NCBI GenBank assembly: GCA_002293825.1 | Contig: DBDW01000001.1 | Coordinates: forward strand, 3,314 to 67,313 | Length of the DNA stretch: 64,000 nucleotides | Reading direction: 5' to 3' | From: Candidatus Magasanikbacteria bacterium UBA922 | GTDB lineage: Bacteria; Patescibacteriota; Patescibacteriia; Magasanikbacterales; UBA922 | In this document: in pieces, positions 1-64,000 of the stretch | Layout: each line of letters begins with the position of its first letter | Position numbering within the stretch: the first letter of the stretch is position 1 | Position numbers and translations under genes: made by a program | The notes under the pieces: generated by a model | What the model saw: only the letters and a program-made list of their open reading frames with translations | What the model was told of the DNA's origin: nothing | Databases searched by the model: none

Positions 1-1
1 C

Positions 2-193
2 ACCAAACGGGAAATCTGCGAGCGAAATAGTATACACCTGCTTATTGATGATTCGATAGAAAACGCATTCCAATGCGCAAACGCTGAAAGAAAAATTTTA
101 CTACTCGATCGACCATGGAATCAATCCGAAAAATTACCTGCATCTATTATTCGAGTATTCTCATGGGAGGAAATTGTACAACACATTATATAA
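2..193 (+). CDS. C-terminal fragment of a HAD-like 5'(3')-deoxyribonucleotidase-like protein (gene begins upstream of window)
   Basis: Frame 2 is open from the window edge to TAA at 191-193. The translation ...LLIDDSIENAFQ...LLLDRPWN... resembles the C-terminus of NT5C-type nucleotidases. A terminator follows. Confidence 0.3.
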   Translation, partial: TKREICERNSIHLLIDDSIENAFQCANAERKILLLDRPWNQSEKLPASIIRVFSWEEIVQHII

Positions 194-196
194 TAC

Positions 197-230
197 AAAA
201 AAACACCTCGCTTCCACGAGGTGTTTTTAT
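197..230. terminator. Rho-independent terminator hairpin (CACCTCG-loop-CGAGGTG) flanked by A-run and T-run, usable on both strands (end of fusA operon unit and end of + strand fragment)
   Basis: Perfect 7 bp stem plus T5 read directly from sequence. Confidence 0.6.
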
Positions 231-276
231 ATTGGGATATTAATTTCACATTTCCCAATTTCTAATTTCTATATTT

Positions 277-2376
277 TTACTTCATCTTTCCACTTGCTAC
301 CAACTGCTCAATATTCTTTGGACATTCAGCGTATTTCGCGAATTCCATCGCATACGTTGCACGTCCCTGAGTCATCGAGCGGAGTCCAGTCGCATAGCCA
401 AACATACTTGCGAGCGGTACCAATGCGCGGATTACTTTTGCAGTTCCACGCTGGGTCATTTCTTCGATCTGTCCACGCTTACTCGACAAATCTCCGATTA
501 CGTCTCCCATGTATTCTTCAGGAGTCGTAACTTCTACTTTCATGATTGGTTCGAGCAGTACTGGGTTTGCTTTCTGAGCTGCTGCTACAAATCCCATACT
601 TCCTGCGAGTTTGAATGCAACTTCACTTGAGTCCACTTCGTGATAACTTCCATCAAACACCGTTACCTTCACATCGAGCAATGGATATCCTGCGACAATT
701 CCTTTTCCTACCGCTTCTTTCACACCTTTTTCAATTGCAGGAATATATTCACGTGGGATAAGACCACCCTTGATCTCGTCTACAAATACCAAGTTTTCAC
801 CCGGATGCGCAGCTTTGTCTTCTTCACTGAGAGGTTCTACACGGAGCCAGCAGTGTCCGTATTGTCCACGTCCACCCGACTGCTTCACATGCTTACCCTC
901 TGCTTCAGCACTCTGGCGAATGGTTTCTTTATACGCTACCTGTGGCGCACCTACTTGTGCCTCCACTTTGAATTCACGGCGCATACGATCGACGATAATA
1001 TCGAGATGCAATTCTCCCATACCTGCGATAATCGTCTGAAGTGTTTCAGGATCACTTGATACTTTGAACGTAGGATCTTCTTCAGCAAGTTTCTGAAGTG
1101 CAATACTCATCTTTTCAGCGTCGCCCTTGGTATTAGGTTCAATAGCAACTGAGATAACTGGTTCTGGGAAGGTCGGTCGTTCGAGTACAGCAGGTCGAGA
1201 TTCTTCACAGAGTGTGTCTCCGGTTGTCGTATTCTTGAGACCAATCGCAGCTGCGATTTCTCCAGCATATACCTGCTCCACATCTTCACGAGTGTTCGCA
1301 TGAAGTCGTACGATACGTCCGATACGCTCCTTGGTACCATTGGTACTGTTGAGCACATAGCTACCAGCTTTTACACTTCCCGAATATACACGGAAGAAGG
1401 TAAGACGTCCGACAAATGGATCAGTAGCAACTTTGAACGCGAGACTTACAAATGGATCCGTATCACTCGATTTGATTTCAATTGTTTTTTCTTCATTGTC
1501 TGGGTCATGCGCCACAATCGTTGGCATGTCTACAGGAGATGGTAAATACGACACTACATTATCGAGTACGAGCTGTACTCCGATATTCTGCAATGCAGTT
1601 CCACACATCACTGGATAGATCTGATCTTTCAATACCATTGATCGAATTGCAGATTTGATTTCTTCAACAGTGAGCTCTTCCCCACCAAGATATTTATTCA
1701 TGAGTTCATCACTTGCTTCAGCCACTTTATCGAGCAATGCAGATCGATATTCAGCCACCTGTGCTTTCATATCTTCAGGAACTTCAAATTCTACCACATT
1801 GATTCCATGATCTCCTTCGAATCGGTATGCTTTTTGTTCAATGATGTCGATAATTCCTTTGAATTCAGATTCCATGCCGATTGGGAGCTGGATTGCAATT
1901 GCATTTGGAGACAATCGAGTTCTGATCGAATTAAGTGTCATGAAGAAATCAGCACCCGTCTTGTCCATTTTGTTTGCAAAACAAATACGTGGCACATGAT
2001 ATTTATCAGCCTGACGCCATACGGTCTCACTTTGTGGCTCTACACCCTGACTTCCATCGAATACTGCGACCGCACCATCAAGTACACGAAGTGAACGCTC
2101 TACTTCTACCGTAAAATCTACGTGACCTGGAGTATCAATCAAATTGATACGATGATTCTTCCAAAAACACGTGGTTGCCGCAGACGTAATCGTGATACCA
2201 CGTTCTTTTTCCTGTTCCATCCAGTCCATTTCAGCTCCACCTTCATGCACTTCTCCGATCTTGTGTTTTTTTCCAGTGTAAAAAAGAATACGTTCAGAAA
2301 CTGTCGTCTTACCTGCATCGATATGCGCCATGATCCCAATATTGCGCACGCGATCAAGTGGATAATCTCGTCCCAT
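277..2376 (-). CDS. fusA: Elongation factor G
   Basis: 699 aa ORF. N-terminal G domain [17 protein letters not shown] and full-length similarity to EF-G. Confidence 0.97.
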
Positions 2377-2480
2377 AAAACATTGTTTTAAGTTGAGTAA
2401 AGATTGATATATACCCAGCTACTCGAACAAATGACGTGAATACACGATCACTCATTCGTGCACGAAGTATACTCAAAGTG

Positions 2481-2960
2481 TTAGCGACTAAATCGTGCAA
2501 AATGCGCAAACGCTTTGTTTGCTTCTGCCATGCGATGCATGTCATCACGCTTCTTAATCGCTCCACCATTTCCATCAAGAATATCCAAAAATTCTGCTGC
2601 AAGTTTTTCTGCCATCGTACGTCCTTTGCGTGATTGCGCAGCACCAACAATCCATCGGAATGCAAGTGCATTCTGTCGATTGCCTGACACTGGCATTGGT
2701 ACCTGATAATTAGCACCACCCACACGTCGTGAACGTACTTCGACCTGTGGTCGAACTGTTTCAAGTGTCTGTTCAAACACTTTGATTGGATCAAGTTTCT
2801 TTTTTTCTTTCAAAATATCAAGCGTCTCGTAGACAATATGTTCTGCGGTAGATTTCTTACCGTCTTTCATAACAAAATTGATGAACTTCGCCAGAACCTC
2901 ACTGTTGTACAATGGGTCCGGAGTAGGAGTTCGCTTGACTGCTCGTTTTCCTCGTGACAT
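2481..2960 (-). CDS. rpsG: 30S ribosomal protein S7
   Basis: 159 aa with the S7 signature MSRGKRAVKR...; position in the str operon. Confidence 0.95.
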   Translation of the reverse strand: MSRGKRAVKRTPTPDPLYNSEVLAKFINFVMKDGKKSTAEHIVYETLDILKEKKKLDPIKVFEQTLETVRPQVEVRSRRVGGANYQVPMPVSGNRQNALAFRWIVGAAQSRKGRTMAEKLAAEFLDILDGNGGAIKKRDDMHRMAEANKAFAHFARFSR

Positions 2961-2993
2961 ATCTAATTGAATTTAAAGTGAGTATGATACTAA

Positions 2994-3419
2994 TTACTTC
3001 TTGACCTTAGGTCGCTTAGCTCCATAGATCGAACGACTGCGTCGACGAGCTTCTACACCCTGAGTGTCATACACACCACGTACAATGTGATAGCGCACAC
3101 CCGGCAAGTCTTTTACACGTCCACCACGTACGAGTACGATTGAGTGTTCCTGCAAATTGTGACCTTCACCTGGAATGTAGGCGATAATTTCTGACCCATT
3201 CGAAAGACGAACTTTTGCAACTTTTCGAAGCGCTGAGTTTGGTTTCTTTGGGGTCATAGTGTACACCTTGGTACACACACCACGCTTAAAGGGAGCTCCA
3301 CGGCGGAGTTCGGTACGTTTGCGATGCAAACTATCATAAGTAAACTGTAGCGCTGGAGACTTTGATTTGGTTCTCTTTGAGACCCGTCCCTTGCGCAAAA
3401 TCTGATTCATCGTAGGCAT
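2994..3419 (-). CDS. rpsL: 30S ribosomal protein S12
   Basis: S12 sequence [12 protein letters not shown]...[11 protein letters not shown]. Start chosen at the internal Met; the 162 aa ORF-track start is probably too far upstream. Confidence 0.93.
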
Positions 3420-3718
3420 AAGTATCCTATCAAATAAATAAATTACGCGTGAATAAATAAAACATGCCCAACTGAAGGGCACGTTCGGACAAACAAAACT
3501 AGTGTTTATCGAACGTTTGAGAGCTATGGACAGCTCTGAGACGCTTCACCCTCGCTAATCACGAGAATTACTACGTTCTACTGCATCTCATACGATGCGT
3601 AGACCATACTACAGGATAAACCACTCTCTGTCAATAGAGTCTGGGAACTGTATTGAGCCCACACCTAAAATATAGTACCATGTGTCCGGGACAGCTCGAT
3701 CATGAGCTATGGAGGGGT

Positions 3719-4675
3719 ATGGAAAAACAAAAACACATCATCGAAACCCAGCAATTCGATCTACCACGGATCGAGCGGCTGTTCGAACAAACACGTCGTG
3801 TACAACGGAGTCTCGAAACAGGAAACAGACACGAGTTCGGATATTCTCTCAAAGGGCGAAGTATGATCTCTCTGTTCTACGAGCCGTCTACGCGAACTCG
3901 AATCTCATTCGAACGCGCAGCTCAGCTGTGTGGAATGAATGTGTGTGGCACTGAAAACGCAGGTGAATTCTCGTCTGCCGCAAAAGGCGAAACGCTCGAA
4001 GACAGTATTCGGACACTCACAGGATACTACCCTGACGTGATCGTGCTCCGGCACAAAGAAACCGGCGCTGCACAACGAGCGGCAGATACGATCGATCGCT
4101 ACCAGCTACCTGTGCACGTCATCAACGGAGGTGATGGTACCGGACAGCACCCTACACAAGCACTCCTCGATCTCTACACCATCTGGGAATCCAGAAAAGA
4201 AAGAATCGAGAATGTGCATGTGGTGATGGGAGGAGATCTTGCACACGGCCGGACCGTGCACTCACTCGCCTACGTGCTTGCCAAGTATAGCACTGTGCAT
4301 TTCACATTCGTAGCTCCTACTGAGCTGCAAATGAAGAAAGAGATCACCGACTACCTCACTCGCCATGGAATAAGATACACACTTGAGACAGACCCAAAAA
4401 CTGTGTTGAGAGACGCAGATGTGGTGTACTGGACTCGCCTGCAGAAGGAACGACTCGATCCGAAACTTCGAGAAGACATCGAACGACACGGAATGTACCA
4501 AATCGGTCAATCCGAAGTCGACATGATGAAACCAGATGCACTGATCCTCCACCCACTCCCTCGAGTGGGAGAAATCTCGACCGAGATCGATGACGATCCT
4601 CGCGCACAGTACTTCAAGCAAGCGCAAAACGGACTGTATGTCCGCATGGCGCTCCTGCTCGAACTGCTCGGGTGA
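3719..4675 (+). CDS. pyrB: Aspartate carbamoyltransferase catalytic subunit
   Basis: STRTR motif (EPSTRTRISFE), HPTQ, and C-terminal HPLPR...YFKQAQNG..RMALL typical of ATCase. Start at the MEKQK Met preceded by a GGAGGGG ribosome-binding site; the ORF could also start at 3653. Confidence 0.85.
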   Translation: MEKQKHIIETQQFDLPRIERLFEQTRRVQRSLETGNRHEFGYSLKGRSMISLFYEPSTRTRISFERAAQLCGMNVCGTENAGEFSSAAKGETLEDSIRTLTGYYPDVIVLRHKETGAAQRAADTIDRYQLPVHVINGGDGTGQHPTQALLDLYTIWESRKERIENVHVVMGGDLAHGRTVHSLAYVLAKYSTVHFTFVAPTELQMKKEITDYLTRHGIRYTLETDPKTVLRDADVVYWTRLQKERLDPKLREDIERHGMYQIGQSEVDMMKPDALILHPLPRVGEISTEIDDDPRAQYFKQAQNGLYVRMALLLELLG

Positions 4676-4682
4676 TACTACA

Positions 4683-4718
4683 ACGCCGACTCTACTCCAG
4701 AGTCGGCGTCTTCTATAT
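4683..4718. terminator. Bidirectional terminator between pyrB (+) and the M50 protease gene (-): 11 bp stem ACGCCGACTCT/AGAGTCGGCGT
   Basis: Perfect inverted repeat with 5 nt loop and T-rich tail. Confidence 0.55.
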
Positions 4719-4738
4719 AATGCGAAACTATTACAGGA

Positions 4739-5356
4739 TCAAAAACGCACAGCATTCCCTACCAATAACTGCACCACATACTGTACCGCCGGGCTGATTA
4801 CTCCAGGAAATAAGATAATAAAACCAAACAAAATAAACATTCCGTATCGCTCGAGTGTCTCTTTCACTTTCCACAATGAATCAGGTAATACTGCATACAG
4901 TACTTTTGACCCATCAAGCGGAGGAATTGGTAATAAATTAAAGATTGCTAGCCCGACATTGGCATAGACAATAATCAATAAGAACATGGTGATATCCCCA
5001 ATCGGCATGAGACGAATAAGTATTGCAAAGACCGCTGCCAACACCAAATTCGAAAGAGGGCCCGCAAGCGCTACCCACACCGGGCCCGTCCGTTGGTTTT
5101 TCAAATTATACGGATTATATGGTACTGGTTTTGCATACGCAAACAAAAATCGCCCACCCGTCGAAATATACAATAATACAGGCAACAGTATGGTACCCCA
5201 CAAGTCGACATGAGATTTCGGATTGAGGGTAAGCCTGCCTGCATAGCGGGCAGTAGGGTCACCCATACGGTCGGCAACCCATCCATGCATATATTCATGG
5301 ATAACGGCCGACGGAATAATCACAGCGAGATAAAACAATGAAATAATAGGATCCAT
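4739..5356 (-). CDS. Site-2 protease family (peptidase M50) integral membrane metalloprotease
   Basis: HEYMHG (HExxH) in a TM helix, NLLPIPPLDGSKV motif, multiple hydrophobic segments. Confidence 0.85.
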   Translation of the reverse strand: MDPIISLFYLAVIIPSAVIHEYMHGWVADRMGDPTARYAGRLTLNPKSHVDLWGTILLPVLLYISTGGRFLFAYAKPVPYNPYNLKNQRTGPVWVALAGPLSNLVLAAVFAILIRLMPIGDITMFLLIIVYANVGLAIFNLLPIPPLDGSKVLYAVLPDSLWKVKETLERYGMFILFGFIILFPGVISPAVQYVVQLLVGNAVRF

Positions 5357-5366
5357 ACAATAGTTC

Positions 5367-5395
5367 TTGACAAAAAGCGGAAAATAACATACACT
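5367..5395 (+). promoter_or_regulatory. Sigma70-like promoter candidate for rpmB: TTGACA, 17 nt spacer, TACACT
   Basis: Hexamers read from sequence about 55 nt upstream of the rpmB start. Confidence 0.35.
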
Positions 5396-5449
5396 GTTCC
5401 GCATAACGTGTACACAGTATATCTTCTACTCGTCTTTAACGTCAACCAT

Positions 5450-5617
5450 ATGCGAAAATGCGAACTCTGCAAAAAAGGGACAGTCAGCGCAGCAAATCGA
5501 AGTCACTCAAATGTAAAAACACTTCGAAAGCAGCATGCCAACCTTCAAAAATTCATGGGAATGGTGTTGTGCAGTACCTGCCGAAGAACGATCAAAAAGC
5601 AGAACGCATCAGCATAA
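5450..5617 (+). CDS. rpmB: 50S ribosomal protein L28
   Basis: MRKCELCKKGTVSAANRSHSNVKTLRKQHANLQ matches the L28 N-terminus (CxxCGK...GNxxSHSNxKTxR..PNLQ). The 69 aa ORF-track start is too early. Confidence 0.85.
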   Translation: MRKCELCKKGTVSAANRSHSNVKTLRKQHANLQKFMGMVLCSTCRRTIKKQNASA

Positions 5618-5634
5618 TGCATTCAACTGAATTT

Positions 5635-5670
5635 AAAAAATCCCCAGAGAATTCTCTGGGGATTTTTTGT
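5635..5670. terminator. Bidirectional terminator between rpmB (+) and trhO (-): TCCCCAGAG...CTCTGGGGA flanked by A6 and T6
   Basis: Perfect 9 bp stem with A-run and T-run on either side. Confidence 0.65.
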
Positions 5671-5673
5671 ATC

Positions 5674-6591
5674 TTACACACTCATCTGATGTGCAAACGG
5701 ACGCTTCATATCTGCATTACCAAGAACAATCGCCTCACACGCAGTAGAACATGCTCCGTGCAATCGTGTGTGACAAGTGTCACACCCAATAAACAATGCA
5801 TTACATTCTTTATACACACAATTGCGATAAGTGTCGCAGAGCGTGTCACACACCGCACACTTACCTACAACAACCGCACTATCTGTGGTGTTTATTGGCA
5901 ACACCATACGATCATCGAAGGTAAAACATTTACCTTCGAAAAATCCTTCGTTTCCATATTTTTCTGCGTATTTTACAATTCCACCTTCCAATTGATAGGT
6001 GCGTTTTGGATCAAACCCATGAGCAACAAACAGCGCACTCGCAGGCTCACAGCGAATCCCGCCCGTGCAATACATGACTACTTTTTTATCCTTAAACTGA
6101 TCATAAAAACCCATGTTGTCTTTCAAATCTCGAAAATAACTCACCGGAGGATTGATCGAGTTTTTGAACCTACCTACCGCCCATTCATAATCATTACGCA
6201 TGTCGATAAGTACCATATCTTCTCCTCGAAGGAGCCACTGATGAAATGTGTCTCTGTCTACATGTTTCCCACGCTTGGTCCAGTCAATATGATCTTTGAT
6301 TTCTGTCGTAATAATTTCATCGCGATATCGCACACGCAATTTTGGAAATGGAAGAAAATCAGCAATATGCTCTTTCCAATCAATATCTTTGTAAAGACGG
6401 TGCTGATCCATATACGCACGATACAACTCAATAGATTCTTTGGTACCACCAATATTTCCATTGATTCCATAATCACCAATCAAAATCCGACCCTTGATAC
6501 CCAAAGCCACACAAATCTCTTTGTGCATTTCTACCTCTTTTGCAGGATTTTTGATGTTGACGATTTTGTAATACAACAAGGTGTGATACAT
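5674..6591 (-). CDS. trhO: Rhodanese-domain tRNA uridine(34) hydroxylase TrhO (UPF0176/YceA)
   Basis: MYCTGGIRCE rhodanese active-site motif and C-terminal Cys-rich tail typical of the YceA/TrhO family. Confidence 0.8.
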   Translation of the reverse strand: MYHTLLYYKIVNIKNPAKEVEMHKEICVALGIKGRILIGDYGINGNIGGTKESIELYRAYMDQHRLYKDIDWKEHIADFLPFPKLRVRYRDEIITTEIKDHIDWTKRGKHVDRDTFHQWLLRGEDMVLIDMRNDYEWAVGRFKNSINPPVSYFRDLKDNMGFYDQFKDKKVVMYCTGGIRCEPASALFVAHGFDPKRTYQLEGGIVKYAEKYGNEGFFEGKCFTFDDRMVLPINTTDSAVVVGKCAVCDTLCDTYRNCVYKECNALFIGCDTCHTRLHGACSTACEAIVLGNADMKRPFAHQMSV

Positions 6592-6709
6592 ACTTCAAAT
6601 TCAAAACTGTAACTAAAATCTTAAAAATTTTAAAGAAATCAATATATCTAGTTTTATTTTTTAATTATCACATTACGTTTTGACAGACAAACGTTGGATT
6701 CATCGCTTG

Positions 6710-6783
6710 TCGGGCTGACACGACTTGAACGTGCGACCTCATGACCCCCAGCCATGCGCTCTAGCCAACTGAGCTACAGCCCG
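6710..6783 (-). tRNA. tRNA-Pro (anticodon GGG)
   Basis: Reverse complement folds as a cloverleaf: acceptor CGGGCUG/CAGCCCG, D-arm GCUC..GAGC, anticodon stem CAUGG/UCAUG with loop CUGGGGG (G37), T-arm GCACG UUCAAGU CGUGU, discriminator A. CCA is not encoded. Confidence 0.85.
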
Positions 6784-7300
6784 ATAGATACTGCATTACT
6801 TCATGTCCCAATGCCTGAAAACGCTACATTCATATTAGATCTACTCAGTTCACTTTACACGACTACTGACCTACTGAGCCATACTCCGATTTCTCATCTC
6901 GTACACAGTACGCTATACAGATGCAGTTCACATACTAAACTAAAAAACTCTTTTTTTCAAGAGTTCATTAGTGACCGCGGAGCGGAAGCGTACGAAATAC
7001 TACTCCTAAACTAGTTAGGTGGGTAGCCGCACACCAGGCCCACGGGCCGGGAAAATATAGGCCTCCCAATGGCAGTATTTTGTAGAATAGTATATGTACG
7101 ACTTCCTGCGTATACCGTGGTCTTTTTTACTATAACAACAGAATGAAAAACATGCAAACCCTCTGTGACCGAAAAATATTGGGTTACAACATACTGGTAC
7201 CATGCTATCCCCTATATTCCTTACACAGGACATATACAGGACAGCAGGCGATCGAAAAGCATTCACTCTTCGATCGCCACAGAACATGCAGAAGCTTTCT

Positions 7301-7615
7301 CTAGTCTTCAGCGCCGACCTCATCACTCGCACCACGTTTTGACGCACTCGCAGTAATGCGCGCAAACGCAGTAAGGATGCTTCCTGCCGGAAATTTGGTA
7401 ACCTGACCACAGCGTGCACAGAGCACTTCATCATCAGGAAACTCATTTCCAAACAGGAACACCGAGACACGCTGAGAAGACTTGCAGCTCCCACAATTGA
7501 ACCAATGTTTGACATGACCCACGATCAGAAGCACTTCCTGCCGAACCTCAGAAGAGATCGACGGAAAGACAGGCTGCATTGCATGTCGTACCAGTGTCCG
7601 ATCCACGTGCTTCAT
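7301..7615 (-). CDS. Hypothetical small Cys4 zinc-ribbon protein (CGSC-x18-CARC; weak Fur C-terminal or TraR/DksA-like metal motif), GC-rich, probably foreign
   Basis: 104 aa ORF with a canonical ribosome-binding site (AGGAGG then 7 nt then ATG). GC content is clearly above the surroundings. Confidence 0.45.
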   Translation of the reverse strand: MKHVDRTLVRHAMQPVFPSISSEVRQEVLLIVGHVKHWFNCGSCKSSQRVSVFLFGNEFPDDEVLCARCGQVTKFPAGSILTAFARITASASKRGASDEVGAED

Positions 7616-7660
7616 CGAATCACCTCCTCATGTGTGACGACCATGATGTGAGCGATCACA

Positions 7661-7897
7661 CTACTGCTGCGTCACGTCACGGAATCGATGATCGAGATGA
7701 TCCTTGTTGCGACGCACGCAGGTCATGATCTCCTCATCACTCGGGACTTCGAAACGATCCGAAGGAAAACGAGTAGGAGTACGCTCCGAAGAGCGAGGAG
7801 TAGTCAAAGGCTCAGAAGAAGATTGGTTTTCAGGCATGAGAGACTCCACGGACGGTAGTGGCTGAGGTAGTGTAATTCCCACTGCGGGTTTTATCAC
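7661..7897 (-). CDS. Hypothetical Pro/Ser-rich small protein, GC-rich, upstream partner of the zinc-ribbon ORF
   Basis: 78 aa ORF with a GTG start and poor ribosome-binding site; same GC-rich patch as 7301-7615. Confidence 0.2.
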   Translation of the reverse strand: MIKPAVGITLPQPLPSVESLMPENQSSSEPLTTPRSSERTPTRFPSDRFEVPSDEEIMTCVRRNKDHLDHRFRDVTQQ

Positions 7898-8378
7898 TCC
7901 TCGACAGACAGACTCCGTGACACGTACATCGTATTATACGGATCACAGAACCTGTCTGTTTTTTCCCACATGTTCATATAGAAAAGAACGCCACAGAACC
8001 CTCCACGCTCTGCATCCCCAATTTAGGGATGTGAACACATACACGAGTACATACTCACATCCATAAACTTTTTTAAAAAAAGACCCCATACATTCTCATG
8101 CACAGGGTCATTCTGATCACTATTTGAATCCAGTAAATCCATCTCAAACAGTATTGACCCTATGCACGTAATCGAGCACCATTGCAAAGCAAAAATTCAC
8201 CTTGCCGAGGCGCTTGATCATGAGGGTAATAATGTAAGAAGTATAATTCATAACTATATATAAAACACATAATTGACTATAACCCCGCCCAACACCGTCG
8301 TCAAGGAATTTGAACAGACTTATCCACAAGTCTTAAAGTTTTTAAAGTAATTAAAGTTGTTGAGATTATAAAAAATAA

Positions 8379-8729
8379 TTATTGCTGAGACATGATAAGT
8401 CGGCTCAACAGATACCCCACTTCCCTGCGTTTTTTATCAAGAAACACATATTGTTCATGAGTAATATATTCAAGTGCTAATGCAAGATCTAAATAACACT
8501 CGCATTCATTCAAGGATCCACTTGAAATATATAAAAATTTCAAAAAATCTTTTTTAGTTGGTTTTGATTGACCTTCTGCAATATTTGCAATCACTGAAAC
8601 CCCCGCTCGACGAAACTGAGAAGTAAGACCATGTGTTTCTTCCTTTGGAAACAAAAGAGTAAGGCGATATATCAATCGAACAAATTCAAATCCCCTATTA
8701 TAGACCAACAAATCTTTATAACTACTCAT
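8379..8729 (-). CDS. Four-helix-bundle protein (23S rRNA intervening-sequence protein family, TIGR02436-like)
   Basis: 116 aa; ...GLTSQFRRAGVSVIANIAEG...ECYLDLAL... is typical of this family. Confidence 0.75.
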   Translation of the reverse strand: MSSYKDLLVYNRGFEFVRLIYRLTLLFPKEETHGLTSQFRRAGVSVIANIAEGQSKPTKKDFLKFLYISSGSLNECECYLDLALALEYITHEQYVFLDKKRREVGYLLSRLIMSQQ

Positions 8730-8730
8730 A

Positions 8731-8768
8731 TAAAAAACTTGCAGTAAGTATACTGCAAGTTTTTTATT
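8731..8768. terminator. Bidirectional terminator after ndk: 10 bp stem ACTTGCAGTA/TACTGCAAGT between A6 and T6
   Basis: Perfect inverted repeat read from sequence. Confidence 0.65.
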
Positions 8769-8825
8769 TATTACAATTCAAACCTCACCAACATCAACAA
8801 CCTCATCCACCTCTTCAACCTCAAA

Positions 8826-9308
8826 TTACACTCTCTCATCTTCGGTATACACGTGCAAGTAATCACTCTTCTCGTATCCATGCAATTCTTCTTCTCGGAA
8901 GAATCGTGACACTTCTGCTTTTGCAGATTCTACAGAATCTGACGCATGAATCACATTACACGCCACACTCATCGCATAATCTCCACGAATAGAACCTGCT
9001 TCTGCAGTACGAGCTTTCGTAATGCCGGTAATAAGTCGGATTGCATTTACCACTTCGAGTCCTTCCCACACCTGCACAATCACTGGTGAACTCATCATAA
9101 ATCGCTGTACTCCAGGATAAAACGGCTTGTCAGCAATATGTGAGTAATGCTCACGCAAGACCGCCTCTTCGAGGCGCATCATTTTCATCCCAACCAATTT
9201 CAAACCCTTCTGTTCGAATCGGTCAGTAATCTTTCCCACCAACCCACGCTGGATTGCGTCAGGTTTGATAATTACCAAGGTCTTCTCTTGTAATCCTTCG
9301 AATTGCAT
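8826..9308 (-). CDS. ndk: Nucleoside diphosphate kinase
   Basis: LVIIKPDA, RGDYA, NVIHASDS (NxxHxSDS) motifs; 160 aa. Confidence 0.92.
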   Translation of the reverse strand: MQFEGLQEKTLVIIKPDAIQRGLVGKITDRFEQKGLKLVGMKMMRLEEAVLREHYSHIADKPFYPGVQRFMMSSPVIVQVWEGLEVVNAIRLITGITKARTAEAGSIRGDYAMSVACNVIHASDSVESAKAEVSRFFREEELHGYEKSDYLHVYTEDERV

Positions 9309-9441
9309 AGTTCGATTGATTAGATGAATAAAAAAGTTGCTGAAATTATAGCGAAAAATGGGCTTTTAGTCAAGCGTTCAAAAAAATATGATATACTGTA
9401 TACTATCTATAATATCTTATACATCTTAACTCTTTAATCGT

Positions 9442-10923
9442 ATGGAACGAGAAGGACAGTACCACCCACTTGAAGAAATGCTCACCGAAGAAGAACAAGA
9501 ACATTCAGAGCATGAGGTAGTTCACCTGCCTGCACAACAGGAAAAATCACTCCTCAGCACTGCTGAAAAAATTGTGATTGCACGAAATCCTGAAGCAAAA
9601 AAAGCATTACTTGAGTGGCGACGCGTACACAAAATAATTGAAGCAAAACACGGACCACTCTCCACCGAACACGCAACAATGTTCTTCGCATGGGCACACG
9701 ATAATCAGAAAATAGATTTCTCACAAGACCCAAAACTTGAAAAGCTGTATAACCACTACGTAGGGCAAGAAAAAATAAAACAACAAGAACGCGTACTCGA
9801 TCGAGCGCGCAAGCGCCACGAGGAAGAAACTGATGAACTCCCATCAATCATGATTGATGAAGAGTATGCACAAGAAATCGCACCTGCACATGCATACGAA
9901 ATCAACACTCGTACACTGGTCAATATTCTCAAAAACAAGAAAGTCGAGCGCGCATATAAGACATGGACAGAGACGACTCAAGATCCTAACACACTAAAGG
10001 ATCGTGATTCAAAGGATGTTGCTGCAGAATTTATCAATTGGGCGACTGAACACACTGATATTGATTTTTCAAAATTGATCAAGGAAAAAAAGACTACACA
10101 GACCGAAACAGTCACACCTACTCCAGAACAAAAAATTGCTCTCGCAATTCGAACTGACAAATACCTACAACCACTCGTAGCAGAATGGGGCAAGCTTCAT
10201 GGAGAAAAAAATAAATCGTTCAAAACAATTTCCACCACAGAAGATATCATTGATTTCGCTGAATGGGCGCAGACAGAAAAAGCTCTTGATATCCCAGGAG
10301 AAACATATGCAAAACTTGATAAACTGCGGTATGATCTTGAGAACGGAAAAAGCACGTCTACATCTGAAGAGCCAAGTGTGATCGTCGATCCAGAATTACT
10401 CAAAGAATCAGAAGAAATAGACGAGGCACGCAGACGTGTGAATACGATTCCTGAAACACCTATCTCGACAGATACAGACAAAATCGATACTGAAATCACG
10501 TCATATCAAAGAAAAATATTCGACACCTACGGTATCCGCCTCACCGAGACTGGTGAACCAGCACGACCACAAGATGAATCAAAAATCAGAAACATGCTCG
10601 GACTCATTGACCCTGATGTACGAAAAATCCAGCGATCAGGATTCTTTGGAAAAATAAAAGGATTTTTCCAAGATATCGGCACTTCTGAAAACGAACGAAT
10701 GATGGCACGTGCATTCAAAAAAGATTTGAGTGGATTGACCCAACTCATCCTCAGTCAGCCACCTAAATATGGAGACCGAATGCCAGTCGGCAGATCAGTG
10801 GTACGAGAATCACACACAGATCATATCCAGCGAGGCTCGACGACGTACACACGCCACACCCCTCTGAGACGACCCGCACCAAAACGTCCACGAAAACCTC
10901 GTACTACCAAATCTCAATCATAA
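9442..10923 (+). CDS. Hypothetical acidic protein with three internal repeats (F..WA.....IDF motif) and a basic Pro/Arg/Lys C-terminal tail
   Basis: 493 aa ORF. Repeats seen at about aa 80-105, 190-215 and 268-297. No recognisable catalytic motif. Confidence 0.6.
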   Translation: MEREGQYHPLEEMLTEEEQEHSEHEVVHLPAQQEKSLLSTAEKIVIARNPEAKKALLEWRRVHKIIEAKHGPLSTEHATMFFAWAHDNQKIDFSQDPKLEKLYNHYVGQEKIKQQERVLDRARKRHEEETDELPSIMIDEEYAQEIAPAHAYEINTRTLVNILKNKKVERAYKTWTETTQDPNTLKDRDSKDVAAEFINWATEHTDIDFSKLIKEKKTTQTETVTPTPEQKIALAIRTDKYLQPLVAEWGKLHGEKNKSFKTISTTEDIIDFAEWAQTEKALDIPGETYAKLDKLRYDLENGKSTSTSEEPSVIVDPELLKESEEIDEARRRVNTIPETPISTDTDKIDTEITSYQRKIFDTYGIRLTETGEPARPQDESKIRNMLGLIDPDVRKIQRSGFFGKIKGFFQDIGTSENERMMARAFKKDLSGLTQLILSQPPKYGDRMPVGRSVVRESHTDHIQRGSTTYTRHTPLRRPAPKRPRKPRTTKSQS

Positions 10924-10961
10924 AAAAACTACACAACCCTCTCGATGAGGGTTGTGTATTG

Positions 10962-13079
10962 TTATAAGTCATCCAATGATTTGAGGAAACTTCTCACCGG
11001 CTTCCCCTCATCCTCAGGCTCGTAGGTAATATCATCCACATCATCACTCGGATCAGAAAACACAAGCGAACTCATGCGATCGGTCCGTTCATGATGCACG
11101 AGATCAGTACTAATCTCATCGATAAATGAACTCGGTCCCTGTAACATACTAAACGAACTCGCAAGCAAGGGATACGAAAGATATAAAAACTTTTTTGCAC
11201 GCGTAATTGCAACATAAAATAATCGACGCTCCTCTTCTACACCATCCCGTTCACGCATACTTCGCTCGCTCGGAAATTGACCTGCTGCCACATGCACGAT
11301 AAACACGGTCTCCCATTCCAGTCCTTTTGCCTGATGAATAGTCGAAAGTACAATTTTCTCCTGCTCAGTACTATCCGCACGCGCACCAGAAACAACAGTA
11401 TAGCTTTCCTGTAGACTGGCCTCAGCTAGAAAATCCGAAAGACGAGAATCACCTTCTCGGGTTATATATTGATCTGCAAAAACCGCAAGTTGCTCAATAT
11501 CCTGCATACGTTCACGATAATCAGGATATTCTGCTTCGAGATATTCTTTGTATGGAGACGCACATATTCCTCGTATCATCTCTCCTGGACCTCGCGCATA
11601 CCCAGCATCGACTTCATTCCAGATACGCAGAAATTCTGCCCACCCGAGCTGTCCACGTGCTGAGAGTACTGCACCCACCCGATCAAGCGAATCCTCAGCA
11701 GTGCTCGACTTCACCGCCTGAATGATTTTCTCAGCACCCGACGGGCCGATACCTGTCTGCATCGTGAGTACTCGCATCCACGCGATCGTATCCCCACGAT
11801 TCGCATATATTCGAAGATATGCGAGCACATCTTTCACATGTGCACGCTCGAAAAATCGAACTCCCCCACGATAGTCATAGGGAATCTGCCGACGCGTCAA
11901 TTCAATTTCAAGTGCTTGGGAATGAAATGCTGCTCGAAACAAAACCGCAATTTCAGACAACGACACTCCTTCGTCTGATAATTCGAGAATCCTATCAGCG
12001 ATAAAACGAGCTTCTTCGGCACTATCGACAAATGCATGAATTTCGGGTTTCGTAAATCGTTCACGTACACTTTTTAATTCTTTTTTATACTGTCGTGTAT
12101 TCTGCGCAATCACTTCATTTGCCACGTTCAAAATGTCTGGAGTCGAACGATAATTGGTCTCCAGCCGAAAAATCCGTGCATTCGGATACTGGCGCTCAAA
12201 CTCAAGAATATTGGTAATATCCGCGGCACGAAATGAATAAATACTTTGCGCATCATCTCCTACCACAAGCACATTGTGATGTATCGAACTGCACAATCGG
12301 ATGATTGAAGCCTGTATCTTATTCGTATCCTGATACTCATCCACCATAATATAGCGAAATTGTGTCGCATATATCGTACGAATCTGTTCTGAAGAAGAAA
12401 GTAATAAAAACAAATGTACCAATAAATCATCAAAATCCATCACATTGGCATCTCGCTTGCGTCTACGATACGCATCTGCCACCCGAGACAATGTGTCAGC
12501 ATGTTCGATCCATTGCGGATATTTTTCTTCAAGCACATCAGCAATGGTCCGTTCAGCATTGCGTGCAAAACTCAATAATGCACCGACCACGGCAGGAGAT
12601 GGAAATCGCTTATTACTCCGATCAATCCCTTCTGACGCAATACATAATTTCAACATGTCTTTTGCGTCTTCAGAATCGAGAATACTAAAGGTATGAGTAA
12701 ATCCCATTACGGTTGCGTATTTTTTCAAAATCCGATAGGCAATATGATGAAATGTTCCTGACCATGGTAATTGTATGCGCCCACCAGTAAGACCTGCTAC
12801 ACGTGACGCCATTTCTCGTGCTGCTTTATTGGTAAACGTGAGTAATAAAATAGACGCAGGATCTACACCACGTTCCAATAAATATGCGACTCGATAGGTA
12901 ATTGCACGCGTCTTACCACTCCCTGCCCCCGCTAATACGAGACATGCCCCATCACCGTTACGTACCACCTCCAATTGTTCTTTATTTAATTCTTGTTCAA
13001 AATTAATCATATAAAATTCTGAAGCTACGTACGAATACGTAGCTTTATCCCCCCTTTGATTACTCTGAGACATTCCCAT
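10962..13079 (-). CDS. uvrD: ATP-dependent DNA helicase, UvrD/PcrA/Rep family
   Basis: Walker A GAGSGKT, LTFTNKAAREM, DEYQDTN and C-terminal helicase motifs; 705 aa. Confidence 0.9.
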   Translation of the reverse strand: MGMSQSNQRGDKATYSYVASEFYMINFEQELNKEQLEVVRNGDGACLVLAGAGSGKTRAITYRVAYLLERGVDPASILLLTFTNKAAREMASRVAGLTGGRIQLPWSGTFHHIAYRILKKYATVMGFTHTFSILDSEDAKDMLKLCIASEGIDRSNKRFPSPAVVGALLSFARNAERTIADVLEEKYPQWIEHADTLSRVADAYRRRKRDANVMDFDDLLVHLFLLLSSSEQIRTIYATQFRYIMVDEYQDTNKIQASIIRLCSSIHHNVLVVGDDAQSIYSFRAADITNILEFERQYPNARIFRLETNYRSTPDILNVANEVIAQNTRQYKKELKSVRERFTKPEIHAFVDSAEEARFIADRILELSDEGVSLSEIAVLFRAAFHSQALEIELTRRQIPYDYRGGVRFFERAHVKDVLAYLRIYANRGDTIAWMRVLTMQTGIGPSGAEKIIQAVKSSTAEDSLDRVGAVLSARGQLGWAEFLRIWNEVDAGYARGPGEMIRGICASPYKEYLEAEYPDYRERMQDIEQLAVFADQYITREGDSRLSDFLAEASLQESYTVVSGARADSTEQEKIVLSTIHQAKGLEWETVFIVHVAAGQFPSERSMRERDGVEEERRLFYVAITRAKKFLYLSYPLLASSFSMLQGPSSFIDEISTDLVHHERTDRMSSLVFSDPSDDVDDITYEPEDEGKPVRSFLKSLDDL

Positions 13080-13125
13080 GTATAGCGAGAAGTATACACT
13101 TCCCGCTATACACAGAAATAGACTA

Positions 13126-13401
13126 CTACGAACCCGTCACCTGTCGCTTGAGCACCTTGAGTGCCCTGCGCTCCTCCCTGCGCTTCGCCTTGTTCGAGAC
13201 AAACGCATCAGAGAGCGGGATCACGTTCCCCTCACTCGACTCTTCCGTCGACACATGCTCCTTCCAGTGTGGACTCTTGTCGTAAAAACCTCCACGAGCA
13301 GTGCAGTCAGCACACTCAGCACCACTCGTCTCAGTGATCTGGTCTGTACCGTTGTCGATCTCGAGGACAACGACACTGCACCCACAAAACACTCTGAGCA
13401 T
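13126..13401 (-). CDS. Hypothetical small Cys-rich (CGC...CADC) protein with a basic tail, GC-rich, probably horizontally acquired
   Basis: Internal ATG preceded by AGGGAGGGG then 4 nt. High-GC codon usage. The longer ORF-track model (to 13473) lacks a ribosome-binding site. Confidence 0.35.
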   Translation of the reverse strand: MLRVFCGCSVVVLEIDNGTDQITETSGAECADCTARGGFYDKSPHWKEHVSTEESSEGNVIPLSDAFVSNKAKRREERRALKVLKRQVTGS

Positions 13402-13612
13402 GTGACCCCTCCCTATTCCGCAAAGGACACACCACGCATGACCTCGAGCAGGCACGCACCTGCTACTGACCACAAGATCGTCGCGGCAATTTCAAGGTAC
13501 GAATCCAAGAGGTTGGAAATAAACATCATGGATCACCTCGTGGAGAAAAACACTAGAATCAATCATATCGTCAATTGAAAAAAAATACAAATTCTGTTAG
13601 TGTAGACAACAT

Positions 13613-14776
13613 ATGTTATTTGAAATCACACAACAATCTAGTGAATGTGCGGCGCGCACCGGTATTATTCACACCGACCATGGAGATATTCACACTCCGA
13701 TATTTATGCCCGTGGGTACCCAAGCAAGTGTAAAATCGCTTGATTCTTCTGATGTCAAAAATACCGGAGCGGAAATCATTCTTGCGAACACCTATCACCT
13801 ACATCTCCGACCAGGAGAAGATTTGATAGATACTGCAGGAGGCCTTCACAGATTCATGGGATGGGATGGGCCCATACTTACTGATAGTGGAGGATTTCAA
13901 GTACTCTCGCTCGGTGCTCAAAAAACCAGAACCAAAGGTGGTGAAGCATTGTCAAAAATAGATGACAATGGAGTTACCTTCAAAAGTCATATCGATGGAT
14001 CGACCCATCGATTTACCCCAGAAATTGCAATCGATATTCAGCACAAGCTCGGTGCCGACATCATCATGGCGTTCGACGAAGCCACACCCGACGATGCGAC
14101 CGAAGCATATGCAAAAGAAGTGCTCAATCGCACACATCGCTGGGCGAAAGAATCACTTGACGCGCACAAAAAAGAAACCACTCGCCATGGATACCGACAA
14201 TTTTTGTTTGGAATCATCCAGGGTGGAGTGCACAAAAATTTACGTATTGAAAGCGCACAAGCGATCACGGCCATGGAGTTTGACGGTATCGCACTTGGTG
14301 GAGAATCAATCGGATACAACATGCCCGTTACGAGACAAATCCTCGAATGGGTCACACCCTATTTACCAAAAGAAAAACCACGCTACACCATGGGTGTCGG
14401 ATATTCACCACTTGATCTCTTCGACGTGGTCGAGCATGGTATCGACATGTTCGATTGTGTCGCACCTACACGCATTGCACGCAATGGTACACTCTTTGAT
14501 CAGTGTGCAAAAGATAGTAATTTCAGAATCTCGATTACCAATGCGCAATACAAGCACGATTTTTCTCCAATCGACCCGACCAATACACTACCCGAACACA
14601 TAAATGTTTCAAAAGCATATCTACACCATCTTTTCAAAGCAGAAGAGCTGGCAGCATACCGCATCGCAACCATGCACAATCTCACCTTCCTCCTCACACT
14701 CATGAAACAGATGCGAGCAGCAATTGCAGAAGACAGGTTTTTTGAATTTAAAAAAGAATGGACTCAGCGCTCATAA
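13613..14776 (+). CDS. tgt: Queuine tRNA-ribosyltransferase
   Basis: PVGTQASVK, DSGGFQ, LGGESIG, MFDCVAPTRIARNG. The canonical CxCxxC zinc motif before AYLHHL is replaced by TNTLPEH. Confidence 0.9.
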   Translation: MLFEITQQSSECAARTGIIHTDHGDIHTPIFMPVGTQASVKSLDSSDVKNTGAEIILANTYHLHLRPGEDLIDTAGGLHRFMGWDGPILTDSGGFQVLSLGAQKTRTKGGEALSKIDDNGVTFKSHIDGSTHRFTPEIAIDIQHKLGADIIMAFDEATPDDATEAYAKEVLNRTHRWAKESLDAHKKETTRHGYRQFLFGIIQGGVHKNLRIESAQAITAMEFDGIALGGESIGYNMPVTRQILEWVTPYLPKEKPRYTMGVGYSPLDLFDVVEHGIDMFDCVAPTRIARNGTLFDQCAKDSNFRISITNAQYKHDFSPIDPTNTLPEHINVSKAYLHHLFKAEELAAYRIATMHNLTFLLTLMKQMRAAIAEDRFFEFKKEWTQRS

Positions 14777-14824
14777 CATCTCAAAAACATATCACACTCG
14801 CAACAGTATACGCACCTGAACCTT

Positions 14825-15292
14825 ATGCGCATTACCCTCATCTCTATCGGCAAACTCAAAGAATCTTACTGGAAAGAAGCCGAAACCGAATATCTGAAAC
14901 GCCTTACTCCGTATGCAAAAATGGAAATTATTGAGCATAAAGAAATTGCGTTTGGAAACAAAGACAATCCTGAAACAATCAAAACAAAAGAAGCAGAACT
15001 AATTCTCGCGTCACTTCCCCATCAGTCATACAGTATCGCACTCGATCCTCGAGGCACATCATTTTCATCAGAAAATCTCGCGGAAAAAATACGCGAACTC
15101 GAACACGAGACTTCTCACATCGCTATAATTATTGGAGGTCCTTTAGGAATTCACGAATCAGTATTCACCAGAGTCAATCTAAAACTCTCCCTCTCGGCAC
15201 TCACCTTCACCCACCAGATGACACGAGTCATCCTCGAAGAGCAGTTGTACCGCGCGTATATGATCAAAAACGGAAAACCCTATCACCACTAA
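14825..15292 (+). CDS. rlmH: 23S rRNA (pseudouridine1915-N3)-methyltransferase RlmH
   Basis: 155 aa SPOUT family; MRITLISIGKLK...EQLYRAYMIKNGKPYHH C-terminus typical of RlmH. Confidence 0.85.
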   Translation: MRITLISIGKLKESYWKEAETEYLKRLTPYAKMEIIEHKEIAFGNKDNPETIKTKEAELILASLPHQSYSIALDPRGTSFSSENLAEKIRELEHETSHIAIIIGGPLGIHESVFTRVNLKLSLSALTFTHQMTRVILEEQLYRAYMIKNGKPYHH

Positions 15293-15340
15293 TCTTGACA
15301 AACACACAGATACTCTATATAGTGTCACGGTCTCTACACA

Positions 15341-15362
15341 AACGCATACAAAAATATGCGTT
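15341..15362. promoter_or_regulatory. Inverted repeat AACGCATA-N6-TATGCGTT immediately upstream of the small HTH gene (candidate operator)
   Basis: Perfect 8 bp arms read from sequence. Confidence 0.3.
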
Positions 15363-15376
15363 TTACGTTCCATAGG

Positions 15377-15565
15377 AGGAATCTCGTGCACGACACCACA
15401 AACCGCATCATCCCCATGACCGAACTCTCGCGACTGGTGAGGACCCAGCTCAGTCTCCGGGCCAAGAAACTCGGCATGGAACTCGGCTCACGTGTCCTGG
15501 CTCAGATGATGGGGAGTTCGCTCTCTGTCCGGCTCAAGAAGCGTGAGCACACGCCGAAGAAGTAG
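15377..15565 (+). CDS. Hypothetical small HTH-like (XRE-type?) protein, GC-rich
   Basis: GTG start preceded by GGAGG then 6 nt; 62 aa; helix-turn-helix-like segment LRAKKLGMELGSRVLAQMMG. Confidence 0.35.
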   Translation, partial: RNLVHDTTNRIIPMTELSRLVRTQLSLRAKKLGMELGSRVLAQMMGSSLSVRLKKREHTPKK

Positions 15566-15597
15566 TGAGCACACGGCACGGGAGGGATATGAGACAA

Positions 15598-15676
15598 TCA
15601 AAAAACCACCCGCTGCCACATGATATTCCAAATACTTGGAATCTTATGTGGGAGGATTCGGGTGGTTTTTTATTTA
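15598..15676. terminator. Long extended hairpin (outer stem AAAAACCACCCG/CGGGTGGTTTTT) acting as a bidirectional terminator between the HTH gene and queA
   Basis: 12 bp GC-rich outer stem enclosing an imperfect inner hairpin, with flanking A-run and T-run. Confidence 0.55.
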
Positions 15677-15677
15677 G

Positions 15678-16760
15678 TTAAGAAATAAACATCGCATCTC
15701 CAAAACTATAAAACCGATACTGTTCTTCCACAGCCGTGCGATAACAATCCAACACAAACTCTCGATCTCCTACAAATGCAGACACGAGCATGAGCAGTGT
15801 AGATTTCGGTAAATGAAAATTGGTAATCAGCGCGTCAACAATCCTGAATTGGAATCCTGGTGTAATAAAAATATTAATATCTCCACGATATGGAACAATC
15901 TCCCCCTGATGAAGCGACGCGACACCCTCAAGCGTTCGTACCGTCGTCGTACCGACAGCAATAATGCGCTGTCCTTCGTGTCGTGCACGAGTAATGATGT
16001 TGGCAGTCTCTCCTGAAATTTCCACCCATTCGCTATGCATAGTGTGATCTTCCACTCGTTCAGCTTTCACGGGCAAAAATGTACCCAATCCCACATGTAG
16101 CGTCACCTCGGCAAATACCACCCCTTTGGCTTTCAAACGCTCAATCAATTCAGGAGTAAAATGAAATCCTGCGGTCGGTGCCGCTACCGATCCTTCGGGT
16201 CGCGCATATACGGTCTGATAACTCTCGAGTGCGTGTACCTCATCTTTTACATAGGGTGGAATCGGTATTGATCCATACTGATTTGCTTTTCTCCGTACCT
16301 CGTCCTCAGTATCTGGAAATTGCACCAATATCGTCCCATTTTTTTCTTTTACCATGACCTCGCAATAAAAATCTGGTGCAAAACGCACAATCATACCTGG
16401 TACGATTCGTCGTCCAGGTTTACCCAATACTTTCCACACACCCTGATTTTGCATCGGCCGTACCAAAAAAATTTCCACCTCTCTCTGATGCAATAACGCA
16501 CGATCAGGTACGCCATCCTGATTGATATCACGATCACTCGATTCCAATCTTCCCGTCAATCGTGCCTTAAACACTTTTGAATTATTCCACACGACCACAT
16601 CACCCGACGTGAAATATTCGACCACATCATAAAAATGCCGATGTTCGACTACATGTGAATCACGCTGAATCACCATGAGCCGAGAATGATCTCGTGGTTC
16701 AATTGATTTCTGTGCAATGCGTTCGGGCGGAAGATGATAGTCAAAGTCAGTGGTATGCAT
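15678..16760 (-). CDS. queA: S-adenosylmethionine:tRNA ribosyltransferase-isomerase
   Basis: FDYHLPPERIAQ N-terminus, TNFHLPKSTLLMLVSAF motif. Start set at the internal Met; the ORF-track start at 16835 is probably too early. Confidence 0.9.
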   Translation of the reverse strand: MHTTDFDYHLPPERIAQKSIEPRDHSRLMVIQRDSHVVEHRHFYDVVEYFTSGDVVVWNNSKVFKARLTGRLESSDRDINQDGVPDRALLHQREVEIFLVRPMQNQGVWKVLGKPGRRIVPGMIVRFAPDFYCEVMVKEKNGTILVQFPDTEDEVRRKANQYGSIPIPPYVKDEVHALESYQTVYARPEGSVAAPTAGFHFTPELIERLKAKGVVFAEVTLHVGLGTFLPVKAERVEDHTMHSEWVEISGETANIITRARHEGQRIIAVGTTTVRTLEGVASLHQGEIVPYRGDINIFITPGFQFRIVDALITNFHLPKSTLLMLVSAFVGDREFVLDCYRTAVEEQYRFYSFGDAMFIS

Positions 16761-16859
16761 ACAGAGAAAAAATGTATGAAGTATAGTCAGTGTACAAAGA
16801 TACAATAACGCATCATGAGTGTTATTATGTTCCAACTCTACCCTAGAACCAATTTTTTT

Positions 16860-18191
16860 TCAATTACGATGAATCTCGACAAATGCAGATACCATAGGAT
16901 CCATCCAAATATGATGTCGACGAAGCGGTCGTCTGAGTTCAAGCCCATCAAGACTCCTGCATCGAGACAGTGCCACATAGACCTGCCCAGACGCAAAACT
17001 ACCACTCCCAATATCGAGCATAATGCGATCAAATGTCTTACCTTGTGCCTTATGAATCGTAACTGCCCACGCCAATTTTATCGGATATTGTATAAACGAA
17101 CCCACAACCTCTGACTCTACCTGCGAAGTCGAGGGATCAAAATAAAATCGATGCATGTCCCACGTATACTTCCCAATCTTCACTCGTGCTCCCGAATCAA
17201 GCGCTACTTCGATTTTCTCTTCACCCCCATCTTCCCCTTCTATAAATCGAGTAATCGACCCGGTACTCCCATTATGCCACGCACCCGACGCATCATTATG
17301 CAGGAGCATTACACGCGCGCCTTTTTTCAACACCAATTCCTGATCAGTAGGAAACGCAGAACGATCGAATCGATGCGCTGCAGTACCTACAAATACACGC
17401 TCTTCAGCAGGAAGTGCTTTCAATCGTGCACGATTCACCTCAGATGCCAATTTATTGGTCGTGGTAATCCACAAGCCATTATACGATTCATCACGAAAAT
17501 GATCCTCCACCCGACGCTGATTCAACACCTGTAATTGCTCTTCGGTAAGTGTCGCATCTCTCACTGCATTGAGTAGTGAAATAAATTCCTGATCTTTTTG
17601 CCGATAGATTCGATCGAGCTCTATCATCTCCAGCAAAAACACCGCCTCTTCAAGGAGAGTACGTTGCCTCCCTCCCATACATACACGAGATGAAAAAAAA
17701 TATGGTGATCCATACCGATCATTGAAGACATCCGCATCTTGTCTCGTAACTACGGGTGGCAATTGATACAAATCTCCAATGAGAATCATCTGCACTCCCC
17801 CAAACGGCTTTCGACGATCACGGCCCATCTTTCGCATGAAAATATCAATACAATCAAACAAATCTGCTCTCACCATTGAAATCTCATCAATTACAATCGC
17901 ATCAAGTTTTCGATAAATATTCACTTCATCCCCATGCTTCTTTGGAAATTTCACGGTATCTGGTGTGGTCGACGGAGTAAACCCAAAAAACGAATGAATC
18001 GTCTGTCCCTGCACATTCACTGCAGCTACTCCCGTAGGAGCAAGCACCACAATATTTTTCTTCGTTTTCGAGCGAAAATATGACAATAAGGTAGACTTGC
18101 CCGTACCCGCTCTACCAGTAATAAAAAGATTCGCATGGCTATATTCCATACGATCAAACGCATACGAAAATTTTTCATTATGCTCAATCAT
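16860..18191 (-). CDS. PIF1/RecD-like ATP-dependent DNA helicase (AAA_30 plus UvrD_C_2-like C-terminus)
   Basis: Walker A GRAGTGKST, DEISM (Walker B), C-terminal IHKAQGKTFD...VALSRCRSLDGL. Confidence 0.8.
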   Translation of the reverse strand: MIEHNEKFSYAFDRMEYSHANLFITGRAGTGKSTLLSYFRSKTKKNIVVLAPTGVAAVNVQGQTIHSFFGFTPSTTPDTVKFPKKHGDEVNIYRKLDAIVIDEISMVRADLFDCIDIFMRKMGRDRRKPFGGVQMILIGDLYQLPPVVTRQDADVFNDRYGSPYFFSSRVCMGGRQRTLLEEAVFLLEMIELDRIYRQKDQEFISLLNAVRDATLTEEQLQVLNQRRVEDHFRDESYNGLWITTTNKLASEVNRARLKALPAEERVFVGTAAHRFDRSAFPTDQELVLKKGARVMLLHNDASGAWHNGSTGSITRFIEGEDGGEEKIEVALDSGARVKIGKYTWDMHRFYFDPSTSQVESEVVGSFIQYPIKLAWAVTIHKAQGKTFDRIMLDIGSGSFASGQVYVALSRCRSLDGLELRRPLRRHHIWMDPMVSAFVEIHRN

Positions 18192-18210
18192 ACATACTCA
18201 CTAGTGTATG

Positions 18211-18750
18211 CTACAATCGATACTTTTTCAACTCACGCACATGCTCCTGATACTCCGGAAGAATAGAAGCTACTGCTGCCCAAAATTTCTTCGAATGATT
18301 GTGTTGCCTCAGATGACACAATTCATGTACGACAATGTAGTCACGAAGATGATCAGGTAAAAATAAAAGCTTGTAGGTAAAATTGAGATTGCCCTGTGTA
18401 GAACAACTTCCCCACCGACTCGACGTATTTTTAATCGAAATTCTTGCATACTCGAATCCATACTGTTCAGCAAAATATTTCACTCGTTCACTAATCACTT
18501 TCTTTGCCCGAGCCTTATTCGCATGATACGAATACCCACGACCATCAAAAGACGACTTTCTATGCATCTTCATCTTTTCTCGGGCGTCATCAATCCATGT
18601 TTTTTTTGCCTGCACAAATCTTTCAATCATGGCTCTTGGCACCAGAACAGGTGCAGTCACCCGAACAATACCCTTTGCAGTAACCGAAAGGGTGATACGA
18701 CGAGTACGTGTGCGACGAATAATTGAATATTCCATACCACCCCTCACCAC
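18211..18750 (-). CDS. DUF45/YgjP-like zinc metallohydrolase (WLM-like, HExxH)
   Basis: SRWGSCS...HELCHLRQHNHS motif. Confidence 0.8.
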   Translation of the reverse strand: MVRGGMEYSIIRRTRTRRITLSVTAKGIVRVTAPVLVPRAMIERFVQAKKTWIDDAREKMKMHRKSSFDGRGYSYHANKARAKKVISERVKYFAEQYGFEYARISIKNTSSRWGSCSTQGNLNFTYKLLFLPDHLRDYIVVHELCHLRQHNHSKKFWAAVASILPEYQEHVRELKKYRL

Positions 18751-18756
18751 AGTAGC

Positions 18757-19221
18757 TTACTTCTCCGCAATTTCTTTCAATAGTGCAAGTGCTTTTGGCC
18801 AGGTAGTGTCAAACATTTCTTTGTATTCCTCATTAGTATCTACATCCACCATCACCTGTGTACCTCCATCCTTTTCTACAAATGTATAGTTCTCGAATGC
18901 TGGTGTCCATTTTTTTACTTCGTCGCTCGTCGTATCTACAGTACCCTCACTATCAATAATTCCCACATGCTGGATTGAAATAAATTCATGCGTTCTGTTT
19001 TCTACCACACGTGATGCCATACCACCCTTGTTTCCATCATCATCGACTCCGATAAACTTAAGGTCAGACCCCTGGTCCCAGCTTCCCTCAAACCAGGTAT
19101 CAGTCGTGTTTCCTGGACTAAAGGGCTTGGTCCACTGCTTGTAGGTTTCCATCCCAAGCATGGTATTCCATACTTTTTCGACTGGTGCTGCAATAAATAT
19201 CTCATGATGTAGTTTTTCCAT
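18757..19221 (-). CDS. SRPBCC/AHSA1-like (activator of Hsp90 ATPase homolog-like) domain protein
   Basis: 154 aa; IFIAAPVEKVWNTM...KQWTKPF pattern of the AHSA1/SRPBCC family. Confidence 0.6.
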   Translation of the reverse strand: MEKLHHEIFIAAPVEKVWNTMLGMETYKQWTKPFSPGNTTDTWFEGSWDQGSDLKFIGVDDDGNKGGMASRVVENRTHEFISIQHVGIIDSEGTVDTTSDEVKKWTPAFENYTFVEKDGGTQVMVDVDTNEEYKEMFDTTWPKALALLKEIAEK

Positions 19222-19243
19222 ATGATCAACGTAAAATATTAAT

Positions 19244-19636
19244 TTATACTAATTTAATAAGTTTTCCTTTTCGCTTCACGATATGTTTGTAATCCCACTG
19301 AATCGTCTTCGACTTCTTGAGCCAGCGCCTCAGATCACTCACCTTAATTTCTTCGAGTGAATTATAGAAAATTGACGCATCTTTGAATTTCTTGCCGACC
19401 ACACTGAGTCCTGGTTCATCAAAACTTTTTCCACTCCAAAACATGAGACGTATTCCTGGCTTCTGCTTGCTATAGCCGACAATCGGATTACCGTCGAGAA
19501 ACCATACGGGATGCCGATGCCAGATTTTATACTCGGCATTCGGCAGACCTCTGCTAAGTTCTTCTGCCAAGAAGTTGCATATCTTCTTTTCTTCTGCAGT
19601 GAATGTGGCGCTGTAGTGTAGAATTTCTTTTTTCAT
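19244..19636 (-). CDS. DUF1801 (YdhG/YdeI-like) domain protein
   Basis: WHRHPVWFLDGNPIVGYS...LMFWSG motif. Confidence 0.6.
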   Translation of the reverse strand: MKKEILHYSATFTAEEKKICNFLAEELSRGLPNAEYKIWHRHPVWFLDGNPIVGYSKQKPGIRLMFWSGKSFDEPGLSVVGKKFKDASIFYNSLEEIKVSDLRRWLKKSKTIQWDYKHIVKRKGKLIKLV

Positions 19637-19646
19637 AACATTCTGA

Positions 19647-20024
19647 TCAAAACCTTGCAGACAATATTTCTACAGGCTGATCACTCGTGCGTTTGAATTT
19701 TATCGTATCTACCAATTTATACCGTAAAAAAGTTGGAATTTCCATATCTTCTTCACGATATCTCCCTACCCCAGAAAATACATACGCATACACTTCTCCA
19801 CCATGTGGACCAAGCACAATAGGCACACCTTTCTTTGTTTTTTTCACTGGTTTCTCCAATCTCGGTGGATATGCATACCCTTTGATCTCTGGAGATACGT
19901 CTTTTCCTTCATTCACATCTTTTCCATCAATCGCAAATATCACTTCGACAAAATCAGAACTCCGATTTGCAAAATTGATCACTTTTCGTCCTTCTATCTC
20001 TATAATTGAAAGTTGGTATTCCAT
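19647..20024 (-). CDS. Hypothetical 125 aa protein immediately downstream of, and probably co-transcribed with, the FtsZ-like gene
   Basis: 13 nt gap to the upstream gene; no recognisable domain. Confidence 0.5.
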   Translation of the reverse strand: MEYQLSIIEIEGRKVINFANRSSDFVEVIFAIDGKDVNEGKDVSPEIKGYAYPPRLEKPVKKTKKGVPIVLGPHGGEVYAYVFSGVGRYREEDMEIPTFLRYKLVDTIKFKRTSDQPVEILSARF

Positions 20025-20037
20025 AGAATATATATAA

Positions 20038-20952
20038 CTATGCTCCGATTAATACAATTTTCACTTTGTTTCCCAATTTCTGATCAGACACCACCCCAAA
20101 GAGTATTCGTGCATTCTGATCCACCTGACCTGCGATATAATTCCCTACTGCAGACACACTCTCCATGAGCACCTCACGACCCGCATAAATCACATACAGT
20201 ACGCGCTTCATCTGTGACACCTCGGGCGCTCTCAATGCAGGATGTACAAATAAGGTATCTGTAATCGATGCAATATTTGATTCATCACTCTCAACACTAT
20301 GAAAAAACAATGATCCTGCCGACTGAATCGTAGTTTTCAAATCCGCAAAATCAATATTGATAAGTCCATGCGTATCGACAATATCAAGAATCATGCTGAT
20401 GGCCTGCTCGATCACCCGATTCACTTGCATCAATCCTTCAGATGCGCTCGCCATACCAAGTACACGCGCACTATCGACCACGATCATCCCATCTACTGCG
20501 CCAGACACAATCGCACTCGCTCGATCTACCAAATCCTGTCGAGTAGCTCCTTCGAATGGAAATGCGGTCCTGCCCACAAAACACGTAAGTATTCCCTGTG
20601 CACGTGCCAAATTCGCCACCTCAGCCACCTGATACGCATTTGATTCGGTCGCCAGATTCCCCACGAGAAATACCATATCCGCCCCCGAGAGCACACCACG
20701 TACCTCACGCTCGACCGTAGCCATCACTTCTCGCGCTCCAGCTACGGGATCATTCGATACGAGGCTCATATACGGAACCTCGATTTTCGTAGTGATGTGT
20801 GGTGCATGTGCGAGTGCACTCGGTAGCCCGATTGACACGAGCTCGATCGTACGAGATGCCAGATGATACAGGCGATCGATAATCAGAGCTCCCTGCCCAC
20901 CGATAGAGATGATACGAATACGTGGATGTGATGAAGATTTTTTTGGAGGCAT
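20038..20952 (-). CDS. Divergent FtsZ/tubulin-family paralog with degenerate nucleotide-binding loops (pseudo-FtsZ)
   Basis: Aligns along its full length with FtsZ (IRIISIGGQGAL vs IKVIGVGGGGGN; GADMVFLVGNLATESNAYQVAEVA vs [27 protein letters not shown]; T7 loop NIDFADL conserved). The T1 and T4 glycine loops are lost. Start at the MPPKK Met. Confidence 0.75.
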   Translation of the reverse strand: MPPKKSSSHPRIRIISIGGQGALIIDRLYHLASRTIELVSIGLPSALAHAPHITTKIEVPYMSLVSNDPVAGAREVMATVEREVRGVLSGADMVFLVGNLATESNAYQVAEVANLARAQGILTCFVGRTAFPFEGATRQDLVDRASAIVSGAVDGMIVVDSARVLGMASASEGLMQVNRVIEQAISMILDIVDTHGLINIDFADLKTTIQSAGSLFFHSVESDESNIASITDTLFVHPALRAPEVSQMKRVLYVIYAGREVLMESVSAVGNYIAGQVDQNARILFGVVSDQKLGNKVKIVLIGA

Positions 20953-21009
20953 AGTAGGATGATTCAAGAATAGTGCGATACTGTGTACTATATCACAGCA
21001 CACACATGA

Positions 21010-21045
21010 GACAAAAAAATCGAACAGTTTTAGTGTTCGATGTGT
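21010..21045 (-). terminator. Rho-independent terminator after the NERD gene (ATCGAAC..GTTCGAT then T7 on minus strand)
   Basis: Hairpin plus a 7-nt homopolymer read from sequence. Confidence 0.55.
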
Positions 21046-21140
21046 AGACTCTACTGTCATTCTGAGCCGAATGCACCTGAGGCGAAGAATCCCTTCACGA
21101 ATGATATACACAACAATATTCAAGGGATCCTTCACTGCGT

Positions 21141-21878
21141 TCAGGATGACACACTTTCCTTTTGTTTTTTTCTCAACACTCCTTCTATCTTCTGCACCAC
21201 ATCTGATGAAAGCTTCTCTACCTCATTATCAAGTATTGTTTTTCTCAGCCATTTTTTTCCAACCACACGCACACCTTTCACATCATTATTTCCGAAACGT
21301 ATTCGCGCCGAGTGAGAACTGAACACAATAATCGGTTTTACAAAATACTCTTCCTTGAGCTCAGATAGTAAAAACGCATGCACATCCACAGCCTCACTCA
21401 TGACCTGAGATAAAATATTTTTCTCAAGCCTACTGCCATCTCTGGCAAGCTCATCACCATCATATCCAATACTTCCTTTATAACTCTTCGCATCAATCGC
21501 GAATACACCCGTCGGACCGACCACCACAAAATCAACATCACAATTCTCTCTAAATTTTAAACCATGAAACACAATATATTCATTTGGAAGTTGCGCAAGA
21601 ATTCTACGAACAACCATCTCACCATCTTGTCCATTCAGTGCACTAAAAAACCCAGTCCTACTTCTATCAATTAGAATAAATAATAATTTGAATAAGCCTA
21701 TCCACGCTAGTAATAAAATTAGAGAAACCCACCATAGCAACACAAAAAATAATCGAATATAGTAAAAATAAATAAGTAACAAAATTACCGTTGCCCCAAC
21801 AGCGCTTAAGAAGCGAAAACGATTTTTCTCTTTTTTATCTATTATATATTCACTCTCACCTCCGTATACTTTTGCCAT
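21141..21878 (-). CDS. NERD (nuclease-related domain) protein with N-terminal transmembrane helices
   Basis: 2-3 hydrophobic helices, then GEMVVRRILAQLPNEYIVFHGL...DVDFVVVGPTGVFAIDAKSYKG, typical of NERD. Confidence 0.7.
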   Translation of the reverse strand: MAKVYGGESEYIIDKKEKNRFRFLSAVGATVILLLIYFYYIRLFFVLLWWVSLILLLAWIGLFKLLFILIDRSRTGFFSALNGQDGEMVVRRILAQLPNEYIVFHGLKFRENCDVDFVVVGPTGVFAIDAKSYKGSIGYDGDELARDGSRLEKNILSQVMSEAVDVHAFLLSELKEEYFVKPIIVFSSHSARIRFGNNDVKGVRVVGKKWLRKTILDNEVEKLSSDVVQKIEGVLRKKQKESVSS

Positions 21879-21882
21879 AGTA

Positions 21883-22632
21883 CTATACTATAAGATTATT
21901 TCTAGCTTCGACATATCGACACCAATCGCAGCTCTTCCCTGTCTCTGGGATCGTGTCACTCTCGAGACATTTTTTTATTTTCAGCAGTGTCGGCTCGACC
22001 CATGAATCGTCGCCCGTATATGGAATAAGATTCACATCAAATTCTATGCGTTTATCAAATGCTTCTCGATCCATTTTTCCCGTACAGTACACAAAATATC
22101 CGGTATCAGAAACCAGCAAACCATTCTGTCGCAAGAGCCACTGATACACTTCCATCTGTCGCTTGTAGCCATCTTGCCATTCTTTGTCGAGTTCGGTCAC
22201 CGCTTCCTCTTTTGCAGTAGCCTTGTAATCGACGACAATATATTCATCTGCGCCGGTGATCCAGAGATCATCGATCGCACCCGAGACCAGAAGTCCAGTC
22301 GGCTCGTGCAGATATTTCATTCCGCCAAAATTATATCTCCACTCATCGAGCTCATCGTGTGCCACGGGTCGAGCATCAATCCCATACTCTTTCTGCAATG
22401 GATGCTGTTCACCTCGCACCCGATGTGCGTCGAATTCTTGTTTTAATAAATGATCGACTGCACTATTGATGGAAAACGGAAACCCGGGGACGCGCTTCAC
22501 ACCAAGCTTATTATCAATATAGAAACAACGCGGACACTCAAGAAACAGATCAATCTTTGATCTGCTCAGTTTCCAATTGTTTCCGCCGTAGTTCCAGGCG
22601 TCGCCTCGAGTAGGGTTGTAGAAGGTGGACAT
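21883..22632 (-). CDS. Cas4/RecB-like PD-(D/E)xK nuclease with predicted Fe-S cluster cysteines
   Basis: N-terminal CPRC, VVDYK (DxK), QMEVYQ (QxxxY), C-terminal CDWC. Confidence 0.65.
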   Translation of the reverse strand: MSTFYNPTRGDAWNYGGNNWKLSRSKIDLFLECPRCFYIDNKLGVKRVPGFPFSINSAVDHLLKQEFDAHRVRGEQHPLQKEYGIDARPVAHDELDEWRYNFGGMKYLHEPTGLLVSGAIDDLWITGADEYIVVDYKATAKEEAVTELDKEWQDGYKRQMEVYQWLLRQNGLLVSDTGYFVYCTGKMDREAFDKRIEFDVNLIPYTGDDSWVEPTLLKIKKCLESDTIPETGKSCDWCRYVEARNNLIV

Positions 22633-22636
22633 ACAA
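22590..22636. repeat. Copy 1 of a 46 bp direct repeat: encodes the real N-terminus (MSTFYNPTRGDAWNY) of the Cas4-like nuclease
   Basis: 41/46 identity with 23569-23615. Confidence 0.8.
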
Positions 22637-22643
22637 AATATTC

Positions 22644-23450
22644 TTACTTTTTTTCAATTTTTTTATTTTTACTGCGACGTATTCTAGTTTCGGCTTTCCC
22701 TACACCATCCACAGTTGGCAGTTCTTCAGGCATAGTACCGCCCAATTCTTCGATCGTTTTTCTCACTTTTTGTCCCACATGATAATGTGTCAAATTCGCA
22801 TTCATTTCTCCCTGCACACTTTCTCTCCTCAATTTTGCGTCTGCTTGAGTAGCACGAAATAAATTTGCAGCCAGCTCTTCACTGCCCATGTGATCGAGAA
22901 TCTTTTGAGATTTCTTCAATTGTTTTCTCTGATGAATATCTGAAGCATCCAATCCACCATACAAACCCTTATATCCATAATTCTGAAATCTCCCATAGTT
23001 TGTCACACCAGCTCCTTCTGCTGCTTCAAGTAACGAAGCATTGTGTTTCTTTACCTCATCTCGCAACCTCACACGTTTTTGATCTTCGAGAAGTGCATCA
23101 GAAACTTCTTGTTTTCGAGTTTGAATAGCAAAATATGTTTGACCCAATGCCACGATTTCCTTACTTGGATCAGAATTCTGAATAATCAGATAACAGCCAT
23201 AGCGTGATAGATGTATAGTATCAATACGTCTCTCGGCACCAGACCCGATCATGACCATTTCGTCCACATGGGAAAAATGGTTGTGGATATCTTGACCACT
23301 ATTCTTGCACGCTTCCTTTGCTTTCTCAATTACATTCAAAAATTTGCTATAGTTAGGATATTCTAAGACCTTTGCCAAATCACGGGAAGACCAATACTCA
23401 CCCCCGTATTCATTAACTTTTTTTAAGCGCTCGAATGCATTATGTACCAT
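22644..23450 (-). CDS. dinD: DNA damage-inducible protein D / RhuM-family protein
   Basis: EYWSSRDLAKVLEY...LSRYGCYLIIQNSDPSKEIVALGQTYFAIQTRKQE closely matches E. coli DinD. Confidence 0.85.
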   Translation of the reverse strand: MVHNAFERLKKVNEYGGEYWSSRDLAKVLEYPNYSKFLNVIEKAKEACKNSGQDIHNHFSHVDEMVMIGSGAERRIDTIHLSRYGCYLIIQNSDPSKEIVALGQTYFAIQTRKQEVSDALLEDQKRVRLRDEVKKHNASLLEAAEGAGVTNYGRFQNYGYKGLYGGLDASDIHQRKQLKKSQKILDHMGSEELAANLFRATQADAKLRRESVQGEMNANLTHYHVGQKVRKTIEELGGTMPEELPTVDGVGKAETRIRRSKNKKIEKK

Positions 23451-23568
23451 ATACCCCTCCTTAATTAGTGAATAAAATTATGTAATATTTTAGAATTCTC
23501 TATCTTTTATTTCCCTGACTTCGTTCAATTATATTGCTTATATATTATCTTACAATTTCCCCATCAAT

Positions 23569-23615
23569 AGTTCCAGTCTGCGCCTCGAGTAGGGTTGTAG
23601 AAGGCAGACATAGGA
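23569..23615. repeat. Copy 2 of the 46 bp direct repeat: relic gene start encoding MSAFYNPTRGADWNY followed by a stop
   Basis: Flanks the other side of dinD; 5 substitutions, all keeping the reading frame. Confidence 0.8.
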
Positions 23616-23616
23616 T

Positions 23617-24015
23617 TTACTTAAGTAGATTCCATGTATCTTTATATTTTAAAATAGCTCCTTTCATGATTCTTTTTTCTTTTTTAAAATGACTAATCAA
23701 TTTAGATAATTCGACACTCGGTACTATATATATTTCAGGCTCAACTGCCAAATCTTCAAATTTATTATTATAAATAACAAAAACTACAAAAAGATCTTTT
23801 TTTACTAAGACATTATTCACCACCAAAGATGAGTACCCTCTCACTGATTTCACATCAATTGATATCGATGTTCCATCCTTTTTTACAACCCTAATGTCAA
23901 TGCTCTTCTTGTTACCTTGACTAATATAGGCTTCCATTCCCAATCTATACAACTTTGATAACACTAAATACTCACTTGCAATACCGGTATCGAAGGTATT
24001 TCTTCTTGGTGGCAT
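23617..24015 (-). CDS. Putative Hjc/NucS-like PD-(D/E)xK nuclease (restriction-endonuclease fold), hypothetical
   Basis: E..(24 aa)..DIRVV..(10)..IDVKS pattern; 132 aa. Confidence 0.4.
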   Translation of the reverse strand: MPPRRNTFDTGIASEYLVLSKLYRLGMEAYISQGNKKSIDIRVVKKDGTSISIDVKSVRGYSSLVVNNVLVKKDLFVVFVIYNNKFEDLAVEPEIYIVPSVELSKLISHFKKEKRIMKGAILKYKDTWNLLK

Positions 24016-24019
24016 AGAT

Positions 24020-24451
24020 TTATTTTTTTAACAATACAAAATATGGTAATTTGTCTAACCCTATATAATTAAACATCCAGTAATTCGCACGTCTCGCTGT
24101 TTCTGATAATTTATGTTTTTTTAAATGGGTCTTTGGAACAAACGGGTAAAATCTAATTTCCTGGTGATTTCCCTCTTTATCTTTCCATTTAAAATTCGCG
24201 ATCAGTGCTGGTGTAATAAAACCAGATTTCAAGACTTTATCCATAATTTCCCATCCTGCACCAAAAATAATTGGTTTTGGTTTACTTTGGTTAGTCTTCA
24301 CTTGTGCACGAAAAGAACAGCCAGTGCATTGCACATCATATAAGGGATAGTTGGGTGGCAAGATCATGAGTTTTTTTGCGCAATTTGGACACGGTACATT
24401 TTCTACCACATCCAATTCACCTGCACGACCGTTTTCTTGATTTTTGGACAT
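24020..24451 (-). CDS. Hypothetical zinc-ribbon protein (CPNC-x17-CTGC) linked to the 3' end of hsdR
   Basis: ORF begins 17 nt after the hsdR stop; it would overlap hsdR by 20 nt if the upstream start at 24487 is used. Confidence 0.5.
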   Translation of the reverse strand: MSKNQENGRAGELDVVENVPCPNCAKKLMILPPNYPLYDVQCTGCSFRAQVKTNQSKPKPIIFGAGWEIMDKVLKSGFITPALIANFKWKDKEGNHQEIRFYPFVPKTHLKKHKLSETARRANYWMFNYIGLDKLPYFVLLKK

Positions 24452-24467
24452 ATATATAAATAATCTT

Positions 24468-27400
24468 TTATACGCTCTCCCCCGCAAACAACTCAGCCTG
24501 TTTCAATACGGTATCAGTTGCAATTTCTTGCGCATCCGGTGGATAGCCATATTGATTGAGCAAACGCTTAACCATAATACGCATACGCGCACGGGCTGAT
24601 TCTCTTAGACTCCAATCAATTGATGCATTTTCTCGCACGCGTTGTACCAAAATTCGGGCCAGTTCTCTCAAGGTATCGTCACCAAGTACTTTTCCCGCAC
24701 TTTCATTCATTACCAAAGCATCATAGAATGCAATCTCATCTTCAGTCAATCCTAGATTTTCTCCACGCTTATCAGCTTCTTGTACTTCATGCGCGAGCTT
24801 GATCAACTCATCGATTACTTGCGCTGCAGTTAATAAATTATTTTGGTATTTCTTGATTGCCGCATGAAGTATTTCTGAAAACTTTTTGCTCTGTACCGCA
24901 TTCTTTTTTCCTCGTGTTCTGATTTCATCATTTAATATTTTCTTGAGTAATTCAAGCGCAATATTTTGTCGTTTCATGCCGCGAATTTCTTCCAAGAATT
25001 CTTCTGAAAGAATAGAAATATCTGGTTTTTTGATTCCGGCAGCATCAAAAATATCAATCACCCCTTCCGACACCACTGCTTTGTCTACGATTTGTCGGAT
25101 CGTAGTCTCAATATCCATATCTTTTCCTCCCCCATCGCTCGCCAGTTTGGTAAGTCGTGCTTTGACTGCTTGGAAAAAGGCTACTTCATCTCGAATTTCA
25201 ACTGCTCTCAAATTTGGCATCGCAAGCGCAAATAATTTTCCGAGCGCATTCACTTCTGTGACAAATCGTTCTTTGTGATCTAGATTCCCAAGCAAAAAAT
25301 CTTCTACTTCAAGAATCGCAACTAATTTTTGTTTTGCTGTGCCGGTAAAATATTTTGAATAGTCTACATCGTGTAAAATTCCCTGCACAATTTCATATTT
25401 AGCAAGCATGTGCGGCACGGTATCCACTGTCTGATCGGCAATCATACCACCCGTTCCACCACTCTCAGTATAAACAGCAAGCGCTTCCTTGAGATCACTT
25501 GCAATGCCGATATAGTCGACAATGAGACCACCTGGTTTATCCTTAAATACTCGATTCACACGAGCAATCGTCTGCATGAGATTGGCTCCCTGCATAGGCT
25601 TATCAATATACATGGTATGAAGGCAGGGCACATCAAATCCCGTAAGCCACATGTCGCGCACAATCACGAGTTTCAATGGATCTTTAGTATCCTTGAATCT
25701 GGTCGCCAGATCTTTTCGATCTTCTTTGGTGGTATGATGCGGTTGCCAATCGGTCGGATCGGATGAAGATGTAGTCATGACGACTTTAAGTGCCCCCTGT
25801 TTCTTGTCATCACTATGCCATTCTGGTTTTAGTTTTATAATCTCTCGGTAGAGCTCGACTGCAATACGACGACTCATGGCCACAATCATTGCTTTTCCTT
25901 CGAATACTTCTTGTCGTGCTTCAAAATGCGCGACCAGATCACGCGCAATGTCTTGCAATCGTGCATGGTGTCCCACAATTGCCTCAAGCTGTGCCCATTT
26001 TGCTTTCGCTTTTTCGCTCACGGTTGATTCTTCACTTTCGAGTACGGCATCGACTGCACGATCAAGTTCTGCTTTTTTGTTTTCATCAAATCCAATTTTT
26101 ACCAATCGTGATTCGTAACTGATAGGAACCGTCGCCCCATCCACGACTGCTGCCTGGATATCGTAGACATCAACATAATTACCAAAGACTGCGCGAGTAT
26201 TGGCATCATTTTTTTCAATCGGAGTGCCAGTGAACCCGATAAACGACGCATGAGGTAGTGCATCTCGCAGATATTTTGCAAATCCATACGTAGTCTCTGC
26301 ACCCGTTTCAGTTGTTTTCACTTTTGCCCGTAATCCATATTGACTTCGGTGTGCTTCATCGGCCATGACAATAATATTTTCTCGATCCGAGAGTTTGCCA
26401 TACTCAGTCTCCCCTTCAGCCAGTGAAAATTTCTGAATGGTGGTAAATATAATGCCTCCACCTGATGTTGCTAATAGTTTTTTCAAATGTTCACGATTTT
26501 CTGCCTGGACCGGCTCCTGACGCAAGAGTTCGGTCGCTCCGGCGAAGGTATCAAATAATTGTTGATCAAGGTCGTTTCGATCCGTAATCACCACAATTGT
26601 CGGATTATTGAGTCTCTGCACAATCTTTCCTGCATAGAAAACCATGGATAATGATTTTCCTGATCCTTGCGTATGCCATACCACTCCAGCCTTCCGATCA
26701 CCTCGCGTTGCACTCAGTGTAGAATCGAGTGCTTTTTCTACCGCAAAATATTGATGATAGGCTGCAACTTTCTTGATCGTGCGAGTATAGGGCAACCCTG
26801 CATCATCAAATTTTCGTTCTTGTTCGTAGACCGTAAAATTTCGAACGAGATCAAGCAATCGCTCAGGCGTAAGCATTCCCAGTACTAATGTTTCAATCTC
26901 TGGCACCGTACGTTTCTCATCACGTGCTCCATCAATCGATTTCCACGCGAGGAATCGATCAAATCCGCTTGTGATCGTACCCATACGGGCGTCGAGACCG
27001 TCTGAGATGACGAGGATTCCATTGTACGCAAATAAATCAGGAATTGCTGATTGGTAATTGGTAAGCTGAGTAAATGCTTTGTGCACCGTCGCCTCTTCAT
27101 TCTTCGCATCTTTGAGTTCAATCACGACGAGTGGTAATCCGTTTACAAAGAGTACTACATCAGGAATTTTGTCTCGTTCCAGTCCCTTGATATAGAATTG
27201 ATTAGTTGCAAGCACATCATTATGTGACACCTGCTCCCAATCAATCACCCGCACTTCCCGTCCGCGCATATGTCCCTCTTCAAGAATTTCTACGGTTACT
27301 CCTTCTACGAGCAGGCGATGTACCGCACGATTATTTTCTACGATATTGTCGGTCTGGGTAGCAGTATGAATAATCTGATTCACTGCAAAGTTTCTCGCTT

Positions 27401-27575
27401 CTTCGGGGATATCAGGATTGAGCCGAGCGATTGCAGTGACCAGTCGATCACGAAGTATTACCTGCGAGAGATCCGGTCGCTCGGGTTCGAGTGCCTCGGG
27501 ACTGAGGTATGAAAAACCTGCTTCGCGGAGAAGGTCGAGGGTGAGTTGTTCGATTGAGGATTCGTTGAGGGTCAT
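24468..27575 (-). CDS. hsdR: Type I restriction enzyme R subunit
   Basis: 1035 aa with SF2 helicase motifs (TGSGKS, DEAHRSQ) and N-terminal nuclease region. Confidence 0.95.
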
Positions 27576-27576
27576 A

Positions 27577-28884
27577 TTATTTCATTTTAACAATCAAATC
27601 TAATACCTTCTTAAAGGTTTCACTATCAGGCAACAGATCTTGCAACGTTTTAACCTCTTCCAAAAAATCAGTGCCATCTTTTTTATTTCTTGACTTGTCC
27701 AACTTCTCTTTTGCATTAGCAACCTCTTCATAAGGTGATTGATAAAGCAAACACAAATTATCTGAAATAAATTTAACTATATCAACTTTAGTCTCAGGTA
27801 ATTTACTCTTAACACTAACGTTTACAACATCTTCTAACAAAAACTTCGTGTGATTTCTTATTACAGCCGCGATTACAGCCTTAGAGGCATATTTTTCATT
27901 AAGTTTTCTCTCGTGACTATACTGTTTTGCAGCCAAACCAACTAAAAACAATAGTGGTGATGTTAGTGTTAATCTATATAATGTCGTTTCTATTCCAGGA
28001 TGACTATCCCTATGAAATAAAATAAACAACATAATGGAGAGTAAAATTATACCTAGAACAAAAACACCCAACCAAATCAAAGAACTTATACGTAATAATT
28101 TTTCTCTCTTTTGAAAAGAATTTGCAAAACCTGTATCTGTGATCAAAGCTGTGATTTTTTCAACTTCTGACTTATTAGTATTTATCTCTTTAAGCCCTTG
28201 CTCAGACTCGTCTTTCATTTTTAAAACAGTATCCTTTACTTGTTTTATATCTTCAACTAGTTTAGCTGATTGATCACGAAAAGATTTTATTTCAACCAAC
28301 AAAGCATTCGATTGTTTCTGCAAGTCGACTGACTGATTAAGGATTGCTTGAAGCCCGTTATTAGTATCATTTATTTTAGCATTAACAGCAACAAAATCTT
28401 CATAAGCTTTTTGAATTTGGGAAATCTTATTTTGTATCTCAACAAATTGTTTTTCAATCTCAGCTAAACTTTGCTGAGATTTAGTCTTTATATTTTCGAC
28501 ATCTCCCTTAAAACTTGCCGCGGTGGAAACCAAAGCTTCGACCTCACTATTACGTCCTTCAATTTTTCCTTTAATATTCTCTATCTTTTGTAAAAATTCA
28601 TCAATTTTCTCTACATTTGGACGAGCTTGCTCAACATTATTTTTTATTTCTGATAAATATGTGTTGACTTTTTCTTTAATATTTTCAATTACTACCAATC
28701 TCTCACGAGAATCATTTGATATTTTTTCAATATCAATATTTCTAGTCTCGACTGCTTTAAATGCAGCATCATATCGAACACTAAGTGTATTAATTTCATC
28801 AAGTAAATTTTTTGCTTTCTTATATTGATTTCTTAACTCTTGTAATTCTTGTTGAGTAATGTTTTGACTATTTGTATCATCCAT
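27577..28884 (-). CDS. Hypothetical 435 aa protein: about 255 aa N-terminal coiled coil, two adjacent TM helices, and a 140 aa C-terminal domain, embedded between hsdS and hsdR
   Basis: Heptad-rich K/E/Q/N/I N-terminus; [28 protein letters not shown]; 5 nt gap to the hsdS stop, 1 nt gap to the hsdR start. Confidence 0.7.
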
Positions 28885-28889
28885 ACTTT

Positions 28890-30125
28890 TTACTTAAAAA
28901 TTTTGTTTAATATTTTATCTCTTAATTTTGACAAAGTTTGAATTTCAAAAAAATTTAGTTTTATCTTTCCAAATTGAGAAGAGACAGTATTACTAAATAA
29001 ATTAAGAATATCACTGTTTGGTATATTGATTTCAATATTTGAAAAAACGCCTGTATTTACATTTAGAGTTGCAGAACCTCCACCGCCGATCATTTGCAAA
29101 TCACTACTCATTGATTTCAATACAAAATACAAATATTGTAAAATATGTTCATCTTTAGGAATAATTGAATTTATTTGCTGATTTGTTTGAGAAGCTTCTG
29201 TGGTTATGGAAACTAAACCAACGGTTGCAATACAACTTACACAAATCGAATTTTCTGGCACATATTTATTTCTTTGTGTATCTGCACCAGATAGAGTCAA
29301 TGAATCTTCTGTTTTAACTATAAACATTTGACCATGCATGTCTGGAATTTTAATAAATGGAACTTGTCCTCCAAAAAATTCTTGATTTGATTTTGACGGA
29401 GTTTTGCCGCAGACAATATCTCCGATATCCCCCAACTTCCCAACCCTCCATCCCTCCGGAATCATCCCAAGCTCAGAATCAACCATCTTCCCTGTCGCAC
29501 CTGGAAATCTGAAATCCACAAACCATTCTTTGAAGAGTGTCTGTGCGATACTTTCGAGTGTATTATTTTCTTTTCGCAGCAGCTCGATCTTGTCGTCGAG
29601 ACTTCCGAGGATTGCGGCGATTTCGCGTTGTTCGGAGAGAGGTGGAAGTAAAAATTCATAGTCTCCAATTTTTGTAGGTGACGTATGCTTAACAGTACTG
29701 CCCGTTGCAGAATTCACAATAGACTTCTGATAATCTCTTGTTCTCATCAGATAGTAAATGAAATCTTTAGATACTTCATCTTCATTAACTTCTACAAGAC
29801 CAACTCGTTGATTATGCAAAAATATTTTATCACTTTTATCTGGTATTAATGCGGGGAAACCTAAGGTATCACCCTCCTTACTCAAATCTGTCATTGTTAC
29901 CACCAAATCCCCCGCCTTTAAGACGTATTCATCAGGAATTGGCCCATCATAGTACTTTTTGCCATCCTTCCAGCCTCCCCCAATCAAAAAATTACCTGGT
30001 GTAAGTAGAATATTTTTTGTCTCCTTAGTTGAAAAATATTCACCTTTAAAAGCAAAACCATGTTTTATACTGACTATGTCACCAAGCTTTATTGTTTTCC
30101 AATTTTTTGATGAGGTGAGGGGCAT
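28890..30125 (-). CDS. hsdS: Type I restriction-modification specificity subunit (two target-recognition domains)
   Basis: 411 aa with duplicated TRD architecture and conserved central and C-terminal spacer helices. Confidence 0.9.
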   Translation of the reverse strand: MPLTSSKNWKTIKLGDIVSIKHGFAFKGEYFSTKETKNILLTPGNFLIGGGWKDGKKYYDGPIPDEYVLKAGDLVVTMTDLSKEGDTLGFPALIPDKSDKIFLHNQRVGLVEVNEDEVSKDFIYYLMRTRDYQKSIVNSATGSTVKHTSPTKIGDYEFLLPPLSEQREIAAILGSLDDKIELLRKENNTLESIAQTLFKEWFVDFRFPGATGKMVDSELGMIPEGWRVGKLGDIGDIVCGKTPSKSNQEFFGGQVPFIKIPDMHGQMFIVKTEDSLTLSGADTQRNKYVPENSICVSCIATVGLVSITTEASQTNQQINSIIPKDEHILQYLYFVLKSMSSDLQMIGGGGSATLNVNTGVFSNIEINIPNSDILNLFSNTVSSQFGKIKLNFFEIQTLSKLRDKILNKIFK

Positions 30126-30127
30126 AT

Positions 30128-30634
30128 TTATTTAACACCAATCATTTTTCTAAATTCATCTGCAATTTTTTCTTCTTGCAACACCAAATCTGTTCTCATC
30201 TTTTCAGCAAGTTCATCCCATAATCTCGCATTTGGAATTTCACCTATTGGATGCGCCTCATACACAAAGTCAACAAAAAGCTTTCTATAATCATCTCGCA
30301 ATATGTCCATATTTTTACACAGATTCTTTGGTAAATAATGCTTCTTGGCATGATAGTATCTTATAAAATCATTAAATAGATTACTTGCTTTTGTTCGACG
30401 TTCAAATTCTGCATCCTGAGAACCATCATCTTGTTGAAAGATTGACACAAGCTCAGACATGGATTGCTTTAAAGATTCCATTTTTTCCATCAGACTATCA
30501 AAAACCTCTCCACGCTTTGTATACAGTCCGGATTCTTTGATAGCACGAATTTGTGTTCGATGATTCATCCATCCAGTAACTACAGCTGCCACCAAACCAG
30601 AACTAAACACTGATAATACAATAGTTTGCAAGTC
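30128..30634 (-). CDS. Hypothetical protein with N-terminal TM helix (169 aa), embedded in the R-M locus
   Basis: Start at MDLQTIVLSVFSSGLVAAVVTGW; the ORF-track start at 30700 is probably too early. Confidence 0.5.
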   Translation of the reverse strand, partial: DLQTIVLSVFSSGLVAAVVTGWMNHRTQIRAIKESGLYTKRGEVFDSLMEKMESLKQSMSELVSIFQQDDGSQDAEFERRTKASNLFNDFIRYYHAKKHYLPKNLCKNMDILRDDYRKLFVDFVYEAHPIGEIPNARLWDELAEKMRTDLVLQEEKIADEFRKMIGVK

Positions 30635-30641
30635 CATATAA

Positions 30642-30890
30642 TTAATTCCAACCCATTTTATACAACATAAAACCTCCAACAAGGAGAACAAAAAGTCCAA
30701 TTAAAACTTGCCCCCACCATATTTGATACCATTTTTCTGTACGCCCCGCACCATCATCAAAACTATTTCCTCGTGCAAAAGTATTTTCCCCTTCATCTTG
30801 AATTCCAACATCAAATCCTGAAAAAGAGTTGTTAATAAATTTATTATTTTTTCCCCTATTGAGGACGCCCACACTCTTTTTTTGTGTCAT
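30642..30890 (-). CDS. Hypothetical tail-anchored small membrane protein (82 aa, C-terminal TM)
   Basis: WYQIWWGQVLIGLFVLLVGGFMLY hydrophobic C-terminus; 7 nt upstream of the next gene. Confidence 0.4.
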   Translation of the reverse strand: MTQKKSVGVLNRGKNNKFINNSFSGFDVGIQDEGENTFARGNSFDDGAGRTEKWYQIWWGQVLIGLFVLLVGGFMLYKMGWN

Positions 30891-30977
30891 AAAATTTATT
30901 TTAAGATTCTGTTCTCACTATATACGTCTTAAAAAACTTCTTAATCGTCTCAACTGTTACACCCCTTATCTCGCTCA

Positions 30978-32168
30978 CTAATTATTTTTATTAAGCGATT
31001 GTGGAATAAACCCATTTTTCTCAAGTGATGTAATCACACTTCGTAATAGATAATTATTATTGAATCCAATCGTATAAATACGACCATTCTCATTGATTGA
31101 TTGAAGCATTTTTTTATCCAACAATTTTCTAATAATGCGCGATCGTTGCACTGAAGATTCCTGACCAATCACCTTCTCAAGATCTGCAGATTTAATCGTC
31201 ATTTTCTTGGAACGAATGACTGCTTTCAGAATTTCATACTCTCGGTCCGTGATCATCTTCTTTTCTAGTGCGTCAGTAATAGATGGGAGGAGGATTTTCT
31301 CGACCACATAGTGTATATTCAATAATCGATCAATTTTTTCTATTTCATCTTTTAATCCTCCAAGCACATACTCACACCACGCAAGCACATGCTCTGTTTT
31401 TCCTGTATCAGCGAGTGCCAGCATGTCATAATATTTTTGGCGATCCATACAGAATATAGCGGTCGGATTGAGAATCCGCCCCGCCTTTACTTGAAAATTT
31501 TGTTTGATAAGCATTGCATAGGTAAACATGCGTACCATACGACCGTTTCCATTATCAAATGGATGTACCCAGGTCATGCGATGATGAGCAAGTGCGGTGA
31601 CCAATAAATCATTCTGCAAATCTACCGGAGTATTCACAAATCCTAGTAATTCTTCGAGATATGTCGGTACTTGTATAGGATCAGGAAGTACTACAGTAGC
31701 ACCCTTAATTGAAACAGGTGTCTTTCGCAATTGACCTGGATATTTTGAACCCTCACCATCTGGGGGAGGTGTAAGCCCATCCACAATAATTTTATGAATT
31801 TCTGAAAGATGTGCTCGGGTAATTTTTGTACCATTTTTTATTTGTGCGTCAATAAATTCGATCGCGCGATCAATATTAAAAATTTCCCGTAGTTTTTCTT
31901 CGGTAGTATCTTTAGGCACTTGATCAATAATTTTTTCTACAAATTCAGCAAGCGTAGTTCGATTTCCCTCAATACGCACTGAACCCAAACTTTCCATCCA
32001 CTGAAAAATTTCTTTGAGTTGAAAAAAGATATATGGAGGTACCGCACCACCTAATCTCTTAACCCGTAACTTTTCTAGCTCAACAATAATGCGCGCTAAA
32101 TTCGACCCCCAACTAGGTTCAGGAAGTATCAAAGGGATATCTATAAATGTAACATTTTCATTTGACAT
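30978..32168 (-). CDS. Fic/DOC family protein (AMPylase-type), embedded in the type I R-M locus
   Basis: HPFDNGNGRMVR Fic motif; 396 aa. Confidence 0.9.
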   Translation of the reverse strand: MSNENVTFIDIPLILPEPSWGSNLARIIVELEKLRVKRLGGAVPPYIFFQLKEIFQWMESLGSVRIEGNRTTLAEFVEKIIDQVPKDTTEEKLREIFNIDRAIEFIDAQIKNGTKITRAHLSEIHKIIVDGLTPPPDGEGSKYPGQLRKTPVSIKGATVVLPDPIQVPTYLEELLGFVNTPVDLQNDLLVTALAHHRMTWVHPFDNGNGRMVRMFTYAMLIKQNFQVKAGRILNPTAIFCMDRQKYYDMLALADTGKTEHVLAWCEYVLGGLKDEIEKIDRLLNIHYVVEKILLPSITDALEKKMITDREYEILKAVIRSKKMTIKSADLEKVIGQESSVQRSRIIRKLLDKKMLQSINENGRIYTIGFNNNYLLRSVITSLEKNGFIPQSLNKNN

Positions 32169-32291
32169 AATTTAACACCAATACTTGATAAAATAGCTCT
32201 ATGTAGCTATTTTTTAGCTGAATTTACTATAGCATTATTTATCAAATTATGCAAGAGGTTATTTAACATCAATACATCATTACTACTATCT

Positions 32292-32509
32292 AATGGCAAC
32301 ATTTTTCTTTAATTTGTTGCCATTTAACCAGAGAAGTCAACAAAATTTTACCTTATTTTAGCCAAAATTTTGCATCTTAGTTAAGTATTGATGTGACACT
32401 TAACCAAAAGTAATTTTTATTGCTTAATCTAGCTAAATTTAATCTTCAATGGCAACAATATCGCCTATTTTGTTGACCTTACTCACCTCAGTGGCAACAA
32501 AACTATAAA
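32292..32509. repeat. Cluster of (A/T)ATGGCAACA motifs: three direct copies (about 32292, 32448, 32491) plus one inverted copy (32316-32325) forming a palindrome, inside a 550 bp AT-rich noncoding region
   Basis: Motifs read from sequence; additional hairpins at 32193-32215 and 32380-32404. Confidence 0.5.
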
Positions 32510-32686
32510 ATATCTCATTGTAGCCACATTTTTTGCCTGATAGTTAAAGTCTTTACCTATTGATCAGCAGAGGAGAAAAACTATCCTTTTTTACAAAATG
32601 TGGATAACATCAGTAATTATTGACTTTTTAAGATTTTTTATGTATAGTGTATATACATTTGGCGTCCCACATACGTGGGAAGCTCC

Positions 32687-32718
32687 GCTCCTCGCTCCGG
32701 CGAGGAGCTGTTTTTTTA
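32687..32718 (+). terminator. Strong + strand rho-independent terminator (GCTCCTCGC-TCCG-GCGAGGAGC then T7) with no + strand ORF upstream
   Basis: Perfect 9 bp GC-rich stem and T7; overlaps the stop codon of the convergent mazF-like gene. Confidence 0.65.
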
Positions 32719-33130
32719 TTCAAACTGTTTCCGAAATTCAGTTCGCACACTCATGAATTGTTCACTATCGAGCTTTGATTTTTTGCGCAATAACCGTTTC
32801 GCGCTAATTACCCTTCCTTGAGAAATATTGACACTTCTCACCTCTTCATCAATCACCACATGCATCTGATACCACGGTTTTTCTTCTTTTATCTTCGTAC
32901 TTGTCGGCAAAACAAAGCACATATCTCTCGAATATTTTTTGAGAATCAGCACTGGTCGTTCAAACAAATCATTTTTACCATCCACCTCATATCCAATATT
33001 TTTTTCCCAATGCCGCCCACCATATCTCACGCTCTTCAAAATATACTTCTCTTTTCTCTTGATTCAGATGATGACGAATCTTCTTTTTTGTCCATGCGAC
33101 AAATTTTTCACCCACCTCATACGGAGTCAT
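32716..33130 (-). pseudogene. MazF/PemK-family endoribonuclease toxin gene interrupted by a +1 frameshift in an A7 homopolymer (plus-strand T7 at 32999-33005)
   Basis: The upstream frame encodes ...REVYFEEREIWWAALGK, then a stop. The downstream frame continues NIGYEVDGKNDLFERPVLIL...MCFVLPTSTK.... Removing one A gives a continuous 137 aa MazF-like protein. Confidence 0.6.
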
Positions 33131-33152
33131 ACCTGTAGTAAATAGTAAAAAA

Positions 33153-34697
33153 CTATATCTCAATACCCACTTTTTTCAACTGTTTTTTGATCTCCTCATT
33201 AAGCCTTCCCTCTTCCTCGATCTGCCCTTTGAGCTCTACCGCAAGCTTCCCCATTTTTTCCTCAAACGGAATTCCATCATCAATCGCATCAGTAATCCCA
33301 ACATAGCGACCCGGAGTGAGTACATAATTGTGCTTTTGTACGTCTGCAAGTGTTGCAGATTTAGTGAATCCTTTTTTGTCTTCATACTTCCCATCCTTCG
33401 TTCTCCATTCGTGATAGACACCTGCCACCATTTCTATATCCTCATCACTAAATTCTCGATGCGTACGATCTGCCATGAATCCTACATCTGATGCATCGAT
33501 AAATAATATCTCACCCGTACGTTTCCGATCACCATTTCCGACACGTTTTCGCGAAATAAACCAAATACATGCAGGAATACCAGTGTTGTAGAATAATTGT
33601 TTTGGAAGCATGACAATACAATCGACCAGATCCGCATCTACGAGCGCTTTTCGTATCTCACCCTCACCACTTGATTGTGACGAGAGCGATCCATTTGCAA
33701 GCACACACGCCATTACTCCATGTGGCGAGAGATGGTAAATCATATGCTGAAGCCACGCAAAATTTGCATTGCCTGCCGGAGGCTTGCCATATTGCCAGCG
33801 CGGATCATTCTGTAATAATTCCGCACTCCAGTCTGAAACGTTGAATGGCGGATTTGCCAAGATATAGTCTGCTTTGAGATCCTTGTGTGCATCATTGAGA
33901 AATGATCCTTCAGTATTCCATTTGATTCCACTTCCATCAATGCCACGGATTGCCAAATTCATGCGCGCGAGGCGATACGTGGTCTGATTACTTTCCTGTC
34001 CATAGACTGCCAGATCATCAATTCTCCCCGCATGAGATTTCACAAATTTTTCTGACATGATAAACATTCCCCCACTTCCACAGCATGGATCATAGATGCG
34101 TCCTTTGTAGGGCTCAATCATTTGTACCATCAACTTTACAATTGATTTTGGTGTATAGAATTGACCACCTTTTTTTCCTTCAGCATTAGCAAATTCTCCG
34201 AGGAAATATTCATAGACGCGACCCAATAAATCTTTTGATTTTGCTTCTTCATCTCCGAGTGCAATATTGCCAATAAGATCAATCAATCCTCCGAGTGAGC
34301 CTTTATCAAGATTTGGCCGAGCAAATACTTTGGGCAAAATTCCTTTGAGTTCTGGATTGAGTTTTTCTATTGCTTCCATGGCGCGATCGAGATCTTCTCC
34401 AATCGTCGGCAATTTTGACCGACTATGCAGAAATGACCAGCGTGCTTCTGCTGGCACATAAAACACATGTTCTGCTCGGTATTCATCTATGTCTTCTGGA
34501 TTTGCACCTGTTCCTTTTTCTTTTTCTAGTGTCAGTTTAGCATGAAGTTCTTCAAATGAATCAGAAATATACTTGAGAAATACCAATCCAAGCGCGACAT
34601 TTTTGTATTCTGCTGCATCAATGTTTTTGCGGAGTTTATCCGCTGCTTTAAACAACGTTTTTTCGAAATTTTCTACTGGTTTTTTTTGTTGAGCCAT
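33153..34697 (-). CDS. hsdM: Type I restriction-modification methyltransferase subunit
   Basis: N6-adenine MTase motifs: LANPPFN (NPPF), DPCCGSGGM (motif I). Start at MAQQKK. Confidence 0.95.
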
Positions 34698-34788
34698 AAT
34701 AAAAAATAGTACTCTCATAGTAGCACCCTGCAGTATATGCGTCAATTTATTCTACTTACCTAAAATCCGCATATTTCAGCTGATTTTC

Positions 34789-34820
34789 GGGGGGGTAGTA
34801 GGGGGTTCGCCCCCCTACCG
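34789..34820. other. G7 homopolymer followed by a GC-rich hairpin with a UUCG tetraloop (GTAGGGGG-TTCG-CCCCCTAC), lying between hsdM and the META-domain gene
   Basis: Read from sequence; a T-rich tract follows on the + strand. Confidence 0.4.
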
Positions 34821-34861
34821 TATATATTATTTTTCAAAAACAGTCACACTACTCCCGCTAC

Positions 34862-35296
34862 TCACTGTCGCACAAATACAAAGATATTCCCCGCTCCCTC
34901 GAGTGTCATCTCTGCACTCGCATGAGTGACCACTGCCCCGAGAGCAAGCATACTCCCCCATGCCTGCTCCATCTCCATAATACCTGCAGGCGACGAACAC
35001 CACATCTTGGTAGACACGAGAAGACTCGAGAGCTGTCCCTCGGCGAGGGTATACTCACCACTCATCGTATTGCACAATCGTATATGGAGACGCCCGTCGA
35101 GAAAAGACAGGAAATACTGCTCACCTAGAGGAATCGACGTATTATTGAATGAGGCGAGGCGATACATCCTCCCATCCAGAGATGTGGTAGGAAGTGTTTT
35201 TTCAGGATGAAATACCGTGCGCATGTACACCAATACACCCACACTTAGAAGTACGAGTAGGCACGCAATCAATCCGATTTTCATAGTGATACGCAT
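34862..35296 (-). CDS. META/HslJ-like domain lipoprotein, GC-rich
   Basis: Signal/TM helix, then CNTMSGEYTLAEGQL...LVSTKMWC pattern of the META domain (PF03724). Confidence 0.55.
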   Translation of the reverse strand: MRITMKIGLIACLLVLLSVGVLVYMRTVFHPEKTLPTTSLDGRMYRLASFNNTSIPLGEQYFLSFLDGRLHIRLCNTMSGEYTLAEGQLSSLLVSTKMWCSSPAGIMEMEQAWGSMLALGAVVTHASAEMTLEGAGNIFVFVRQ

Positions 35297-35431
35297 AGAT
35301 ACTCACTAGTATAATACAGATAGATGTACTCATACAAACACACGATGGTATACAAAAAAACAAAAGACCCTGTATCACTCGGATACAGGGTTACTACACA
35401 TGAGAAGACCGCGAAACCAAGGAGCAGCTGC

Positions 35432-35950
35432 TCACGAGTCTCGCATATCTCCCTCGATGCACACCGCCAGAAACCAGAAATGGCTCGCCCACGTACTCTC
35501 GGGCGCATGACGACGCACACGCACCTCACGAGAAGTGTCTCCACCATCGAGATACATGATCTCACGCGATCCGTCATCGAGAGTGACAGACTCAGAAGCG
35601 AGCGCCACGATCGGGAACCTGCGCTGCAGATTCATGAAGAACGCTCCCAGAGCGAGCAGCTCTCGAGTGTTCGCCGGACGGAGCATGGCGAGCGCGAGGT
35701 GCTTCTCGACCTCATCACTCGTAGCATCTCGTCCCAGATTCACGAGACAGAGCTTCACACGAGCGACCCCCCGATTGTTCGAGGGGAAAAATTCAGCGGT
35801 AGCACGCCAGCACTCCCAGTCATAGCGTCCAGCTCTGATCGCCTGTGTGAAAGACATCTCATAGTCGACCATCATATCAGCCCCCCGATCGAAGAGCGGT
35901 GCATATGCACCCTCGACCACAGGAGCCTGCTCAGCAGTAGTTCTCCCCAT
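35432..35950 (-). CDS. Hypothetical protein (about 172 aa), GC-rich, no recognised domain
   Basis: ATG preceded by GGAGGG; the antisense ORF 35324-35983 is low-complexity and rejected. Confidence 0.45.
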   Translation of the reverse strand: MGRTTAEQAPVVEGAYAPLFDRGADMMVDYEMSFTQAIRAGRYDWECWRATAEFFPSNNRGVARVKLCLVNLGRDATSDEVEKHLALAMLRPANTRELLALGAFFMNLQRRFPIVALASESVTLDDGSREIMYLDGGDTSREVRVRRHAPESTWASHFWFLAVCIEGDMRDS

Positions 35951-36024
35951 CTCACCCTCCACAGCATAAGTCAGCTGTCGTGACAGACACCTGCCGTACA
36001 CGCATCTGACAAGACCACTAGAGA

Positions 36025-36486
36025 CTACACACACCGCAGGATGCGATCAGCATCCGTCCCATCCTCATTGACGAGGGACCATCTGTGCACCCACTGCTCA
36101 CGATCCCACACGAGACAGTTCACGTAAAGCCGATCCGGGCTCAGCCAGTCGGTGAAGATGATGAAGTAGCCCCGCCACTCGACAGGAATTTCTTCCTGAT
36201 AGCGAAGGAGATGCTCAGCATGCATCCGACCCAGATGCGCCATGCGCTCACGCGCACGACGGAACATCGTGTGTCCACTGACGACGGTTTCGTGTGGATT
36301 GAGAAAATTCACCAGCTCGTATCGACGTCCACCGATCAGGGCACTCATCTGAGCAGCTCGCATGATCATCTCATCACAAAACCGTACCACCTCCGCCCGA
36401 TACTCCTCTTTCACGAGCATGTGAAAACGCCGATCCCCGAGACTCTGCACAAAATGTGCAAGGTAATCAAAATCTTTCACATCCAT
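36025..36486 (-). CDS. Hypothetical protein (153 aa), GC-rich, no recognised domain
   Basis: ATG preceded by GGAGGGAG; 74 nt upstream of 35950. Confidence 0.45.
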   Translation of the reverse strand: MDVKDFDYLAHFVQSLGDRRFHMLVKEEYRAEVVRFCDEMIMRAAQMSALIGGRRYELVNFLNPHETVVSGHTMFRRARERMAHLGRMHAEHLLRYQEEIPVEWRGYFIIFTDWLSPDRLYVNCLVWDREQWVHRWSLVNEDGTDADRILRCV

Positions 36487-36646
36487 GACTCACTCCCTCC
36501 GTGAATAGTGACTCGAATGTGTGAAAAATATCACATACCGATAGTATTTTGTCAAGAAAAAACAGGATACAATACTTGACTTTTGAACACAATTACTCTA
36601 GGCTCATTCATGTACGAGTACGGTACTCCAGCCGGAGGGACGTTCT

Positions 36647-36877
36647 ATGAATGTAGGTTCATTTATCTGCAGAATGAGTGGCATATTGTGCATCCTCCCT
36701 GCCATAATCGGAATTCCTCTCACCTTCTATTACGAATCCGGAAGCTCGGAATACGAACACGGTTATCCCTGTCTAGTGATCGCTTTCTTTCTCTCAGCCA
36801 TCTGTCTCATCGCAGGCAGACTAGAAGAAGCTACACAAGAAGAATCAGAAGCTCACCACAAACAAGACGATGGATAA
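36647..36877 (+). CDS. Hypothetical small membrane protein (76 aa, two TM helices)
   Basis: Two hydrophobic segments; followed by a strong terminator. Confidence 0.4.
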   Translation: MNVGSFICRMSGILCILPAIIGIPLTFYYESGSSEYEHGYPCLVIAFFLSAICLIAGRLEEATQEESEAHHKQDDG

Positions 36878-36935
36878 ACACCACTACCCACTCGTGCCCC
36901 TGTAGACACTCGCGCTACAGGGATTCACGATTATA

Positions 36936-36975
36936 CAAAAAACCCTGTACCGTTCTGGTACAGGGTTTTGTGTTT
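36936..36975 (+). terminator. Rho-independent terminator (CCCTGTACC-GTTCT-GGTACAGGG then TTTTGTGTTT); its T-tract overlaps the 3' end of rnpB on the opposite strand
   Basis: Perfect 9 bp stem read from sequence. Confidence 0.6.
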
Positions 36976-37377
36976 CACACGATTCCTATAAGCCGAATTT
37001 TGTTCCCAGCTTGCGCCGGGTGATAATCATTTATCTTGTCCTACTATTACTAGCAGGATCATACACGAACTAACTTTTCGAATCCCGAAATGGGGAAACG
37101 CTGTTCTTTCTCCAGGTAGGGTTTACCGCCATACTGTCTTGCGACAGATGTAGTGTGGTAGCATTGATACGGCGCATATGCTGAACCTATCAATACCTCC
37201 ACACTCTTTTCACCTTTCCCCTGAATCACGAGGATTCAGAGTAGTATTGTCTCTGTGGCACTGTCCCGCATACGATCTCGCGACCGCATGGATGGATGTT
37301 ATCCACTACCCGTGTTCTTGACATAATATCAAGAGGAGTTCGGACTTTCCTCCCGTAGGGGCGATTATCCAGAATCG
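36971..37377 (-). ncRNA. rnpB: RNase P RNA (bacterial type A)
   Basis: 14 bp P1 helix between GTTTCACACGATTC (5') and GAATCGTGTGAAAC (3'). GGGAGGAAAGTCCGAACTCC matches the P4 5' strand. CAGTGCCACAGAGACAATAC matches the conserved P10/11 region. Also GGTGAAAAGAGTG, GGCGGTAAACCC, and ACAAAATTCGGCTTAT matching the P4 3' strand. Confidence 0.85.
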
Positions 37378-37462
37378 TGTGAAACAGGAGAAGGATAGCA
37401 CACGAATGCGTAGTTGTCAATCGATACAGTCCAAAAAAATTGAGAAATAAAAAATCTATGTT

Positions 37463-38224
37463 CTAAAATTTACGCTCTTTTCCCACGACCATATCAATCC
37501 TACTTTTTGCAAGTCTAATAGTCACTTTTACCTCTTTCGTAGTCTTGCCATCTGCCTCGACCACAAATGGTTTTTTACTGGTGACTACCATTTCTTCAAA
37601 CGGAAAAATACTCGGCTCTTCAAAATCTTCTTTTTTGAACCAGCCCCCCGGAACGACCGGACGCAAAAATGCTTCGAGCTTATTATCCTGTGGATGAGCT
37701 ACATATCGACGACCTTTTCCTGTCCAAAAAAATGGTTGCAAATTGCACACGACTAATTCCATTTTTCCACTCGTACTCGACACATTGAAACGCTCGTCAT
37801 ACTGAATCGCAATAGGACTCGGAGGAATATGTAATTGCGAGACAAAATACCGATTATTTACCCATCCTACATCTAGTCTCAATCGACGACGACGTGCCAA
37901 AATATCGCACGCCTCAATACCTACGGGAATGCCCAGTACTTCCGCAATCGTATTATCCGTACCAATCGGAATAAATGCAAAAGTCACCGTATGTGATGCG
38001 ACATACGATAAAATATGACCAAAGGTAGTATCATTTCCCACAATCACCACGGTCTTTGCTCCTTTTCGCACTTCATCTTGCAACAACAAATCAGCAGAGG
38101 AGTACTGCTGAAGACGGACTATTTTGCCGGCGATCCCGTAATCGGTCAGACGTGTTTCTATCGCTTTCAAAATCGTCTCATATCGCTTGTGCTTCAAAAA
38201 GTTGTCGTAGAGATAGACATACAT
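37463..38224 (-). CDS. Diacylglycerol kinase catalytic-domain family lipid kinase (YegS/DAGK-like)
   Basis: VVIVGNDTTFGHIL (degenerate GGDGT) and IPIGTDNTIAEVLGIP (LPxGTGNDFAR-like). Confidence 0.6.
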   Translation of the reverse strand: MYVYLYDNFLKHKRYETILKAIETRLTDYGIAGKIVRLQQYSSADLLLQDEVRKGAKTVVIVGNDTTFGHILSYVASHTVTFAFIPIGTDNTIAEVLGIPVGIEACDILARRRRLRLDVGWVNNRYFVSQLHIPPSPIAIQYDERFNVSSTSGKMELVVCNLQPFFWTGKGRRYVAHPQDNKLEAFLRPVVPGGWFKKEDFEEPSIFPFEEMVVTSKKPFVVEADGKTTKEVKVTIRLAKSRIDMVVGKERKF

Positions 38225-38260
38225 ACTCGCCGTGAATTACACGTAAGGCGTGAACACGTA

Positions 38261-38746
38261 TTATAGAGCCTCTTCGGTTTCTTCAGGCAGTATTTCTACT
38301 TTTGATCGGGTTCGTGATGTGGTGCGTTTGCGATCAGCACGAATATCTTCAATTTCAATATCCGTCATGGTAACTTTTCCATGAATAATCGCACCTGATT
38401 CCACCTCGAGCACACGACAATAAATATCTCCCAAAATACGCCCACTCTCAGTAACATGCAATTTATCCTCTGCACGCACATTTCCCTTGATCTCACCCGA
38501 TACCAATGCGTCACCCGCTTTGATATTTGCAAGAATTTTAGCACCTTCCTCTACAGTCAATAATTTACCTGTCTGGACATTTCCAGATACCGTTCCTTTT
38601 ACCAAAATATTTCCTTCTGAAGAAAAATCTCCCTCGACCACCACCGACGGACCCACGACCGTCTCGATTTCATCATGGTGAGTACGTGGAGTGTTCACTG
38701 GTTGAGGAGCTTGTGGTCGTTGTGGCTCGGAAGTATTTTTAAACAT
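38261..38746 (-). CDS. Bactofilin (CcmA-like polymer-forming cytoskeletal protein)
   Basis: Repetitive beta-helical G/V/I-rich core (VVEGDFSSEGNILVKGTVSGNV...) with disordered N- and C-termini. Confidence 0.8.
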   Translation of the reverse strand: MFKNTSEPQRPQAPQPVNTPRTHHDEIETVVGPSVVVEGDFSSEGNILVKGTVSGNVQTGKLLTVEEGAKILANIKAGDALVSGEIKGNVRAEDKLHVTESGRILGDIYCRVLEVESGAIIHGKVTMTDIEIEDIRADRKRTTSRTRSKVEILPEETEEAL

Positions 38747-38819
38747 AGCTACAAAATTTAAAATAAAGAGTGATTAGTATAGTGTACACGAAAATACCCT
38801 ATACAGCAAGAAAAATATC

Positions 38820-40478
38820 TTATTTCGATTTCTCAGGAATCCAGAAGCCGAATTCACTTCCCTTTCCCAATCCATCACTTTTTGCCCACACATGCCCACC
38901 ATGTGCTTCAATAAATTTCCGACATACATAGATACCCAGCCCTGTACCATTCACATTGGTACCTTTTACATTCTCGCCACGATAAAATTTCTGAAAAAAA
39001 CTCGCATGATCAGTAGTATTGAATCCCAAACCTTGATCCTGTACACGAAACGTACACCCATTACGTTCATATTCTACCCGCACCACAATTTCCTTACCAT
39101 CCGCACTATATTTGATCGCATTATCTATGTAATTAAAGACGACATGTCTCACTTTTTCAGGATCCATGTAGACAGTATCAATCTCATCTGAACGTACTGA
39201 CCGAATCGAAATACCCGCACTCTTGGCACGATCTTTCAATTCTTTCACTACACCCGTAACCAATTCATTGATACTCGACTGCTCAAATGAGAATTTAGTC
39301 CTTCCCTGCTCAATTCGAGTAATATCCAAAAATTCATCAACCAATTTTACCAAGCGTTCATTACTTTCATCCATATTAGTGAGTACAGTCTGTAATTTTT
39401 TGGTCGGCTTACCATACGCACCATCATTAATCAATTCAATATAACCTTTGATAATCGACAACGGAGTTCGGAGCTGATGTGATGCAATAGATAGAAATTC
39501 TGTTTTCTGCTGATCAAGCTCTTTGAGGCGAATGTTTGCTTTTTCGAGAGAGTGTGCGAGCCGATCTGTCTCATGTCGTTGTTCAATCTCCTTATGCACA
39601 CTCGAAATCAAAAAATATGAGAATACCAATACAAACGAATGCACAATCCCATTAATCCAAAAAGATTTAGTTGAACTTGAAGTAATAAATTGGAAAAACA
39701 AAAACAAATTAAGCATTAACACCAAACCTTCTGCAGTAATAATTTTAATATCAAGCCATTTAAACCTCAAAATTGCATATCCCGTAAAGACAGCGAGCAA
39801 CGTAGAAAATAATTGTCCAGCCCAATTGAGTTCAAAATATCCAAGCCATGGCAATATAAGATTTGTACCCATAGCAAAATTTGATCCCAAAAAATATCCC
39901 AATAAAATCATCGTAAGCTGTTTACGTGTCGTACCCGTGGTGTGTTTTCTTTTTAAGAACAAAATGATAAGGCCGATGAGAAAAAATAGTGAAACATGTG
40001 TCGCATACACGGTATACAATGGGCCAAATATAATTACACTTTCTTTATGTGCAACAGAGATAACATCAGCAATAATTAATGTGGGATGAAAACATAATGC
40101 TGCAATAATAATACTTTCGAGAGAAACCAATAACCTTTTATACAACGGAACTGGTGTATTATTCGGATAAGTCAACGTGAACAAAAAAAATGATGGTCCA
40201 GTAAACGATGCCATCATATATAAAATTCGCGCCCACAAAACCTGCCCACCAAATAAACCACTGCGATAAAACACCATCGGCAAAATCCATCCAGCCACTG
40301 AAAGAACTGCGAGTATGTACGCTCTTCCATTCCTAGTATTTCTCGCATACCGAAACAAAACCCACAATAACGATGCGTGCAATCCAAGCGAAATAAGAAC
40401 AATGATATTTCTAAAATCAAATTCAAACATAGTTGTATAGAAGTATAGCACAATTTTGCGCAGAAAAACAAAAAACAT
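38820..40478 (-). CDS. Sensor histidine kinase with multi-pass membrane N-terminal domain
   Basis: HisKA H-box LSIASHQLRTPLSIIKGYIE; HATPase_c N, G1, G2 boxes; about 6 TM helices. No response regulator gene is adjacent. Confidence 0.85.
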   Translation of the reverse strand: MFFVFLRKIVLYFYTTMFEFDFRNIIVLISLGLHASLLWVLFRYARNTRNGRAYILAVLSVAGWILPMVFYRSGLFGGQVLWARILYMMASFTGPSFFLFTLTYPNNTPVPLYKRLLVSLESIIIAALCFHPTLIIADVISVAHKESVIIFGPLYTVYATHVSLFFLIGLIILFLKRKHTTGTTRKQLTMILLGYFLGSNFAMGTNLILPWLGYFELNWAGQLFSTLLAVFTGYAILRFKWLDIKIITAEGLVLMLNLFLFFQFITSSSTKSFWINGIVHSFVLVFSYFLISSVHKEIEQRHETDRLAHSLEKANIRLKELDQQKTEFLSIASHQLRTPLSIIKGYIELINDGAYGKPTKKLQTVLTNMDESNERLVKLVDEFLDITRIEQGRTKFSFEQSSINELVTGVVKELKDRAKSAGISIRSVRSDEIDTVYMDPEKVRHVVFNYIDNAIKYSADGKEIVVRVEYERNGCTFRVQDQGLGFNTTDHASFFQKFYRGENVKGTNVNGTGLGIYVCRKFIEAHGGHVWAKSDGLGKGSEFGFWIPEKSK

Positions 40479-40544
40479 TCATCGTTCTGATAAATGTTTT
40501 TTGAGACACGCGAGCAGTTTTTTTAGAAACCGCTCACGTGAGAA

Positions 40545-41594
40545 TTAATCGTCCGGATGGTCGATCAGCTCGGCTCGAAAACCGAAACTTTTCGCCGCAT
40601 GTACGAACGAATGTTGAGAACTGAGAACTTCCCAGCCCTCGTGTCCCACCACCAGTGCCTCGAGAAGGCATCCCGGGATGTTCCATGCCTTGAATTTCGG
40701 AAGTCGTGGCACCATGGTGAACCCACCGGTGCCGACAACTGCCTTCTTCAAGATCACTCCTCGCGACCGAATGAGTCCACGGAGCGTTTCCGGGATCGGC
40801 GGATGAGTATCGTCGACGACGACAGATCCTTCCTTCAGATATGGCACGGACGGTTTGATGTCATCACCCTTTCCGGTGAGAACCATCGCAACGTCCGTGT
40901 GCATCACTTGAGAAAGATCATTTGTCTTCGTGATGTTGCCCACATCTTCGGATTGTTCGTAGCGCGGATCGAGCGCCACGACCTTACCGAAGTGATGTGA
41001 GGACGTCTCAGCGAGACGCGACCCGACGAACCCGGCTCCACCGAGAAGACCGAGGCGAACCTCTTTGGGGTTGAAACCCTGATCTTCAGCAGCTCTGAGT
41101 AGAGCGAGTGTCATGGCGTAGCAGGTACCTGTATGCCCTTCCACGAAGGGAGGGACGATCTTTCCACCCGCCTTGTTGATCCAGCTCGGAAGCCGTCCAG
41201 CAAGAGCGATTGCGCGCGCTCGCGGGAGCAGCTTCTTTGCTTTCTGCATGACCTTCAGTGCTTCTTCCGGATTTGCTTCGAATTGCTCCATCGTGAGGGT
41301 CGAACCCACGATGAAGCCGACCGTCTTCCCGTTGAGTTTGAGAAACCCAATCGGAAGAAGGTACGGAATGACCGGCTGGAGCCAACCCGGATAATACGCC
41401 CGCTGGTCGCTGTTCGTGCCGTAGACGACGAACACTACCTTGGGACGCACCACCCGTCGGACGACAGGCCACACCAGCATCCATCCAATGATCATCAGGT
41501 ACCTGAGCAGGTACCTGAATCCCCGCTTCACCCGTGCTCCAAAAGAGCGACGGGTATTATTTCTCTTTGTCTCCGTCTTCATGTCGCTCTCCAT
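40545..41594 (-). CDS. Hypothetical membrane-anchored NAD(P)-binding Rossmann-fold oxidoreductase (shikimate/quinate-dehydrogenase-like), GC-rich
   Basis: N-terminal hydrophobic helix; LGLLGGAGFVGSRLA dinucleotide-binding motif. Confidence 0.4.
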   Translation of the reverse strand: MESDMKTETKRNNTRRSFGARVKRGFRYLLRYLMIIGWMLVWPVVRRVVRPKVVFVVYGTNSDQRAYYPGWLQPVIPYLLPIGFLKLNGKTVGFIVGSTLTMEQFEANPEEALKVMQKAKKLLPRARAIALAGRLPSWINKAGGKIVPPFVEGHTGTCYAMTLALLRAAEDQGFNPKEVRLGLLGGAGFVGSRLAETSSHHFGKVVALDPRYEQSEDVGNITKTNDLSQVMHTDVAMVLTGKGDDIKPSVPYLKEGSVVVDDTHPPIPETLRGLIRSRGVILKKAVVGTGGFTMVPRLPKFKAWNIPGCLLEALVVGHEGWEVLSSQHSFVHAAKSFGFRAELIDHPDD

Positions 41595-41777
41595 TCTGCT
41601 TGGGGTAGAGATACGGTAAGTGATGTACTACCGCAGACAGATAACAAAACACATTATTTTCTTTCTGCGCTAGTCAATATACAAAATTGATCATTGTTTA
41701 TACCACACTTTCTTTTTTATTTCAAGTCCTCGACCTGTCACTTATCCACTACACTATTCCACCTTGCACACGTATTA

Positions 41778-41808
41778 CAAAAAACAGCTCATTTGAGCTG
41801 TTTTTTCA
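41778..41808. terminator. Bidirectional terminator (ACAGCTCA-TT-TGAGCTGT between A6 and T6) overlapping the VKOR stop codon
   Basis: Perfect 8 bp stem with A-run and T-run. Confidence 0.55.
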
Positions 41809-42277
41809 TATGATGAGACACGACACCTGCAAACATGGTCGCCGAAGCCAAGGCAGACAACATGCAATAAGGACAAATCGTGCGCAATACCACGAGCTGA
41901 AGATATACAAAGTACACACTCGCGATAAATCCACAAACGATAATCCCTCGAAGCACCCACCACACATGAACATTTCTCTTGAAACGCATATGTACGATAA
42001 GCACGAGTATCGTCGTGTAATACAACAGACCTATGTACGCGAGCGGAATACCTGCCACCCGCGCATAAATACTATCAAGTACAATATTACACGATCCAGA
42101 AGCACCGACCACACAATTTACCCCGCCTCCACCAAGCCCACTCATGGCATGTTGAATTGACAAATAACCTGCATCCAAAAAACCAATACTTGCAGATATC
42201 ACAATCAACCAAAAAAGCCATGACGGAATACGTGCTTCACGAACATCTGCAATAAACTGTTTGAATTGGGTAAGCAT
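41789..42277 (-). CDS. Vitamin K epoxide reductase (VKOR) family membrane protein
   Basis: CxxC in a TM helix (TICPYC), additional conserved Cys pair, four hydrophobic helices. Confidence 0.8.
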   Translation of the reverse strand: MLTQFKQFIADVREARIPSWLFWLIVISASIGFLDAGYLSIQHAMSGLGGGGVNCVVGASGSCNIVLDSIYARVAGIPLAYIGLLYYTTILVLIVHMRFKRNVHVWWVLRGIIVCGFIASVYFVYLQLVVLRTICPYCMLSALASATMFAGVVSHHMKKQLK

Positions 42278-42289
42278 AGATATAAAATA

Positions 42290-44014
42290 TTACATGTTTT
42301 CAACGGTAGTGATTCCAAGCAAATCAAAGCCATGTTCCATAGTACGCACCACTGTTTCAATCAAGGTGAGTCTGAATCGTCGCACCATTTCCTCCGAATC
42401 AAGAACCGGACACTCATGATAAAACTGATTTGCTACTTGCGAAAGTTCGAATTGATAATGTGCAATTTTTGACGGATCTTTTGCCTCGATTGCTTCATGG
42501 ACTACTCCTTCAAATTCCCCCAGCTTCATAATTACCGCTCGTTCAAATGGATTGAGAACATCAGGTACCGTCACGCTCGACACACGAATATCAGACGTAT
42601 TTTTTGCAAGAATACTTTTGAAACGTGCCACGATATAGAGTAGATACGGCCCACTATCTCCCGACGTAGAAATCGATTCCTGGACATCAAACGTAATATT
42701 GTTCACTCGTCCTGTTTTCAAAAATGCATATTTCACCGCACCCATGGACACGTTCTCAATAATGCGCTCTTTTTCCTCAGAAGATACGTTTGCTTTCGCT
42801 TCACTCGAATCCATGTGCTCTCTAATAGACATCTTCACTTCCGCAATCAAATCTTCAGCAGTTACCACGTCTCCTGTTCGTGAACTCATCTTCACACCTT
42901 TCAAATCCACCCAACCATAGGGAATGTGGAATTCTTTTCCCTTACTTTCAGGTAACGTGAATTCCAGTGTCTTGAACAAGACTTTCAAATATTCAGACTG
43001 CTCGGGACCGATGACATGATAAATTGCATCAGGATGAAATTCATCAAATTGTTTTTCTGCAAGAGCCAAATCCTTTGCTTCATATGTCGGAAGTCCCGCA
43101 CGATTGAGAAATACACGATCATGAAGATCATGCGCACTCCCTCTAAATATTACCGCACCATCACTTTTTTCAAAAATTCCATTTGCAAGGCCTTCAGACA
43201 CAATCTCAATCGCACGATCAAATACCTCTGATTCAAAATAATACCGATCAAAACGTATATCAAGTAATTGATATATTCTCTCAAGATTTTCCAGACTCCA
43301 GCTTCGTGTAGTCTCATACACGTCCGCAATCCCTGGATCTTTCTGATAAATCATTTCATTATACCGCTTAATTTCTTCTTGCGCTTTTTCATCTTTTTCA
43401 AACTGGGTCGCACCATACGCATAAGCCTTGCCAATAAATTTCATTCGTTCCGAAACAAGAACATTCTTTTTTGCAGCATCATATCCATCATCTTGCCAGT
43501 GTTCGATACCCCACAAGCATTTTGCAATATGCATACCCACATCTCCCCCATACGTCGTACGTATTACTCGATACCCCGCATACTCATGTAGACGTACCAG
43601 TGATTCTCCGAGAATTGCATTTCGAAGATGTCCGATATGAAACGCCTTATGTGTATTTGCACAAATAAATTCAATCATGATCGTACCCTGTGAATCCGCC
43701 ACGCGAGGCCTCACTCGCTCACCCAAATTCAATACCACCGACGCAAGTTCTCTATCATTCAAGAAAAAATTCACGTATGGACCAAACGCTTCAGCGCGTT
43801 CGACCAGTGTATCCTCTGTTTCTTGATTAAACTTTTCAGCGAGCCCGTTTGCAACCTCTATAGGATTTTTCTTTAATTCTTTTGCATACTGAAAAACAGG
43901 AAACGCAACATCTCCCATCTTTTTCTGTGGCGGATCAGTAAGGGTAATATACTGCTCTCCTATTCCGACAGCCTCAAGCAATCCTGCAATATGATCTCGA
44001 ACGTATCCAATCAT
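42290..44014 (-). CDS. argS: Arginine--tRNA ligase
   Basis: 574 aa class I aaRS with the HIGH motif (CANTHKAFHIGHLRN) and DALR anticodon-binding C-terminus. Confidence 0.92.
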   Translation of the reverse strand: MIGYVRDHIAGLLEAVGIGEQYITLTDPPQKKMGDVAFPVFQYAKELKKNPIEVANGLAEKFNQETEDTLVERAEAFGPYVNFFLNDRELASVVLNLGERVRPRVADSQGTIMIEFICANTHKAFHIGHLRNAILGESLVRLHEYAGYRVIRTTYGGDVGMHIAKCLWGIEHWQDDGYDAAKKNVLVSERMKFIGKAYAYGATQFEKDEKAQEEIKRYNEMIYQKDPGIADVYETTRSWSLENLERIYQLLDIRFDRYYFESEVFDRAIEIVSEGLANGIFEKSDGAVIFRGSAHDLHDRVFLNRAGLPTYEAKDLALAEKQFDEFHPDAIYHVIGPEQSEYLKVLFKTLEFTLPESKGKEFHIPYGWVDLKGVKMSSRTGDVVTAEDLIAEVKMSIREHMDSSEAKANVSSEEKERIIENVSMGAVKYAFLKTGRVNNITFDVQESISTSGDSGPYLLYIVARFKSILAKNTSDIRVSSVTVPDVLNPFERAVIMKLGEFEGVVHEAIEAKDPSKIAHYQFELSQVANQFYHECPVLDSEEMVRRFRLTLIETVVRTMEHGFDLLGITTVENM

Positions 44015-45192
44015 ACAATTTTTACAAAAAATCTCTTTCCTTTCTGAATAATATCTCCCGGATTACATCGCTCCTCGTATGAAGTAACTTTTTTGTCATT
44101 AATTTTTACTCCACCGCCTTCGATGGTACGACGTGCATCACTCGTACTCGTCGCAAATCGCGCTTCTTGCAAGACCGAAATAATATCATAGGCACTCGGC
44201 TTCAATTCAGGAATTTCAGTTGGGATTTCTTTTTTTGCAAATGTTGCCACAAAATAATCTAGTGCTATCTGTGCATCTTTTTCACTATGATAAAAACGAA
44301 CCAATTCACTCGCAAGTTTCAATTTGTAATCACGAGGATTCTGACCAGTCTTCATATCGGTCTCATACTGTTGAACCGTACTCATCGGCACCCGTGTCAT
44401 GTAGATAAAATACGGAATGATGAGCGAATCTGGAATGCTCATAATTTTCCCAAACATGTCGTGTGGTGCATCATTCAAATTTACAGTATTACCCCAGCTC
44501 GAACTCATCTTGCGCCCATCAGTTCCTGCAACCAATGGATTCATAATAATATCCTGAGGTCTCTGTCCGTATCTTTCCTGCAACGTTCTACCTGCAAGCA
44601 GATTGAACCTTTGATCCGTGCCTCCGAGCTCGACATCCGCTTTTACCGCCACTGAATCATACCCCTGCATCAATGGATACAACACTTCACGCAATGATAC
44701 ACGAGTTCCTGCTTCCAACCGACGACGGATGTTATCGCGCGCAATAAATTCTGCCACAGAAAACGCATCTGCTTGTTCACCAAGTTCATTATAATTAACA
44801 CTCGACAACCAGGTACTATTATACTGTACCTCGGATTTCGTGATATCAATAATTTTTCCTGCCTGCTCGACATAGCTTTTCATATTCTTCTGCACTTGCT
44901 CTCTCCCAAGCATTGGTCGCTCACTATCCTTATCCGAAGTATCCCCAATCACACCAGTAAAATCGCCCACAATAAACACCAATTGATGACCCAACTCCTG
45001 AAAATCACGCATTTTGAGCAACGGAATTGAGCGCCCTAGATGCAAATTCGGACTTGTAGGATCAATACCTAGTTTGATCCGAAGTTTTTCTCCTGATTCC
45101 AAACGTTTTCTCAGATGAGTCATGTCAATTACACTCTCTACCCCGCGCGAGAGTAATTCATCAATTTTTTTCTTGTCAGTTGAAATTTTCAT
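44011..45192 (-). CDS. tyrS: Tyrosine--tRNA ligase (with C-terminal S4 domain)
   Basis: PNLHLGR (HIGH-like), KMSSS (KMSKS), C-terminal S4-like RRTIEGGGVKINDKKV. Confidence 0.88.
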   Translation of the reverse strand: MKISTDKKKIDELLSRGVESVIDMTHLRKRLESGEKLRIKLGIDPTSPNLHLGRSIPLLKMRDFQELGHQLVFIVGDFTGVIGDTSDKDSERPMLGREQVQKNMKSYVEQAGKIIDITKSEVQYNSTWLSSVNYNELGEQADAFSVAEFIARDNIRRRLEAGTRVSLREVLYPLMQGYDSVAVKADVELGGTDQRFNLLAGRTLQERYGQRPQDIIMNPLVAGTDGRKMSSSWGNTVNLNDAPHDMFGKIMSIPDSLIIPYFIYMTRVPMSTVQQYETDMKTGQNPRDYKLKLASELVRFYHSEKDAQIALDYFVATFAKKEIPTEIPELKPSAYDIISVLQEARFATSTSDARRTIEGGGVKINDKKVTSYEERCNPGDIIQKGKRFFVKIV

Positions 45193-45241
45193 ACAGGAGA
45201 ACTATATCAGTGTACGTGGCTAAAATCAAAGAAGATAACCG

Positions 45242-45619
45242 TTATTTAATTTCACATTTCGTCTTATCTGCAAGCTGCTGAAACGATTGCTGCCCCGTAA
45301 CCATGGTTCCATCAGAAAATTTCCATGTCGGATATGATTCAATACCTGCATCATTACACACTTTGGTCTGTGACTTACTCGGTGTAGAACATTCCACATA
45401 TGGAAGCAAATCAGCTGATTTTCCAAACAATGCTTTCTGTGTCTGACAATGAGGACACCAAAATGCTCCATAGAAAATTGCACCACTATCTTTGATACAC
45501 ATTGCAAACTCATCAAATTCACCCGGCTGATTCTTCTGATACACCGATAATCCAATAATTCCTCCAAGAATGAGAAGTCCTGCAATCCACCAGATAAGCG
45601 TTGTCTTTTTTTTGTCCAT
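45242..45619 (-). CDS. Membrane-anchored thioredoxin-like protein (DsbA-like partner of VKOR)
   Basis: N-terminal TM helix; FWCPHCQ thioredoxin active site. Confidence 0.75.
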   Translation of the reverse strand: MDKKKTTLIWWIAGLLILGGIIGLSVYQKNQPGEFDEFAMCIKDSGAIFYGAFWCPHCQTQKALFGKSADLLPYVECSTPSKSQTKVCNDAGIESYPTWKFSDGTMVTGQQSFQQLADKTKCEIK

Positions 45620-45645
45620 AGAGTAACAAGATTAAAAATGTATAA

Positions 45646-48561
45646 TTAAAAATTTTGTAATTGTGTTCGCAAATTTTCTAATTTCTGTTCCGCATCAGCA
45701 AGTTTTTTCCGCTCGGATTCTACTACCGATGGTGGCGCATTATCGACAAATGATGCATTCGATAATTTCTTTTGAAGTGACACAACATATGGCTCGACCG
45801 TAGCAATTTCTTTGGTAATTCGAGCAATTTCTTTTTCAGTATCAATCGCATTTGAAAGATCAATTACAACTTCCACGTCAGATTCTACAAAAGATACTCC
45901 ACCCTCAATCGTATGTTCATTCACCGAGTCGAGTCCTGCAAGACGCATAAGTACCGGAGTGTACTCTGTAATCAATGATGAATATTCTTTTGAAGTAATC
46001 GACAATGCAATTTTTTTAGACGGTTCAATTTTATATTCAGTTCGAATTGCACGAATTTTCATTACAATATTTCTAAACACTGTATCAATGAATACAATTC
46101 CCGCGGTATCTTTCTTTCGTTTTTCTGTGATCGGATAGTGCTCTACCATGAGCGATCCCTCTCCATACATCTCCTGCCAAATCTGCTCGGTTACAAACGG
46201 CATGTATGGATGCCAGAGCTTGAGTAACGTATTCAATATATAATTCAAAAGTGTATGTTTGCCACCTTCTACTTTTGCAATTTCGAGATACCAGTCAGCG
46301 AGCTCATTCCATGTAAAATCTCGAAGTAATTCTCCTGCAATCGAAAACTGATACGACGTGAGATGAGTATTCATCTGTGCGATTACCGTATTCAATTTCG
46401 ACAAAATCCATTCATCAGCAGCGGTCTGTGCCACTGGCGCAGACACATCCTTACTCATCACCCCCTGCTCATTCTGAATCTGCAATACAATAAAACGACT
46501 AATATTCCATAATTTATTGGTAAAATTACGGAAACCTGCAACTTTGTCTTCGGACAAGCGCATATCATTGCCCGGCGTACCTCCAATAAGAAGTGACAAT
46601 CGTGTCGCATCGGTCCCATAACGCTCAATCATCTGCAACGGATCAATAATATTACCAAGTGATTTACTCATTTTTCGTCCCTGCTCATCACGTACGAGCC
46701 CATGAAGATACACTGTTTTGAATGGTACTTCGCCCAATGCATACGTACTCATGAGAATCATGCGTGCGACCCAGAAAAAAAGTATGTCATAGCCAGTTTC
46801 AAGAACTGAGGTCGGATGAAATTTCTTGAGATCATCTGTGTTTTCTGGCCAACCCAGTGTTGAAAAAGTCCATGAAGCAGAACTAAACCAGGTGTCGAGT
46901 GTGTCGGGGTCTTTAATAAAACTTTGTGACACATCCTCTTTATTAACAAATACTTTATATTTTTTAGCGGAAGTTAAATTAGATCCAAATAATTCTTTCT
47001 TTAAATCTGCCCAAGTTATGGTTTTATTCTCAACTAATGTCGTTGCTAAAGAAAAATTAATCCAACGTAAATTACCAATACTACCCCAATTATGATCTGT
47101 TCTATTATCAATCGCTTGAAAATAGCTATCTGGTAGATTGAAAATTTTTCCTTCTTTAAAATGAAGTAAAGCTTGTGCATTTTCTTTATCTGAAATATCG
47201 TAATACGCTGGAATCTGATGTCCGTACCAAATCTGCCTACTGATATTCCAATCACGCAAATTATCAATCCAATGAAAATATGTTTTATCAAATCGTTCTG
47301 GAATGATTTCGATCTCACCAGTTTTAACAACCGATTGCATTAATTTTTTCAACGTAACCGTATCCCCTGCTTTGAATTGTTTCAATTTTGAATTCTTGAG
47401 AGTAAATTCTCTGTTCACATCAATAAACCATTGTGTCTTTGGCAATGGTTCGACCACATCTCCGAAACGATCGCTCGTTCCCACGTTTTGCATCGTTTCT
47501 TCTACCTTCTCCAGTAATCCAGCATTCTCAAGCCAAGTGACAATCTTCTTTCGAGCATCTTCGACCAACATTCCTACATACTCCAATCCTGCATCTAATG
47601 TCATTTTTCCATCTTCACCGATCACCTGAACAAAATCGATATTCACTCCAGATGCTTTTTGTTTTTGGTACATCTCAAAATCAATCTGACTATGCGCAGG
47701 AGTTACCCCGAGTGCACCAGTACCAAAACTGTCGTCAACATTCTCATCTGCAATGACTTTCAATTTCAACTCATGTCCGGTCTGTCCAAAATTTTTAATT
47801 ATATATTCTTTTCCAATATAGTCTTTCCATCGTCCCTCTGGATTTACCGCAATTGCGGTATCTCCTAATTTTGTTTCTGGACGAGTCGTTGCAATCCTAA
47901 TCGGACATTCTGGTCCGTATGTAAAATAATACAGTTTCCCAGGTCGTTCGACATAGACAAGCTCGTCATCACTACACGTAGACTGTCCAGTCACCGACCA
48001 ATTAATTACCCGATACCCACGATAAATAAGACCATCATCATACATCATTTTGAACAATGTATTGACTGCCATATTTCTCGCCTCATCGAGTGTGTATGCC
48101 TCACGAGTCCAATCGAGTGATGCTCCCATTTTTCGTGCCTGATTCACAATCGTGTCATGAGACGCTTGTGCAAATTTTTCTACTTCCTCCAAAAATTTTT
48201 CACGCCCCAATTCGGTCTTAGGTTGCGCCATCCCTTGTTCAATCAATTTTTTTTCCACTTTTGATTCAGTTGCAACTGCGGCATGATCAGTTCCCGGTAT
48301 CCACACCGTGCAATCCCCTTTCATCCGATGATAGCGCGCGAGCACATCCTGTATTGCCAGCATGACCGCATGACCCATATGAAGGGTTCCGGTCACATTT
48401 GGAGGTGGCAACACCATGCTAAAATACTCACGATTCTTGAGCGCATGTACCCACGCAGGAGTATGTTCAGGTGCAAAAAAACCACCGGTTTCCCAGCGTG
48501 TATAAATCGCATCCTCATATCGTGATGGCTCGTATGCTTTGGGTAATTCTCGATTTGTCAT
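45646..48561 (-). CDS. valS: Valine--tRNA ligase
   Basis: PPPNVTGTLHMGHA (HIGH), KMSKSLGN, C-terminal coiled coil. Start at the MTNREL Met. Confidence 0.93.
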   Translation of the reverse strand: MTNRELPKAYEPSRYEDAIYTRWETGGFFAPEHTPAWVHALKNREYFSMVLPPPNVTGTLHMGHAVMLAIQDVLARYHRMKGDCTVWIPGTDHAAVATESKVEKKLIEQGMAQPKTELGREKFLEEVEKFAQASHDTIVNQARKMGASLDWTREAYTLDEARNMAVNTLFKMMYDDGLIYRGYRVINWSVTGQSTCSDDELVYVERPGKLYYFTYGPECPIRIATTRPETKLGDTAIAVNPEGRWKDYIGKEYIIKNFGQTGHELKLKVIADENVDDSFGTGALGVTPAHSQIDFEMYQKQKASGVNIDFVQVIGEDGKMTLDAGLEYVGMLVEDARKKIVTWLENAGLLEKVEETMQNVGTSDRFGDVVEPLPKTQWFIDVNREFTLKNSKLKQFKAGDTVTLKKLMQSVVKTGEIEIIPERFDKTYFHWIDNLRDWNISRQIWYGHQIPAYYDISDKENAQALLHFKEGKIFNLPDSYFQAIDNRTDHNWGSIGNLRWINFSLATTLVENKTITWADLKKELFGSNLTSAKKYKVFVNKEDVSQSFIKDPDTLDTWFSSASWTFSTLGWPENTDDLKKFHPTSVLETGYDILFFWVARMILMSTYALGEVPFKTVYLHGLVRDEQGRKMSKSLGNIIDPLQMIERYGTDATRLSLLIGGTPGNDMRLSEDKVAGFRNFTNKLWNISRFIVLQIQNEQGVMSKDVSAPVAQTAADEWILSKLNTVIAQMNTHLTSYQFSIAGELLRDFTWNELADWYLEIAKVEGGKHTLLNYILNTLLKLWHPYMPFVTEQIWQEMYGEGSLMVEHYPITEKRKKDTAGIVFIDTVFRNIVMKIRAIRTEYKIEPSKKIALSITSKEYSSLITEYTPVLMRLAGLDSVNEHTIEGGVSFVESDVEVVIDLSNAIDTEKEIARITKEIATVEPYVVSLQKKLSNASFVDNAPPSVVESERKKLADAEQKLENLRTQLQNF

Positions 48562-48678
48562 ATAATCAAACAGTATAGATAAAATTCTATCGCAAAGAAG
48601 GAATTTTAGCAAGAATTAGGCCAATTTTAGTACATACATCCCTATTCTCACATATAAAAACATCAAAAAACCGCACTG

Positions 48679-48707
48679 TTGACAATAATTTTAATGTTTG
48701 ATATAGT
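48679..48707 (+). promoter_or_regulatory. Near-consensus sigma70 promoter: TTGACA, 17 nt spacer, TATAGT, upstream of the DHH gene
   Basis: Hexamers read from sequence; the ORF-track TTG start coincides with the -35 element. Confidence 0.45.
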
Positions 48708-48783
48708 CTGCTATTCCTTTTTTTACCTCTCTCATGCGGCAGTACAAAAGGATGTGTTTTTGAGTTTAGCACTATTTCCCCTT

Positions 48784-49929
48784 ATGGGACTCTATATACA
48801 GCAACAAGTAATTCGAGCACTTGAAGATAAGAAACAGATTCTTATCACATTCAAGAAAGAATCACACGGCGACGCCATCGCAGCGTCTTTAGCATTCAAA
48901 TTATTTGTAGAGTCCTTGGGGAAAAAAGCACATATTGCAAGCGACGGATTCATACTTGATGAACGATTCTCATTTCTCAAAGGAGCCACCTCTATCTCCC
49001 CTTCACTCGGCAATCTACATCAATTTCTCATCACCATGGATATTTCAAAAAATGGACTCGCCAATTTGAAATACGATATCAAAGATGAAAAATTACGACT
49101 ATTTATAACCCCAAAAAATGGCTTCTACACCAAAGACATGGTGCGTACAAGCCAGACTGAATTCAAATATGATGCAATTGTGACACTCGACACTCCAAGT
49201 CTCACATCACTTGGTTCGATCTATGCACATAACGAAGAATTTTTCTTCAAAACCCCTCTGATCAATATTGACCACAAAGCATCAAATGAATTATTTGGAC
49301 ATATCAATCTCGTCGATATTCCTGCGTCCACGACCTCTGAAATATTGTATGAACTTTTGAGTTCATACAAACCTGAATTAATTACCACAGATATTGCAAC
49401 CGCATTGCTCACAGGTATTATTGCAGGTACCAATAGTTTCAAAGAGAAAAAAGTACGTCCACACACTCTTGCAATAGCAAGCAAATTAGTAGAACTCGGT
49501 GCCGATCGTTCGCACATTATTGCACAATTGTACCAAACAAAATCAATCTCAACATTCAAATTGTGGGGTACCGCACTCTCACATCTGACATACGATTCTG
49601 TATATGGAATTATCTCTACCACACTCACACGAGACGATTTTGTACGTACCGGAGCTACCACCCACGAACTCTCCGCAATCATTGATGAACTCATCTCATT
49701 TTCACCTGATGCGAAAATCATTCTTGTGTTATATGAAAATCCCAATGAAGCAATAGGAAATATACACGGAATGCTCAAAGTAATCCCAAATGTACATGCC
49801 ACCGAAACCATGAAAAAATATGCTGCCGAAGGCGATGAAGATGATGCGACATTCTCGATTTCTGGAAAAAATTTGAAAGAAGTAGAAGAGGAAATACTAA
49901 GCCATTTGAAAGAGGTAATCACTAGTTAA
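48784..49929 (+). CDS. DHH-family phosphoesterase (NrnA-like) with partially degenerate catalytic motifs
   Basis: DHH-like IDHK, DHHA1-like C-terminal region. Start uncertain: TTG at 48760 or ATG at 48784. Confidence 0.6.
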   Translation: MGLYIQQQVIRALEDKKQILITFKKESHGDAIAASLAFKLFVESLGKKAHIASDGFILDERFSFLKGATSISPSLGNLHQFLITMDISKNGLANLKYDIKDEKLRLFITPKNGFYTKDMVRTSQTEFKYDAIVTLDTPSLTSLGSIYAHNEEFFFKTPLINIDHKASNELFGHINLVDIPASTTSEILYELLSSYKPELITTDIATALLTGIIAGTNSFKEKKVRPHTLAIASKLVELGADRSHIIAQLYQTKSISTFKLWGTALSHLTYDSVYGIISTTLTRDDFVRTGATTHELSAIIDELISFSPDAKIILVLYENPNEAIGNIHGMLKVIPNVHATETMKKYAAEGDEDDATFSISGKNLKEVEEEILSHLKEVITS

Positions 49930-49951
49930 TTTCAAAATCAAAAAATTAAAT

Positions 49952-49985
49952 AAAAAACATCTTACGTAAGATGTTTTTTATTTTT
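49952..49985. terminator. Bidirectional terminator (AACATCTTAC/GTAAGATGTT between A-run and T-run) between the DHH gene and the DUF2268 gene
   Basis: Perfect 10 bp palindrome. Confidence 0.6.
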
Positions 49986-50631
49986 TCTTCCAGAAAATTT
50001 CAGCTTTCGCACCATACAACATTGAAGGTTTTTTCTTAGGATTCTGATCCAAATATTTCTGCACCAGATAAAATCCAAGTGCATATCCTGTCCATTTGGG
50101 TATTCCTCTCTTTTCTGAGCCAAAGAACCAGTCATGGTGATTGTAGGACGTATTATCGAATTCTTTTTGTGCCTTTTTCAAAAAATAGTTGACTTCTCTC
50201 TCTATGAAGATGGTATCCCATTCCTGCGGATCTTGACCTGCAATCTCGATATCAAAATGATCAGCTAGACCTTCGCTCACGAGAGCTTCGAATAAAGACG
50301 TACCATATCCAACCGCCGCCCAGCGTGCCGCATGATGAATTTCATGACTTATAGTCCGGTATAGATATTGTTCAAGTGTTTTTTTAAACCCCTTAAATGT
50401 AGGATCAAGGCTTATGTGTATCGTATGTGCGTTGGGTGTAAATCCACCAACACCCAAATGAGGGATAGTTGCCTCCGGACTGTCAGAAACAATAATATCA
50501 ACGTCTCCAAACGGAATATATTTTTTGAGCAATGATACGTGTCTTCTAATACCTTTCTGCAACTTCTTTTCATAGGGTTTGAGACGACCGGATGCACAAA
50601 GAATGTGAATAGTAGTACCACTCATACTCAC
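49978..50631 (-). CDS. DUF2268-like predicted zinc-dependent peptidase (HExxH)
   Basis: SHEIHHAARW motif; 217 aa. Confidence 0.55.
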   Translation of the reverse strand: MSMSGTTIHILCASGRLKPYEKKLQKGIRRHVSLLKKYIPFGDVDIIVSDSPEATIPHLGVGGFTPNAHTIHISLDPTFKGFKKTLEQYLYRTISHEIHHAARWAAVGYGTSLFEALVSEGLADHFDIEIAGQDPQEWDTIFIEREVNYFLKKAQKEFDNTSYNHHDWFFGSEKRGIPKWTGYALGFYLVQKYLDQNPKKKPSMLYGAKAEIFWKKK

Positions 50632-50632
50632 C

Positions 50633-52210
50633 TTAAACCAACGGTCGTCCTGTCATCTCAGGCGGTTGTTCGATGCCAAGAATCGAGAGTATGGTCGGTG
50701 CTACATCTGCCAAAATTCCCACCGGATGCATCAGACTCAAATCTCCCTCAGGAGGATCTCCGGTAGGACCTGCTTTTCCACGAAATTGTTCTCCAATAAT
50801 AAGGAATGGTACCGGATTATTACTATGCTCTTTATCTCGTTCTCCGGTTTTCAGATTGACCACCTCTTCTGCATTTCCATGATCAGCAGTAATCAATAAT
50901 ACTCCACCCTTCGCTTTCACATATTCAGCAATTTTCCCAAGTCCTTTATCCACGGCTTCACACCCCTTGATCGTAGCATTGCGATCACCGGTATGACCTA
51001 CCATATCTGCATTTGCAAAATTAAGAAGAATCACATCATATCGATCAGATTCAATCGCTTCGATTGTCTTCTTGGTAATTTCATGTGCAGACATTTCAGG
51101 TACTTTATCATACGAAGACACATTGGGAGACGGAATTATGGCACGTTCTTCACCTTCAAATGGATCTTCGACAGTGCCATTCAGAAAAAAAGTGATATGT
51201 GCATATTTTTCAGTTTCTGCAATATGGAATTGTGTAAGACCAGCCTTACTCAAAACCTCTGCAAGACAATTGTGTACCACAATTGGTGGATATGCTACTA
51301 CGACCGGAATTTCTTTTTCGTATTCAGTCATCGTCACAAATAACAAATCTTTTACATAGTCCCGTTTGAATTTATCAAAACCTGGTAATACAAAAGCTTT
51401 AGTCAATTGGCGTGCACGATCTGGACGAAAATTAAAAAAAATAACACCATCTCCAGATTCGATACGTGTAGTAGGCTTACCCTCTTTCCCTAGTACAACA
51501 GGAATAAATTCTTCATCGTACACTTGTTTTTCATACGAGGCTTCGACTGCTTCAAGTGGACGTTTGAAATACGATTCAGCCACACCCTCGACCATTGCAC
51601 GATACGCTCGCTCAACACGATCCCATCGATTATCACGATCCATTGCATAATATCTACCAGAAATAGACGCGATTTCCCCTACTCCAATTTTTTCCATTTT
51701 TTCCTGAAGCTTTGATACAAAATCTTTACCTGAATTATACAATGTATCTCGACCATCAAGAATAACGTGAACAAAGACTTTTTTAATCTTATTTCTCTTT
51801 GCAAATTCAAGTAAGGTATACAAATGATCCTGACTGGCATGCACATTACCTGGACTCAAAAGACCAATCAGATGTAGCGCTGATTTACGAGCATGTACAT
51901 GATCACGCACCTGAAGAAATGCTTTATTTTGAAAAAAAGTTCCATCAACAATTGTCTTATTGATTCGAGGAAAGGTCTGATAATATACCCGACCCGCACC
52001 GATATTGAGATGCCCCACTTCTGAATTCCCCATTTCTCCATATGATAATCCAACTTCATTTCCAGAAGCATATAAAGACATTGCCGGATATTCATGGATA
52101 AATTGATCAATATGCGGTGTCTCAGCATGATAAATTGCATTACCATCACTCGGAGGTGCAATTCCCCATCCATCAAGGATCGCAAGTACTACAGGTTTTG
52201 GGCGATTCAT
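50633..52210 (-). CDS. gpmI: 2,3-bisphosphoglycerate-independent phosphoglycerate mutase
   Basis: MNRPKPVVLAILDGWG N-terminus and metal-binding motifs. Start set at the internal Met. Confidence 0.9.
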   Translation of the reverse strand: MNRPKPVVLAILDGWGIAPPSDGNAIYHAETPHIDQFIHEYPAMSLYASGNEVGLSYGEMGNSEVGHLNIGAGRVYYQTFPRINKTIVDGTFFQNKAFLQVRDHVHARKSALHLIGLLSPGNVHASQDHLYTLLEFAKRNKIKKVFVHVILDGRDTLYNSGKDFVSKLQEKMEKIGVGEIASISGRYYAMDRDNRWDRVERAYRAMVEGVAESYFKRPLEAVEASYEKQVYDEEFIPVVLGKEGKPTTRIESGDGVIFFNFRPDRARQLTKAFVLPGFDKFKRDYVKDLLFVTMTEYEKEIPVVVAYPPIVVHNCLAEVLSKAGLTQFHIAETEKYAHITFFLNGTVEDPFEGEERAIIPSPNVSSYDKVPEMSAHEITKKTIEAIESDRYDVILLNFANADMVGHTGDRNATIKGCEAVDKGLGKIAEYVKAKGGVLLITADHGNAEEVVNLKTGERDKEHSNNPVPFLIIGEQFRGKAGPTGDPPEGDLSLMHPVGILADVAPTILSILGIEQPPEMTGRPLV

Positions 52211-52221
52211 AAAAGCAGAGA

Positions 52222-53802
52222 TCAAAATAGTGATTTTCCCGTCATCTCACGAGGCGGTGTTCCACCAATCATCTTGATAATAGTAGGTGCCACATCAGCA
52301 AGTATTCCATCTTTCAATTTTATTCCCTTCGTATTATTCCGAATCAAAATACATGGTACTGGATTGAGACTATGCTCAGTATCCACTTCACCCGTCTTCA
52401 TATTCTTCATCTCTTCAGCGTTTCCATGATCCGCAACAATCAATACCTGCCCATCACGTCGAAGGGTTTCAGACACCACATCTCTCACACATTCATCAAT
52501 CGTTGCGACCGCACGTTGAGCAGCTTTGAAATTTTGCGTATGCCCAATCATATCTGCATTTGCATAATTAATGCAATAAAATTCATAGGCATCTTTTTTC
52601 ATACATCCCAACACTCTTTTGGTAATCTCGTGAGCAGCCATCTGTGGCTCATCATCATGATGCACCACCGTCTTTGATTCGACCTTCAGCCGATCTTCCC
52701 CATTCACAGGATCAGCGTATCCGCCATTAATAAAATATGTGACATGTGCATATTTTTCAGACTCGGCGATATACAGTTGTGTCAAATGAGAAAGTGCCAA
52801 AGGGAGTGTATTGTGTACATCTGGAGACGGAAATGCAGTCAAAATTTTTTCCAAATCAGGGCCAAAATCTGTCAAAGCAACAAATCGAATATTTTTTGGA
52901 ATTTTCCCTCGTCTAAATGCTCCGGGATTTTTCTTATTAAAATCTTCCTGCACAAATGCCTTAGTAATCTGCCGAGCACGATCTGATCGTGCGTTAAAAA
53001 ACATAATTACATCATGATCGTTCACCGTACCTACCGGTTTTCCCGTACCATCCACCACGACCGTAGGCGTAATAAATTCATCAGTCTCTCCTCGATTATA
53101 TGCCTGCTCAATCGCTTCTTCTGCACTTCCGACCAGATGACCCTTACCCATAGCCAGCGCCTCATACGCCTCTCTCGTACGATCCCAATTTTTATTTCGA
53201 TCCATGCCATAGAGACGTCCCATTATCGTAGCGATTTTTTCAGTATGCAACATATGACCACGAAGCTCGTGTAAGTACGTCATAGCTGCATGCGGACCTG
53301 AATCACGACCATCAGTAAACAAGTGTAGGTACACCTCGCCCATTCCCTCTCTACGACACAGCTCGAGTAATGCATACAAATGCTCTGGATACGAATGTGC
53401 TGAATTACCATCAGTCAACAAACCCATAAGATGTACTGCTGATTTGTATTTTTTTGCATGAAATAATGCTTGCTTAAATGCCTCATTTTTGAAAAATGTT
53501 CCATCATGAATCGTGTCTGAAATAGAAACAAGATCCTGTTTTACAATACGCCCAGCTCCAATATTCAAATGTCCTGCCTCTGAATTACCTCGCTGACCAG
53601 GAAAAAGTCCTACATACTCTCCATGCGTCTTCAATTTTGAAGTAGGATATTTTTCCATATACTCAAAAATGTTTGGCGCAGTGTCAGGAGTAATGGCATT
53701 ACCTTGATTTTTCAACGGTGCAAGTCCAAATCCATCGAGAATAATGAGGATCGTTGGTGAATGTCCACTAGTTGATTGAATTTTTATTTTTTTTGAAGAC
53801 AT
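52222..53802 (-). CDS. Second, diverged iPGM paralog in tandem
   Basis: PTILIILDGFG...GNSEAGHLNIGAGR and full-length iPGM architecture; 11 nt upstream of gpmI. Confidence 0.85.
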   Translation of the reverse strand: MSSKKIKIQSTSGHSPTILIILDGFGLAPLKNQGNAITPDTAPNIFEYMEKYPTSKLKTHGEYVGLFPGQRGNSEAGHLNIGAGRIVKQDLVSISDTIHDGTFFKNEAFKQALFHAKKYKSAVHLMGLLTDGNSAHSYPEHLYALLELCRREGMGEVYLHLFTDGRDSGPHAAMTYLHELRGHMLHTEKIATIMGRLYGMDRNKNWDRTREAYEALAMGKGHLVGSAEEAIEQAYNRGETDEFITPTVVVDGTGKPVGTVNDHDVIMFFNARSDRARQITKAFVQEDFNKKNPGAFRRGKIPKNIRFVALTDFGPDLEKILTAFPSPDVHNTLPLALSHLTQLYIAESEKYAHVTYFINGGYADPVNGEDRLKVESKTVVHHDDEPQMAAHEITKRVLGCMKKDAYEFYCINYANADMIGHTQNFKAAQRAVATIDECVRDVVSETLRRDGQVLIVADHGNAEEMKNMKTGEVDTEHSLNPVPCILIRNNTKGIKLKDGILADVAPTIIKMIGGTPPREMTGKSLF

Positions 53803-53895
53803 AACACATGTGTAAGCACGATAGACAACATAATGAATAGTGGCACAGTTGAGAATACTCACCCTCCGCAAACCATGATTCTCACACTTTCACAC

Positions 53896-55152
53896 CTAAA
53901 AACCCAATTCTTCTTCGATCTCCATCAATCGATTATATTTCTCAACTCGCTCTGAACGAGAAAGTGAGCCTGTCTTAATAAATTCAGAATTCACTGCCAC
54001 TGCAAGATCGGCAATAAATGTATCACCTGTCTCACCCGAACGATGTGATACTGCAATTTTGTATCCATGTTTTTTTGCCAATTCAATCGCATCAATTGTT
54101 TCTGTCAAGCTTCCAATCTGATTAACTTTAATCAAAATTGCATTTCCCACCTCTTCTTCAATGCCTTTTCTTAAACGTTCCACATTGGTAACAAACAAAT
54201 CATCTCCGACCAAAGACACTTTGCTTCCTAATTTTTTAGTAAGTATATTCCAATTCTTCCAATCATCTTCAGCAAGTCCATCTTCAAGAAAAAGAATTGG
54301 ATAACGTTTCACCCACCCATCCAACACTGCAATTACTGCCTCAGGTGAGATAGGAGTTTTTGGTCCATCAAGATAATATTTTCCCCCTCGAAAAAATTCA
54401 GAAGATGCCACATCAAGACCAAGATATACATGTGTGCCAGGTACATACCCTGCAGACTGAATCGCTTTTATAATAAGCTGAATCGCGCGCTCATTATTAG
54501 GAAGATTAGGAGCAAATCCACCCTCATCACCCACTCCTGTTGCCAAGCCTTTGTGTTGTAATAATTCTTTAAGACTGTGAAATATTTCTGATCCAATACG
54601 TACCCGCTCTCTCATTTTTTTATGTATCGGAATAATCATGAATTCTTGACAAGACAAATTATTATGCGCATGCCTTCCTCCATTCAAAATATTCATGGTC
54701 GCTACTGGCATGCGAAATTTTTTCTCCTTCAATCCAAACGTTTCACGGATATAGACGTAAAGCGGTTTTTTCTGTGCTAATGCTGCGGCGCGTGCAGTAG
54801 CAAGAGAAACTGCAAGAATTGCATTTGCACCTATATTACTTTTATTCGATGTCCCATCGAGAGCTCGCATGCGGTCATCGAGTGAACGCTGATCATAGGG
54901 ATTCATGCCCACCAACGCTTTTTTGAGTGTGGTATTGATATGTTTCACTGCTTTCAACACACCCTTTCCATGATATCGCTGCCCACCATCTCGAAGTTCA
55001 ACCGCTTCATGTGTACCAGTAGAAGCACCACTCGGTACCGCAGCCTTCCCACTACTCCCATCTCCCAACACGACCACAGCCTCAACCGTAGGATTACCGC
55101 GTGAATCTAAAATTTCACGAGCCCGCACATCTTTGATGGTATTTTTTTTCAT
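53896..55152 (-). CDS. eno: Enolase
   Basis: [32 protein letters not shown]. Confidence 0.95.
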
Positions 55153-55234
55153 ACAAAATGTCGATTATGAGTAATGGTAAGTATATCAAACAAAAACGGC
55201 CTTGAAAAGGCCGTTTTTGCAAGAGTAAACACGA

Positions 55235-56143
55235 TTATTTTAATTCAAACGTAACTCCAACACGCAAGATAATATCTTCAGTTCCTGATTCAATTTGTGG
55301 AGCAGTTCCCGCACCCATAGAATCCATCATAGCATACGAACGCTCTGCATACATATATGGGTTACCTGTCATCTCGTATTCATCATACGAAACAATTGAA
55401 GAAAGATTGAGTCCCAGCATACCAGACAAGGCATTTGCTTTTTCAGAAACTTTTTTCAAAGCTTCGGTACGAGCTTCATCCAAATACGCATCTCTTTCAT
55501 CAATAGTAAATTGAAGACCACTCACATTGGTAGCACCAACCTCACCTGCCAATCCAATAATATCACTCGCTTTCTCAAGATTTCTAATTTTTACCTCAAC
55601 ATTCTGACTTACCGTATACCCTCGAAGATCTTGCTGACCTTCTTCTGTGTAATTATACAATGGGTACACTGCATAATCTCTAGTCTGAATGTCAGCAGCA
55701 TCAACACCTAATTGCTTGATTCGTGTAATCAGTGCATTCACAATTTCAGTATTCTTTTTTTGTGCTTCTGCAACTGTTGCAGCTTCATTCACCACACCCA
55801 TTGTGGTCATAGCAACATCTGGCTTCACACTTACTTTCCCCTCTCCTTCAAGACGAATTGTTCTCTCCATCGTAGGAGCTTTTCCTACGTAGTGGTATTC
55901 CTTAATTTCATTTCTAATCAAAACACCCAAAAACACAATCAAATACACAATCAAAATTCCCACAAACGTAGTCAGTAATTTCTTACCAACCCATCCACAC
56001 CACCCATGATGCGGACGCTCACACGCTCCACCCTTACAACATTCCGATGAATATTCAACACTCGCCGTACGTGTAGGCATAGACGAGGAAACTGCTGGCT
56101 GCTCATCCATTACTGGACGAGCAAATGTTTTTTTGACAGGCAT
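55235..56143 (-). CDS. SIMPL-domain (DUF541/YggE-like) membrane-anchored protein
   Basis: TM helix then SIMPL-domain pattern. Confidence 0.6.
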   Translation of the reverse strand: MPVKKTFARPVMDEQPAVSSSMPTRTASVEYSSECCKGGACERPHHGWCGWVGKKLLTTFVGILIVYLIVFLGVLIRNEIKEYHYVGKAPTMERTIRLEGEGKVSVKPDVAMTTMGVVNEAATVAEAQKKNTEIVNALITRIKQLGVDAADIQTRDYAVYPLYNYTEEGQQDLRGYTVSQNVEVKIRNLEKASDIIGLAGEVGATNVSGLQFTIDERDAYLDEARTEALKKVSEKANALSGMLGLNLSSIVSYDEYEMTGNPYMYAERSYAMMDSMGAGTAPQIESGTEDIILRVGVTFELK

Positions 56144-56345
56144 ATATATAAACTCAAAACTTAAAGTTCAAAAAATTAAAATAAAATAAAATTCAAAATA
56201 CATACGATGACGGAAGTATACCACAAAACGATATTTTATTCTTTTATAAGATGTGGATAGAAAAAATATTACCAATTAATCTAATCACTCTTTCACACCA
56301 TACACAAAAAACAAAAACTTCATCTCCATTTTTACACGTATTCTT

Positions 56346-57545
56346 TTACGTTGTACTCACTATGTTCACTCCCGGCAATTCTTTTCCAGATAAAAATTCA
56401 AGCATTGCTCCACCACCAGTGGAAACCAAATCTACAAATTCTTCCATTTTCACCATACGAAGTGCCTGCACAGTCTCGCCTCCTCCTACCATTCCAAAAG
56501 CGTTCCCTTTTGAACGTGTAGCCACGAGACGCGCAATTGAAAGTGTTCCTGTATCATACGGTTTCTGTTCAAAATAACCCATCGCACCATTCCATATAAT
56601 CGTCGTTGCTGACTGTATATACGATGCATACATACTGATAGTCTTTGGCCCAATATCAAGTATTGCCTCATTCTTTCTACAAATCCCAAATGGAATATTA
56701 CCCAGTGTCACCACTCGAGCACCTGACCCATCGGTACGGCCCACCACTACATCAATCGGCCACACAATCGTAGATATTTTTTCAAGTTTTTGCACCTCTT
56801 CAGAGTATGCGTCATCTACCAATGAACTCCCCACCCCAAATCCACGTGCCTTCAAGTAGGTATTCACAATTCCACCACCCGTAAGTATGGTTTCAATATT
56901 TTTTTTCAAATACAAAATTACCGGAAGCTTCGTCTCCATCTTTGCCCCACCAATAACAAGTACCGAACCTTTTGTAGGCATACTACATACCCGTGAGAGC
57001 CCATCAATTTCTTTCTCAAGCAATAACCCTGCATACGAGGGAAGATACTCAGCAATACCAGTAACTGAGGGACTAGTCCGATGTGTCACCCCAAATCCAT
57101 CACTCACAAACACATCACCAAGCGATGCTAATTCTTTTGAAAAAGAGGCCGAATTTTGTTCTTCATCCTGAGAAAAACGAATATTATCGCATAATGCCAC
57201 GTCGCCAGGTTTCATGCGTGCGAGTGACTTTTCAATCTGAGAAATACGAGACCAGTTACGAGTCCGAATAATGATAACTTTTTTCTTAAGTAGTCGACTA
57301 AGTATGCGAGCAACAGGATCCACACTCAACCTAGCCACCACTTTCCCACCCGGTCGACCAATATGGGTAAGCAAAATCACACGAGCCTTGCGTTCAAGGA
57401 GCCACGTAATCGTCGGAATAGATGCGACAATGCGATGCATTTCTTCCACATTTCCTTTTTTTGAAATCGGTACATTATAATCGACCCGAACCAAAACACG
57501 TTTACCTACCAAATCTTTGACACGGGTGATAGAACGGAGTTTCAT
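56346..57545 (-). CDS. pgk: Phosphoglycerate kinase
   Basis: VLVRVDYNVP N-terminal motif, GGGA..LE C-terminal motifs. Confidence 0.93.
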   Translation of the reverse strand: MKLRSITRVKDLVGKRVLVRVDYNVPISKKGNVEEMHRIVASIPTITWLLERKARVILLTHIGRPGGKVVARLSVDPVARILSRLLKKKVIIIRTRNWSRISQIEKSLARMKPGDVALCDNIRFSQDEEQNSASFSKELASLGDVFVSDGFGVTHRTSPSVTGIAEYLPSYAGLLLEKEIDGLSRVCSMPTKGSVLVIGGAKMETKLPVILYLKKNIETILTGGGIVNTYLKARGFGVGSSLVDDAYSEEVQKLEKISTIVWPIDVVVGRTDGSGARVVTLGNIPFGICRKNEAILDIGPKTISMYASYIQSATTIIWNGAMGYFEQKPYDTGTLSIARLVATRSKGNAFGMVGGGETVQALRMVKMEEFVDLVSTGGGAMLEFLSGKELPGVNIVSTT

Positions 57546-57618
57546 ACATGATTAATCAAAATTCATAACTCAATAACTCGCAATAAAACATACACGTGAG
57601 CCGATACTTGCATAATTG

Positions 57619-58605
57619 TTATTTTTTCCCAGCAATTACCGCCATTTCTACCAATCGATGTGCATACCCCCATTCATTATCATACCACCCAACCACTTTT
57701 ACCAAGTTGCCATCCACCACACGTGTCAATTCAGCGTCCACAATTGCTGAATAAGGATTGCCAATATAATCACTCGAAACAAGTGGTTCAAATGAAACTG
57801 CAAGTATGCCTTTTAAATACGTTTTTGAAGCACGTACATACGCACTCACAATTTCTTCAACAGTAACATCTTTTTTCAATAACACCGTCAAATCAGTCAA
57901 TGATACGGTAATCGTCGGTACCCGCACCGAAAGACCATCAAATTTCCCTTCAAGTTCTGGAATGGTTCTCGTAACTGCAACAGCAGCACCCGTTTTTGTA
58001 GGTACCATATTTTGTGCAGCAGCTCGTGCCTCACGCAAGTCTTTTGATGGACCATCTTGCAATACTTGTGAAGCAGTATACGAATGAACAGTAGTAAGCA
58101 TTGCTTTTTCTATCCCAAATTCTTTTTCCAATACCAACATCATAGGAGCTGCACAATTGGTCGTGCACGATGCATTATCAAGAATTGCTTCGCCCTTATA
58201 TTCTCTATCATTCACTCCTCGCACATAGGTTTTCAGATCTCCTTTTCCTGGAGCTGAGATCACCACTTTCTTTGCTCCTGCTTTAATGTGTGCTTTTGCA
58301 CTTTCTGCATCAGTAAATCTACCAGTAGACTCAATTACCACATCTACTTTAAGTTGTCTCCAAGGCAGTGCAGCAGGATCTTTCTCAGCAAACACTGGAA
58401 TTTTCTTACCCTTAACAATCAGATGTTTTTCATCACAAGAAACAGGAAACGGAAAATCATTATATGCAGTATCATGTTTCAGCAAATGCGCCAAAGTCCT
58501 TGTGTCAGTCAGATCATTAATCCCAACGATAGTTAGTTTTTTCTCAAATGCAATTTTGAACGCATGACGTCCGATACGACCAAATCCGTTGATGGCGATT
58601 TTCAT
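57619..58605 (-). CDS. gap: Glyceraldehyde-3-phosphate dehydrogenase
   Basis: INGFGRIGR, ASCTTNCAAP active site. Confidence 0.95.
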   Translation of the reverse strand: MKIAINGFGRIGRHAFKIAFEKKLTIVGINDLTDTRTLAHLLKHDTAYNDFPFPVSCDEKHLIVKGKKIPVFAEKDPAALPWRQLKVDVVIESTGRFTDAESAKAHIKAGAKKVVISAPGKGDLKTYVRGVNDREYKGEAILDNASCTTNCAAPMMLVLEKEFGIEKAMLTTVHSYTASQVLQDGPSKDLREARAAAQNMVPTKTGAAVAVTRTIPELEGKFDGLSVRVPTITVSLTDLTVLLKKDVTVEEIVSAYVRASKTYLKGILAVSFEPLVSSDYIGNPYSAIVDAELTRVVDGNLVKVVGWYDNEWGYAHRLVEMAVIAGKK

Positions 58606-58719
58606 AAAGTTGAATAATTAAAGAGTCACATATTACGTACCCCATAGCACATACCAGTTTCAATTCTCATGATACGTGATATGTGGAATGTGTTACGTGA
58701 AAATAGTATACCATATTTT

Positions 58720-59235
58720 CTATTTTCTACTCGACACTTGTTCCATCTTTTTCGAAGCTGCACACGTGAGTGCAATAGCAAGCGCATCTGCAGCATCATC
58801 CGGACTAATTTTTTTTTTGATTCCCAAAAGCATTTTTACCATAGTTTCAAGCTGAGTTTTATCAGCCCTTCCATATCCGGTAATGCTCTGTTTTACCTCG
58901 AGTGGTGTATATTCATGTACCGCGAGCCTAGCTTTGGTAAGCGTTAGAAGAATAACCCCCCTCGCCTGTCCCACTTTGATCGCAGTTGTTACATTTTTAT
59001 AAAAAAATAATTCTTCAACTGCTGCACAATTGGGTTTGTGCGTCCGTATAATTCTGATCAGTTCATCTGAAATATCTTCAAGACGCTCGACAAATGAGCG
59101 CTTAGTATCTGTTTCAATGCACCCGTAGTCAACGAGCGTATAGCGATCTCCCACACAATCAATAATACCAAAACCAACCCGACCAAAGCCGGGGTCAACG
59201 CCGAGAATACGTGTGTTTATTTGAGAATTTATCAT
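58720..59235 (-). CDS. ruvC: Crossover junction endodeoxyribonuclease RuvC
   Basis: ILGVDPGFGRVGFGI; catalytic acidic residues. Confidence 0.88.
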   Translation of the reverse strand: MINSQINTRILGVDPGFGRVGFGIIDCVGDRYTLVDYGCIETDTKRSFVERLEDISDELIRIIRTHKPNCAAVEELFFYKNVTTAIKVGQARGVILLTLTKARLAVHEYTPLEVKQSITGYGRADKTQLETMVKMLLGIKKKISPDDAADALAIALTCAASKKMEQVSSRK

Positions 59236-59400
59236 AGCATATCTTATTGTAACATGTATTCACACAACAAAACATACTATTGACAAAATATGTATATTCA
59301 CATATATTATTTGGTCTGTTTCAGTCTATCCGTATGTGTACCCTACGATACACCTATCAATAGGCTGGAAATCTCTCCAGAGCCTTATTCAGGAGTGCAC

Positions 59401-59763
59401 ATGTGTACACAATGTGAATCTGTAGAAAAACGCAAGGCACGCATCGCCTATGTCAAAAAAATGCTCATTATGGAATGTGGTGGTATACCACTTCCACCCT
59501 ATGCGACCAAGCTACTCTACATCGTTCTGAACAGAAAAGGACATATCGTAGAAATCAGGATCACCCACGCTACGACGTTCCAAGAAAAATCAACAAAAAA
59601 TCCTCCGAACAAAGATGGTGCACTGATCAACAGCATGTCGTCAGACGCACGGAGGAGGCTGTGCCCTCAATCCATCCTGCTCGCAGCGCGCGAGCTCTGG
59701 GACGGTAACGTCCAGGTACACGCTAAAAACCAGTCCGACGAAAATGTCTGGAGTGTGTACTAG
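59401..59763 (+). CDS. Hypothetical small Cys-containing protein (CTQC), GC-rich
   Basis: ATG preceded by GGAG then 6 nt; 120 aa. Confidence 0.35.
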   Translation: MCTQCESVEKRKARIAYVKKMLIMECGGIPLPPYATKLLYIVLNRKGHIVEIRITHATTFQEKSTKNPPNKDGALINSMSSDARRRLCPQSILLAARELWDGNVQVHAKNQSDENVWSVY

Positions 59764-59813
59764 ACCTGAAAACCCACACAAGCTGTCGTGGAACCTTCCG
59801 CGACAGCTTCATA

Positions 59814-59850
59814 CAAAAAGAGCGCTCTGTTACAGAGGGCTCTTTTTGTG
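59814..59850. terminator. Bidirectional terminator (AAAAAGAGC...GCTCTTTTT with inner CTCTG-TTA-CAGAG hairpin) between the hypothetical gene and yebC
   Basis: Perfect 9 bp outer stem. Confidence 0.6.
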
Positions 59851-59879
59851 CAATGTTTGCGTTATAAAAAAGAACAACC

Positions 59880-60623
59880 TTAATGAGCATTCGTATACAC
59901 CTCTTTCACATCATCGAGTTCATCAAGTGCCTCAAGCAATAATTCGAGCGCATGTACTTGTTCCTGAGACAATTCAACAACTTCCTTTGCTATCCACTCA
60001 AGTCCAGCACTATCAGGACTCACACCTGCATGGTGTAAAACCTCATTCATTGCTTGAAATTTTTCTTTAGGACCAATAAGTTCTACCCCATTTTCACTTT
60101 CACGAATATCGTCGACCCCCACATCCATAAGCGAAAGTTCAAGTTCTTCCCAGTTTTGTATTTCATTCTTCTTTTGAACACCAATTCGAAGCACTGCTTT
60201 ATACTCGAATTGCCACGCTACAGCACCCTTACTCCCGAGAGATCCTCCAGCCTTAGTAAATACATTTTTAATTTCAGTTAATGCACGATTACTATTGTCA
60301 GTTACCGATTCCACCATCACCGCTACTCCGCCCGGGCCATAGCCCTCATATACGAGTTCTTGCAACGCTGCACCATCCTTCAGCTCTCCTGTTCCTCGCT
60401 TAATCGCTCGATCGATATTGTCTTTCGGCATGTTTACTTCCTTTGCTTTATCGATTGCCAGACGCAATGAAAAATTCATATTTGGATCTCCTCCACCATT
60501 TTGAGCTGCCACCGTAATTGCTTTTGATACTTTGGTAAACGCACTTGCTTTTGCTTTGTCTGCCTTACCTTTTTTACCCTGTATATTGTGCCACTTTGAA
60601 TGTCCTGCCATAATAGGTAACAA
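59880..60623 (-). CDS. yebC: YebC/PmpR family DNA-binding transcriptional regulator
   Basis: MAGHSKWHNIQGKKG...; 247 aa. Confidence 0.9.
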   Translation of the reverse strand: MLPIMAGHSKWHNIQGKKGKADKAKASAFTKVSKAITVAAQNGGGDPNMNFSLRLAIDKAKEVNMPKDNIDRAIKRGTGELKDGAALQELVYEGYGPGGVAVMVESVTDNSNRALTEIKNVFTKAGGSLGSKGAVAWQFEYKAVLRIGVQKKNEIQNWEELELSLMDVGVDDIRESENGVELIGPKEKFQAMNEVLHHAGVSPDSAGLEWIAKEVVELSQEQVHALELLLEALDELDDVKEVYTNAH

Positions 60624-60736
60624 TAAGTATATTCAATAGTGAAATTGTAGCAAAAAAGCCCAAAAAAACAACCCCGAGACTTTACAAACCAGACGTCATA
60701 CGCTAGGATAATCTCACTTATATTTTATACATACCT

Positions 60737-61270
60737 ATGGAACAAAATGCATGGCATTCAGTCTCAATTGGAGAAAAATCTCCAGAAGTAGTACAGGCTA
60801 TTATTGAAATTTCAAAAGGGAGTAAAGGAAAGTTTGAACTCGATAAGGATTCAGGATTGATCAAACTTGATCGCGTACTCTTCTCAGCAGTTCATTACCC
60901 TACCAATTACGGCTTTATTCCTCAGACCTATTGCGAGGACGGAGATCCGCTCGACATTCTGGTCCTCACGACCGTCGACCTCCCTCCACTCTGCCTTGTC
61001 GAAGCAAAAGTAGTGGGAGTTATGGGAATGATTGATGGGGGCGAAGGGGATGACAAAATCATTGCTGTTGCAAAAGATGATCCAAACATGAAGCATATTA
61101 ATGAACTCGAAGACCTCCCACAACACACCCTCGACGAAATCAAACAATTCTTTGAAGAATACAAAAAACTTGAAAAGAAGACAGTCGAGGTCAAAGGGTT
61201 TGAAGGAAAAAAACGAGCACTCGAAGTGGTAGAAGAAAGTATTAAGCTCTATCAGAAAACATTCAAATAA
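60737..61270 (+). CDS. ppa: Inorganic pyrophosphatase (family I)
   Basis: DGDPLDILVL and D.DDK metal-binding motifs. Confidence 0.9.
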   Translation: MEQNAWHSVSIGEKSPEVVQAIIEISKGSKGKFELDKDSGLIKLDRVLFSAVHYPTNYGFIPQTYCEDGDPLDILVLTTVDLPPLCLVEAKVVGVMGMIDGGEGDDKIIAVAKDDPNMKHINELEDLPQHTLDEIKQFFEEYKKLEKKTVEVKGFEGKKRALEVVEESIKLYQKTFK

Positions 61271-61288
61271 GTTTCAGAACATGAACAC

Positions 61289-61318
61289 AAAAAACCTCCC
61301 ATTTCGGGAGGTTTTTTA
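61289..61318. terminator. Bidirectional terminator (CCTCCC-ATTTC-GGGAGG between A6 and T6) between ppa and rpoC
   Basis: Perfect stem with A-run and T-run. Confidence 0.65.
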
Positions 61319-61335
61319 ATGACATCATCAGATGT

Positions 61336-64000
61336 TTAACGCGCCACTTCTTCCGTATCAGTACCGATGGTAATCGCCTGTTCTTTGGTACCAGTTCCTG
61401 CAGGAATAAGTCGACCGATAATCACATTTTCTTTCAATCCTTCAAGGTGATCCATCTTACCAGTGATCGCAGCTGAGACAAGCACACGAGAAGTTTCTTG
61501 GAATGAAGCACTCGACAAGAATGACTGTGTGGTCAAAGAAATCTTACTAATACCCATAAGCATATCACGTCCACGGGCTGGTTTCTTTTTACCACTAATT
61601 TCTGCGTTCGCAAGCATCAGTTGTGATTTTTCCACCACTTCACCAGGGATAAGATCAGTGTCCCCCGCATCTTCAATAAATACACGTGAGAACATCTGCT
61701 TGATAATGATTTCAATATGTTTGTCATTCAAGCGCTGACCTTGTGATGCGTAAATTTCCTGGATTTCAGTAAGAACATATCGCTTTACTGCATCCTGACC
61801 TTTGAGATCAAAAAGTTCTTTCAAATCTACCGCTCCTTCAGTAAGTTGATCACCTTTTTGAATCACATCACCATCTTTCACCCACAATTTATATCCCAAT
61901 GGAACAATATATTCTTTGGTAGTCTTACCATCATAGATATAGTAGAGACGACTTCCGTCCACTCTCACTTTACCTGCAAATTCTACTTTCACTTCTTCTG
62001 AAGAAGAGCCTCGAACGATAAGCGTGTCACCTGCTGAAACTTTCTGTCCATCTGCAACTTTTACATCATCTTCACTATGAATTTCATACATTACCTCATC
62101 AATTCCATCATGGTGCACTTTGACAATTTTCTGTCCACGACGACCTTCAAAAATCTTTCGACCAGTTGGACCTGAAATAACCTTACCATCAGCATCTTCG
62201 ATCTCGACCGTACCTCCCACTTCTGAGAGCAATGCTTTACGCTTTGGAATGCGCGCTTCAAAAAGCTCTTCGACACGAGGAAGACCCTGTGTAATATCTC
62301 CACCTGCGACACCACCGAGGTGGAACGTACGCATGGTAAGCTGAGTACCAGGTTCACCGATTGATTGGGCTGCGATAACACCGACCGCTGTTCCCTTCTT
62401 CACGACGGTTCGATTTCCAAGATCATATCCATAACATTTTGCACAAATTCCTTTTGCAAGTTGACATTGCAATACAGATCGCACGTGCATCGCATTCACG
62501 TCATGTTTTTCAATTTCTCGAGCAGCGTGCTCATTTACCACATCACCCTTTTTCACCAATACCTCACCACCAACCACCACGTCTTCGAGTACGAATCGTC
62601 CCAATACACGTTCTGACAACGTTTCTCCCATCTGTTCTGATTGTTCTTTGGTAAATAGTTCACCTACCGTATCTCCACAATCTTCTTCACGTACAACTAC
62701 ATCCTGTGCCACGTCTACTAAACGACGAGTCAAATATCCTGCGTTTGCAGTTCGAAGTGCAGTATCTGACAAACCTTTTCGTACACCGTGACTTGAAATA
62801 AAGAATTCAAGAACATCAAATCCTTCCTTAAAGTTTCCTTTAACAGGGAGTTCGATAATATCTCCACTTGGTGACGCCACAAGACCTTTCATCGCAATCA
62901 CCTGTCCCAGCTGTGCCCATGAACCACGAGCACCTGAATCAATCATCGCAAACACAGACTGATCTTTGTTGAGTACTGTTTTACTATGTGAAAGCAATCC
63001 CTCTTTTGCTTCAGTCCAGATTTCGAGAATCTTTGCGTGTCGTTCTGAATCAGTCAACAAACCTTCGTTAAATTGTTCGTATACCAATTCTACTTTTTTA
63101 TCAGCCTCAGCCAATAATTCACGTTTGACTTCAATTGAAGGAAAATCATCTTTACCAAGCGAATGTCCAGATTTGGTCACATACTTGTATCCAAGTTCTT
63201 TGATCTTGTCCAAGTGATACGCGGTAGTTTCCTGACCATACAACTCGAGCAATGACTGAATAATATTACTCAAGTGTTTCTTAGTAATTGTTTCATTATA
63301 ATATGGAAGTTTTTCTGGCAATATTTCATTGAAGAAAATACGTCCAATCGATGTTTCCACTAGACTCTTAGTACCTTCAGGGAATTTTGCCATTTCAGAT
63401 TCACCCAATCGCACATTGATACGCTCTTTCAAGGTGATTTGTCGAGTTTTGTATGCGTACTTAGCTTCAGTAACATTCGCAAAATATTTCTTCACCTGTT
63501 CAGTATCAGTCTCACTATATTTGGTCAAATAATAACAACCAAGCGCAATATCCTGCTGCGGAGTAATTACCGGACTTCCAGTAGCTGGTTTCAACAAATT
63601 CTTCTCACTTGCCATCAAATTTTCAGCTTCCCATTTCGCCTGCTCTGATAATGGCAAATGTACCGCCATCTGGTCTCCGTCGAAGTCAGCGTTAAACGCT
63701 GGACATACAAGTGGATGAAGACGAATTGCTTTACCTTCGACCAATCGTGGTCTGAATGCTTGAATACCAAGACGATGCAAAGTAGGCGCGCGATTCAAAA
63801 GAACACGAGTTTTCTTGGTCAATTCTTCGAGAATATCCCACACTTCCGGTGCATTACTTTCAATAAATCGTGATGCACTTCTCACATTATGTGCAAGTTC
63901 TCGTTTGATGATTTCAGCCATGATAAACGGCTTGAACAATTCAAGTGCAATCGTTTTTGGTAATCCACACTCATCAATCTTCAGTGTAGGACCTACCACA
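61336..64000 (-). CDS. rpoC: DNA-directed RNA polymerase subunit beta' (C-terminal about 887 aa; N-terminus lies beyond the window end)
   Basis: NADFDGDQMAVH catalytic motif, trigger-loop and jaw regions; ORF open to the window edge. Confidence 0.95.
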   Translation of the reverse strand, partial: VVGPTLKIDECGLPKTIALELFKPFIMAEIIKRELAHNVRSASRFIESNAPEVWDILEELTKKTRVLLNRAPTLHRLGIQAFRPRLVEGKAIRLHPLVCPAFNADFDGDQMAVHLPLSEQAKWEAENLMASEKNLLKPATGSPVITPQQDIALGCYYLTKYSETDTEQVKKYFANVTEAKYAYKTRQITLKERINVRLGESEMAKFPEGTKSLVETSIGRIFFNEILPEKLPYYNETITKKHLSNIIQSLLELYGQETTAYHLDKIKELGYKYVTKSGHSLGKDDFPSIEVKRELLAEADKKVELVYEQFNEGLLTDSERHAKILEIWTEAKEGLLSHSKTVLNKDQSVFAMIDSGARGSWAQLGQVIAMKGLVASPSGDIIELPVKGNFKEGFDVLEFFISSHGVRKGLSDTALRTANAGYLTRRLVDVAQDVVVREEDCGDTVGELFTKEQSEQMGETLSERVLGRFVLEDVVVGGEVLVKKGDVVNEHAAREIEKHDVNAMHVRSVLQCQLAKGICAKCYGYDLGNRTVVKKGTAVGVIAAQSIGEPGTQLTMRTFHLGGVAGGDITQGLPRVEELFEARIPKRKALLSEVGGTVEIEDADGKVISGPTGRKIFEGRRGQKIVKVHHDGIDEVMYEIHSEDDVKVADGQKVSAGDTLIVRGSSSEEVKVEFAGKVRVDGSRLYYIYDGKTTKEYIVPLGYKLWVKDGDVIQKGDQLTEGAVDLKELFDLKGQDAVKRYVLTEIQEIYASQGQRLNDKHIEIIIKQMFSRVFIEDAGDTDLIPGEVVEKSQLMLANAEISGKKKPARGRDMLMGISKISLTTQSFLSSASFQETSRVLVSAAITGKMDHLEGLKENVIIGRLIPAGTGTKEQAITIGTDTEEVAR

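Follow-up and report, generated by a model that had tools for sequence, protein, structure and literature searches.

Layout of the locus and its restriction-modification core

Type I restriction-modification (R-M) loci that carry additional genes raise the question of whether these genes stand behind the R-M system as further lines of defence or have simply accumulated there. We addressed this question for a locus in Candidatus Magasanikbacteria, a small bacterium of the CPR/Patescibacteria without a cultured isolate, located within the window, i.e. the whole stretch of 64,000 nt that was analysed. A first-pass annotation had read the locus as a single operon with R-M as the first line of a layered defence and several suicide or backup effectors behind it. 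Profile searches and sequence inspection recovered all genes named there, on the minus strand and in the proposed order, given here in the direction of transcription:

33153-34718, minus: hsdM, type I methyltransferase subunit (Pfam N6_Mtase 1.5e-108, HsdM_N 2.7e-24; PADLOC MTase_I 686 bits)
32716-33130, minus: PemK/MazF-like toxin pseudogene (Pfam PemK_toxin 4.2e-08 on the 3' frame)
32169-32715, minus: non-coding, repeat-rich spacer of 547 nt upstream of fic
30978-32168, minus: fic (Pfam Fic 3.6e-16; PADLOC SoFic 2.9e-38, PDC-S04 2.9e-18)
30642-30890, minus: p82, 82 aa, one C-terminal hydrophobic segment by hydropathy; promoter-like site 30944-30917 upstream
30128-30637, minus: p169, 169 aa, one N-terminal hydrophobic segment by hydropathy; ends 2 nt before hsdS
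28890-30125, minus: hsdS, specificity subunit (Methylase_S 5.4e-45 in two stretches; PADLOC Specificity_I 2.5e-90)
27577-28884, minus: CCTM, coiled-coil/2-TM protein of 435 aa between hsdS and hsdR
24468-27575, minus: hsdR, restriction/translocase subunit (Pfam HSDR_N, SWI2_SNF2, T1R_D3-like, T1RH-like_C)
24020-24451, minus: DpnI-like catalytic domain, 143 aa (Pfam DpnI 2.2e-11, profile positions 13-152 of 183; PADLOC mREase_II 1.1e-06)
23617-24015, minus: p132, 132 aa, E...D...DxK pattern, member of the lineage backbone
23568-23612, minus: remnant of the Cas4-like start, first 15 codons (MSAFYNPTRGADWNY and a stop), direct repeat of 22589-22633
22634-23567, minus: DinD cassette, a 934-nt insertion with the dinD coding sequence at 22644-23450
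21883-22632, minus: Cas4-like PD-(D/E)XK protein, 249 aa (PDDEXK_1 1e-11), Cys 33, 36, 235 and 238
21141-21878, minus: NERD protein (NERD 3.2e-14), N-terminal hydrophobic segments, predicted TM
20987-21041, minus: terminator-like hairpin and promoter-like site (21014-20987) of the FtsZ-like gene, conserved with the related contigs L116 and L122
20038-20952, minus: FtsZ-like short paralog, 304 aa (FtsZ_C match only, 27 bits)
19647-20024, minus: p125, partner of the FtsZ-like gene in nearer relatives, no family match

Judged from its sequence, the type I R-M system at the core is complete: all three subunits (HsdM, HsdS, HsdR) are full length and score very strongly in Pfam and PADLOC. HsdR matches REase_I across its full length (1216 bits), HsdS has two target-recognition domains (GC 0.352), and an alternative hsdM start at 34697 agrees with a promoter-like site at 34745-34717. 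The common strand holds for the locus but is not distinctive, given that almost all genes between 15.7 and 48.6 kb are also encoded on the minus strand. Likewise, the reported AT-richness relative to the flanks applies to approximately 27.0-33.0 kb (GC 0.30-0.38) but not to the rest of the locus: the window averages 0.418, which hsdM (0.416) and hsdR (0.441) match, and GC is higher in the Cas4-like and FtsZ-like genes. The locus is thus a GC mosaic, with 0.30-0.38 in the Fic-to-CCTM segment versus 0.42-0.44 in hsdM and hsdR. The nuclease genes, placed upstream in the annotation, are positioned downstream of hsdR.

A single operon for the whole locus appears unlikely, as promoter-like sites occur in spacers of 547, 166, 87 and 188 nt, and the DinD cassette brings a promoter-like site and a Shine-Dalgarno sequence of its own. 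The intergenic gaps p169|hsdS|CCTM|hsdR measure 2, 5 and 1 nt and make coupling of these four genes plausible; the translational coupling proposed for hsdS, CCTM and hsdR fits the gaps of 5 and 1 nt and is plausible to that extent. The terminator noted upstream of the FtsZ-like gene was found as a terminator-like hairpin with a T-run (21041-21019, minus strand). Promoter and terminator scans gave counts no higher than in shuffled sequence, and the transcription-unit map is therefore weak.

A shared backbone with inserted cassettes

Four genes (p132, Cas4-like, FtsZ-like, p125) form a backbone that is common, at the DNA level, to other Magasanikbacteria contigs. The R-M system on this backbone in L116 and L122 is of type IIG (Eco57I-like) and accompanied by RhuM-Fic and PDC-S14; the FtsZ-like gene is found behind another type I system in L119 and behind an AlwI system in the P0214 contig. 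Conservation ends at p132, and R-M type and content are different in every related contig; the relatives compared are contig fragments, and only one conserved side of the island is definable. The R-M block is missing from close relatives (QueA 78-84% identical), in which unrelated genes precede YgjP-PIF1-QueA, and in a more distant relative the RNase P-QueA interval is occupied by glycosyltransferases, which makes the R-M block accessory. The block is thus not conserved in relatives, so the layered-island reading stands unrefuted by lineage conservation. Reading the locus as a housekeeping operon conserved in the lineage is hardly credible: the very strongly conserved Cas4-like gene and the order p132, Cas4-like, FtsZ-like, p125, AHSA1 shared with L122 would fit, but the limit of conservation at p132 and the variable R-M part, absent beside QueA in close relatives, already contradict it for the R-M genes.

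The Cas4-like gene, previously counted among the passengers, is conserved CPR-wide (>8000 homologs with 77-90% identity across CPR classes) and located amid housekeeping genes in Paceibacterota and Uhrbacteria (L125, L128-130); its score against NCBIfam cas4 (25.6 bits) is under the cutoff of 65. Homologs of p132 precede it directly in L116 and L122 (60% identity), and a 30% identical one occurs in L119. The earlier Hjc-like label of p132 is backed only by the visible E...D...DxK pattern and a sub-threshold Pfam match to pPIWI_RE_REase (E = 0.044); a PDB search gave no match. The FtsZ-like gene was seen downstream of an R-M island in five of five contexts. As annotated, the protein is degenerate, with the tubulin signature GGGTGxG changed to GNLATES and the T7 loop NIDFAD kept; it has no C-terminal tail, and family members measure 302-307 aa. 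A p125 homolog (74% identity) follows this gene in L122-L124; p125 is absent from L116, and the 128-aa protein in the corresponding place in L119 is unrelated.

By DNA alignment, DinD and NERD are true insertions into this backbone. The DinD cassette left a scar, a 45-nt sequence present twice in direct orientation with 89% identity; 17.5-38 kb has no other long direct repeat. The remnant at 23568-23612 retains the ancestral p132|Cas4-like junction: window positions 24007-23568 align continuously to L116 6624-7057, and the cassette is absent at this junction in L116 and L122. Its product is well assigned (NCBIfam DinD 9e-110, 366 bits vs cutoff 242; PADLOC PDC-S13 6.1e-110; Bro-N), and the cassette also contributes the promoter-like site 23555-23528 and AAGGAGG, the one strong Shine-Dalgarno sequence. 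The NERD gene occupies the Cas4-like|FtsZ-like slot, where window positions 21901-21041 have no counterpart in L116 and L122 carries a DUF3800 gene; its product weakly matches the NERD parts of MAD6 and PglW.

Embedded genes around hsdS and hsdR

The PemK-like gene is a dead pseudogene. The frameshift described earlier is real (with one A fewer in the A7 run, 32999-33005, an ORF of 137 aa is regained), the sequence is 100% identical in contigs of four samples, and no antitoxin gene accompanies it. A remnant also occurs in L116 (8966-9097), and a G+C-rich hairpin at the cassette end (32687-32708) is 86% conserved beside the PemK remnants of L116 and L122. The spacer that follows was confirmed as structured (folding z = -6.4); none of its ORFs exceeds 52 aa, and no Rfam family matched significantly. 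Four TGGCAACA/TGTTGCCA sites lie in it (32294, 32315, 32450, 32492), among them a perfect inverted repeat of 10 nt with 13-nt spacing. The window contains eight copies of TGGCAACA compared to 2.3 expected, half of them in this spacer, and these palindromes might be operators for fic.

The Fic protein carries an N-terminal, inhibitory-type motif (SVRIEG) and an active-site motif (HPFDNGNGRMVR), both read from the sequence, and a C-terminal region with a weak AbiEi-like (winged-helix) match (PADLOC AbiEi 0.0025). It shares with SoFic, a single-gene Fic anti-phage system, the Fic fold, the HxFxxGNGRxxR active site, the N-terminal S/TxxxE(G/N) inhibitory-type motif and the length, and matches the PADLOC SoFic model across 55-349 of 361 positions. 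Its score against NCBIfam SoFic (34 bits) is far under the equivalog cutoff of 550, making it a distant relative and not an ortholog; any defence role is putative. Overall, PADLOC bore out a defence association for several passengers, with matches to defence or defence-candidate models for Fic, DinD and the DpnI-like protein, and none for p82, p169, p132 and CCTM. No family was found for p82 in Pfam, PADLOC and NCBIfam, and none of significance for p169 in Pfam and PADLOC. The DpnI-like protein had been called a zinc-ribbon protein, and four Cys in a CxxC...CxxC arrangement are indeed present; the Pfam match is DpnI. It is truncated, without the C-terminal winged-helix DNA-binding domain, and aligns to DpnI (PDB 4esj, E = 0.017) with Q in place of the E of ELK, so that it probably lacks one catalytic residue.

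Such decay might mean that the locus is a genomic sink only, in which selfish or decaying hitch-hikers persist in a tolerant place without cooperating with R-M or forming a layered defence, an idea discussed in 10.1101/2024.01.29.577857. The frameshifted PemK gene, with remnants of the same cassette scattered over related contigs, the truncated DpnI-like protein, and cassettes that differ in GC or, like DinD, bring their own expression signals all point this way. We regard this as possible but doubtful, since the ORFs of Fic, DinD, NERD and CCTM are intact and CCTM recurs in the identical hsdS|CCTM|hsdR slot where HsdR is only 39-73% identical, a recurrence that argues for a selected association.

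CCTM has the lowest GC content of the island (0.304) and consists of an N-terminal coiled coil of approximately 250 aa, a conserved 12-residue motif, and a helical hairpin with two hydrophobic stretches, followed by an ERxLNEKYAxKA...H motif. Searches in Pfam, PADLOC v2.0.0 and NCBIfam returned coiled-coil noise and no family, and a comparison with solved structures gave no match. Homology searches define CCTM as an undescribed family (53 close homologs; 128 cluster representatives at E<1e-30) that repeatedly adjoins R-M genes, as it does at about 11 of the 16 loci. The neighbourhood control is imperfect, with 80 copies of one syntenic region as background and a query set partly taken from the foreground. 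Homologs follow hsdS in three other type I loci. Six further, non-redundant architectures place them beside LexA-linked type II methyltransferases, divergent from LexA (S24) repressor domains that are fused or adjacent to the DNA methyltransferase.

These neighbourhoods raise another explanation, namely that CCTM, possibly with the FtsZ paralog, is no suicide effector but a membrane-anchored coiled-coil regulator that arrests division upon DNA damage or restriction, an SOS-type checkpoint coupled to R-M. The SOS division inhibitors of monoderm bacteria (yneA, chiZ, divS) are likewise located divergent from lexA and, like the CCTM homologs, encode membrane proteins. CCTM differs from them in its much larger size, long coiled coil and 2-TM hairpin, without sequence similarity, and the LexA domains near its homologs are fused to R-M DNA methyltransferases. 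Further hints are a 287-aa CCTM-domain protein directly upstream of an FtsZ paralog in L118, an FtsZ paralog that with a T7 loop and no GTP-binding signature would suit a filament capper, and weak EzrA and spectrin-type coiled-coil matches of CCTM. However, coiled-coil matches lack specificity, the window has no LexA gene, no structural match supports any function, and the association could simply result from R-M island clustering; we hold this explanation to be unlikely.

It is highly improbable that the block belongs to a mobile element (prophage, ICE or integron) rather than to the chromosome. Cassette-like insertions, the conserved hairpin at the PemK cassette end and a serine recombinase near one CCTM homolog (L096) could be read in its favour, but no integrase, transposase or phage structural family was matched among the scanned genes at 18.7-36.5 kb, the DinD scar stands alone as a long direct repeat, the island borders have no tRNA, and a search of 2.9 million viral contigs found no CCTM relative.

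A probable mosaic defence island and its known counterparts

The locus is probably an accessory mosaic defence island on the chromosome of Candidatus Magasanikbacteria, with a type I R-M core and independently acquired cassettes. HsdM and HsdS would methylate the host's own sites, HsdR would translocate and cut unmethylated incoming DNA, and the R-M locus would act as a sink for cassettes: a dead PemK-type toxin gene with its cassette-end hairpin, Fic with a repeat-rich leader and two small membrane proteins between hsdM and hsdS, CCTM between hsdS and hsdR, and the truncated DpnI-like nuclease behind hsdR. The island adjoins the backbone, itself interrupted by DinD and NERD. R-M may form the first defence line, with p82-p169-hsdS-CCTM-hsdR presumably co-translated, and Fic (by AMPylation), DinD/PDC-S13, NERD and CCTM may add independent or back-up activities. 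Suicide or back-up effectors behind R-M are an inference only, and no recognised guard of the PrrC kind is among the embedded genes. Of the layered reading, the complete type I system and the embedded foreign genes thus hold, but not the Cas4-like passenger and hardly the single operon.

Defence genes embedded in type I R-M loci are a documented phenomenon, with PrrC in EcoprrI, TgvAB in Vibrio cholerae VPI-2 and the PADLOC 'phage defence candidates' found via guilt-by-embedding as examples (10.1101/2024.01.29.577857; PMC11411939; PMC12707154). As there, accessory genes are located within the hsdM/hsdS/hsdR cluster in the same orientation, and two of them resemble embedded candidates (DinD PDC-S13; Fic PDC-S04 and SoFic). 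Here, however, two interruption points hold five genes or remnants, more than in these examples, PrrC-type ABC ATPase/anticodon nucleases and GmrSD-type enzymes are missing among the passengers, and CCTM, the hsdS-hsdR gene, is outside all PADLOC v2.0.0 models. The host also differs in being a CPR bacterium, a group believed to be poorly represented in RefSeq. The CPR genome nzgw456 (a Patescibacteria MAG) likewise carries, as described, a full type I R-M system on a horizontally acquired genomic island (PMC12455944). Hotspots flanked by conserved genes, such as the E. coli immigration control region (PMC12707154), similarly combine a conserved anchor (here p132, Cas4-like, FtsZ-like) with a variable R-M/defence slot. 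In contrast to that region, only one conserved side is definable here, and the anchor itself has taken up cassettes: DinD entered the Cas4-like gene behind codon 15, and NERD separates this gene from the FtsZ-like one. Thus, embedded genes in type I R-M loci are an already published kind of island, and the new leads are two: the CCTM family and a signature-less short FtsZ behind R-M islands.

Gene content and layout of the island

The first-pass annotation had described this locus as a composite type I restriction-modification (R-M) defence island, in which five embedded modules and upstream nuclease genes would form a layered defence in one operon. The window corresponds to JGI metagenome contig Ga0074438_1000255 (3300005689). 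ORF listing and family scans recovered all of the genes that it named, on the minus strand and in the order proposed.

Genes and elements of the island, in transcription order
33153-34718, minus strand, hsdM
32716-33130, minus strand, PemK/MazF-like gene, frameshifted
32169-32715, non-coding spacer of 547 nt
30978-32168, minus strand, Fic protein gene
30642-30890, minus strand, 82-aa protein (p82) with one hydrophobic segment
30128-30637, minus strand, 169-aa protein (p169) with one hydrophobic segment
28890-30125, minus strand, hsdS
27577-28884, minus strand, CCTM, a 435-aa protein with coiled coil and transmembrane (TM) segments
24468-27575, minus strand, hsdR
24020-24451, minus strand, DpnI-like domain of 143 aa with four Cys
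23617-24015, minus strand, 132-aa protein (p132)
22644-23450, minus strand, DinD
21883-22632, minus strand, PD-(D/E)XK "Cas4-like" protein of 249 aa
21141-21878, minus strand, membrane-anchored NERD protein
21041-20987, minus strand, terminator-like hairpin and promoter-like site
20038-20952, minus strand, FtsZ-like protein of 304 aa
19647-20024, minus strand, 125-aa protein (p125)

The island is real but ordinary in kind, and its interpretation is partly corrected here. Defence genes embedded in type I R-M loci are well established, e.g. PrrC, TgvAB, and 145 PADLOC guilt-by-embedding candidates (PMC12707154, PMC11411939, 10.1101/2024.01.29.577857). A type I R-M island has also been described in a Patescibacteria MAG, and CPR/Patescibacteria, mostly without CRISPR, presumably depend on R-M systems (PMC12455944). 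In our judgement, the cultivated-genome data behind defence catalogues appear to represent the CPR poorly. The type I gene set is complete, with all three subunits at full length and with very strong scores. HsdM combines HsdM_N with an N6 adenine methyltransferase domain (N6_Mtase 1.5e-108; PADLOC MTase_I 686 bits), HsdS has two target-recognition domains (two Methylase_S stretches, full-length match to PADLOC Specificity_I), and in HsdR an SF2 motor stands between an N-terminal nuclease and a C-terminal domain (HSDR_N, SWI2_SNF2/ResIII, T1R_D3-like, T1RH-like_C; 1216 bits against PADLOC REase_I). HsdM2S would methylate the host's own DNA and HsdR would restrict unmodified DNA.

The genes p169, hsdS, CCTM, and hsdR are separated by gaps of only 2, 5, and 1 nt, and the stretch p82-p169-hsdS-CCTM-hsdR is probably translated together. 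A single operon for the whole island was not borne out, with promoter-like sites in spacers of 547, 166, 87, and 188 nt; this transcription-unit map is provisional because the promoter scans performed no better than on shuffled sequence. In position, the embedded genes resemble PrrC-type guards, where an ABC ATPase fused to an anticodon nuclease lies between hsd genes. The analogy is one of position alone, and Pfam, PADLOC, and NCBIfam scans gave no ABC ATPase or PrrC match among the embedded genes.

Accessory status and insertion history

Exact-protein look-ups with HsdR, the META-domain protein of the other flank, and p125 returned the same strain alone, from other samples and always with the island, and no island-free sibling. 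Gene neighbourhoods were therefore compared across loci of relatives, using 80 QueA loci from named MAGs. The window's own QueA falls among those of Candidatus Magasanikbacteria (Patescibacteria/CPR). The order YgjP-PIF1-QueA-SPOUT-TGT-UvrD is kept in relatives whose QueA is 78-84% identical; upstream of YgjP, these carry a malic enzyme, MltG, and other genes absent from the window, and none of the window genes of 18.7-38.2 kb occurs in their loci. In the more distant relative L034, three genes of glycosyltransferase type separate QueA from the preceding run TyrRS-ArgRS-bactofilin-DAGK-tRNA-RNase P. What lies between RNase P and QueA thus varies among relatives, and the R-M block is accessory; lineage-wide housekeeping conservation of this block was looked for in the QueA loci and not found. 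As for the RNase P RNA itself (window 36973-37380), it lies on the same strand as DAGK and on the opposite strand in L034 (5795-6292), where a tRNA missing from the window stands between the two.

Base composition of the island is a mosaic. The region had been called more AT-rich than its flanks, which holds for the segment from Fic to CCTM (Fic, p82, p169, hsdS, and CCTM, the latter with a GC of 0.304) and for the spacer, but not for hsdM (0.416) and hsdR (0.441), which are close to the window mean of 0.418. The other flank (34862-36486) is GC-rich, with a GC3 of 0.52 in the META-domain gene and 0.61 in p153 versus about 0.3-0.4 in most other measured genes, an overlap of long ORFs from the two strands at 35324-36034, and no match to any family. 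This segment is probably also foreign, as no counterpart was detected in related loci. A 20-nt direct repeat (18189-18208 and 35294-35313; 18 of 20 positions matching, 17.1 kb apart), which overlaps the starts of PIF1 and META, taking in the start codon and the bases immediately before it in each gene, was considered as the island border and rejected, being near chance and at odds with the conserved adjacency of YgjP and PIF1 in relatives. YgjP-like genes often accompany type I R-M loci elsewhere. Here, the YgjP-like metallopeptidase and the PIF1-type helicase (window 16860-18750) form a conserved pair beside QueA in five related loci (L010, L013, L014, L016, L017), and this pair is outside the island.

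FtsZ-like homologs were used to reach contigs sharing the backbone of the window. Among these contigs, L116/L117 and L122 have the order p132 (60% identical), Cas4-like (84-85%), and FtsZ-like (57%), and L122 extends further with p125 (74%) and AHSA1 (53%). DNA alignment with L116 showed window 24007-23568 to be colinear with p132 and the first Cas4-like codons, 22633-21902 with the rest of the Cas4-like gene, and 21040-20866 with the FtsZ-like promoter region, while 23567-22634 (DinD) and 21901-21041 (NERD) have no counterpart. A 45-nt direct repeat (89% identical) brackets the DinD segment; its upstream copy is a 15-codon Cas4-like remnant that keeps the ancestral junction of p132 and the Cas4-like gene, a scar that dates the insertion relative to the related contigs. 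The DinD cassette brought along a promoter-like site of its own as well as a strong Shine-Dalgarno sequence, the only one at the 16 starts inspected, and its product matches the DinD model over the full length and beyond the curated cutoff (NCBIfam NF008573 366.5 bits versus 242; PDC-S13 6.1e-110). Cassettes have been inserted into this locus.

The Cas4-like nuclease had been counted among the island's passengers, a view that did not survive the comparison. More than 8000 homologs at 77-90% identity are present in Woesebacteria, Paceibacterota, Uhrbacteria, Andersenbacteria, and other CPR lineages, with housekeeping genes as neighbours in two of them, and the protein scores 25.6 bits against NCBIfam cas4, below the cutoff of 65. 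The window holds no CRISPR array, and the genes scanned at 18.7-36.5 kb gave no Cas family beyond weak Cas4 matches. On these grounds, the Cas4-like gene counts as conserved in the CPR rather than as a defence passenger; the insertions are DinD and NERD. Its 77-90% identity across distinct CPR classes, compared with 59-71% for QueA in the more distant loci, suggests extreme constraint or frequent transfer, and the gene may serve as a homologous-recombination anchor for swapping neighbouring islands. Its neighbour p132 has an E...D...DxK pattern and a sub-threshold nuclease match, and its sequence found no match in the PDB.

An R-M island, differing in make-up, immediately precedes the FtsZ-like gene in all five contexts recovered.

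Content of the slot upstream of the backbone
Window: type I
L116, L122: RhuM-Fic, PDC-S14, type IIG Eco57I-like enzyme
L119-121: unrelated type I, hsdM-NYN-hsdS-464aa-hsdR
P0214 contig: Dam methylase, AlwI, second methylase, HARE-HTH, DUF2779

Such a slot fits a hotspot with a conserved anchor at its edge, a pattern known from the E. coli immigration control region (PMC12707154). The FtsZ-like gene might itself belong to the variable region, since conservation of the genes downstream of it stops at the nearest relatives. Two genes of the Magasanikbacteria MAG contig L119 were tried as relatives of window genes and rejected: the unannotated 464-aa gene between hsdS and hsdR (3524-4918), without a PADLOC model match and unrelated to CCTM (hhalign probability 0.2%), and a 128-aa gene after the FtsZ-like gene, unrelated to p125.

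Fic, PemK, and DpnI-like passengers

The active site of Fic (HPFDNGNGRMVR) retains the core H..F..GNGR..R, with N at the D/E position so that the strict HxFx(D/E)GNGRxxR pattern fails, and an inhibitory-type SVRIEG motif is found at the N-terminus. It matches the PADLOC SoFic model at 2.9e-38, but the NCBIfam equivalog scores only 34 bits versus a cutoff of 550. The fic leader contains four of the eight TGGCAACA sites of the window (against an expectation of 2.3 for the window as a whole); a pair of them forms a perfect palindrome of 10 nt around a 13-nt spacer. These palindromes are putative operator sites that may be bound by the C-terminal region of Fic, for which a weak AbiEi-type match was obtained, and they can explain the strong predicted fold of the leader (z = -6.4). 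No significant Rfam family was detected in the 547-nt spacer, where a weak istR match (E = 0.75) was rejected as chance, and apart from a hairpin the fetched loci contain no homologous spacer.

This hairpin (32687-32708) belongs to the PemK cassette, as it is conserved beside PemK remnants in L116 and L122. Within the PemK-like gene, the reading frame is broken at an A7 run (32999-33005), and an ORF of 137 aa is regained when one A is taken out; contigs from four samples are 100% identical over the 15.3-kb region, and therefore the frameshift is not a read error. No antitoxin gene is adjacent to PemK: hsdM ends 22 nt upstream and the downstream spacer has no ORF >52 aa. On the plus strand, a promoter-like TTGACT-17-TATAGT (32620-32648) is followed by the same hairpin and a T-run (32620-32717 overall), an element that could yield an RNA of about 60 nt complementary to the PemK transcript at its 3' end; the chance-level istR match was all that Rfam returned for this strand. 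The DpnI-like protein scores above the Pfam DpnI cutoff (44 bits versus 26.7), but Q aligns at the catalytic E of the ExK motif of 4esj. At 143 aa versus 257 aa for the 4esj DpnI chain, it comprises the catalytic domain only, ending at profile position 152 of 183 and lacking the C-terminal winged-helix domain that binds m6A-DNA.

The CCTM family and short FtsZ paralogs

CCTM matched no family in Pfam, NCBIfam, or PADLOC beyond coiled-coil noise, and the same noise was all that Pfam detected in 21 close relatives and 10 distant ones. Its 53 close homologs, mostly patescibacterial, are constant in length and 27-54% identical over the full length; in a profile search, the cluster representatives numbered 128 at E<1e-30 and rose to 925 at E<1e-10, the latter number possibly inflated by the coiled coil. 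The conserved part, in two alignments with the window protein as query (A1, A4), consists of a DTGFANxFQxRE motif, two hydrophobic stretches (2-TM hairpin), and an ERxLNEKYxFKA...H motif. The full-length AlphaFold model was poor (pLDDT 65, pTM 0.30), while the C-terminal 207 residues were modelled as two long helices forming a hairpin (pLDDT 77, 86-97 in the hairpin), for which Foldseek against the PDB gave nothing below E = 0.49 and generic helical hairpins only. CCTM relatives were not found in viral contigs.

Among 16 non-redundant neighbourhoods, hsdS is directly upstream of the CCTM homolog in three, two of which continue with hsdR (73% and 39% identical to the window HsdR). In six further architectures, a LexA (S24) repressor domain is fused or adjacent to a DNA methyltransferase of one of three classes, often accompanied by a type II endonuclease (BglII, TdeIII, HNH) and, immediately before CCTM, a small GIY-YIG protein. 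Of two more loci, one pairs an HNH protein with a methylase of the EcoRI type, and the other has DinD. Any match to the same query set was found at 11 of the 16 CCTM loci (162 kb) versus 1 of 80 QueA loci (1.2 Mb), an imperfect control in that the background is a single syntenic region and some queries were drawn from the foreground.

The fusions join LexA DNA-binding and S24 self-cleaving peptidase domains to N6_N4, Dam/D12, or N6_Mtase/Eco57I-like methyltransferases (L091 7634-9244, L094 2954-4315, L106 5963-7516, L109 4782-7286; split versions in L099 and L105). They are located in type II R-M loci of Patescibacteria beside CCTM homologs, and no description of them was found in the literature searched. 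The GIY-YIG proteins (126-146 aa) share the orientation of the CCTM homologs that they directly precede (L091 9614-9994, L106 7584-7964, L109 7550-7990), a pairing that recurs.

CCTM is also linked to the FtsZ-like genes, as in L118 a 287-aa protein with the CCTM C-terminal domain is encoded directly upstream of an FtsZ paralog (hhalign probability 98.3%). The label "pseudo-FtsZ" given to the window protein is fair: it has no PF00091 match, GNLATES aligns at the position of the GGGTG(S/T)G tubulin signature, and the protein ends at the globular domain, without the C-terminal linker and conserved tail peptide. The T7 loop NIDFAD does align with canonical FtsZ, and with 27.0 bits the FtsZ_C match just reaches its cutoff of 27. 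A whole family of 302-307-aa paralogs has the signature replaced by GNLA(T/N)(E/D)x, the T7 loop kept, and no C-terminal tail (alignment A3), and its conservation at 35-58% identity implies a function. Among more distant matches was a TIR-FtsZ fusion of 459 aa (P0305). A scan of the genome contigs with the FtsZ-like protein gave no match, and nothing relevant on FtsZ-like genes in defence islands was found in the literature.

In the layered arrangement proposed for the island, Fic, DinD/PDC-S13, NERD, and CCTM would supply independent or back-up activities. For CCTM, we favour an effector that would be released upon restriction failure or DNA damage. It might act by membrane damage or by a division block, and we give both about equal weight, the latter because of the divergent LexA partners and the link to the FtsZ paralog. 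A broader proposal, which we regard as rather unlikely, is that CCTM is the constant partner in an undescribed R-M-linked module: a coiled-coil/2-TM effector, co-translated with HsdS/HsdR in some loci and, in others, kept under a LexA-methyltransferase repressor, often together with a small GIY-YIG protein. Blocked restriction or DNA damage would unleash it to kill the cell or stop division, and the FtsZ paralog without GTP signature might join in as a Z-ring poison.

The value added here lies in the resolved insertion history, the undescribed CCTM family, and the recurring FtsZ-paralog neighbour. The locus shows, at the level of sequence, how a CPR organism builds a defence island, with cassettes inserted both in a type I R-M operon and within a conserved anchor. 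Two leads emerge: a widespread CCTM family without a Pfam, NCBIfam, or PADLOC model and with R-M systems or LexA-fused methyltransferases as neighbours, and short FtsZ paralogs without the GTP-binding signature that follow R-M islands in every context examined. A role of CCTM or the FtsZ paralog in defence, or in a division checkpoint linked to restriction, would, if borne out, make that protein a new type of effector.

Follow-up and report, generated by a model that had tools for sequence, protein, structure and literature searches.

A duplicated nuclease gene start beside dinD as a recombination scar at an insertion hot spot in a Patescibacteria defence island

Described systems and the dinD locus

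Foreign DNA can enter a bacterial genome with homology on one side only, its other end joining illegitimately near the anchor with no dedicated recombinase; this route, homology-facilitated illegitimate recombination (HFIR), is known in naturally transformable Acinetobacter, S. pneumoniae, and P. stutzeri (summarised in PMC5361080, PMC3240628). In a single-crossover study on E. coli lacZ, which concerned integration of the Campbell type by a circle with a single homology segment, duplications of the target end were of 109-950 bp (PMC3240628). In the displacement arrays of Rhs, CDI, and T6SS effector-immunity systems, successive border insertions leave truncated conserved relics beside older cargo, and HFIR has been proposed as the cause (PMC5361080).

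The locus compared here with these systems lies in a window of 64,000 nucleotides from Candidatus Magasanikbacteria bacterium UBA922, and all its features described below are on the minus strand. The anchor and target of the insertion is an intact gene of a PD-(D/E)XK nuclease of 249 aa (21883..22632; PF12705, 1e-11). Codons 1-15 of this gene (22632-22588) and 1 nt upstream define the functional copy of a repeated box (copy 1, 22589..22633; repeat search and codon alignment). A spacer of 11 nt (22633..22643), which is the right edge of the inserted segment and is unlike the spacers of empty sites, separates the nuclease ATG from the stop codon of the cargo gene, dinD (22644..23450, 268 aa). 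The AT-rich leader of dinD (23451..23566, 116 nt) is preceded by a second copy of the box, a relic of the nuclease gene start (23567..23611), and the first three bases of the leader (23566-23564) are the TGA that closes this relic. The relic is contiguous with orf132 (23617..24015, no Pfam family), which in the relatives L006 and L011, where the site is empty, directly precedes the nuclease gene. Next to it lies a DpnI-like gene (24020..24487; PF06044, 2e-11), which in L089, L036, and L008 is directly upstream of the nuclease start, and then a type I R-M island (24468..34745), with hsdR (24468-27575), a coiled-coil gene (27577-28884), hsdS (28890-30125), Fic (30978-32168), a MazF-like gene (32716-33039), and hsdM (33153-34745). 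Downstream of the nuclease gene, a NERD-domain gene (21141..21878; PF08378) occupies a variable slot, while gene tables and blastn breakpoints indicate that in a sister strain (L086/L087) this slot is filled by a DUF3800 gene. The setting in a defence island, proposed in an earlier note on this DNA, is borne out by the type I R-M, DpnI-like, Fic, MazF-like, and NERD genes.

The nuclease is very conserved across Patescibacteria: it has more than 8000 homologues, the best 120 of which are 77-90% identical. Its description as Cas4-like holds loosely on the basis of the PDDEXK_1 match (PF12705), but the score against the Cas4 model TIGR00372 (25.6 bits) is under the cutoff of 65; matches to PADLOC Cas4 models are weak (1e-8 or worse), and the neighbourhood gene tables contain no cas genes. 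Orthologous loci numbering 80 were compared. The nuclease gene and both its flanking slots are recombination mosaics. The cargo protein is a DinD by the NCBIfam equivalog NF008573 (366.5 bits vs. a cutoff of 242, E=9e-110, residues 3-266) and by PADLOC PDC-S13 (6e-110), with an N-terminal Bro-N domain (PF02498, 49 bits vs. a cutoff of 25.6). The label RhuM-like found no support in the Pfam search, in which PF13310 (Virulence_RhuM) gave no match at E<=0.01. The structure model of DinD comprises the Bro-N domain and helical bundles like those of the DNA-binding protein DdrC, and has no nuclease or recombinase fold. Catalysis by DinD of its own insertion, which was also considered, would thus gain no support from the modelled fold.

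As in HFIR, the conserved nuclease gene is the sole shared sequence, the homology is one-sided from position -1 of the ATG, and the joint is sharp. Classical HFIR products, however, delete recipient DNA, while here a joint within the first codons of the anchor duplicates the gene start. HFIR is also recognised by an identified foreign donor; among 80 nuclease, 81 metagenomic dinD, and 31 viral dinD loci there was neither a donor arrangement (dinD immediately before the nuclease gene and no relic) nor any adjacency of dinD and this nuclease gene, and the leader is unique. Direct copies of the end of the target gene bracket the insert, like in Campbell-type integration, but the homology is of 45 nt with an exact core of 23 nt, and no circle or plasmid origin is evident. 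The three boxes of L008 resemble a displacement array; such arrays, however, build up at the 3' ends of toxin genes, with immunity genes retained, while here the site is at the 5' start of a gene for a nuclease that is housekeeping-like and not a toxin, and the cargo is unrelated and of defence type.

The elements e14 and phage 21 in icd of E. coli bring a near-copy of the target gene end, so that the gene stays intact, and the displaced end remains as a relic that differs mostly at synonymous sites. These elements depend on a tyrosine integrase and a fixed att core and use the 3' end of the gene, while at the locus studied the 5' end is involved, the three joints differ, and no integrase, transposase, or recombinase Pfam family occurs in the genes called up to about 10 kb away in each direction. 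Integron cassettes, too, are single promoter-proximal genes added at one recurrent site, with older cargo pushed away; unlike them, the present locus has no attI or attC hairpins and no IntI in the neighbourhood gene tables, and its repeats are target-gene sequence.

The repeat pair, its joint, and the empty sites

The direct repeat described in the earlier note is real. The repeat search of the window placed its two copies at 22589-22633 and 23568-23612 (45 nt, 40/45 or 89% identical, spacing 979). The 23-nt exact core, GCCTCGAGTAGGGTTGTAGAAGG, is present in two copies in 64 kb, even at 3 mismatches, and in 0/100 shuffled controls; a chance origin is therefore rejected. The intervals first given for the copies were 1-4 nt off and included three mismatched bases, and an end at 23615 does not agree with the minus-strand reading, in which the ATG of the relic is at 23611-23609. 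The translations given for the two copies, MSTFYNPTRGDAWNY... for the functional start and MSAFYNPTRGADWNY with a stop after it for the relic, as well as the coordinates of dinD, proved correct. The two boxes of the window differ at 5-6 of 45 sites, without indels. The repeat starts at position -1 of the ATG, the point from which copies of one gene with different upstream contexts would be expected to match. The relic is a truncated nuclease gene start of 15 codons (23611-23567) and the TGA, 5 nt past orf132.

The insertion joint is between 23567 and 23566 (TGGAACTAT followed by TGATGG; the 21-mer spanning it is TGGAACTATTGATGGGGAAAT). It is probably illegitimate, with an apparent microhomology of at most 2 nt, and sharp: it lies 45 nt into the nuclease gene, and past it nothing aligns. 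That the relic continues in disguise into the AT-rich leader was rejected, as the local alignment is no better than in shuffles (p=0.66). From the joint to the nuclease ATG the inserted unit is of 934 nt. Its leader contains a promoter-like site (-35 TTGTAA at 23555-23550, 16 nt, -10 TATAAT at 23533-23528), a sigma-70-like consensus match only, the position of which fits, with such sites no more numerous than in shuffles. The leader is 99.1% identical in L086/L087. Outside the sister strain no homologues of it were found, only about a dozen 14-15-mers with E of 0.16 or worse. One of these short matches, upstream of the nuclease gene of L206, looked meaningful at first as a leader origin, but is of this poor E value range. 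A search of positions 20000-26000 against Rfam gave nothing at the gathering score.

Because the order orf132, relic, joint, and dinD is present in four independent assemblies (JGI 3300005689, JGI 3300014773, ENA ERZ761600, and Logan SRR2119805), the arrangement is not an assembly artefact; L171 and L172 compared base by base with L170 have 0 mismatches. In L006 and L011 orf132 leads straight into the nuclease gene. The L006 proteins are similar to those of the window (90% aa identity for orf132 and 89% for the nuclease), and in blastn the orf132 and relic of the window align contiguously to L006 4517-4977 (88%) and to L011, the alignment ending at the last base of the relic. Also in L208/L209 orf132 runs directly into the nuclease gene, and in L089 and L036 the DpnI-like gene is directly upstream of it, with no insert. 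The genes upstream of the nuclease gene thus vary among relatives, and the two boxes have unlike upstream contexts. The absence of the 979-bp segment from some orthologous loci, a point raised in the earlier note, is documented by the empty sites of L006, L011, L089, and L036, and the segment is an insertion relative to such loci.

The sister strain (L087) carries the relic at the same position with an identical joint. Since it shares the relic, the joint, and a 99%-identical dinD segment with the window, the insertion is a single event, which took place in an ancestor shared by the window organism and that strain. From the joint to the dinD stop codon the two strains differ at 10 of 939 nt (1.1%), and in the backbone at 38 of 1812 nt (2.1%; p=0.06); dinD itself is 98.9% identical at the nucleotide level. 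This similarity of divergence between segment and backbone fits vertical inheritance. The idea that the dinD module moves repeatedly by this route thus found no support: one joint is known, it is identical in both strains, and the divergence is backbone-like.

Reuse of the landing site and exchange between boxes

A third relative, L008, has two more relics of this gene start; they measure 26 nt and 31 nt, and their joints differ. Their cargo is an FtsZ-like gene, at the first relic, and ORF281, so that the box does occur beside other cargo genes, as the earlier note had envisaged. ORF281 had no Pfam, PADLOC, PHROG, or PDB match; on reading, it may have a GIY-YIG look. The FtsZ-like gene is normally downstream of the nuclease gene, while in L008, the contig of which ends right after NERD, it sits between two boxes together with its native upstream region. 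A tandem duplication with a subsequent deletion accounts for this first relic just as well. No further relics were found in about 80 other nuclease loci or in L206-L209. The two additional relics of L008 indicate that the nuclease gene start is a reused landing site, hit there at least twice more, independently.

The pattern of differences between the boxes indicates a further history. The sister relic differs from the functional start of its own strain at 8 of 45 sites, 7 of them third-codon positions, and its translation is the usual N-terminus of the clade, the same as in L007. Relic-specific changes are three to four and all synonymous; the synonymous share of single-base changes in the relic codons is 21%, which gives p of about 0.002-0.01 for an all-synonymous set under neutral decay. 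Between the relics of the window and the sister strain there are 9 differences within 27 nt, while the adjoining segment differs by only 1%, and at 7 of these 9 sites the window relic equals the functional copy of the window. The boxes have exchanged sequence by homologous exchange after the split from the sister strain. The view that the two copies are different alleles and not a fresh target-site duplication is therefore favoured, given the distance of the sister relic from its own start, but not proven. A later swap of the sister orf132 and relic (orf132 is also 8.4% diverged) for foreign, empty-site DNA could explain the divergent relic, and such a replacement would weaken the argument for two alleles at the origin.

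Duplicated ends of neighbour genes are found also at other dinD loci. In three of the closest dinD relatives, L092, L094, and L098, a duplicated end of the neighbour gene hugs dinD, and one of these duplications, of 131 nt, repeats without any mismatch the start of a further Cas4-like (DUF2779) nuclease gene. Repeats that hug the gene and measure 40 nt or more occur at 5 of 49 dinD genes vs. 8 of 875 other genes of similar size, an excess of about 12-fold in a post hoc comparison (p=3e-4). Across dinD loci the length of the flanking repeats ranges from 22 to 131 nt, and one repeat edge falls on a gene boundary in the window, L094, L092, and L133, and within a few nt of one in L098. At other CPR genes, including RAYT-like ones, the hugging repeats are intergenic promoter, terminator, or REP-like sequences and not relics of neighbours, and in viral contigs only one weak, terminator-like repeat of 17 nt was found around dinD. 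The dinD units with different targets share only promoter/operator sequences, and no conserved termini were found among them. A relic acting as a portable homology arm, considered below, fits the three independent relics, the duplications of L092, L094, and L098, and the dinD repeat excess.

Origin of the scar and its meaning for gene gain

Results of our analysis suggest, with a probability of about 0.55, that the scar arose by recombination for which the very conserved nuclease gene was the anchor, and in which a single homologous exchange was paired with a single illegitimate joint. Two DNA molecules with unlike upstream contexts, sharing only the nuclease gene as homology, would have exchanged homologously inside or at its 5' region, while at the other end a minimal expression unit, the AT-rich leader with its promoter-like site and dinD, would have been joined illegitimately at codon 15/16. 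In such an exchange one partner supplies a complete second gene start, hence the nuclease gene stays intact, and the upstream box would be a dead relic of the resident start, left behind by the insertion. The route may have been linear DNA with one-sided homology or the single crossover of a circle, and the incoming side may have been dinD or the island on the side of orf132. Products of this sort have published precedents (PMC5361080, PMC3240628). The scar is thus real recombination at an insertion hot spot, and not proof of a self-moving cassette.

The proposal of the earlier note, in which a portable unit of 979 bp (box, leader, and dinD) spreads repeatedly between genomes and regenerates the gene start each time, is doubtful. 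The box would serve in it as a homology arm or attachment site, entry being by one crossover of an excised circle or by two crossovers, with the box on the left and the nuclease gene on the right. It would agree with the 99% identity of the unit to that of the sister strain between flanks of 80-92%, with breakpoints at the unit edges, with the sequence exchange between boxes, with the same gene start flanking other cargo in L008, with the neighbour-end duplications that hug dinD in L092, L094, and L098, and with the target-end duplications produced by circles in E. coli. However, dinD is known here from one joint and one lineage, and its divergence relative to the backbone is as expected under vertical descent. 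The circle box deduced from both strains, for which four box sequences were read by eye, conflicts at 3 of 45 sites. In assemblies of the same populations there was no empty-site variant, alternative arrangement, or circle, and all five contigs with the exact proteins (5/5) were occupied. Moreover, an exact homology of 23 nt is marginal for RecA-type exchange.

A segmental tandem duplication from the nuclease start, followed by deletion of most of the first copy down to 15 codons, is improbable at this locus. It is a common mechanism that requires no foreign DNA, and it suits the first relic of L008, with its FtsZ-like gene between boxes. In the case of the window, though, it demands that dinD was once downstream of the nuclease gene and that the second copy was lost. 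No relative has a detectable DinD-family gene in that position; in L006, L011, and L206 a Bro-N gene does lie downstream, but tblastn with the window DinD did not match it at E<=1e-5. The sister relic, too, has the look of another functional allele and not of an identical copy that decayed.

Still harder to credit is a target-site duplication made by a transposase, by a casposase-like or other staggered-cut insertion, or possibly by DinD itself. A compact unit between direct repeats and the post hoc excess of hugging repeats at dinD would accord with it. Against it stand the lack of a transposase or integrase within 10 kb, the lack of terminal inverted repeats or hairpins at the segment ends in the repeat search and of conserved unit ends, duplications of 26, 31, and 45 nt at this nuclease gene and of 22 to 131 nt overall, repeat edges on or within a few nt of gene boundaries, copies that are not identical, and a DinD model with no fitting fold. 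Least credible is a decayed, once larger integrase-bearing island in the nuclease 5' end with a replacement start, of which dinD and att-like repeats remain: a surrogate gene end between direct repeats matches this class, exemplified by e14 and phage 21, but an integrase remnant is absent, the unit comprises a promoter and one gene, and three relics with three joints are unlike a fixed att core.

Beyond the anchored recombination preferred for this locus, a wider scheme may be put forward tentatively. Defence modules of one promoter and one gene, chiefly dinD, might be added to genomes of Patescibacteria with no integrase, by a route in which the adjoining end of a conserved neighbour gene is copied; the relic left behind might then serve as a portable homology arm, by which this module or later ones re-enter the same gene end in other genomes, and the nuclease start might be one such shared attachment site.

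Defence islands turn over at hot spots beside core genes, and the mechanism by which single genes enter them with neither integrases nor transposases is rarely visible. The relics described here preserve the exact joints of insertion, from three independent events that fell in the opening 8-15 codons of a single, highly conserved gene, and show the conserved gene itself supplying the homology and being kept intact by its duplicated start. CPR bacteria have small genomes, are poor in classical mobile elements, and are believed to be capable of DNA uptake. If the pattern is not general among them, the locus bears an ordinary, one-off recombination scar. If it is general, it would reveal a principal way in which these bacteria gain genes, and truncated copies of neighbour-gene ends would be a simple detector of recent insertions.

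The duplicated gene start and the dinD unit

The dinD locus forms the right-hand boundary of a type I restriction-modification (R-M) island with the gene order hsdM, MazF-like, Fic, hsdS, coiled-coil gene, hsdR, DpnI-like, orf132, relic, dinD, nuclease, NERD, and FtsZ-like, and all genes at the locus are encoded on the minus strand. The Fic and MazF-like genes, together with two small ORFs, are lodged between hsdM and hsdS of the R-M operon (30978-33039). Among the genes called up to about 10 kb to each side of the locus, none belonged to an integrase or transposase family.

The sole long direct repeat in 20-30 kb comprises 22589-22633 and 23568-23612 (45 nt, 40/45 identical, spacing 979 nt), and its exact core of 23 nt occurs twice in the window even at three mismatches and in none of 100 shuffles. 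The duplication of the nuclease gene start around dinD described in the earlier note is thereby confirmed, with positions corrected by 1-4 nt. The first copy is the functional start of a gene encoding a 249 aa PD-(D/E)XK nuclease (21883-22632, minus strand). The second is a minus-strand relic (ATG at 23611, 15 codons, TGA at 23566-23564), located 5 nt past the orf132 stop. Between them lies a unit of dinD (22644-23450, minus strand) and its 116-nt AT-rich leader on the same strand. Past the joint, which separates the last base of the relic (23567) from the leader (23566), the leader has no homology to the nuclease gene, and no homologue of it was found elsewhere. A repeat search revealed no inverted ends of the unit.

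The dinD product matches DinD (NF008573, 9e-110) and contains a Bro-N domain; the label 'RhuM-like', previously applied to it, lacks support. Its predicted model (pLDDT 88) consists of the Bro-N domain and helical bundles, and its sole matches to solved structures at E<0.001 are to DdrC, a DNA-binding damage-response protein, and not to an enzyme fold. The Foldseek comparison of the AlphaFold model with Deinococcus DdrC (E=2e-5, probability 1.0, TM 0.38-0.46) suggests that DinD may be remotely related to DdrC, which is likewise DNA-damage-induced and DNA-binding. DinD also corresponds to PDC-S13, a candidate defence gene in PADLOC (6e-110), and it matches a PADLOC type I specificity-subunit model over the first 265 positions, which implies that DinD-HsdS fusions exist.

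The nuclease has at least 8000 homologues and is unusually conserved: identity is about 80% between very different Patescibacteria lineages, and the best 120 of the at least 8000 homologues (248-278 aa, from many of these lineages) are 77-90% identical to it. Sequence comparison found no relative in the PDB. This degree of conservation points to a core function that is essential, or else to horizontal spread that is frequent.

Empty and reused sites in relatives

The earlier note had proposed that orthologous loci be compared for the presence or absence of the dinD segment, and that the same box be sought next to other cargo. In none of 80 orthologous nuclease loci of species-representative genomes is dinD located beside the nuclease gene. 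In two relatives' loci, L006 and L011, the nuclease gene directly follows orf132 with nothing between (L006 vs. window: orf132 90% and nuclease 89% aa identity). The window's orf132 and relic form a single blastn block with L006 (4517-4977), and likewise with L011; both alignments stop at the last base of the relic, and the L006 bases matched by the relic are also those matched by the window's functional start. In two further empty sites, L089 and L036, the gene immediately upstream of the nuclease gene is the DpnI-like one, and other loci have orf132 (L208, L209), a reverse transcriptase gene (L207), or another gene (L206) in that position. These empty and alternative contexts indicate that the 979 nt are an insertion at a hypervariable junction. 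In L006, orf132 (4529-4536) and the nuclease gene (4934-4941) both begin with ATGCCCAC, which may be a tiny relic of orf132's own insertion; the N-terminus of this nuclease (MPT) is atypical for the clade.

The relative's locus L008, whose nuclease is 88% identical in amino acids to that of the window and which has the same hsdR and DpnI-like genes, contains three boxes. The first (4468-4493) is directly past the DpnI-like stop; next comes an FtsZ-like gene that has kept its native upstream region. The second (5752-5782; 31 nt, with one extra base and about 11 nt resembling the end of the DpnI-like gene) is followed by ORF281 (5811-6656), an ORF that resisted annotation and whose C-terminal part appears GIY-YIG-like by eye. 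The third, at 6664 (region 6662-6700), is the functional start. Since the same 45 nt flank the run of N in L008, this gene order holds. The joints differ (26 and 31 nt in L008, 45 nt in the window), so that within one small clade this gene start was hit by at least three independent events. A tandem duplication with a deletion explains the first L008 relic equally well. No further relics were found in about 80 other nuclease loci.

The slot directly downstream of the nuclease gene (window 21141-21878; sister strain contig L086 1645-2382) is also variable and contains NERD (window, L008), DUF3800 (L086/L087, L208), or a Bro-N gene (L006, L011, L206), and the breakpoints map to the nuclease gene's final 18 nt and to the FtsZ-like ORF's first ~90 nt. 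In L068, a Y1-transposase-like gene (10712-11416) directly follows the nuclease gene. This gene and that of L057 (1781-2537), both from other CPR genomes, are flanked by 22-23-nt palindromic repeats, and their N-terminal sequences, read by eye, have a RAYT look.

Probable vertical inheritance of the insertion and exchange at the boxes

The window arrangement is present in four assemblies, with 0 mismatches in the ones aligned base by base; a search of the assemblies for an empty variant from this population found none. In the sister strain, represented by two Logan contigs, L087 contains orf132, relic, leader, dinD, and nuclease, with a joint identical to that of the window (TGGAACTAT/TGATGG, the slash marking the boundary), while L086 begins at the joint and continues through leader, dinD, and nuclease. 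The alignment of the two strains extends ungapped over 1931 nt. Identity is 98.9% from the joint to the dinD stop (10 differences in 939 nt) and 97.8% in the backbone from the FtsZ-like gene onward (38 in 1812 nt), vs. 91.6% in orf132, 80% in the relic, and 89.5% in the nuclease gene; in the sister strain, a DUF3800 gene replaces NERD. As the divergence of the dinD unit is close to that of the backbone (p=0.06), the simplest reading is that the insertion was inherited vertically and that its flanks were overwritten through recombination with more distant alleles. The nuclease gene is itself a recombination mosaic, as indicated by a patch of ~77% identity (nt 136-330; window 22303-22497) in a gene otherwise 93-97% identical. 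The functional start reads GAC GCC (D-A) in the window (22598-22603) and GCC GAC (A-D) in the sister strain (L087 1230-1235); GAA GCC (E-A) in L206 suggests that this difference may be an allelic patch and not a codon swap.

The N-terminus encoded by the sister relic, MSTYYNPTRGADWNY, is typical of the clade and identical to that of L007. The sister relic differs from the sister functional start at 8/45 sites, seven of them third-codon positions, and its three to four relic-specific changes are all synonymous. With 21% of single-base changes in these codons being synonymous, this is improbable under neutral decay (p ~0.002-0.01). Judged from these substitutions, the two copies differ as two functional alleles do, unlike a decaying duplicate. 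The window and sister relics differ at nine sites within 27 nt, and at seven of these the window relic agrees with the window functional copy. This fits a partial conversion of the window relic by the functional start 979 nt away; it also fits a replacement of the sister's orf132 and relic by 'empty-site' DNA of foreign origin, in an exchange whose end fell within the relic. Under either explanation, the box has been involved in homologous exchange after the two strains diverged. The replacement alternative makes the original event harder to infer; that the copies came from different alleles and not from a fresh duplication is therefore favoured, not proven.

Recombination scars at dinD loci

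The genes next to dinD vary widely across 81 metagenomic loci (in about one-fifth of them dinD directly follows hsdM), and scars of this kind occur in several of the closest dinD relatives. L094 carries a perfect 131-nt copy of a DUF2779/Cas4-like gene start (4778-4908 and 5816-5946); as in the window, a Cas4-like nuclease gene is the target and the spacing is 11 nt. The repeats consist of a convergent gene's 3' end in L092 (66 nt; 4829-4894 and 5817-5882) and L098 (~95 nt; ~4255-4349 and ~5223-5317), and of a 77-nt terminator starting at the upstream gene's stop in L133 (1116-1192 and 2332-2408). Repeats of at least 40 nt hug 5/49 dinD genes vs. 8/875 other genes, the latter a mixed set of intergenic repeats (p=3e-4, post hoc test). 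The pattern was not reproduced in viral contigs, and dinD units with different targets have no common termini, some having only the promoter/operator in common. A promoter, TTGCCAAAAATAT..AGTGGTATAATATCAyTATAA, is conserved ~25-70 nt upstream of dinD in L088, L091, L092, and L107, where the palindromic element over its -10 may be bound by a repressor; the leader in the window lacks this promoter.

In the repeats at the nuclease gene, the edge nearest the cargo is at a gene boundary and the distance to the opposite edge, a sharp joint, varies, as would be expected if two molecules sharing only the conserved gene underwent one homologous and one illegitimate recombination. Either dinD or the island on the orf132 side could have been the incoming part. 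An identical product would result from linear DNA homologous on one side (homology-facilitated illegitimate recombination, HFIR) and from a circle integrating by a single crossover. Single-crossover integration of a circle is documented to duplicate the target gene's end over 109-950 bp (PMC3240628), and HFIR has been proposed as the cause of the relic-bearing displacement arrays of T6SS and Rhs loci (PMC5361080). As a description of the site, the notion of a landing pad at which the gene start is regenerated is right; that dinD is a cassette moving there again and again is unproven. The recombination scar at the dinD locus is real and well documented, and its insertion point has been reused.

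Follow-up and report, generated by a model that had tools for sequence, protein, structure and literature searches.

An unannotated family of membrane-anchored coiled-coil proteins embedded in restriction-modification loci

We analyzed a window of 64,000 nt from Candidatus Magasanikbacteria bacterium UBA922 that carries a type I restriction-modification (R-M) locus (Table 1). The first gene of the locus is hsdM, followed by an interval of variable cargo and then by hsdS, a gene in the following called X, and hsdR. Besides a MazF/PemK-like and a Fic/SoFic-like gene, the cargo comprises an ORF of 82 aa and a transmembrane (TM) ORF of 190 aa. The start of X lies 5 nt behind the stop of hsdS, and its own stop precedes the hsdR start by 1 nt; the ORF call and the Pfam-identified flanks agree on this arrangement, which an earlier note on this DNA had described without naming the strand, here the minus strand. 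A scan of the hsd locus yielded no terminator between hsdS, X and hsdR, and the number of sites in the promoter and terminator scans of the locus was not above that in shuffled sequences. X is presumably co-transcribed with hsdS and hsdR and is probably also translationally coupled with them.

Table 1 Features of the type I R-M locus and of gene X within the window.
Feature	Position (nt)	Strand	Basis or remark
hsdM, type I methyltransferase, locus gene 1	33153..34745	-	Pfam N6_Mtase (E 1.5e-108), HsdM_N
Variable cargo, hsdM-hsdS interval	30128..33039	-	Four ORFs (Pfam, PADLOC)
MazF/PemK-like cargo gene	32716-33039	-	Pfam PemK_toxin
Composite cis element GTCAATAATTACT-N4-TTATCCACA	32599..32624	-	In the 547 nt gap upstream of Fic
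Fic/SoFic-like cargo gene	30978-32168	-	Pfam Fic; PADLOC SoFic (2.9e-38)
hsdS, type I specificity subunit	28890..30125	-	Pfam Methylase_S (E 5.4e-45)
Gene X, membrane-anchored coiled-coil protein, unannotated family	27577..28884	-	ORF, ATG start, 435 aa
Coiled-coil region of X, residues 11-249, three long helices	28138..28854	-	AF2; periodicity
Juxtamembrane motif ITDTGFAxxFQKR and TM1 of X, residues 245-291	28012..28152	-	Hydropathy, alignment, pLDDT
TM2 and conserved amphipathic helix QYxxERxLNEKYAFK...RNH of X, residues 303-348, superfamily module core	27841..27978	-	Alignment
Variable helical C-terminal tail of X, residues 349-435, motif Y-x-E/S-P-Y	27580..27840	-	Low pLDDT
hsdR, type I restriction subunit	24468..27575	-	Pfam HSDR_N, SWI2_SNF2, T1R_D3-like, T1RH-like_C (C-terminal)

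The database search returned 53 homologs of X, about 50 of them full length, with 27-54% identity, and an alignment of 22 members contains 27 invariant positions. On account of these two findings, X is a real, conserved gene. The homologs stem nearly exclusively from metagenome-assembled genomes (MAGs) or metagenomes, mostly from MAGs of Patescibacteria, in which the family is concentrated. The closest homologs are labelled Patescibacteria, but the 92%-identical locus L011 was binned as 'Gammaproteobacteria'.

The N-terminal region of X was modelled by AF2 as three helices (residues 11-107, 112-171 and 178-249), and none of 1000 shuffles reached the 3.5-residue hydrophobic periodicity that residues 11-249 show. 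The heptad coiled coil of about 255 aa that the earlier note had proposed is thus borne out for these residues. The turns between the helices are conserved (IKGKIEG at about residues 103-110 and NTGL at 174-178), with G106, G110, G177 and L178 invariant or nearly so, and a D-x-x-G-L tip is present in remote members too. Next follows TM1 (residues 266-291), strongly hydrophobic with a Kyte-Doolittle mean of up to 3.05; the juxtamembrane and TM1 segment contains the invariant residues D250, F257, R260 and W271. The earlier note had also named two adjacent TM helices. Two membrane helices are indeed present, but the stretch quoted there is TM1 alone; TM2 lies apart from it at residues 304-322 and is weakly hydrophobic on the Kyte-Doolittle scale. 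AF2 modelled both as a confident hairpin (pLDDT 88-96), while the full-length model is weak (pTM 0.30). Residues R304, P310, E325, R326, E330, Y332, K335 and H345 are invariant in the TM2 segment and the amphipathic helix behind it, placing conserved polar residues inside TM2 and invariant charges at the membrane interface. Conservation within the family peaks in the first ~40 residues after TM2 (ERxLNEKYAFK...RNH). The description of the C-terminus as a domain of 140 aa lacking any motif therefore has to be replaced, as the region after TM2 measures about 113 aa and contains this strong, un-annotated motif. In the tail, only Y381 and P384 are conserved. The topology in the inner membrane would be N-in/C-in. 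The N-terminal ~250 residues are probably a cytoplasmic sensing or regulatory region, with the C-terminal hairpin and amphipathic helix as the probable working end.

When used alone, the C-terminal membrane module retrieved 1,702 representatives of clusters formed at 50% identity. The module is always C-terminal among them, behind N-terminal extensions of variable length, and by these sequence matches it defines a putative unannotated superfamily. With a broad module profile, a word-indexed homolog search returned only 6 proteins. Because the module is the most conserved part, is modelled at pLDDT 88-96, defines these 1,702 representatives and holds conserved polar and charged residues, we take it as the probable functional core.

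Scans of X against Pfam, NCBIfam, PADLOC and PHROGs gave only sub-threshold coiled-coil matches. Those to SMC, Rad50, JetC, LmuB and tape-measure proteins were rejected as composition noise; the SMC and Rad50 matches span the coiled-coil arms only and stay far under the cut-offs. The core domains of HsdM, HsdS and HsdR (N6_Mtase, Methylase_S, HSDR_N/helicase) are absent from X according to Pfam, and X is absent from the PADLOC v2.0.0 models, PDC candidates included. For ten remote superfamily members, Pfam and PADLOC scans found no family covering the module. A Foldseek search of the PDB with the full-length model gave nothing at E ≤0.001 and axonemal coiled coils only, the module profile had no match below E 0.1 among PDB sequences, and fold searches returned generic helical hairpins only. 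Neither the sequence nor the fold searches detected a likeness to a known pore former, toxin or defence effector. The earlier note had named a strong structural match to a known housekeeping family as evidence against its proposal; the Pfam, NCBIfam, profile and fold searches yielded no such match to either a family or a fold. A literature search found no description of the family.

Among known membrane effectors, the SLATT proteins of CBASS-type systems are similar in layout, with a two-helix hairpin, a conserved flanking helix, a variable cytoplasmic sensor or adaptor region and defence contexts. They differ in that X has no adjacent nucleotide-signalling genes. In HMM-to-sequence comparisons, neither SLATT_1-6 nor another two-TM effector matched X among the best 25 families at E values of up to 10, nor the ten remote members at up to 0.01. 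ZorA gave weak matches to the tail region in remote members only (E 0.0027-0.0083) and was rejected as an identity; it is a MotA-like protein (Zorya ZorA/MotA-ExbB-TolQ) with multiple TM helices, unlike X with its two membrane helices on the C-terminal side. From the PspA/Vipp1/ESCRT-III group, PspA matched a single remote member below threshold (E 0.029).

In the prr locus, the slot between hsdS and hsdR is occupied by prrC. The PrrC protein is embedded in a type Ic locus, where its physical association with the restriction enzyme keeps it latent until a phage inhibitor of that enzyme activates it (PMC1484252; PMC12707154), and PrrC is found predominantly embedded (bioRxiv 10.1101/2024.01.29.577857). 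X is likewise predominantly embedded, a positional feature that confers no membership, and it resembles PrrC and RloC as a single accessory gene in a type I operon whose HsdR has a T1RH-like_C domain. The parallel lends support to the idea that X might be a latent effector of a second line tied to restriction. PrrC and RloC possess an N-terminal ABC-type NTPase with Walker A/B and ABC signature motifs and a C-terminal Arg/Glu/His nuclease triad (PMC1484252). A regular-expression search found no Walker A motif in X, there were no matches to AAA/ABC families, and no nuclease motif or family was found, the C-terminal part being a membrane hairpin plus helices. The earlier note was therefore right that X lacks Walker and nuclease motifs and is not PrrC- or RloC-like. 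X differs further in being a membrane protein and in its occurrence with type II R-M systems and LexA-like regulators.

At least seven further loci share the order hsdS-X-hsdR, separated by a few nt only (L010/L012, L011, L015/L036, L026, L007 and L045; the contig of L007 ends after X). The order is kept down to 34% identity of X and 35-39% identity of HsdR to the proteins of the window, and HsdR identity across the X-embedding loci spans 35% to 88%. X diverges faster than its Hsd partners: between L010 and the window, identity is 47% for X, 85% for HsdM and 73.5% for HsdR. In L050, a remote, split member directly follows hsdS, with 26% identity to the X module and a best local match of 37.5% over 48 aa; an identity as HsdR could not be established for the 75 aa ORF behind it. 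Each locus has different cargo between hsdM and hsdS, elsewhere including RloB/AAA_15, RhuM, DUF3800 and HEPN/MNT genes, while X keeps its slot. Together with the type II neighbors described below, this gives a clearly positive answer to the question raised by the earlier note, whether relatives of X reappear in the hsdS-hsdR slot or in the neighborhood of R-M genes. X thus qualifies as a good candidate for a restriction-linked defence component.

Most of the other informative loci contain type II R-M genes within 1-3 genes of X. In about 11 loci, X is divergent from a LexA-like gene that heads a type II methyltransferase (MTase) or is fused to it. The R-M neighbors include LexA-M-TdeIII, LexA-MTase fusions with BglII, Dam-type and Eco57I/TaqI_C-type MTases, NgoPII with a C5-MTase, EcoRI_methylase with GmrSD, and HinfI fragments. 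The top families among 149 neighbor proteins were Peptidase_S24 (12), LexA_DNA_bind (11), N6_Mtase (7), N6_N4_Mtase (5) and Methylase_S (4). Six loci share an ATAACC-N13-15-GGTTAT palindrome within the divergent LexA/X region of 56-60 nt, against a chance expectation of 0.01 per 64 kb. Both this LexA-type palindrome and a LexA homolog are absent from the window. The composite element GTCAATAATTACT-N4-TTATCCACA found upstream of Fic also occurs upstream of a GIY-YIG/GIY-YIG/X operon in L017 and L037-40, and we tentatively assign it to the X feature.

A LexA-like gene is present near X in 19 of the 48 fetched loci, often in divergent orientation with the shared palindrome, and further S24 proteins occur in its vicinity: L035 has a Schlafen helicase-S24 fusion, L046 has S24/UmuC. 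In Gram-positive bacteria, membrane division inhibitors of the YneA/ChiZ type are encoded divergently from lexA. By the same logic, X might be a DNA-damage (SOS-type) membrane protein such as a division or envelope checkpoint factor, with its R-M link secondary to the LexA link. We regard this as highly improbable: the LexA-like domains head or fuse to R-M methyltransferases and so resemble R-M controllers rather than a global LexA, and in the window X lies inside a constitutive-looking hsd operon lacking a LexA homolog. Nor is X similar to a known division inhibitor. EzrA was rejected as an identity, since its match (E 0.037) scored 12.8 bits where the cut-off is 39.6, and its TM segment is N-terminal, whereas the TM helices of X come after the coiled coil.

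Embedding has been a productive guide to functional defence genes elsewhere (bioRxiv 10.1101/2024.01.29.577857; PMC11411939). Similar to genes embedded in R-M, BREX or DISARM systems, such as TgvAB on V. cholerae VPI-2, X is nested in multi-gene defence operons, and this recurs in several unrelated host systems. It lies on the same strand with short gaps in the window, L010, L015/L036, L026 and L045, and recurs across divergent host systems as well as in type II and mobile-element settings. TgvAB and the HEC proteins are either GmrSD-like or soluble nucleases, in contrast to X, a membrane protein with a coiled coil and without an enzymatic domain. The embedded TgvAB function on their own, apart from the type I system around them (PMC11411939). 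X could be autonomous defence or mobile cargo, for instance an abortive-infection or exclusion protein, that rides permissive, co-transferred hotspots uncoupled from restriction. Mobile-element settings with Rep and serine recombinases (L005, L008, L016 and L022) are consistent with such a role, as are L044, in which no R-M gene lies within 8 kb of X, and remote relatives matching the phage families phrog_34659 and phrog_30912, one of them beside prophage-like genes in Acinetobacter. The 3′ half of hsdS and X are alike in their low GC, which together with the identity pattern suggests cassette exchange. Yet X holds the slot between hsdS and hsdR over deep divergence, whereas the other cargo varies and sits between hsdM and hsdS. 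Moreover, X and the R-M unit have the palindromic control region in common in type II loci, and no copies turned up when IMG/VR viral contigs were scanned with the close-family module. On balance, we consider independence from restriction unlikely.

Coupling to restriction would not have to involve toxicity. X could serve as a membrane scaffold or regulator, in line with the membrane tether that the earlier note had offered as its alternative. It would hold or gate the nuclease at the membrane, either close to where DNA enters the cell or at a distance from the chromosome, the latter amounting to restriction alleviation. Its co-translation between S and R suits such a part, as does the long cytoplasmic coiled coil, whose conserved turn motifs appear fit for protein docking; constitutive co-expression would be unproblematic, and the link to LexA-type, DNA-damage-responsive control fits self-protection after damage. 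For a simple anchor, however, one would not expect the TM hairpin and the interface charges to be the most conserved part, shared by a superfamily of 1,702 representatives. A single protein would also have to bind nucleases as unrelated as HsdR, TdeIII, BglII, NgoPII and small GIY-YIG proteins, and some members have no R-M partner nearby. A purely scaffolding X appears quite unlikely to us.

In the reading we prefer, plausible if short of probable, X acts at the membrane as a second line of defence linked to restriction, either as an effector or as a sensor. This partly supports the interpretation of the earlier note, in which such a protein would be silenced by the R-M complex and released when phage anti-restriction proteins attack it. 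The effector activity, its trigger and any contact with Hsd subunits are inferred. X would be a latent membrane effector that depolarises or permeabilises the cell or arrests its growth, and ongoing or failed restriction would activate it. In type I loci, X would be synthesised along with the enzyme and kept inactive post-translationally. In type II loci, the LexA-like repressor belonging to the R-M unit would block its transcription, and DNA damage would induce it. Against this reading, a membrane toxin expressed constitutively alongside hsdR would require some form of autoinhibition. Because X adjoins unrelated restriction enzymes, one specific protein-protein guard mechanism is unlikely to be general, and its occurrence near type II systems, in mobile elements and once without R-M weakens a strict PrrC-type model of physical guarding. 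Rather doubtful is the wider proposition that the whole superfamily forms a new class of membrane effectors or sensors coupled to restriction, in which the coiled coil would read the state of the system and the hairpin oligomerise, leading to depolarisation. The input to the coiled coil might then be a blocked or absent HsdR, or DNA damage relayed via the LexA-like R-M controllers. If true, this class would be a counterpart of the PrrC guard that acts on the membrane, and it would be widespread both within and outside Patescibacteria.

Genes embedded in restriction operons have repeatedly turned out to have defence functions, as in the case of PrrC, TgvAB and the HEC proteins. X differs from PrrC, TgvAB and the GmrSD-like HEC proteins in being a coiled-coil protein with a membrane anchor. 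The X family has no entry in Pfam, NCBIfam or PADLOC, yet its module is found in about 1,700 clusters at 50% identity. Immunity in Patescibacteria appears to lean heavily on R-M systems and has been little tested experimentally. Even if it were only an autonomous defence gene, X offers a concrete candidate that can be cloned. Should X be coupled to restriction, it would provide a second worked example of cells monitoring their restriction systems and would link R-M, LexA-type damage sensing and membrane-level responses.

The gene studied here (X) encodes a 435 aa protein and lies between hsdS and hsdR on the minus strand. Its distances of 5 nt to hsdS and 1 nt to hsdR, first read from the sequence, are confirmed by the ORF coordinates. 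A terminator scan found no terminator-like sites between hsdS, X and hsdR, and within the hsd locus promoter-like sites did not exceed their frequency in shuffled sequences. The gene order is hsdM, a MazF/PemK-like gene, a Fic/SoFic-like gene, two small ORFs (one with a TM helix), hsdS, X and hsdR, followed on the same strand by a DpnI-like ORF, a 132 aa ORF, and genes for DinD, a PD-(D/E)XK protein and a NERD-TM protein. This order identifies the locus as a defence island centred on the type I system, to which the DpnI-like and 132 aa ORFs may add a methyl-directed restriction module. Neither small ORF upstream of hsdS matched Pfam or NCBIfam models, with PADLOC giving noise only, and no antitoxin ORF for the MazF-like gene was noticed among ORFs of at least 60 aa. 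A plus-strand segment carrying a promoter-like site and a downstream hairpin may specify a small RNA of ~60 nt, convergent on the MazF-like stop.

Coordinates of features in the window and in loci fetched from elsewhere for carrying X homologs (L numbers)
Source	Position	Strand	Feature
Window	20038-21135	-	365 aa ORF, glycine-rich N-terminal part; FtsZ_C below threshold (26.3 bits, cut-off 27)
Window	21141-23450	-	DinD (E 9e-110), PD-(D/E)XK Cas4-like protein, NERD protein with N-terminal TM helices
Window	23617-24015	-	132 aa ORF without family
Window	24020-24487	-	DpnI-like ORF, 155 aa, Zn-ribbon, DpnI-family match (E 2e-11); 20 nt overlap with hsdR 3′ end
Window	24468-27575	-	hsdR, full-length; HSDR_N, SWI2_SNF2, T1R_D3-like, T1RH-like_C
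Window	27577-28884	-	X, ATG start
Window	28890-30125	-	hsdS; Methylase_S (E 5e-45)
Window	30128-30890	-	small ORFs between Fic and hsdS: 190 aa with N-terminal TM helix; overlapping 82 aa
Window	32599-32624	-	GTCAATAATTACT-N4-TTATCCACA
Window	32620-32708	+	candidate small RNA segment; promoter-like TTGACT-17-TATAGT at 32620-32648
Window	32687-32708	+	perfect 9 bp GC-rich hairpin and T-run
Window	33153-34745	-	hsdM
Window	36973-37380	-	bacterial RNase P RNA class A (156 bits)
L014	7308-7934, with 5724-7298, 4937-5719	-	LexA-like operon or fusion
L001	5634-7244		LexA-like operon or fusion
L034	5963-7516		LexA-like operon or fusion
L037	4782-7286		LexA-like operon or fusion
L022	2954-4315		LexA-like operon or fusion
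L001	7314-7610, 7614-7994		GIY-YIG ORFs
L037	7308-7553, 7550-7990		GIY-YIG ORFs
L013	about 1320-1987		GIY-YIG ORFs
L034	7584-7964		GIY-YIG ORFs
L014	7957-7981		ATAACC-N13-15-GGTTAT
L028	3129-3152		ATAACC-N13-15-GGTTAT
L029	1317-1340		ATAACC-N13-15-GGTTAT
L030	1553-1576		ATAACC-N13-15-GGTTAT
L032	109-132		ATAACC-N13-15-GGTTAT
L033	5218-5242		ATAACC-N13-15-GGTTAT
L017	6123-7235		370 aa X variant
L037	7995-9107		370 aa X variant
L035	3868-6219		Schlafen group-3 helicase with C-terminal Peptidase_S24 fusion
L046	8001-12120		P0053 and neighbouring genes
L011	798-1757, 1796-4018		hsdR in two ORFs

A word-indexed search yielded 53 homologs of X, ~50 of them full-length (27-54% identity). Nearly all are unnamed and come from MAGs or metagenomes; the named ones carry the labels Patescibacteria, Sungbacteria, Parcubacteria or Saccharibacteria. 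We surveyed the context in 50 loci, whose X proteins form ~25 groups at 90% identity. Across these loci the homologs are clearly enriched near R-M or defence genes; a lack of such enrichment would have spoken against the earlier note's idea of an R-M-guarded membrane effector or sensor.

The arrangement hsdS-X-hsdR recurs in type I loci. It is found in L010/L012 (hsdM, AAA_15, RloB, hsdS, X, hsdR), in L026, in the Saccharibacteria MAG loci L015/L036 (DUF3800 between hsdM and hsdS) and in L045 (hsdM, DUF3800, one further gene, HEPN/MNT, hsdS, X, hsdR). In L011, the closest relative of the window locus, hsdR follows an X that is 92% identical to the window protein; this hsdR is split, which may reflect a pseudogene or an assembly error. 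L007 reads hsdM, RhuM, one further gene, hsdS and X before the contig stops ~600 nt past X. In L050, where Fic lies between hsdM and hsdS as in the window, a remote member directly follows hsdS, apparently split into three ORFs (26% identity to the C-terminal membrane module of X; best local match 37.5% over 48 aa). Identities to the window proteins HsdM, HsdR and X are 85%, 73.5% and 47% in L010, 69%, 58% and 34% in L045, and 46-47%, 35-39% and 42% in L015/L036; the arrangement therefore spans different type I lineages. The genes between hsdM and hsdS change from locus to locus, and the S-R slot is occupied by X alone.

HsdS is only 31% identical between L010 and the window, and in L007 the C-terminal half of HsdS reaches 62% and X 54%, with HsdM lower at 48%. 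GC content is 0.27-0.31 in window 27500-29250, which takes in X and the hsdS 3′ half, versus 0.42-0.47 in hsdR and hsdM. Together, these patterns suggest that X and the second target-recognition domain of hsdS are swapped as one cassette.

In ~11 groups, X is divergent from a LexA-like gene (LexA_DNA_bind and Peptidase_S24 domains) at a distance of 56-112 nt, with the exception of L020, where this gene lies upstream of X on the same strand. The LexA-like gene heads a type II R-M operon (LexA, N6_N4 MTase, TdeIII) or forms the N-terminal part of a fusion with an MTase of the N6_N4, Dam-type (Dam/D12) or Eco57I/TaqI_C-type class; BglII or HinfI is sometimes nearby. Such LexA-like operon heads and fusions suggest that R-M is under damage-responsive control in these mostly Patescibacteria loci. 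Among 149 neighbour proteins, the most frequent Pfam families were Peptidase_S24 (12), LexA_DNA_bind (11), N6_Mtase (7), N6_N4_Mtase (5), Methylase_S (4) and GIY-YIG (4). Several type II-linked loci have two small GIY-YIG-like ORFs (81-98 and 126-149 aa) directly before X, with gaps of 3-6 nt, which may together encode a small heteromeric nuclease made alongside X. Elsewhere X adjoins NgoPII and a C5-MTase, or lies three genes from EcoRI_methylase and GmrSD/HNH. In L035 a helicase-S24 fusion is encoded two genes downstream of X, adjoined by a Schlafen AlbA_2 protein.

Six loci carry an exact copy of the palindrome ATAACC-N13-15-GGTTAT within the LexA/X divergent region (56-60 nt), where chance predicts 0.01 copies per 64 kb. 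Its right arm is overlapped by TTATCC[AC]CA, a motif that equals the E. coli DnaA-box consensus and, with near variants, is present in all LexA-linked loci 20-35 nt before the start codon of X or the GIY-YIG operon. Both elements suggest that the LexA-like domain would control X jointly with the R-M unit. The window contains neither a LexA homolog nor this palindrome. It does carry the composite element GTCAATAATTACT-N4-TTATCCACA, which lies upstream of Fic in the 547 nt that separate this gene from the MazF-like one; L017 and L037-40 have a matching element ahead of their GIY-YIG/GIY-YIG/X operon. L017 and L037-L040 (L017 and L040 look like one contig) carry a 370 aa X variant lacking the variable tail; its presence in five loci makes it look genuine, an allele and not a product of misassembly.

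X is also found within elements that carry Rep and serine recombinases, and in the proteobacterial-looking L044 no R-M genes lie within 8 kb. We consider it unlikely that X is, as such contexts might suggest, a gene acting on its own, either in defence or as cargo of a mobile element: the S-R slot kept across deep divergence, the association with several unrelated R-M types and the control region common to X and type II R-M favour a functional restriction link over chance co-location. A DNA-damage-response envelope or division factor, which the LexA-like neighbours might bring to mind, is highly improbable; those same neighbours head R-M operons or are fused to MTases.

AlphaFold2 modelling of whole X from a 22-sequence alignment gave modest confidence (pLDDT 67, pTM 0.30), with long helices at 11-107, 112-171 and 178-249, membrane-hairpin helices at 251-291 and 298-359, and short C-terminal helices. 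Residues 11-249 have a hydrophobic 3.5-residue periodicity equalled by none of 1000 shuffles, which upholds the heptad-rich coiled coil described earlier. The stretch quoted in the earlier note as two adjacent TM helices holds one, TM1 (266-291, strongly hydrophobic); the second, TM2 (304-322, weakly hydrophobic, with abundant conserved T, S and P), begins after 12 further residues. Basic residues at both cytoplasmic ends of the hairpin fit an N-in/C-in topology; modelled by itself, the hairpin reached pLDDT 88-96. In the 22-sequence alignment, conservation peaks at four places: the inter-helix turns IKGKIEG (~103-110) and NTGL (174-178), the juxtamembrane motif ITDTGFAxxFQKR, TM2, and the following helix QYGxERxLNEKYAFK...RNH.

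When 1.84 billion cluster representatives were searched with a profile covering the C-terminal 198 residues, 1,702 proteins matched at E <= 0.001 and 675 at <= 1e-10. The module of hairpin and following helix is always C-terminal, preceded in the matches examined by 12-429 residues, mostly 200-250. Remote members retain the D-x-x-G-L tip and module consensus, and in the ten that were scanned no Pfam or PADLOC model covers the module. One remote member, P0132 (608 aa), starts with an F5/8 type C (discoidin) domain, followed by the coiled coil and the membrane module. The phage families phrog_34659 and phrog_30912, neither with assigned function, match two distant relatives; the former matches P0053 of Acinetobacter bereziniae, encoded directly upstream of SRAP, S24 (UmuD-like) and UmuC, with GmrSD and phage lysozyme nearby.

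It appears doubtful that X is a non-toxic protein that tethers or regulates restriction enzymes, the tether having been raised earlier as an alternative. The module is the best-conserved part of X, has invariant charges at the interface and polar residues within TM2, and defines a large superfamily whose N-terminal regions vary; this favours seeing in it the functional end of the protein over a passive anchor.

A motif search of X bore out the reported lack of Walker A and nuclease motifs. PrrC is kept latent through a type Ic enzyme and switched on by a phage inhibitor (PMC1484252, PMC12707154). X resembles it in logic and position; all tested molecular hallmarks of PrrC are missing, so X falls outside that family, as proposed before. 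Accessory genes nested in R-M operons are a known kind of feature; the X family itself is un-annotated. PADLOC v2.0.0 has no model for it, and a search of the accessible literature found no account of it. Guilt-by-embedding has succeeded elsewhere (bioRxiv 10.1101/2024.01.29.577857), with TgvAB as a further case (PMC11411939). Together with the PrrC precedent, this makes a second-line, membrane-acting effector linked to restriction the most likely role of X, a reading we hold tentatively; all functional claims on X derive from sequence and context. Given the diversity of its restriction partners, a general trigger fits the data more easily than one specific enzyme contact, and X might respond to a phage product or, through S24/LexA-type domains, to DNA damage.
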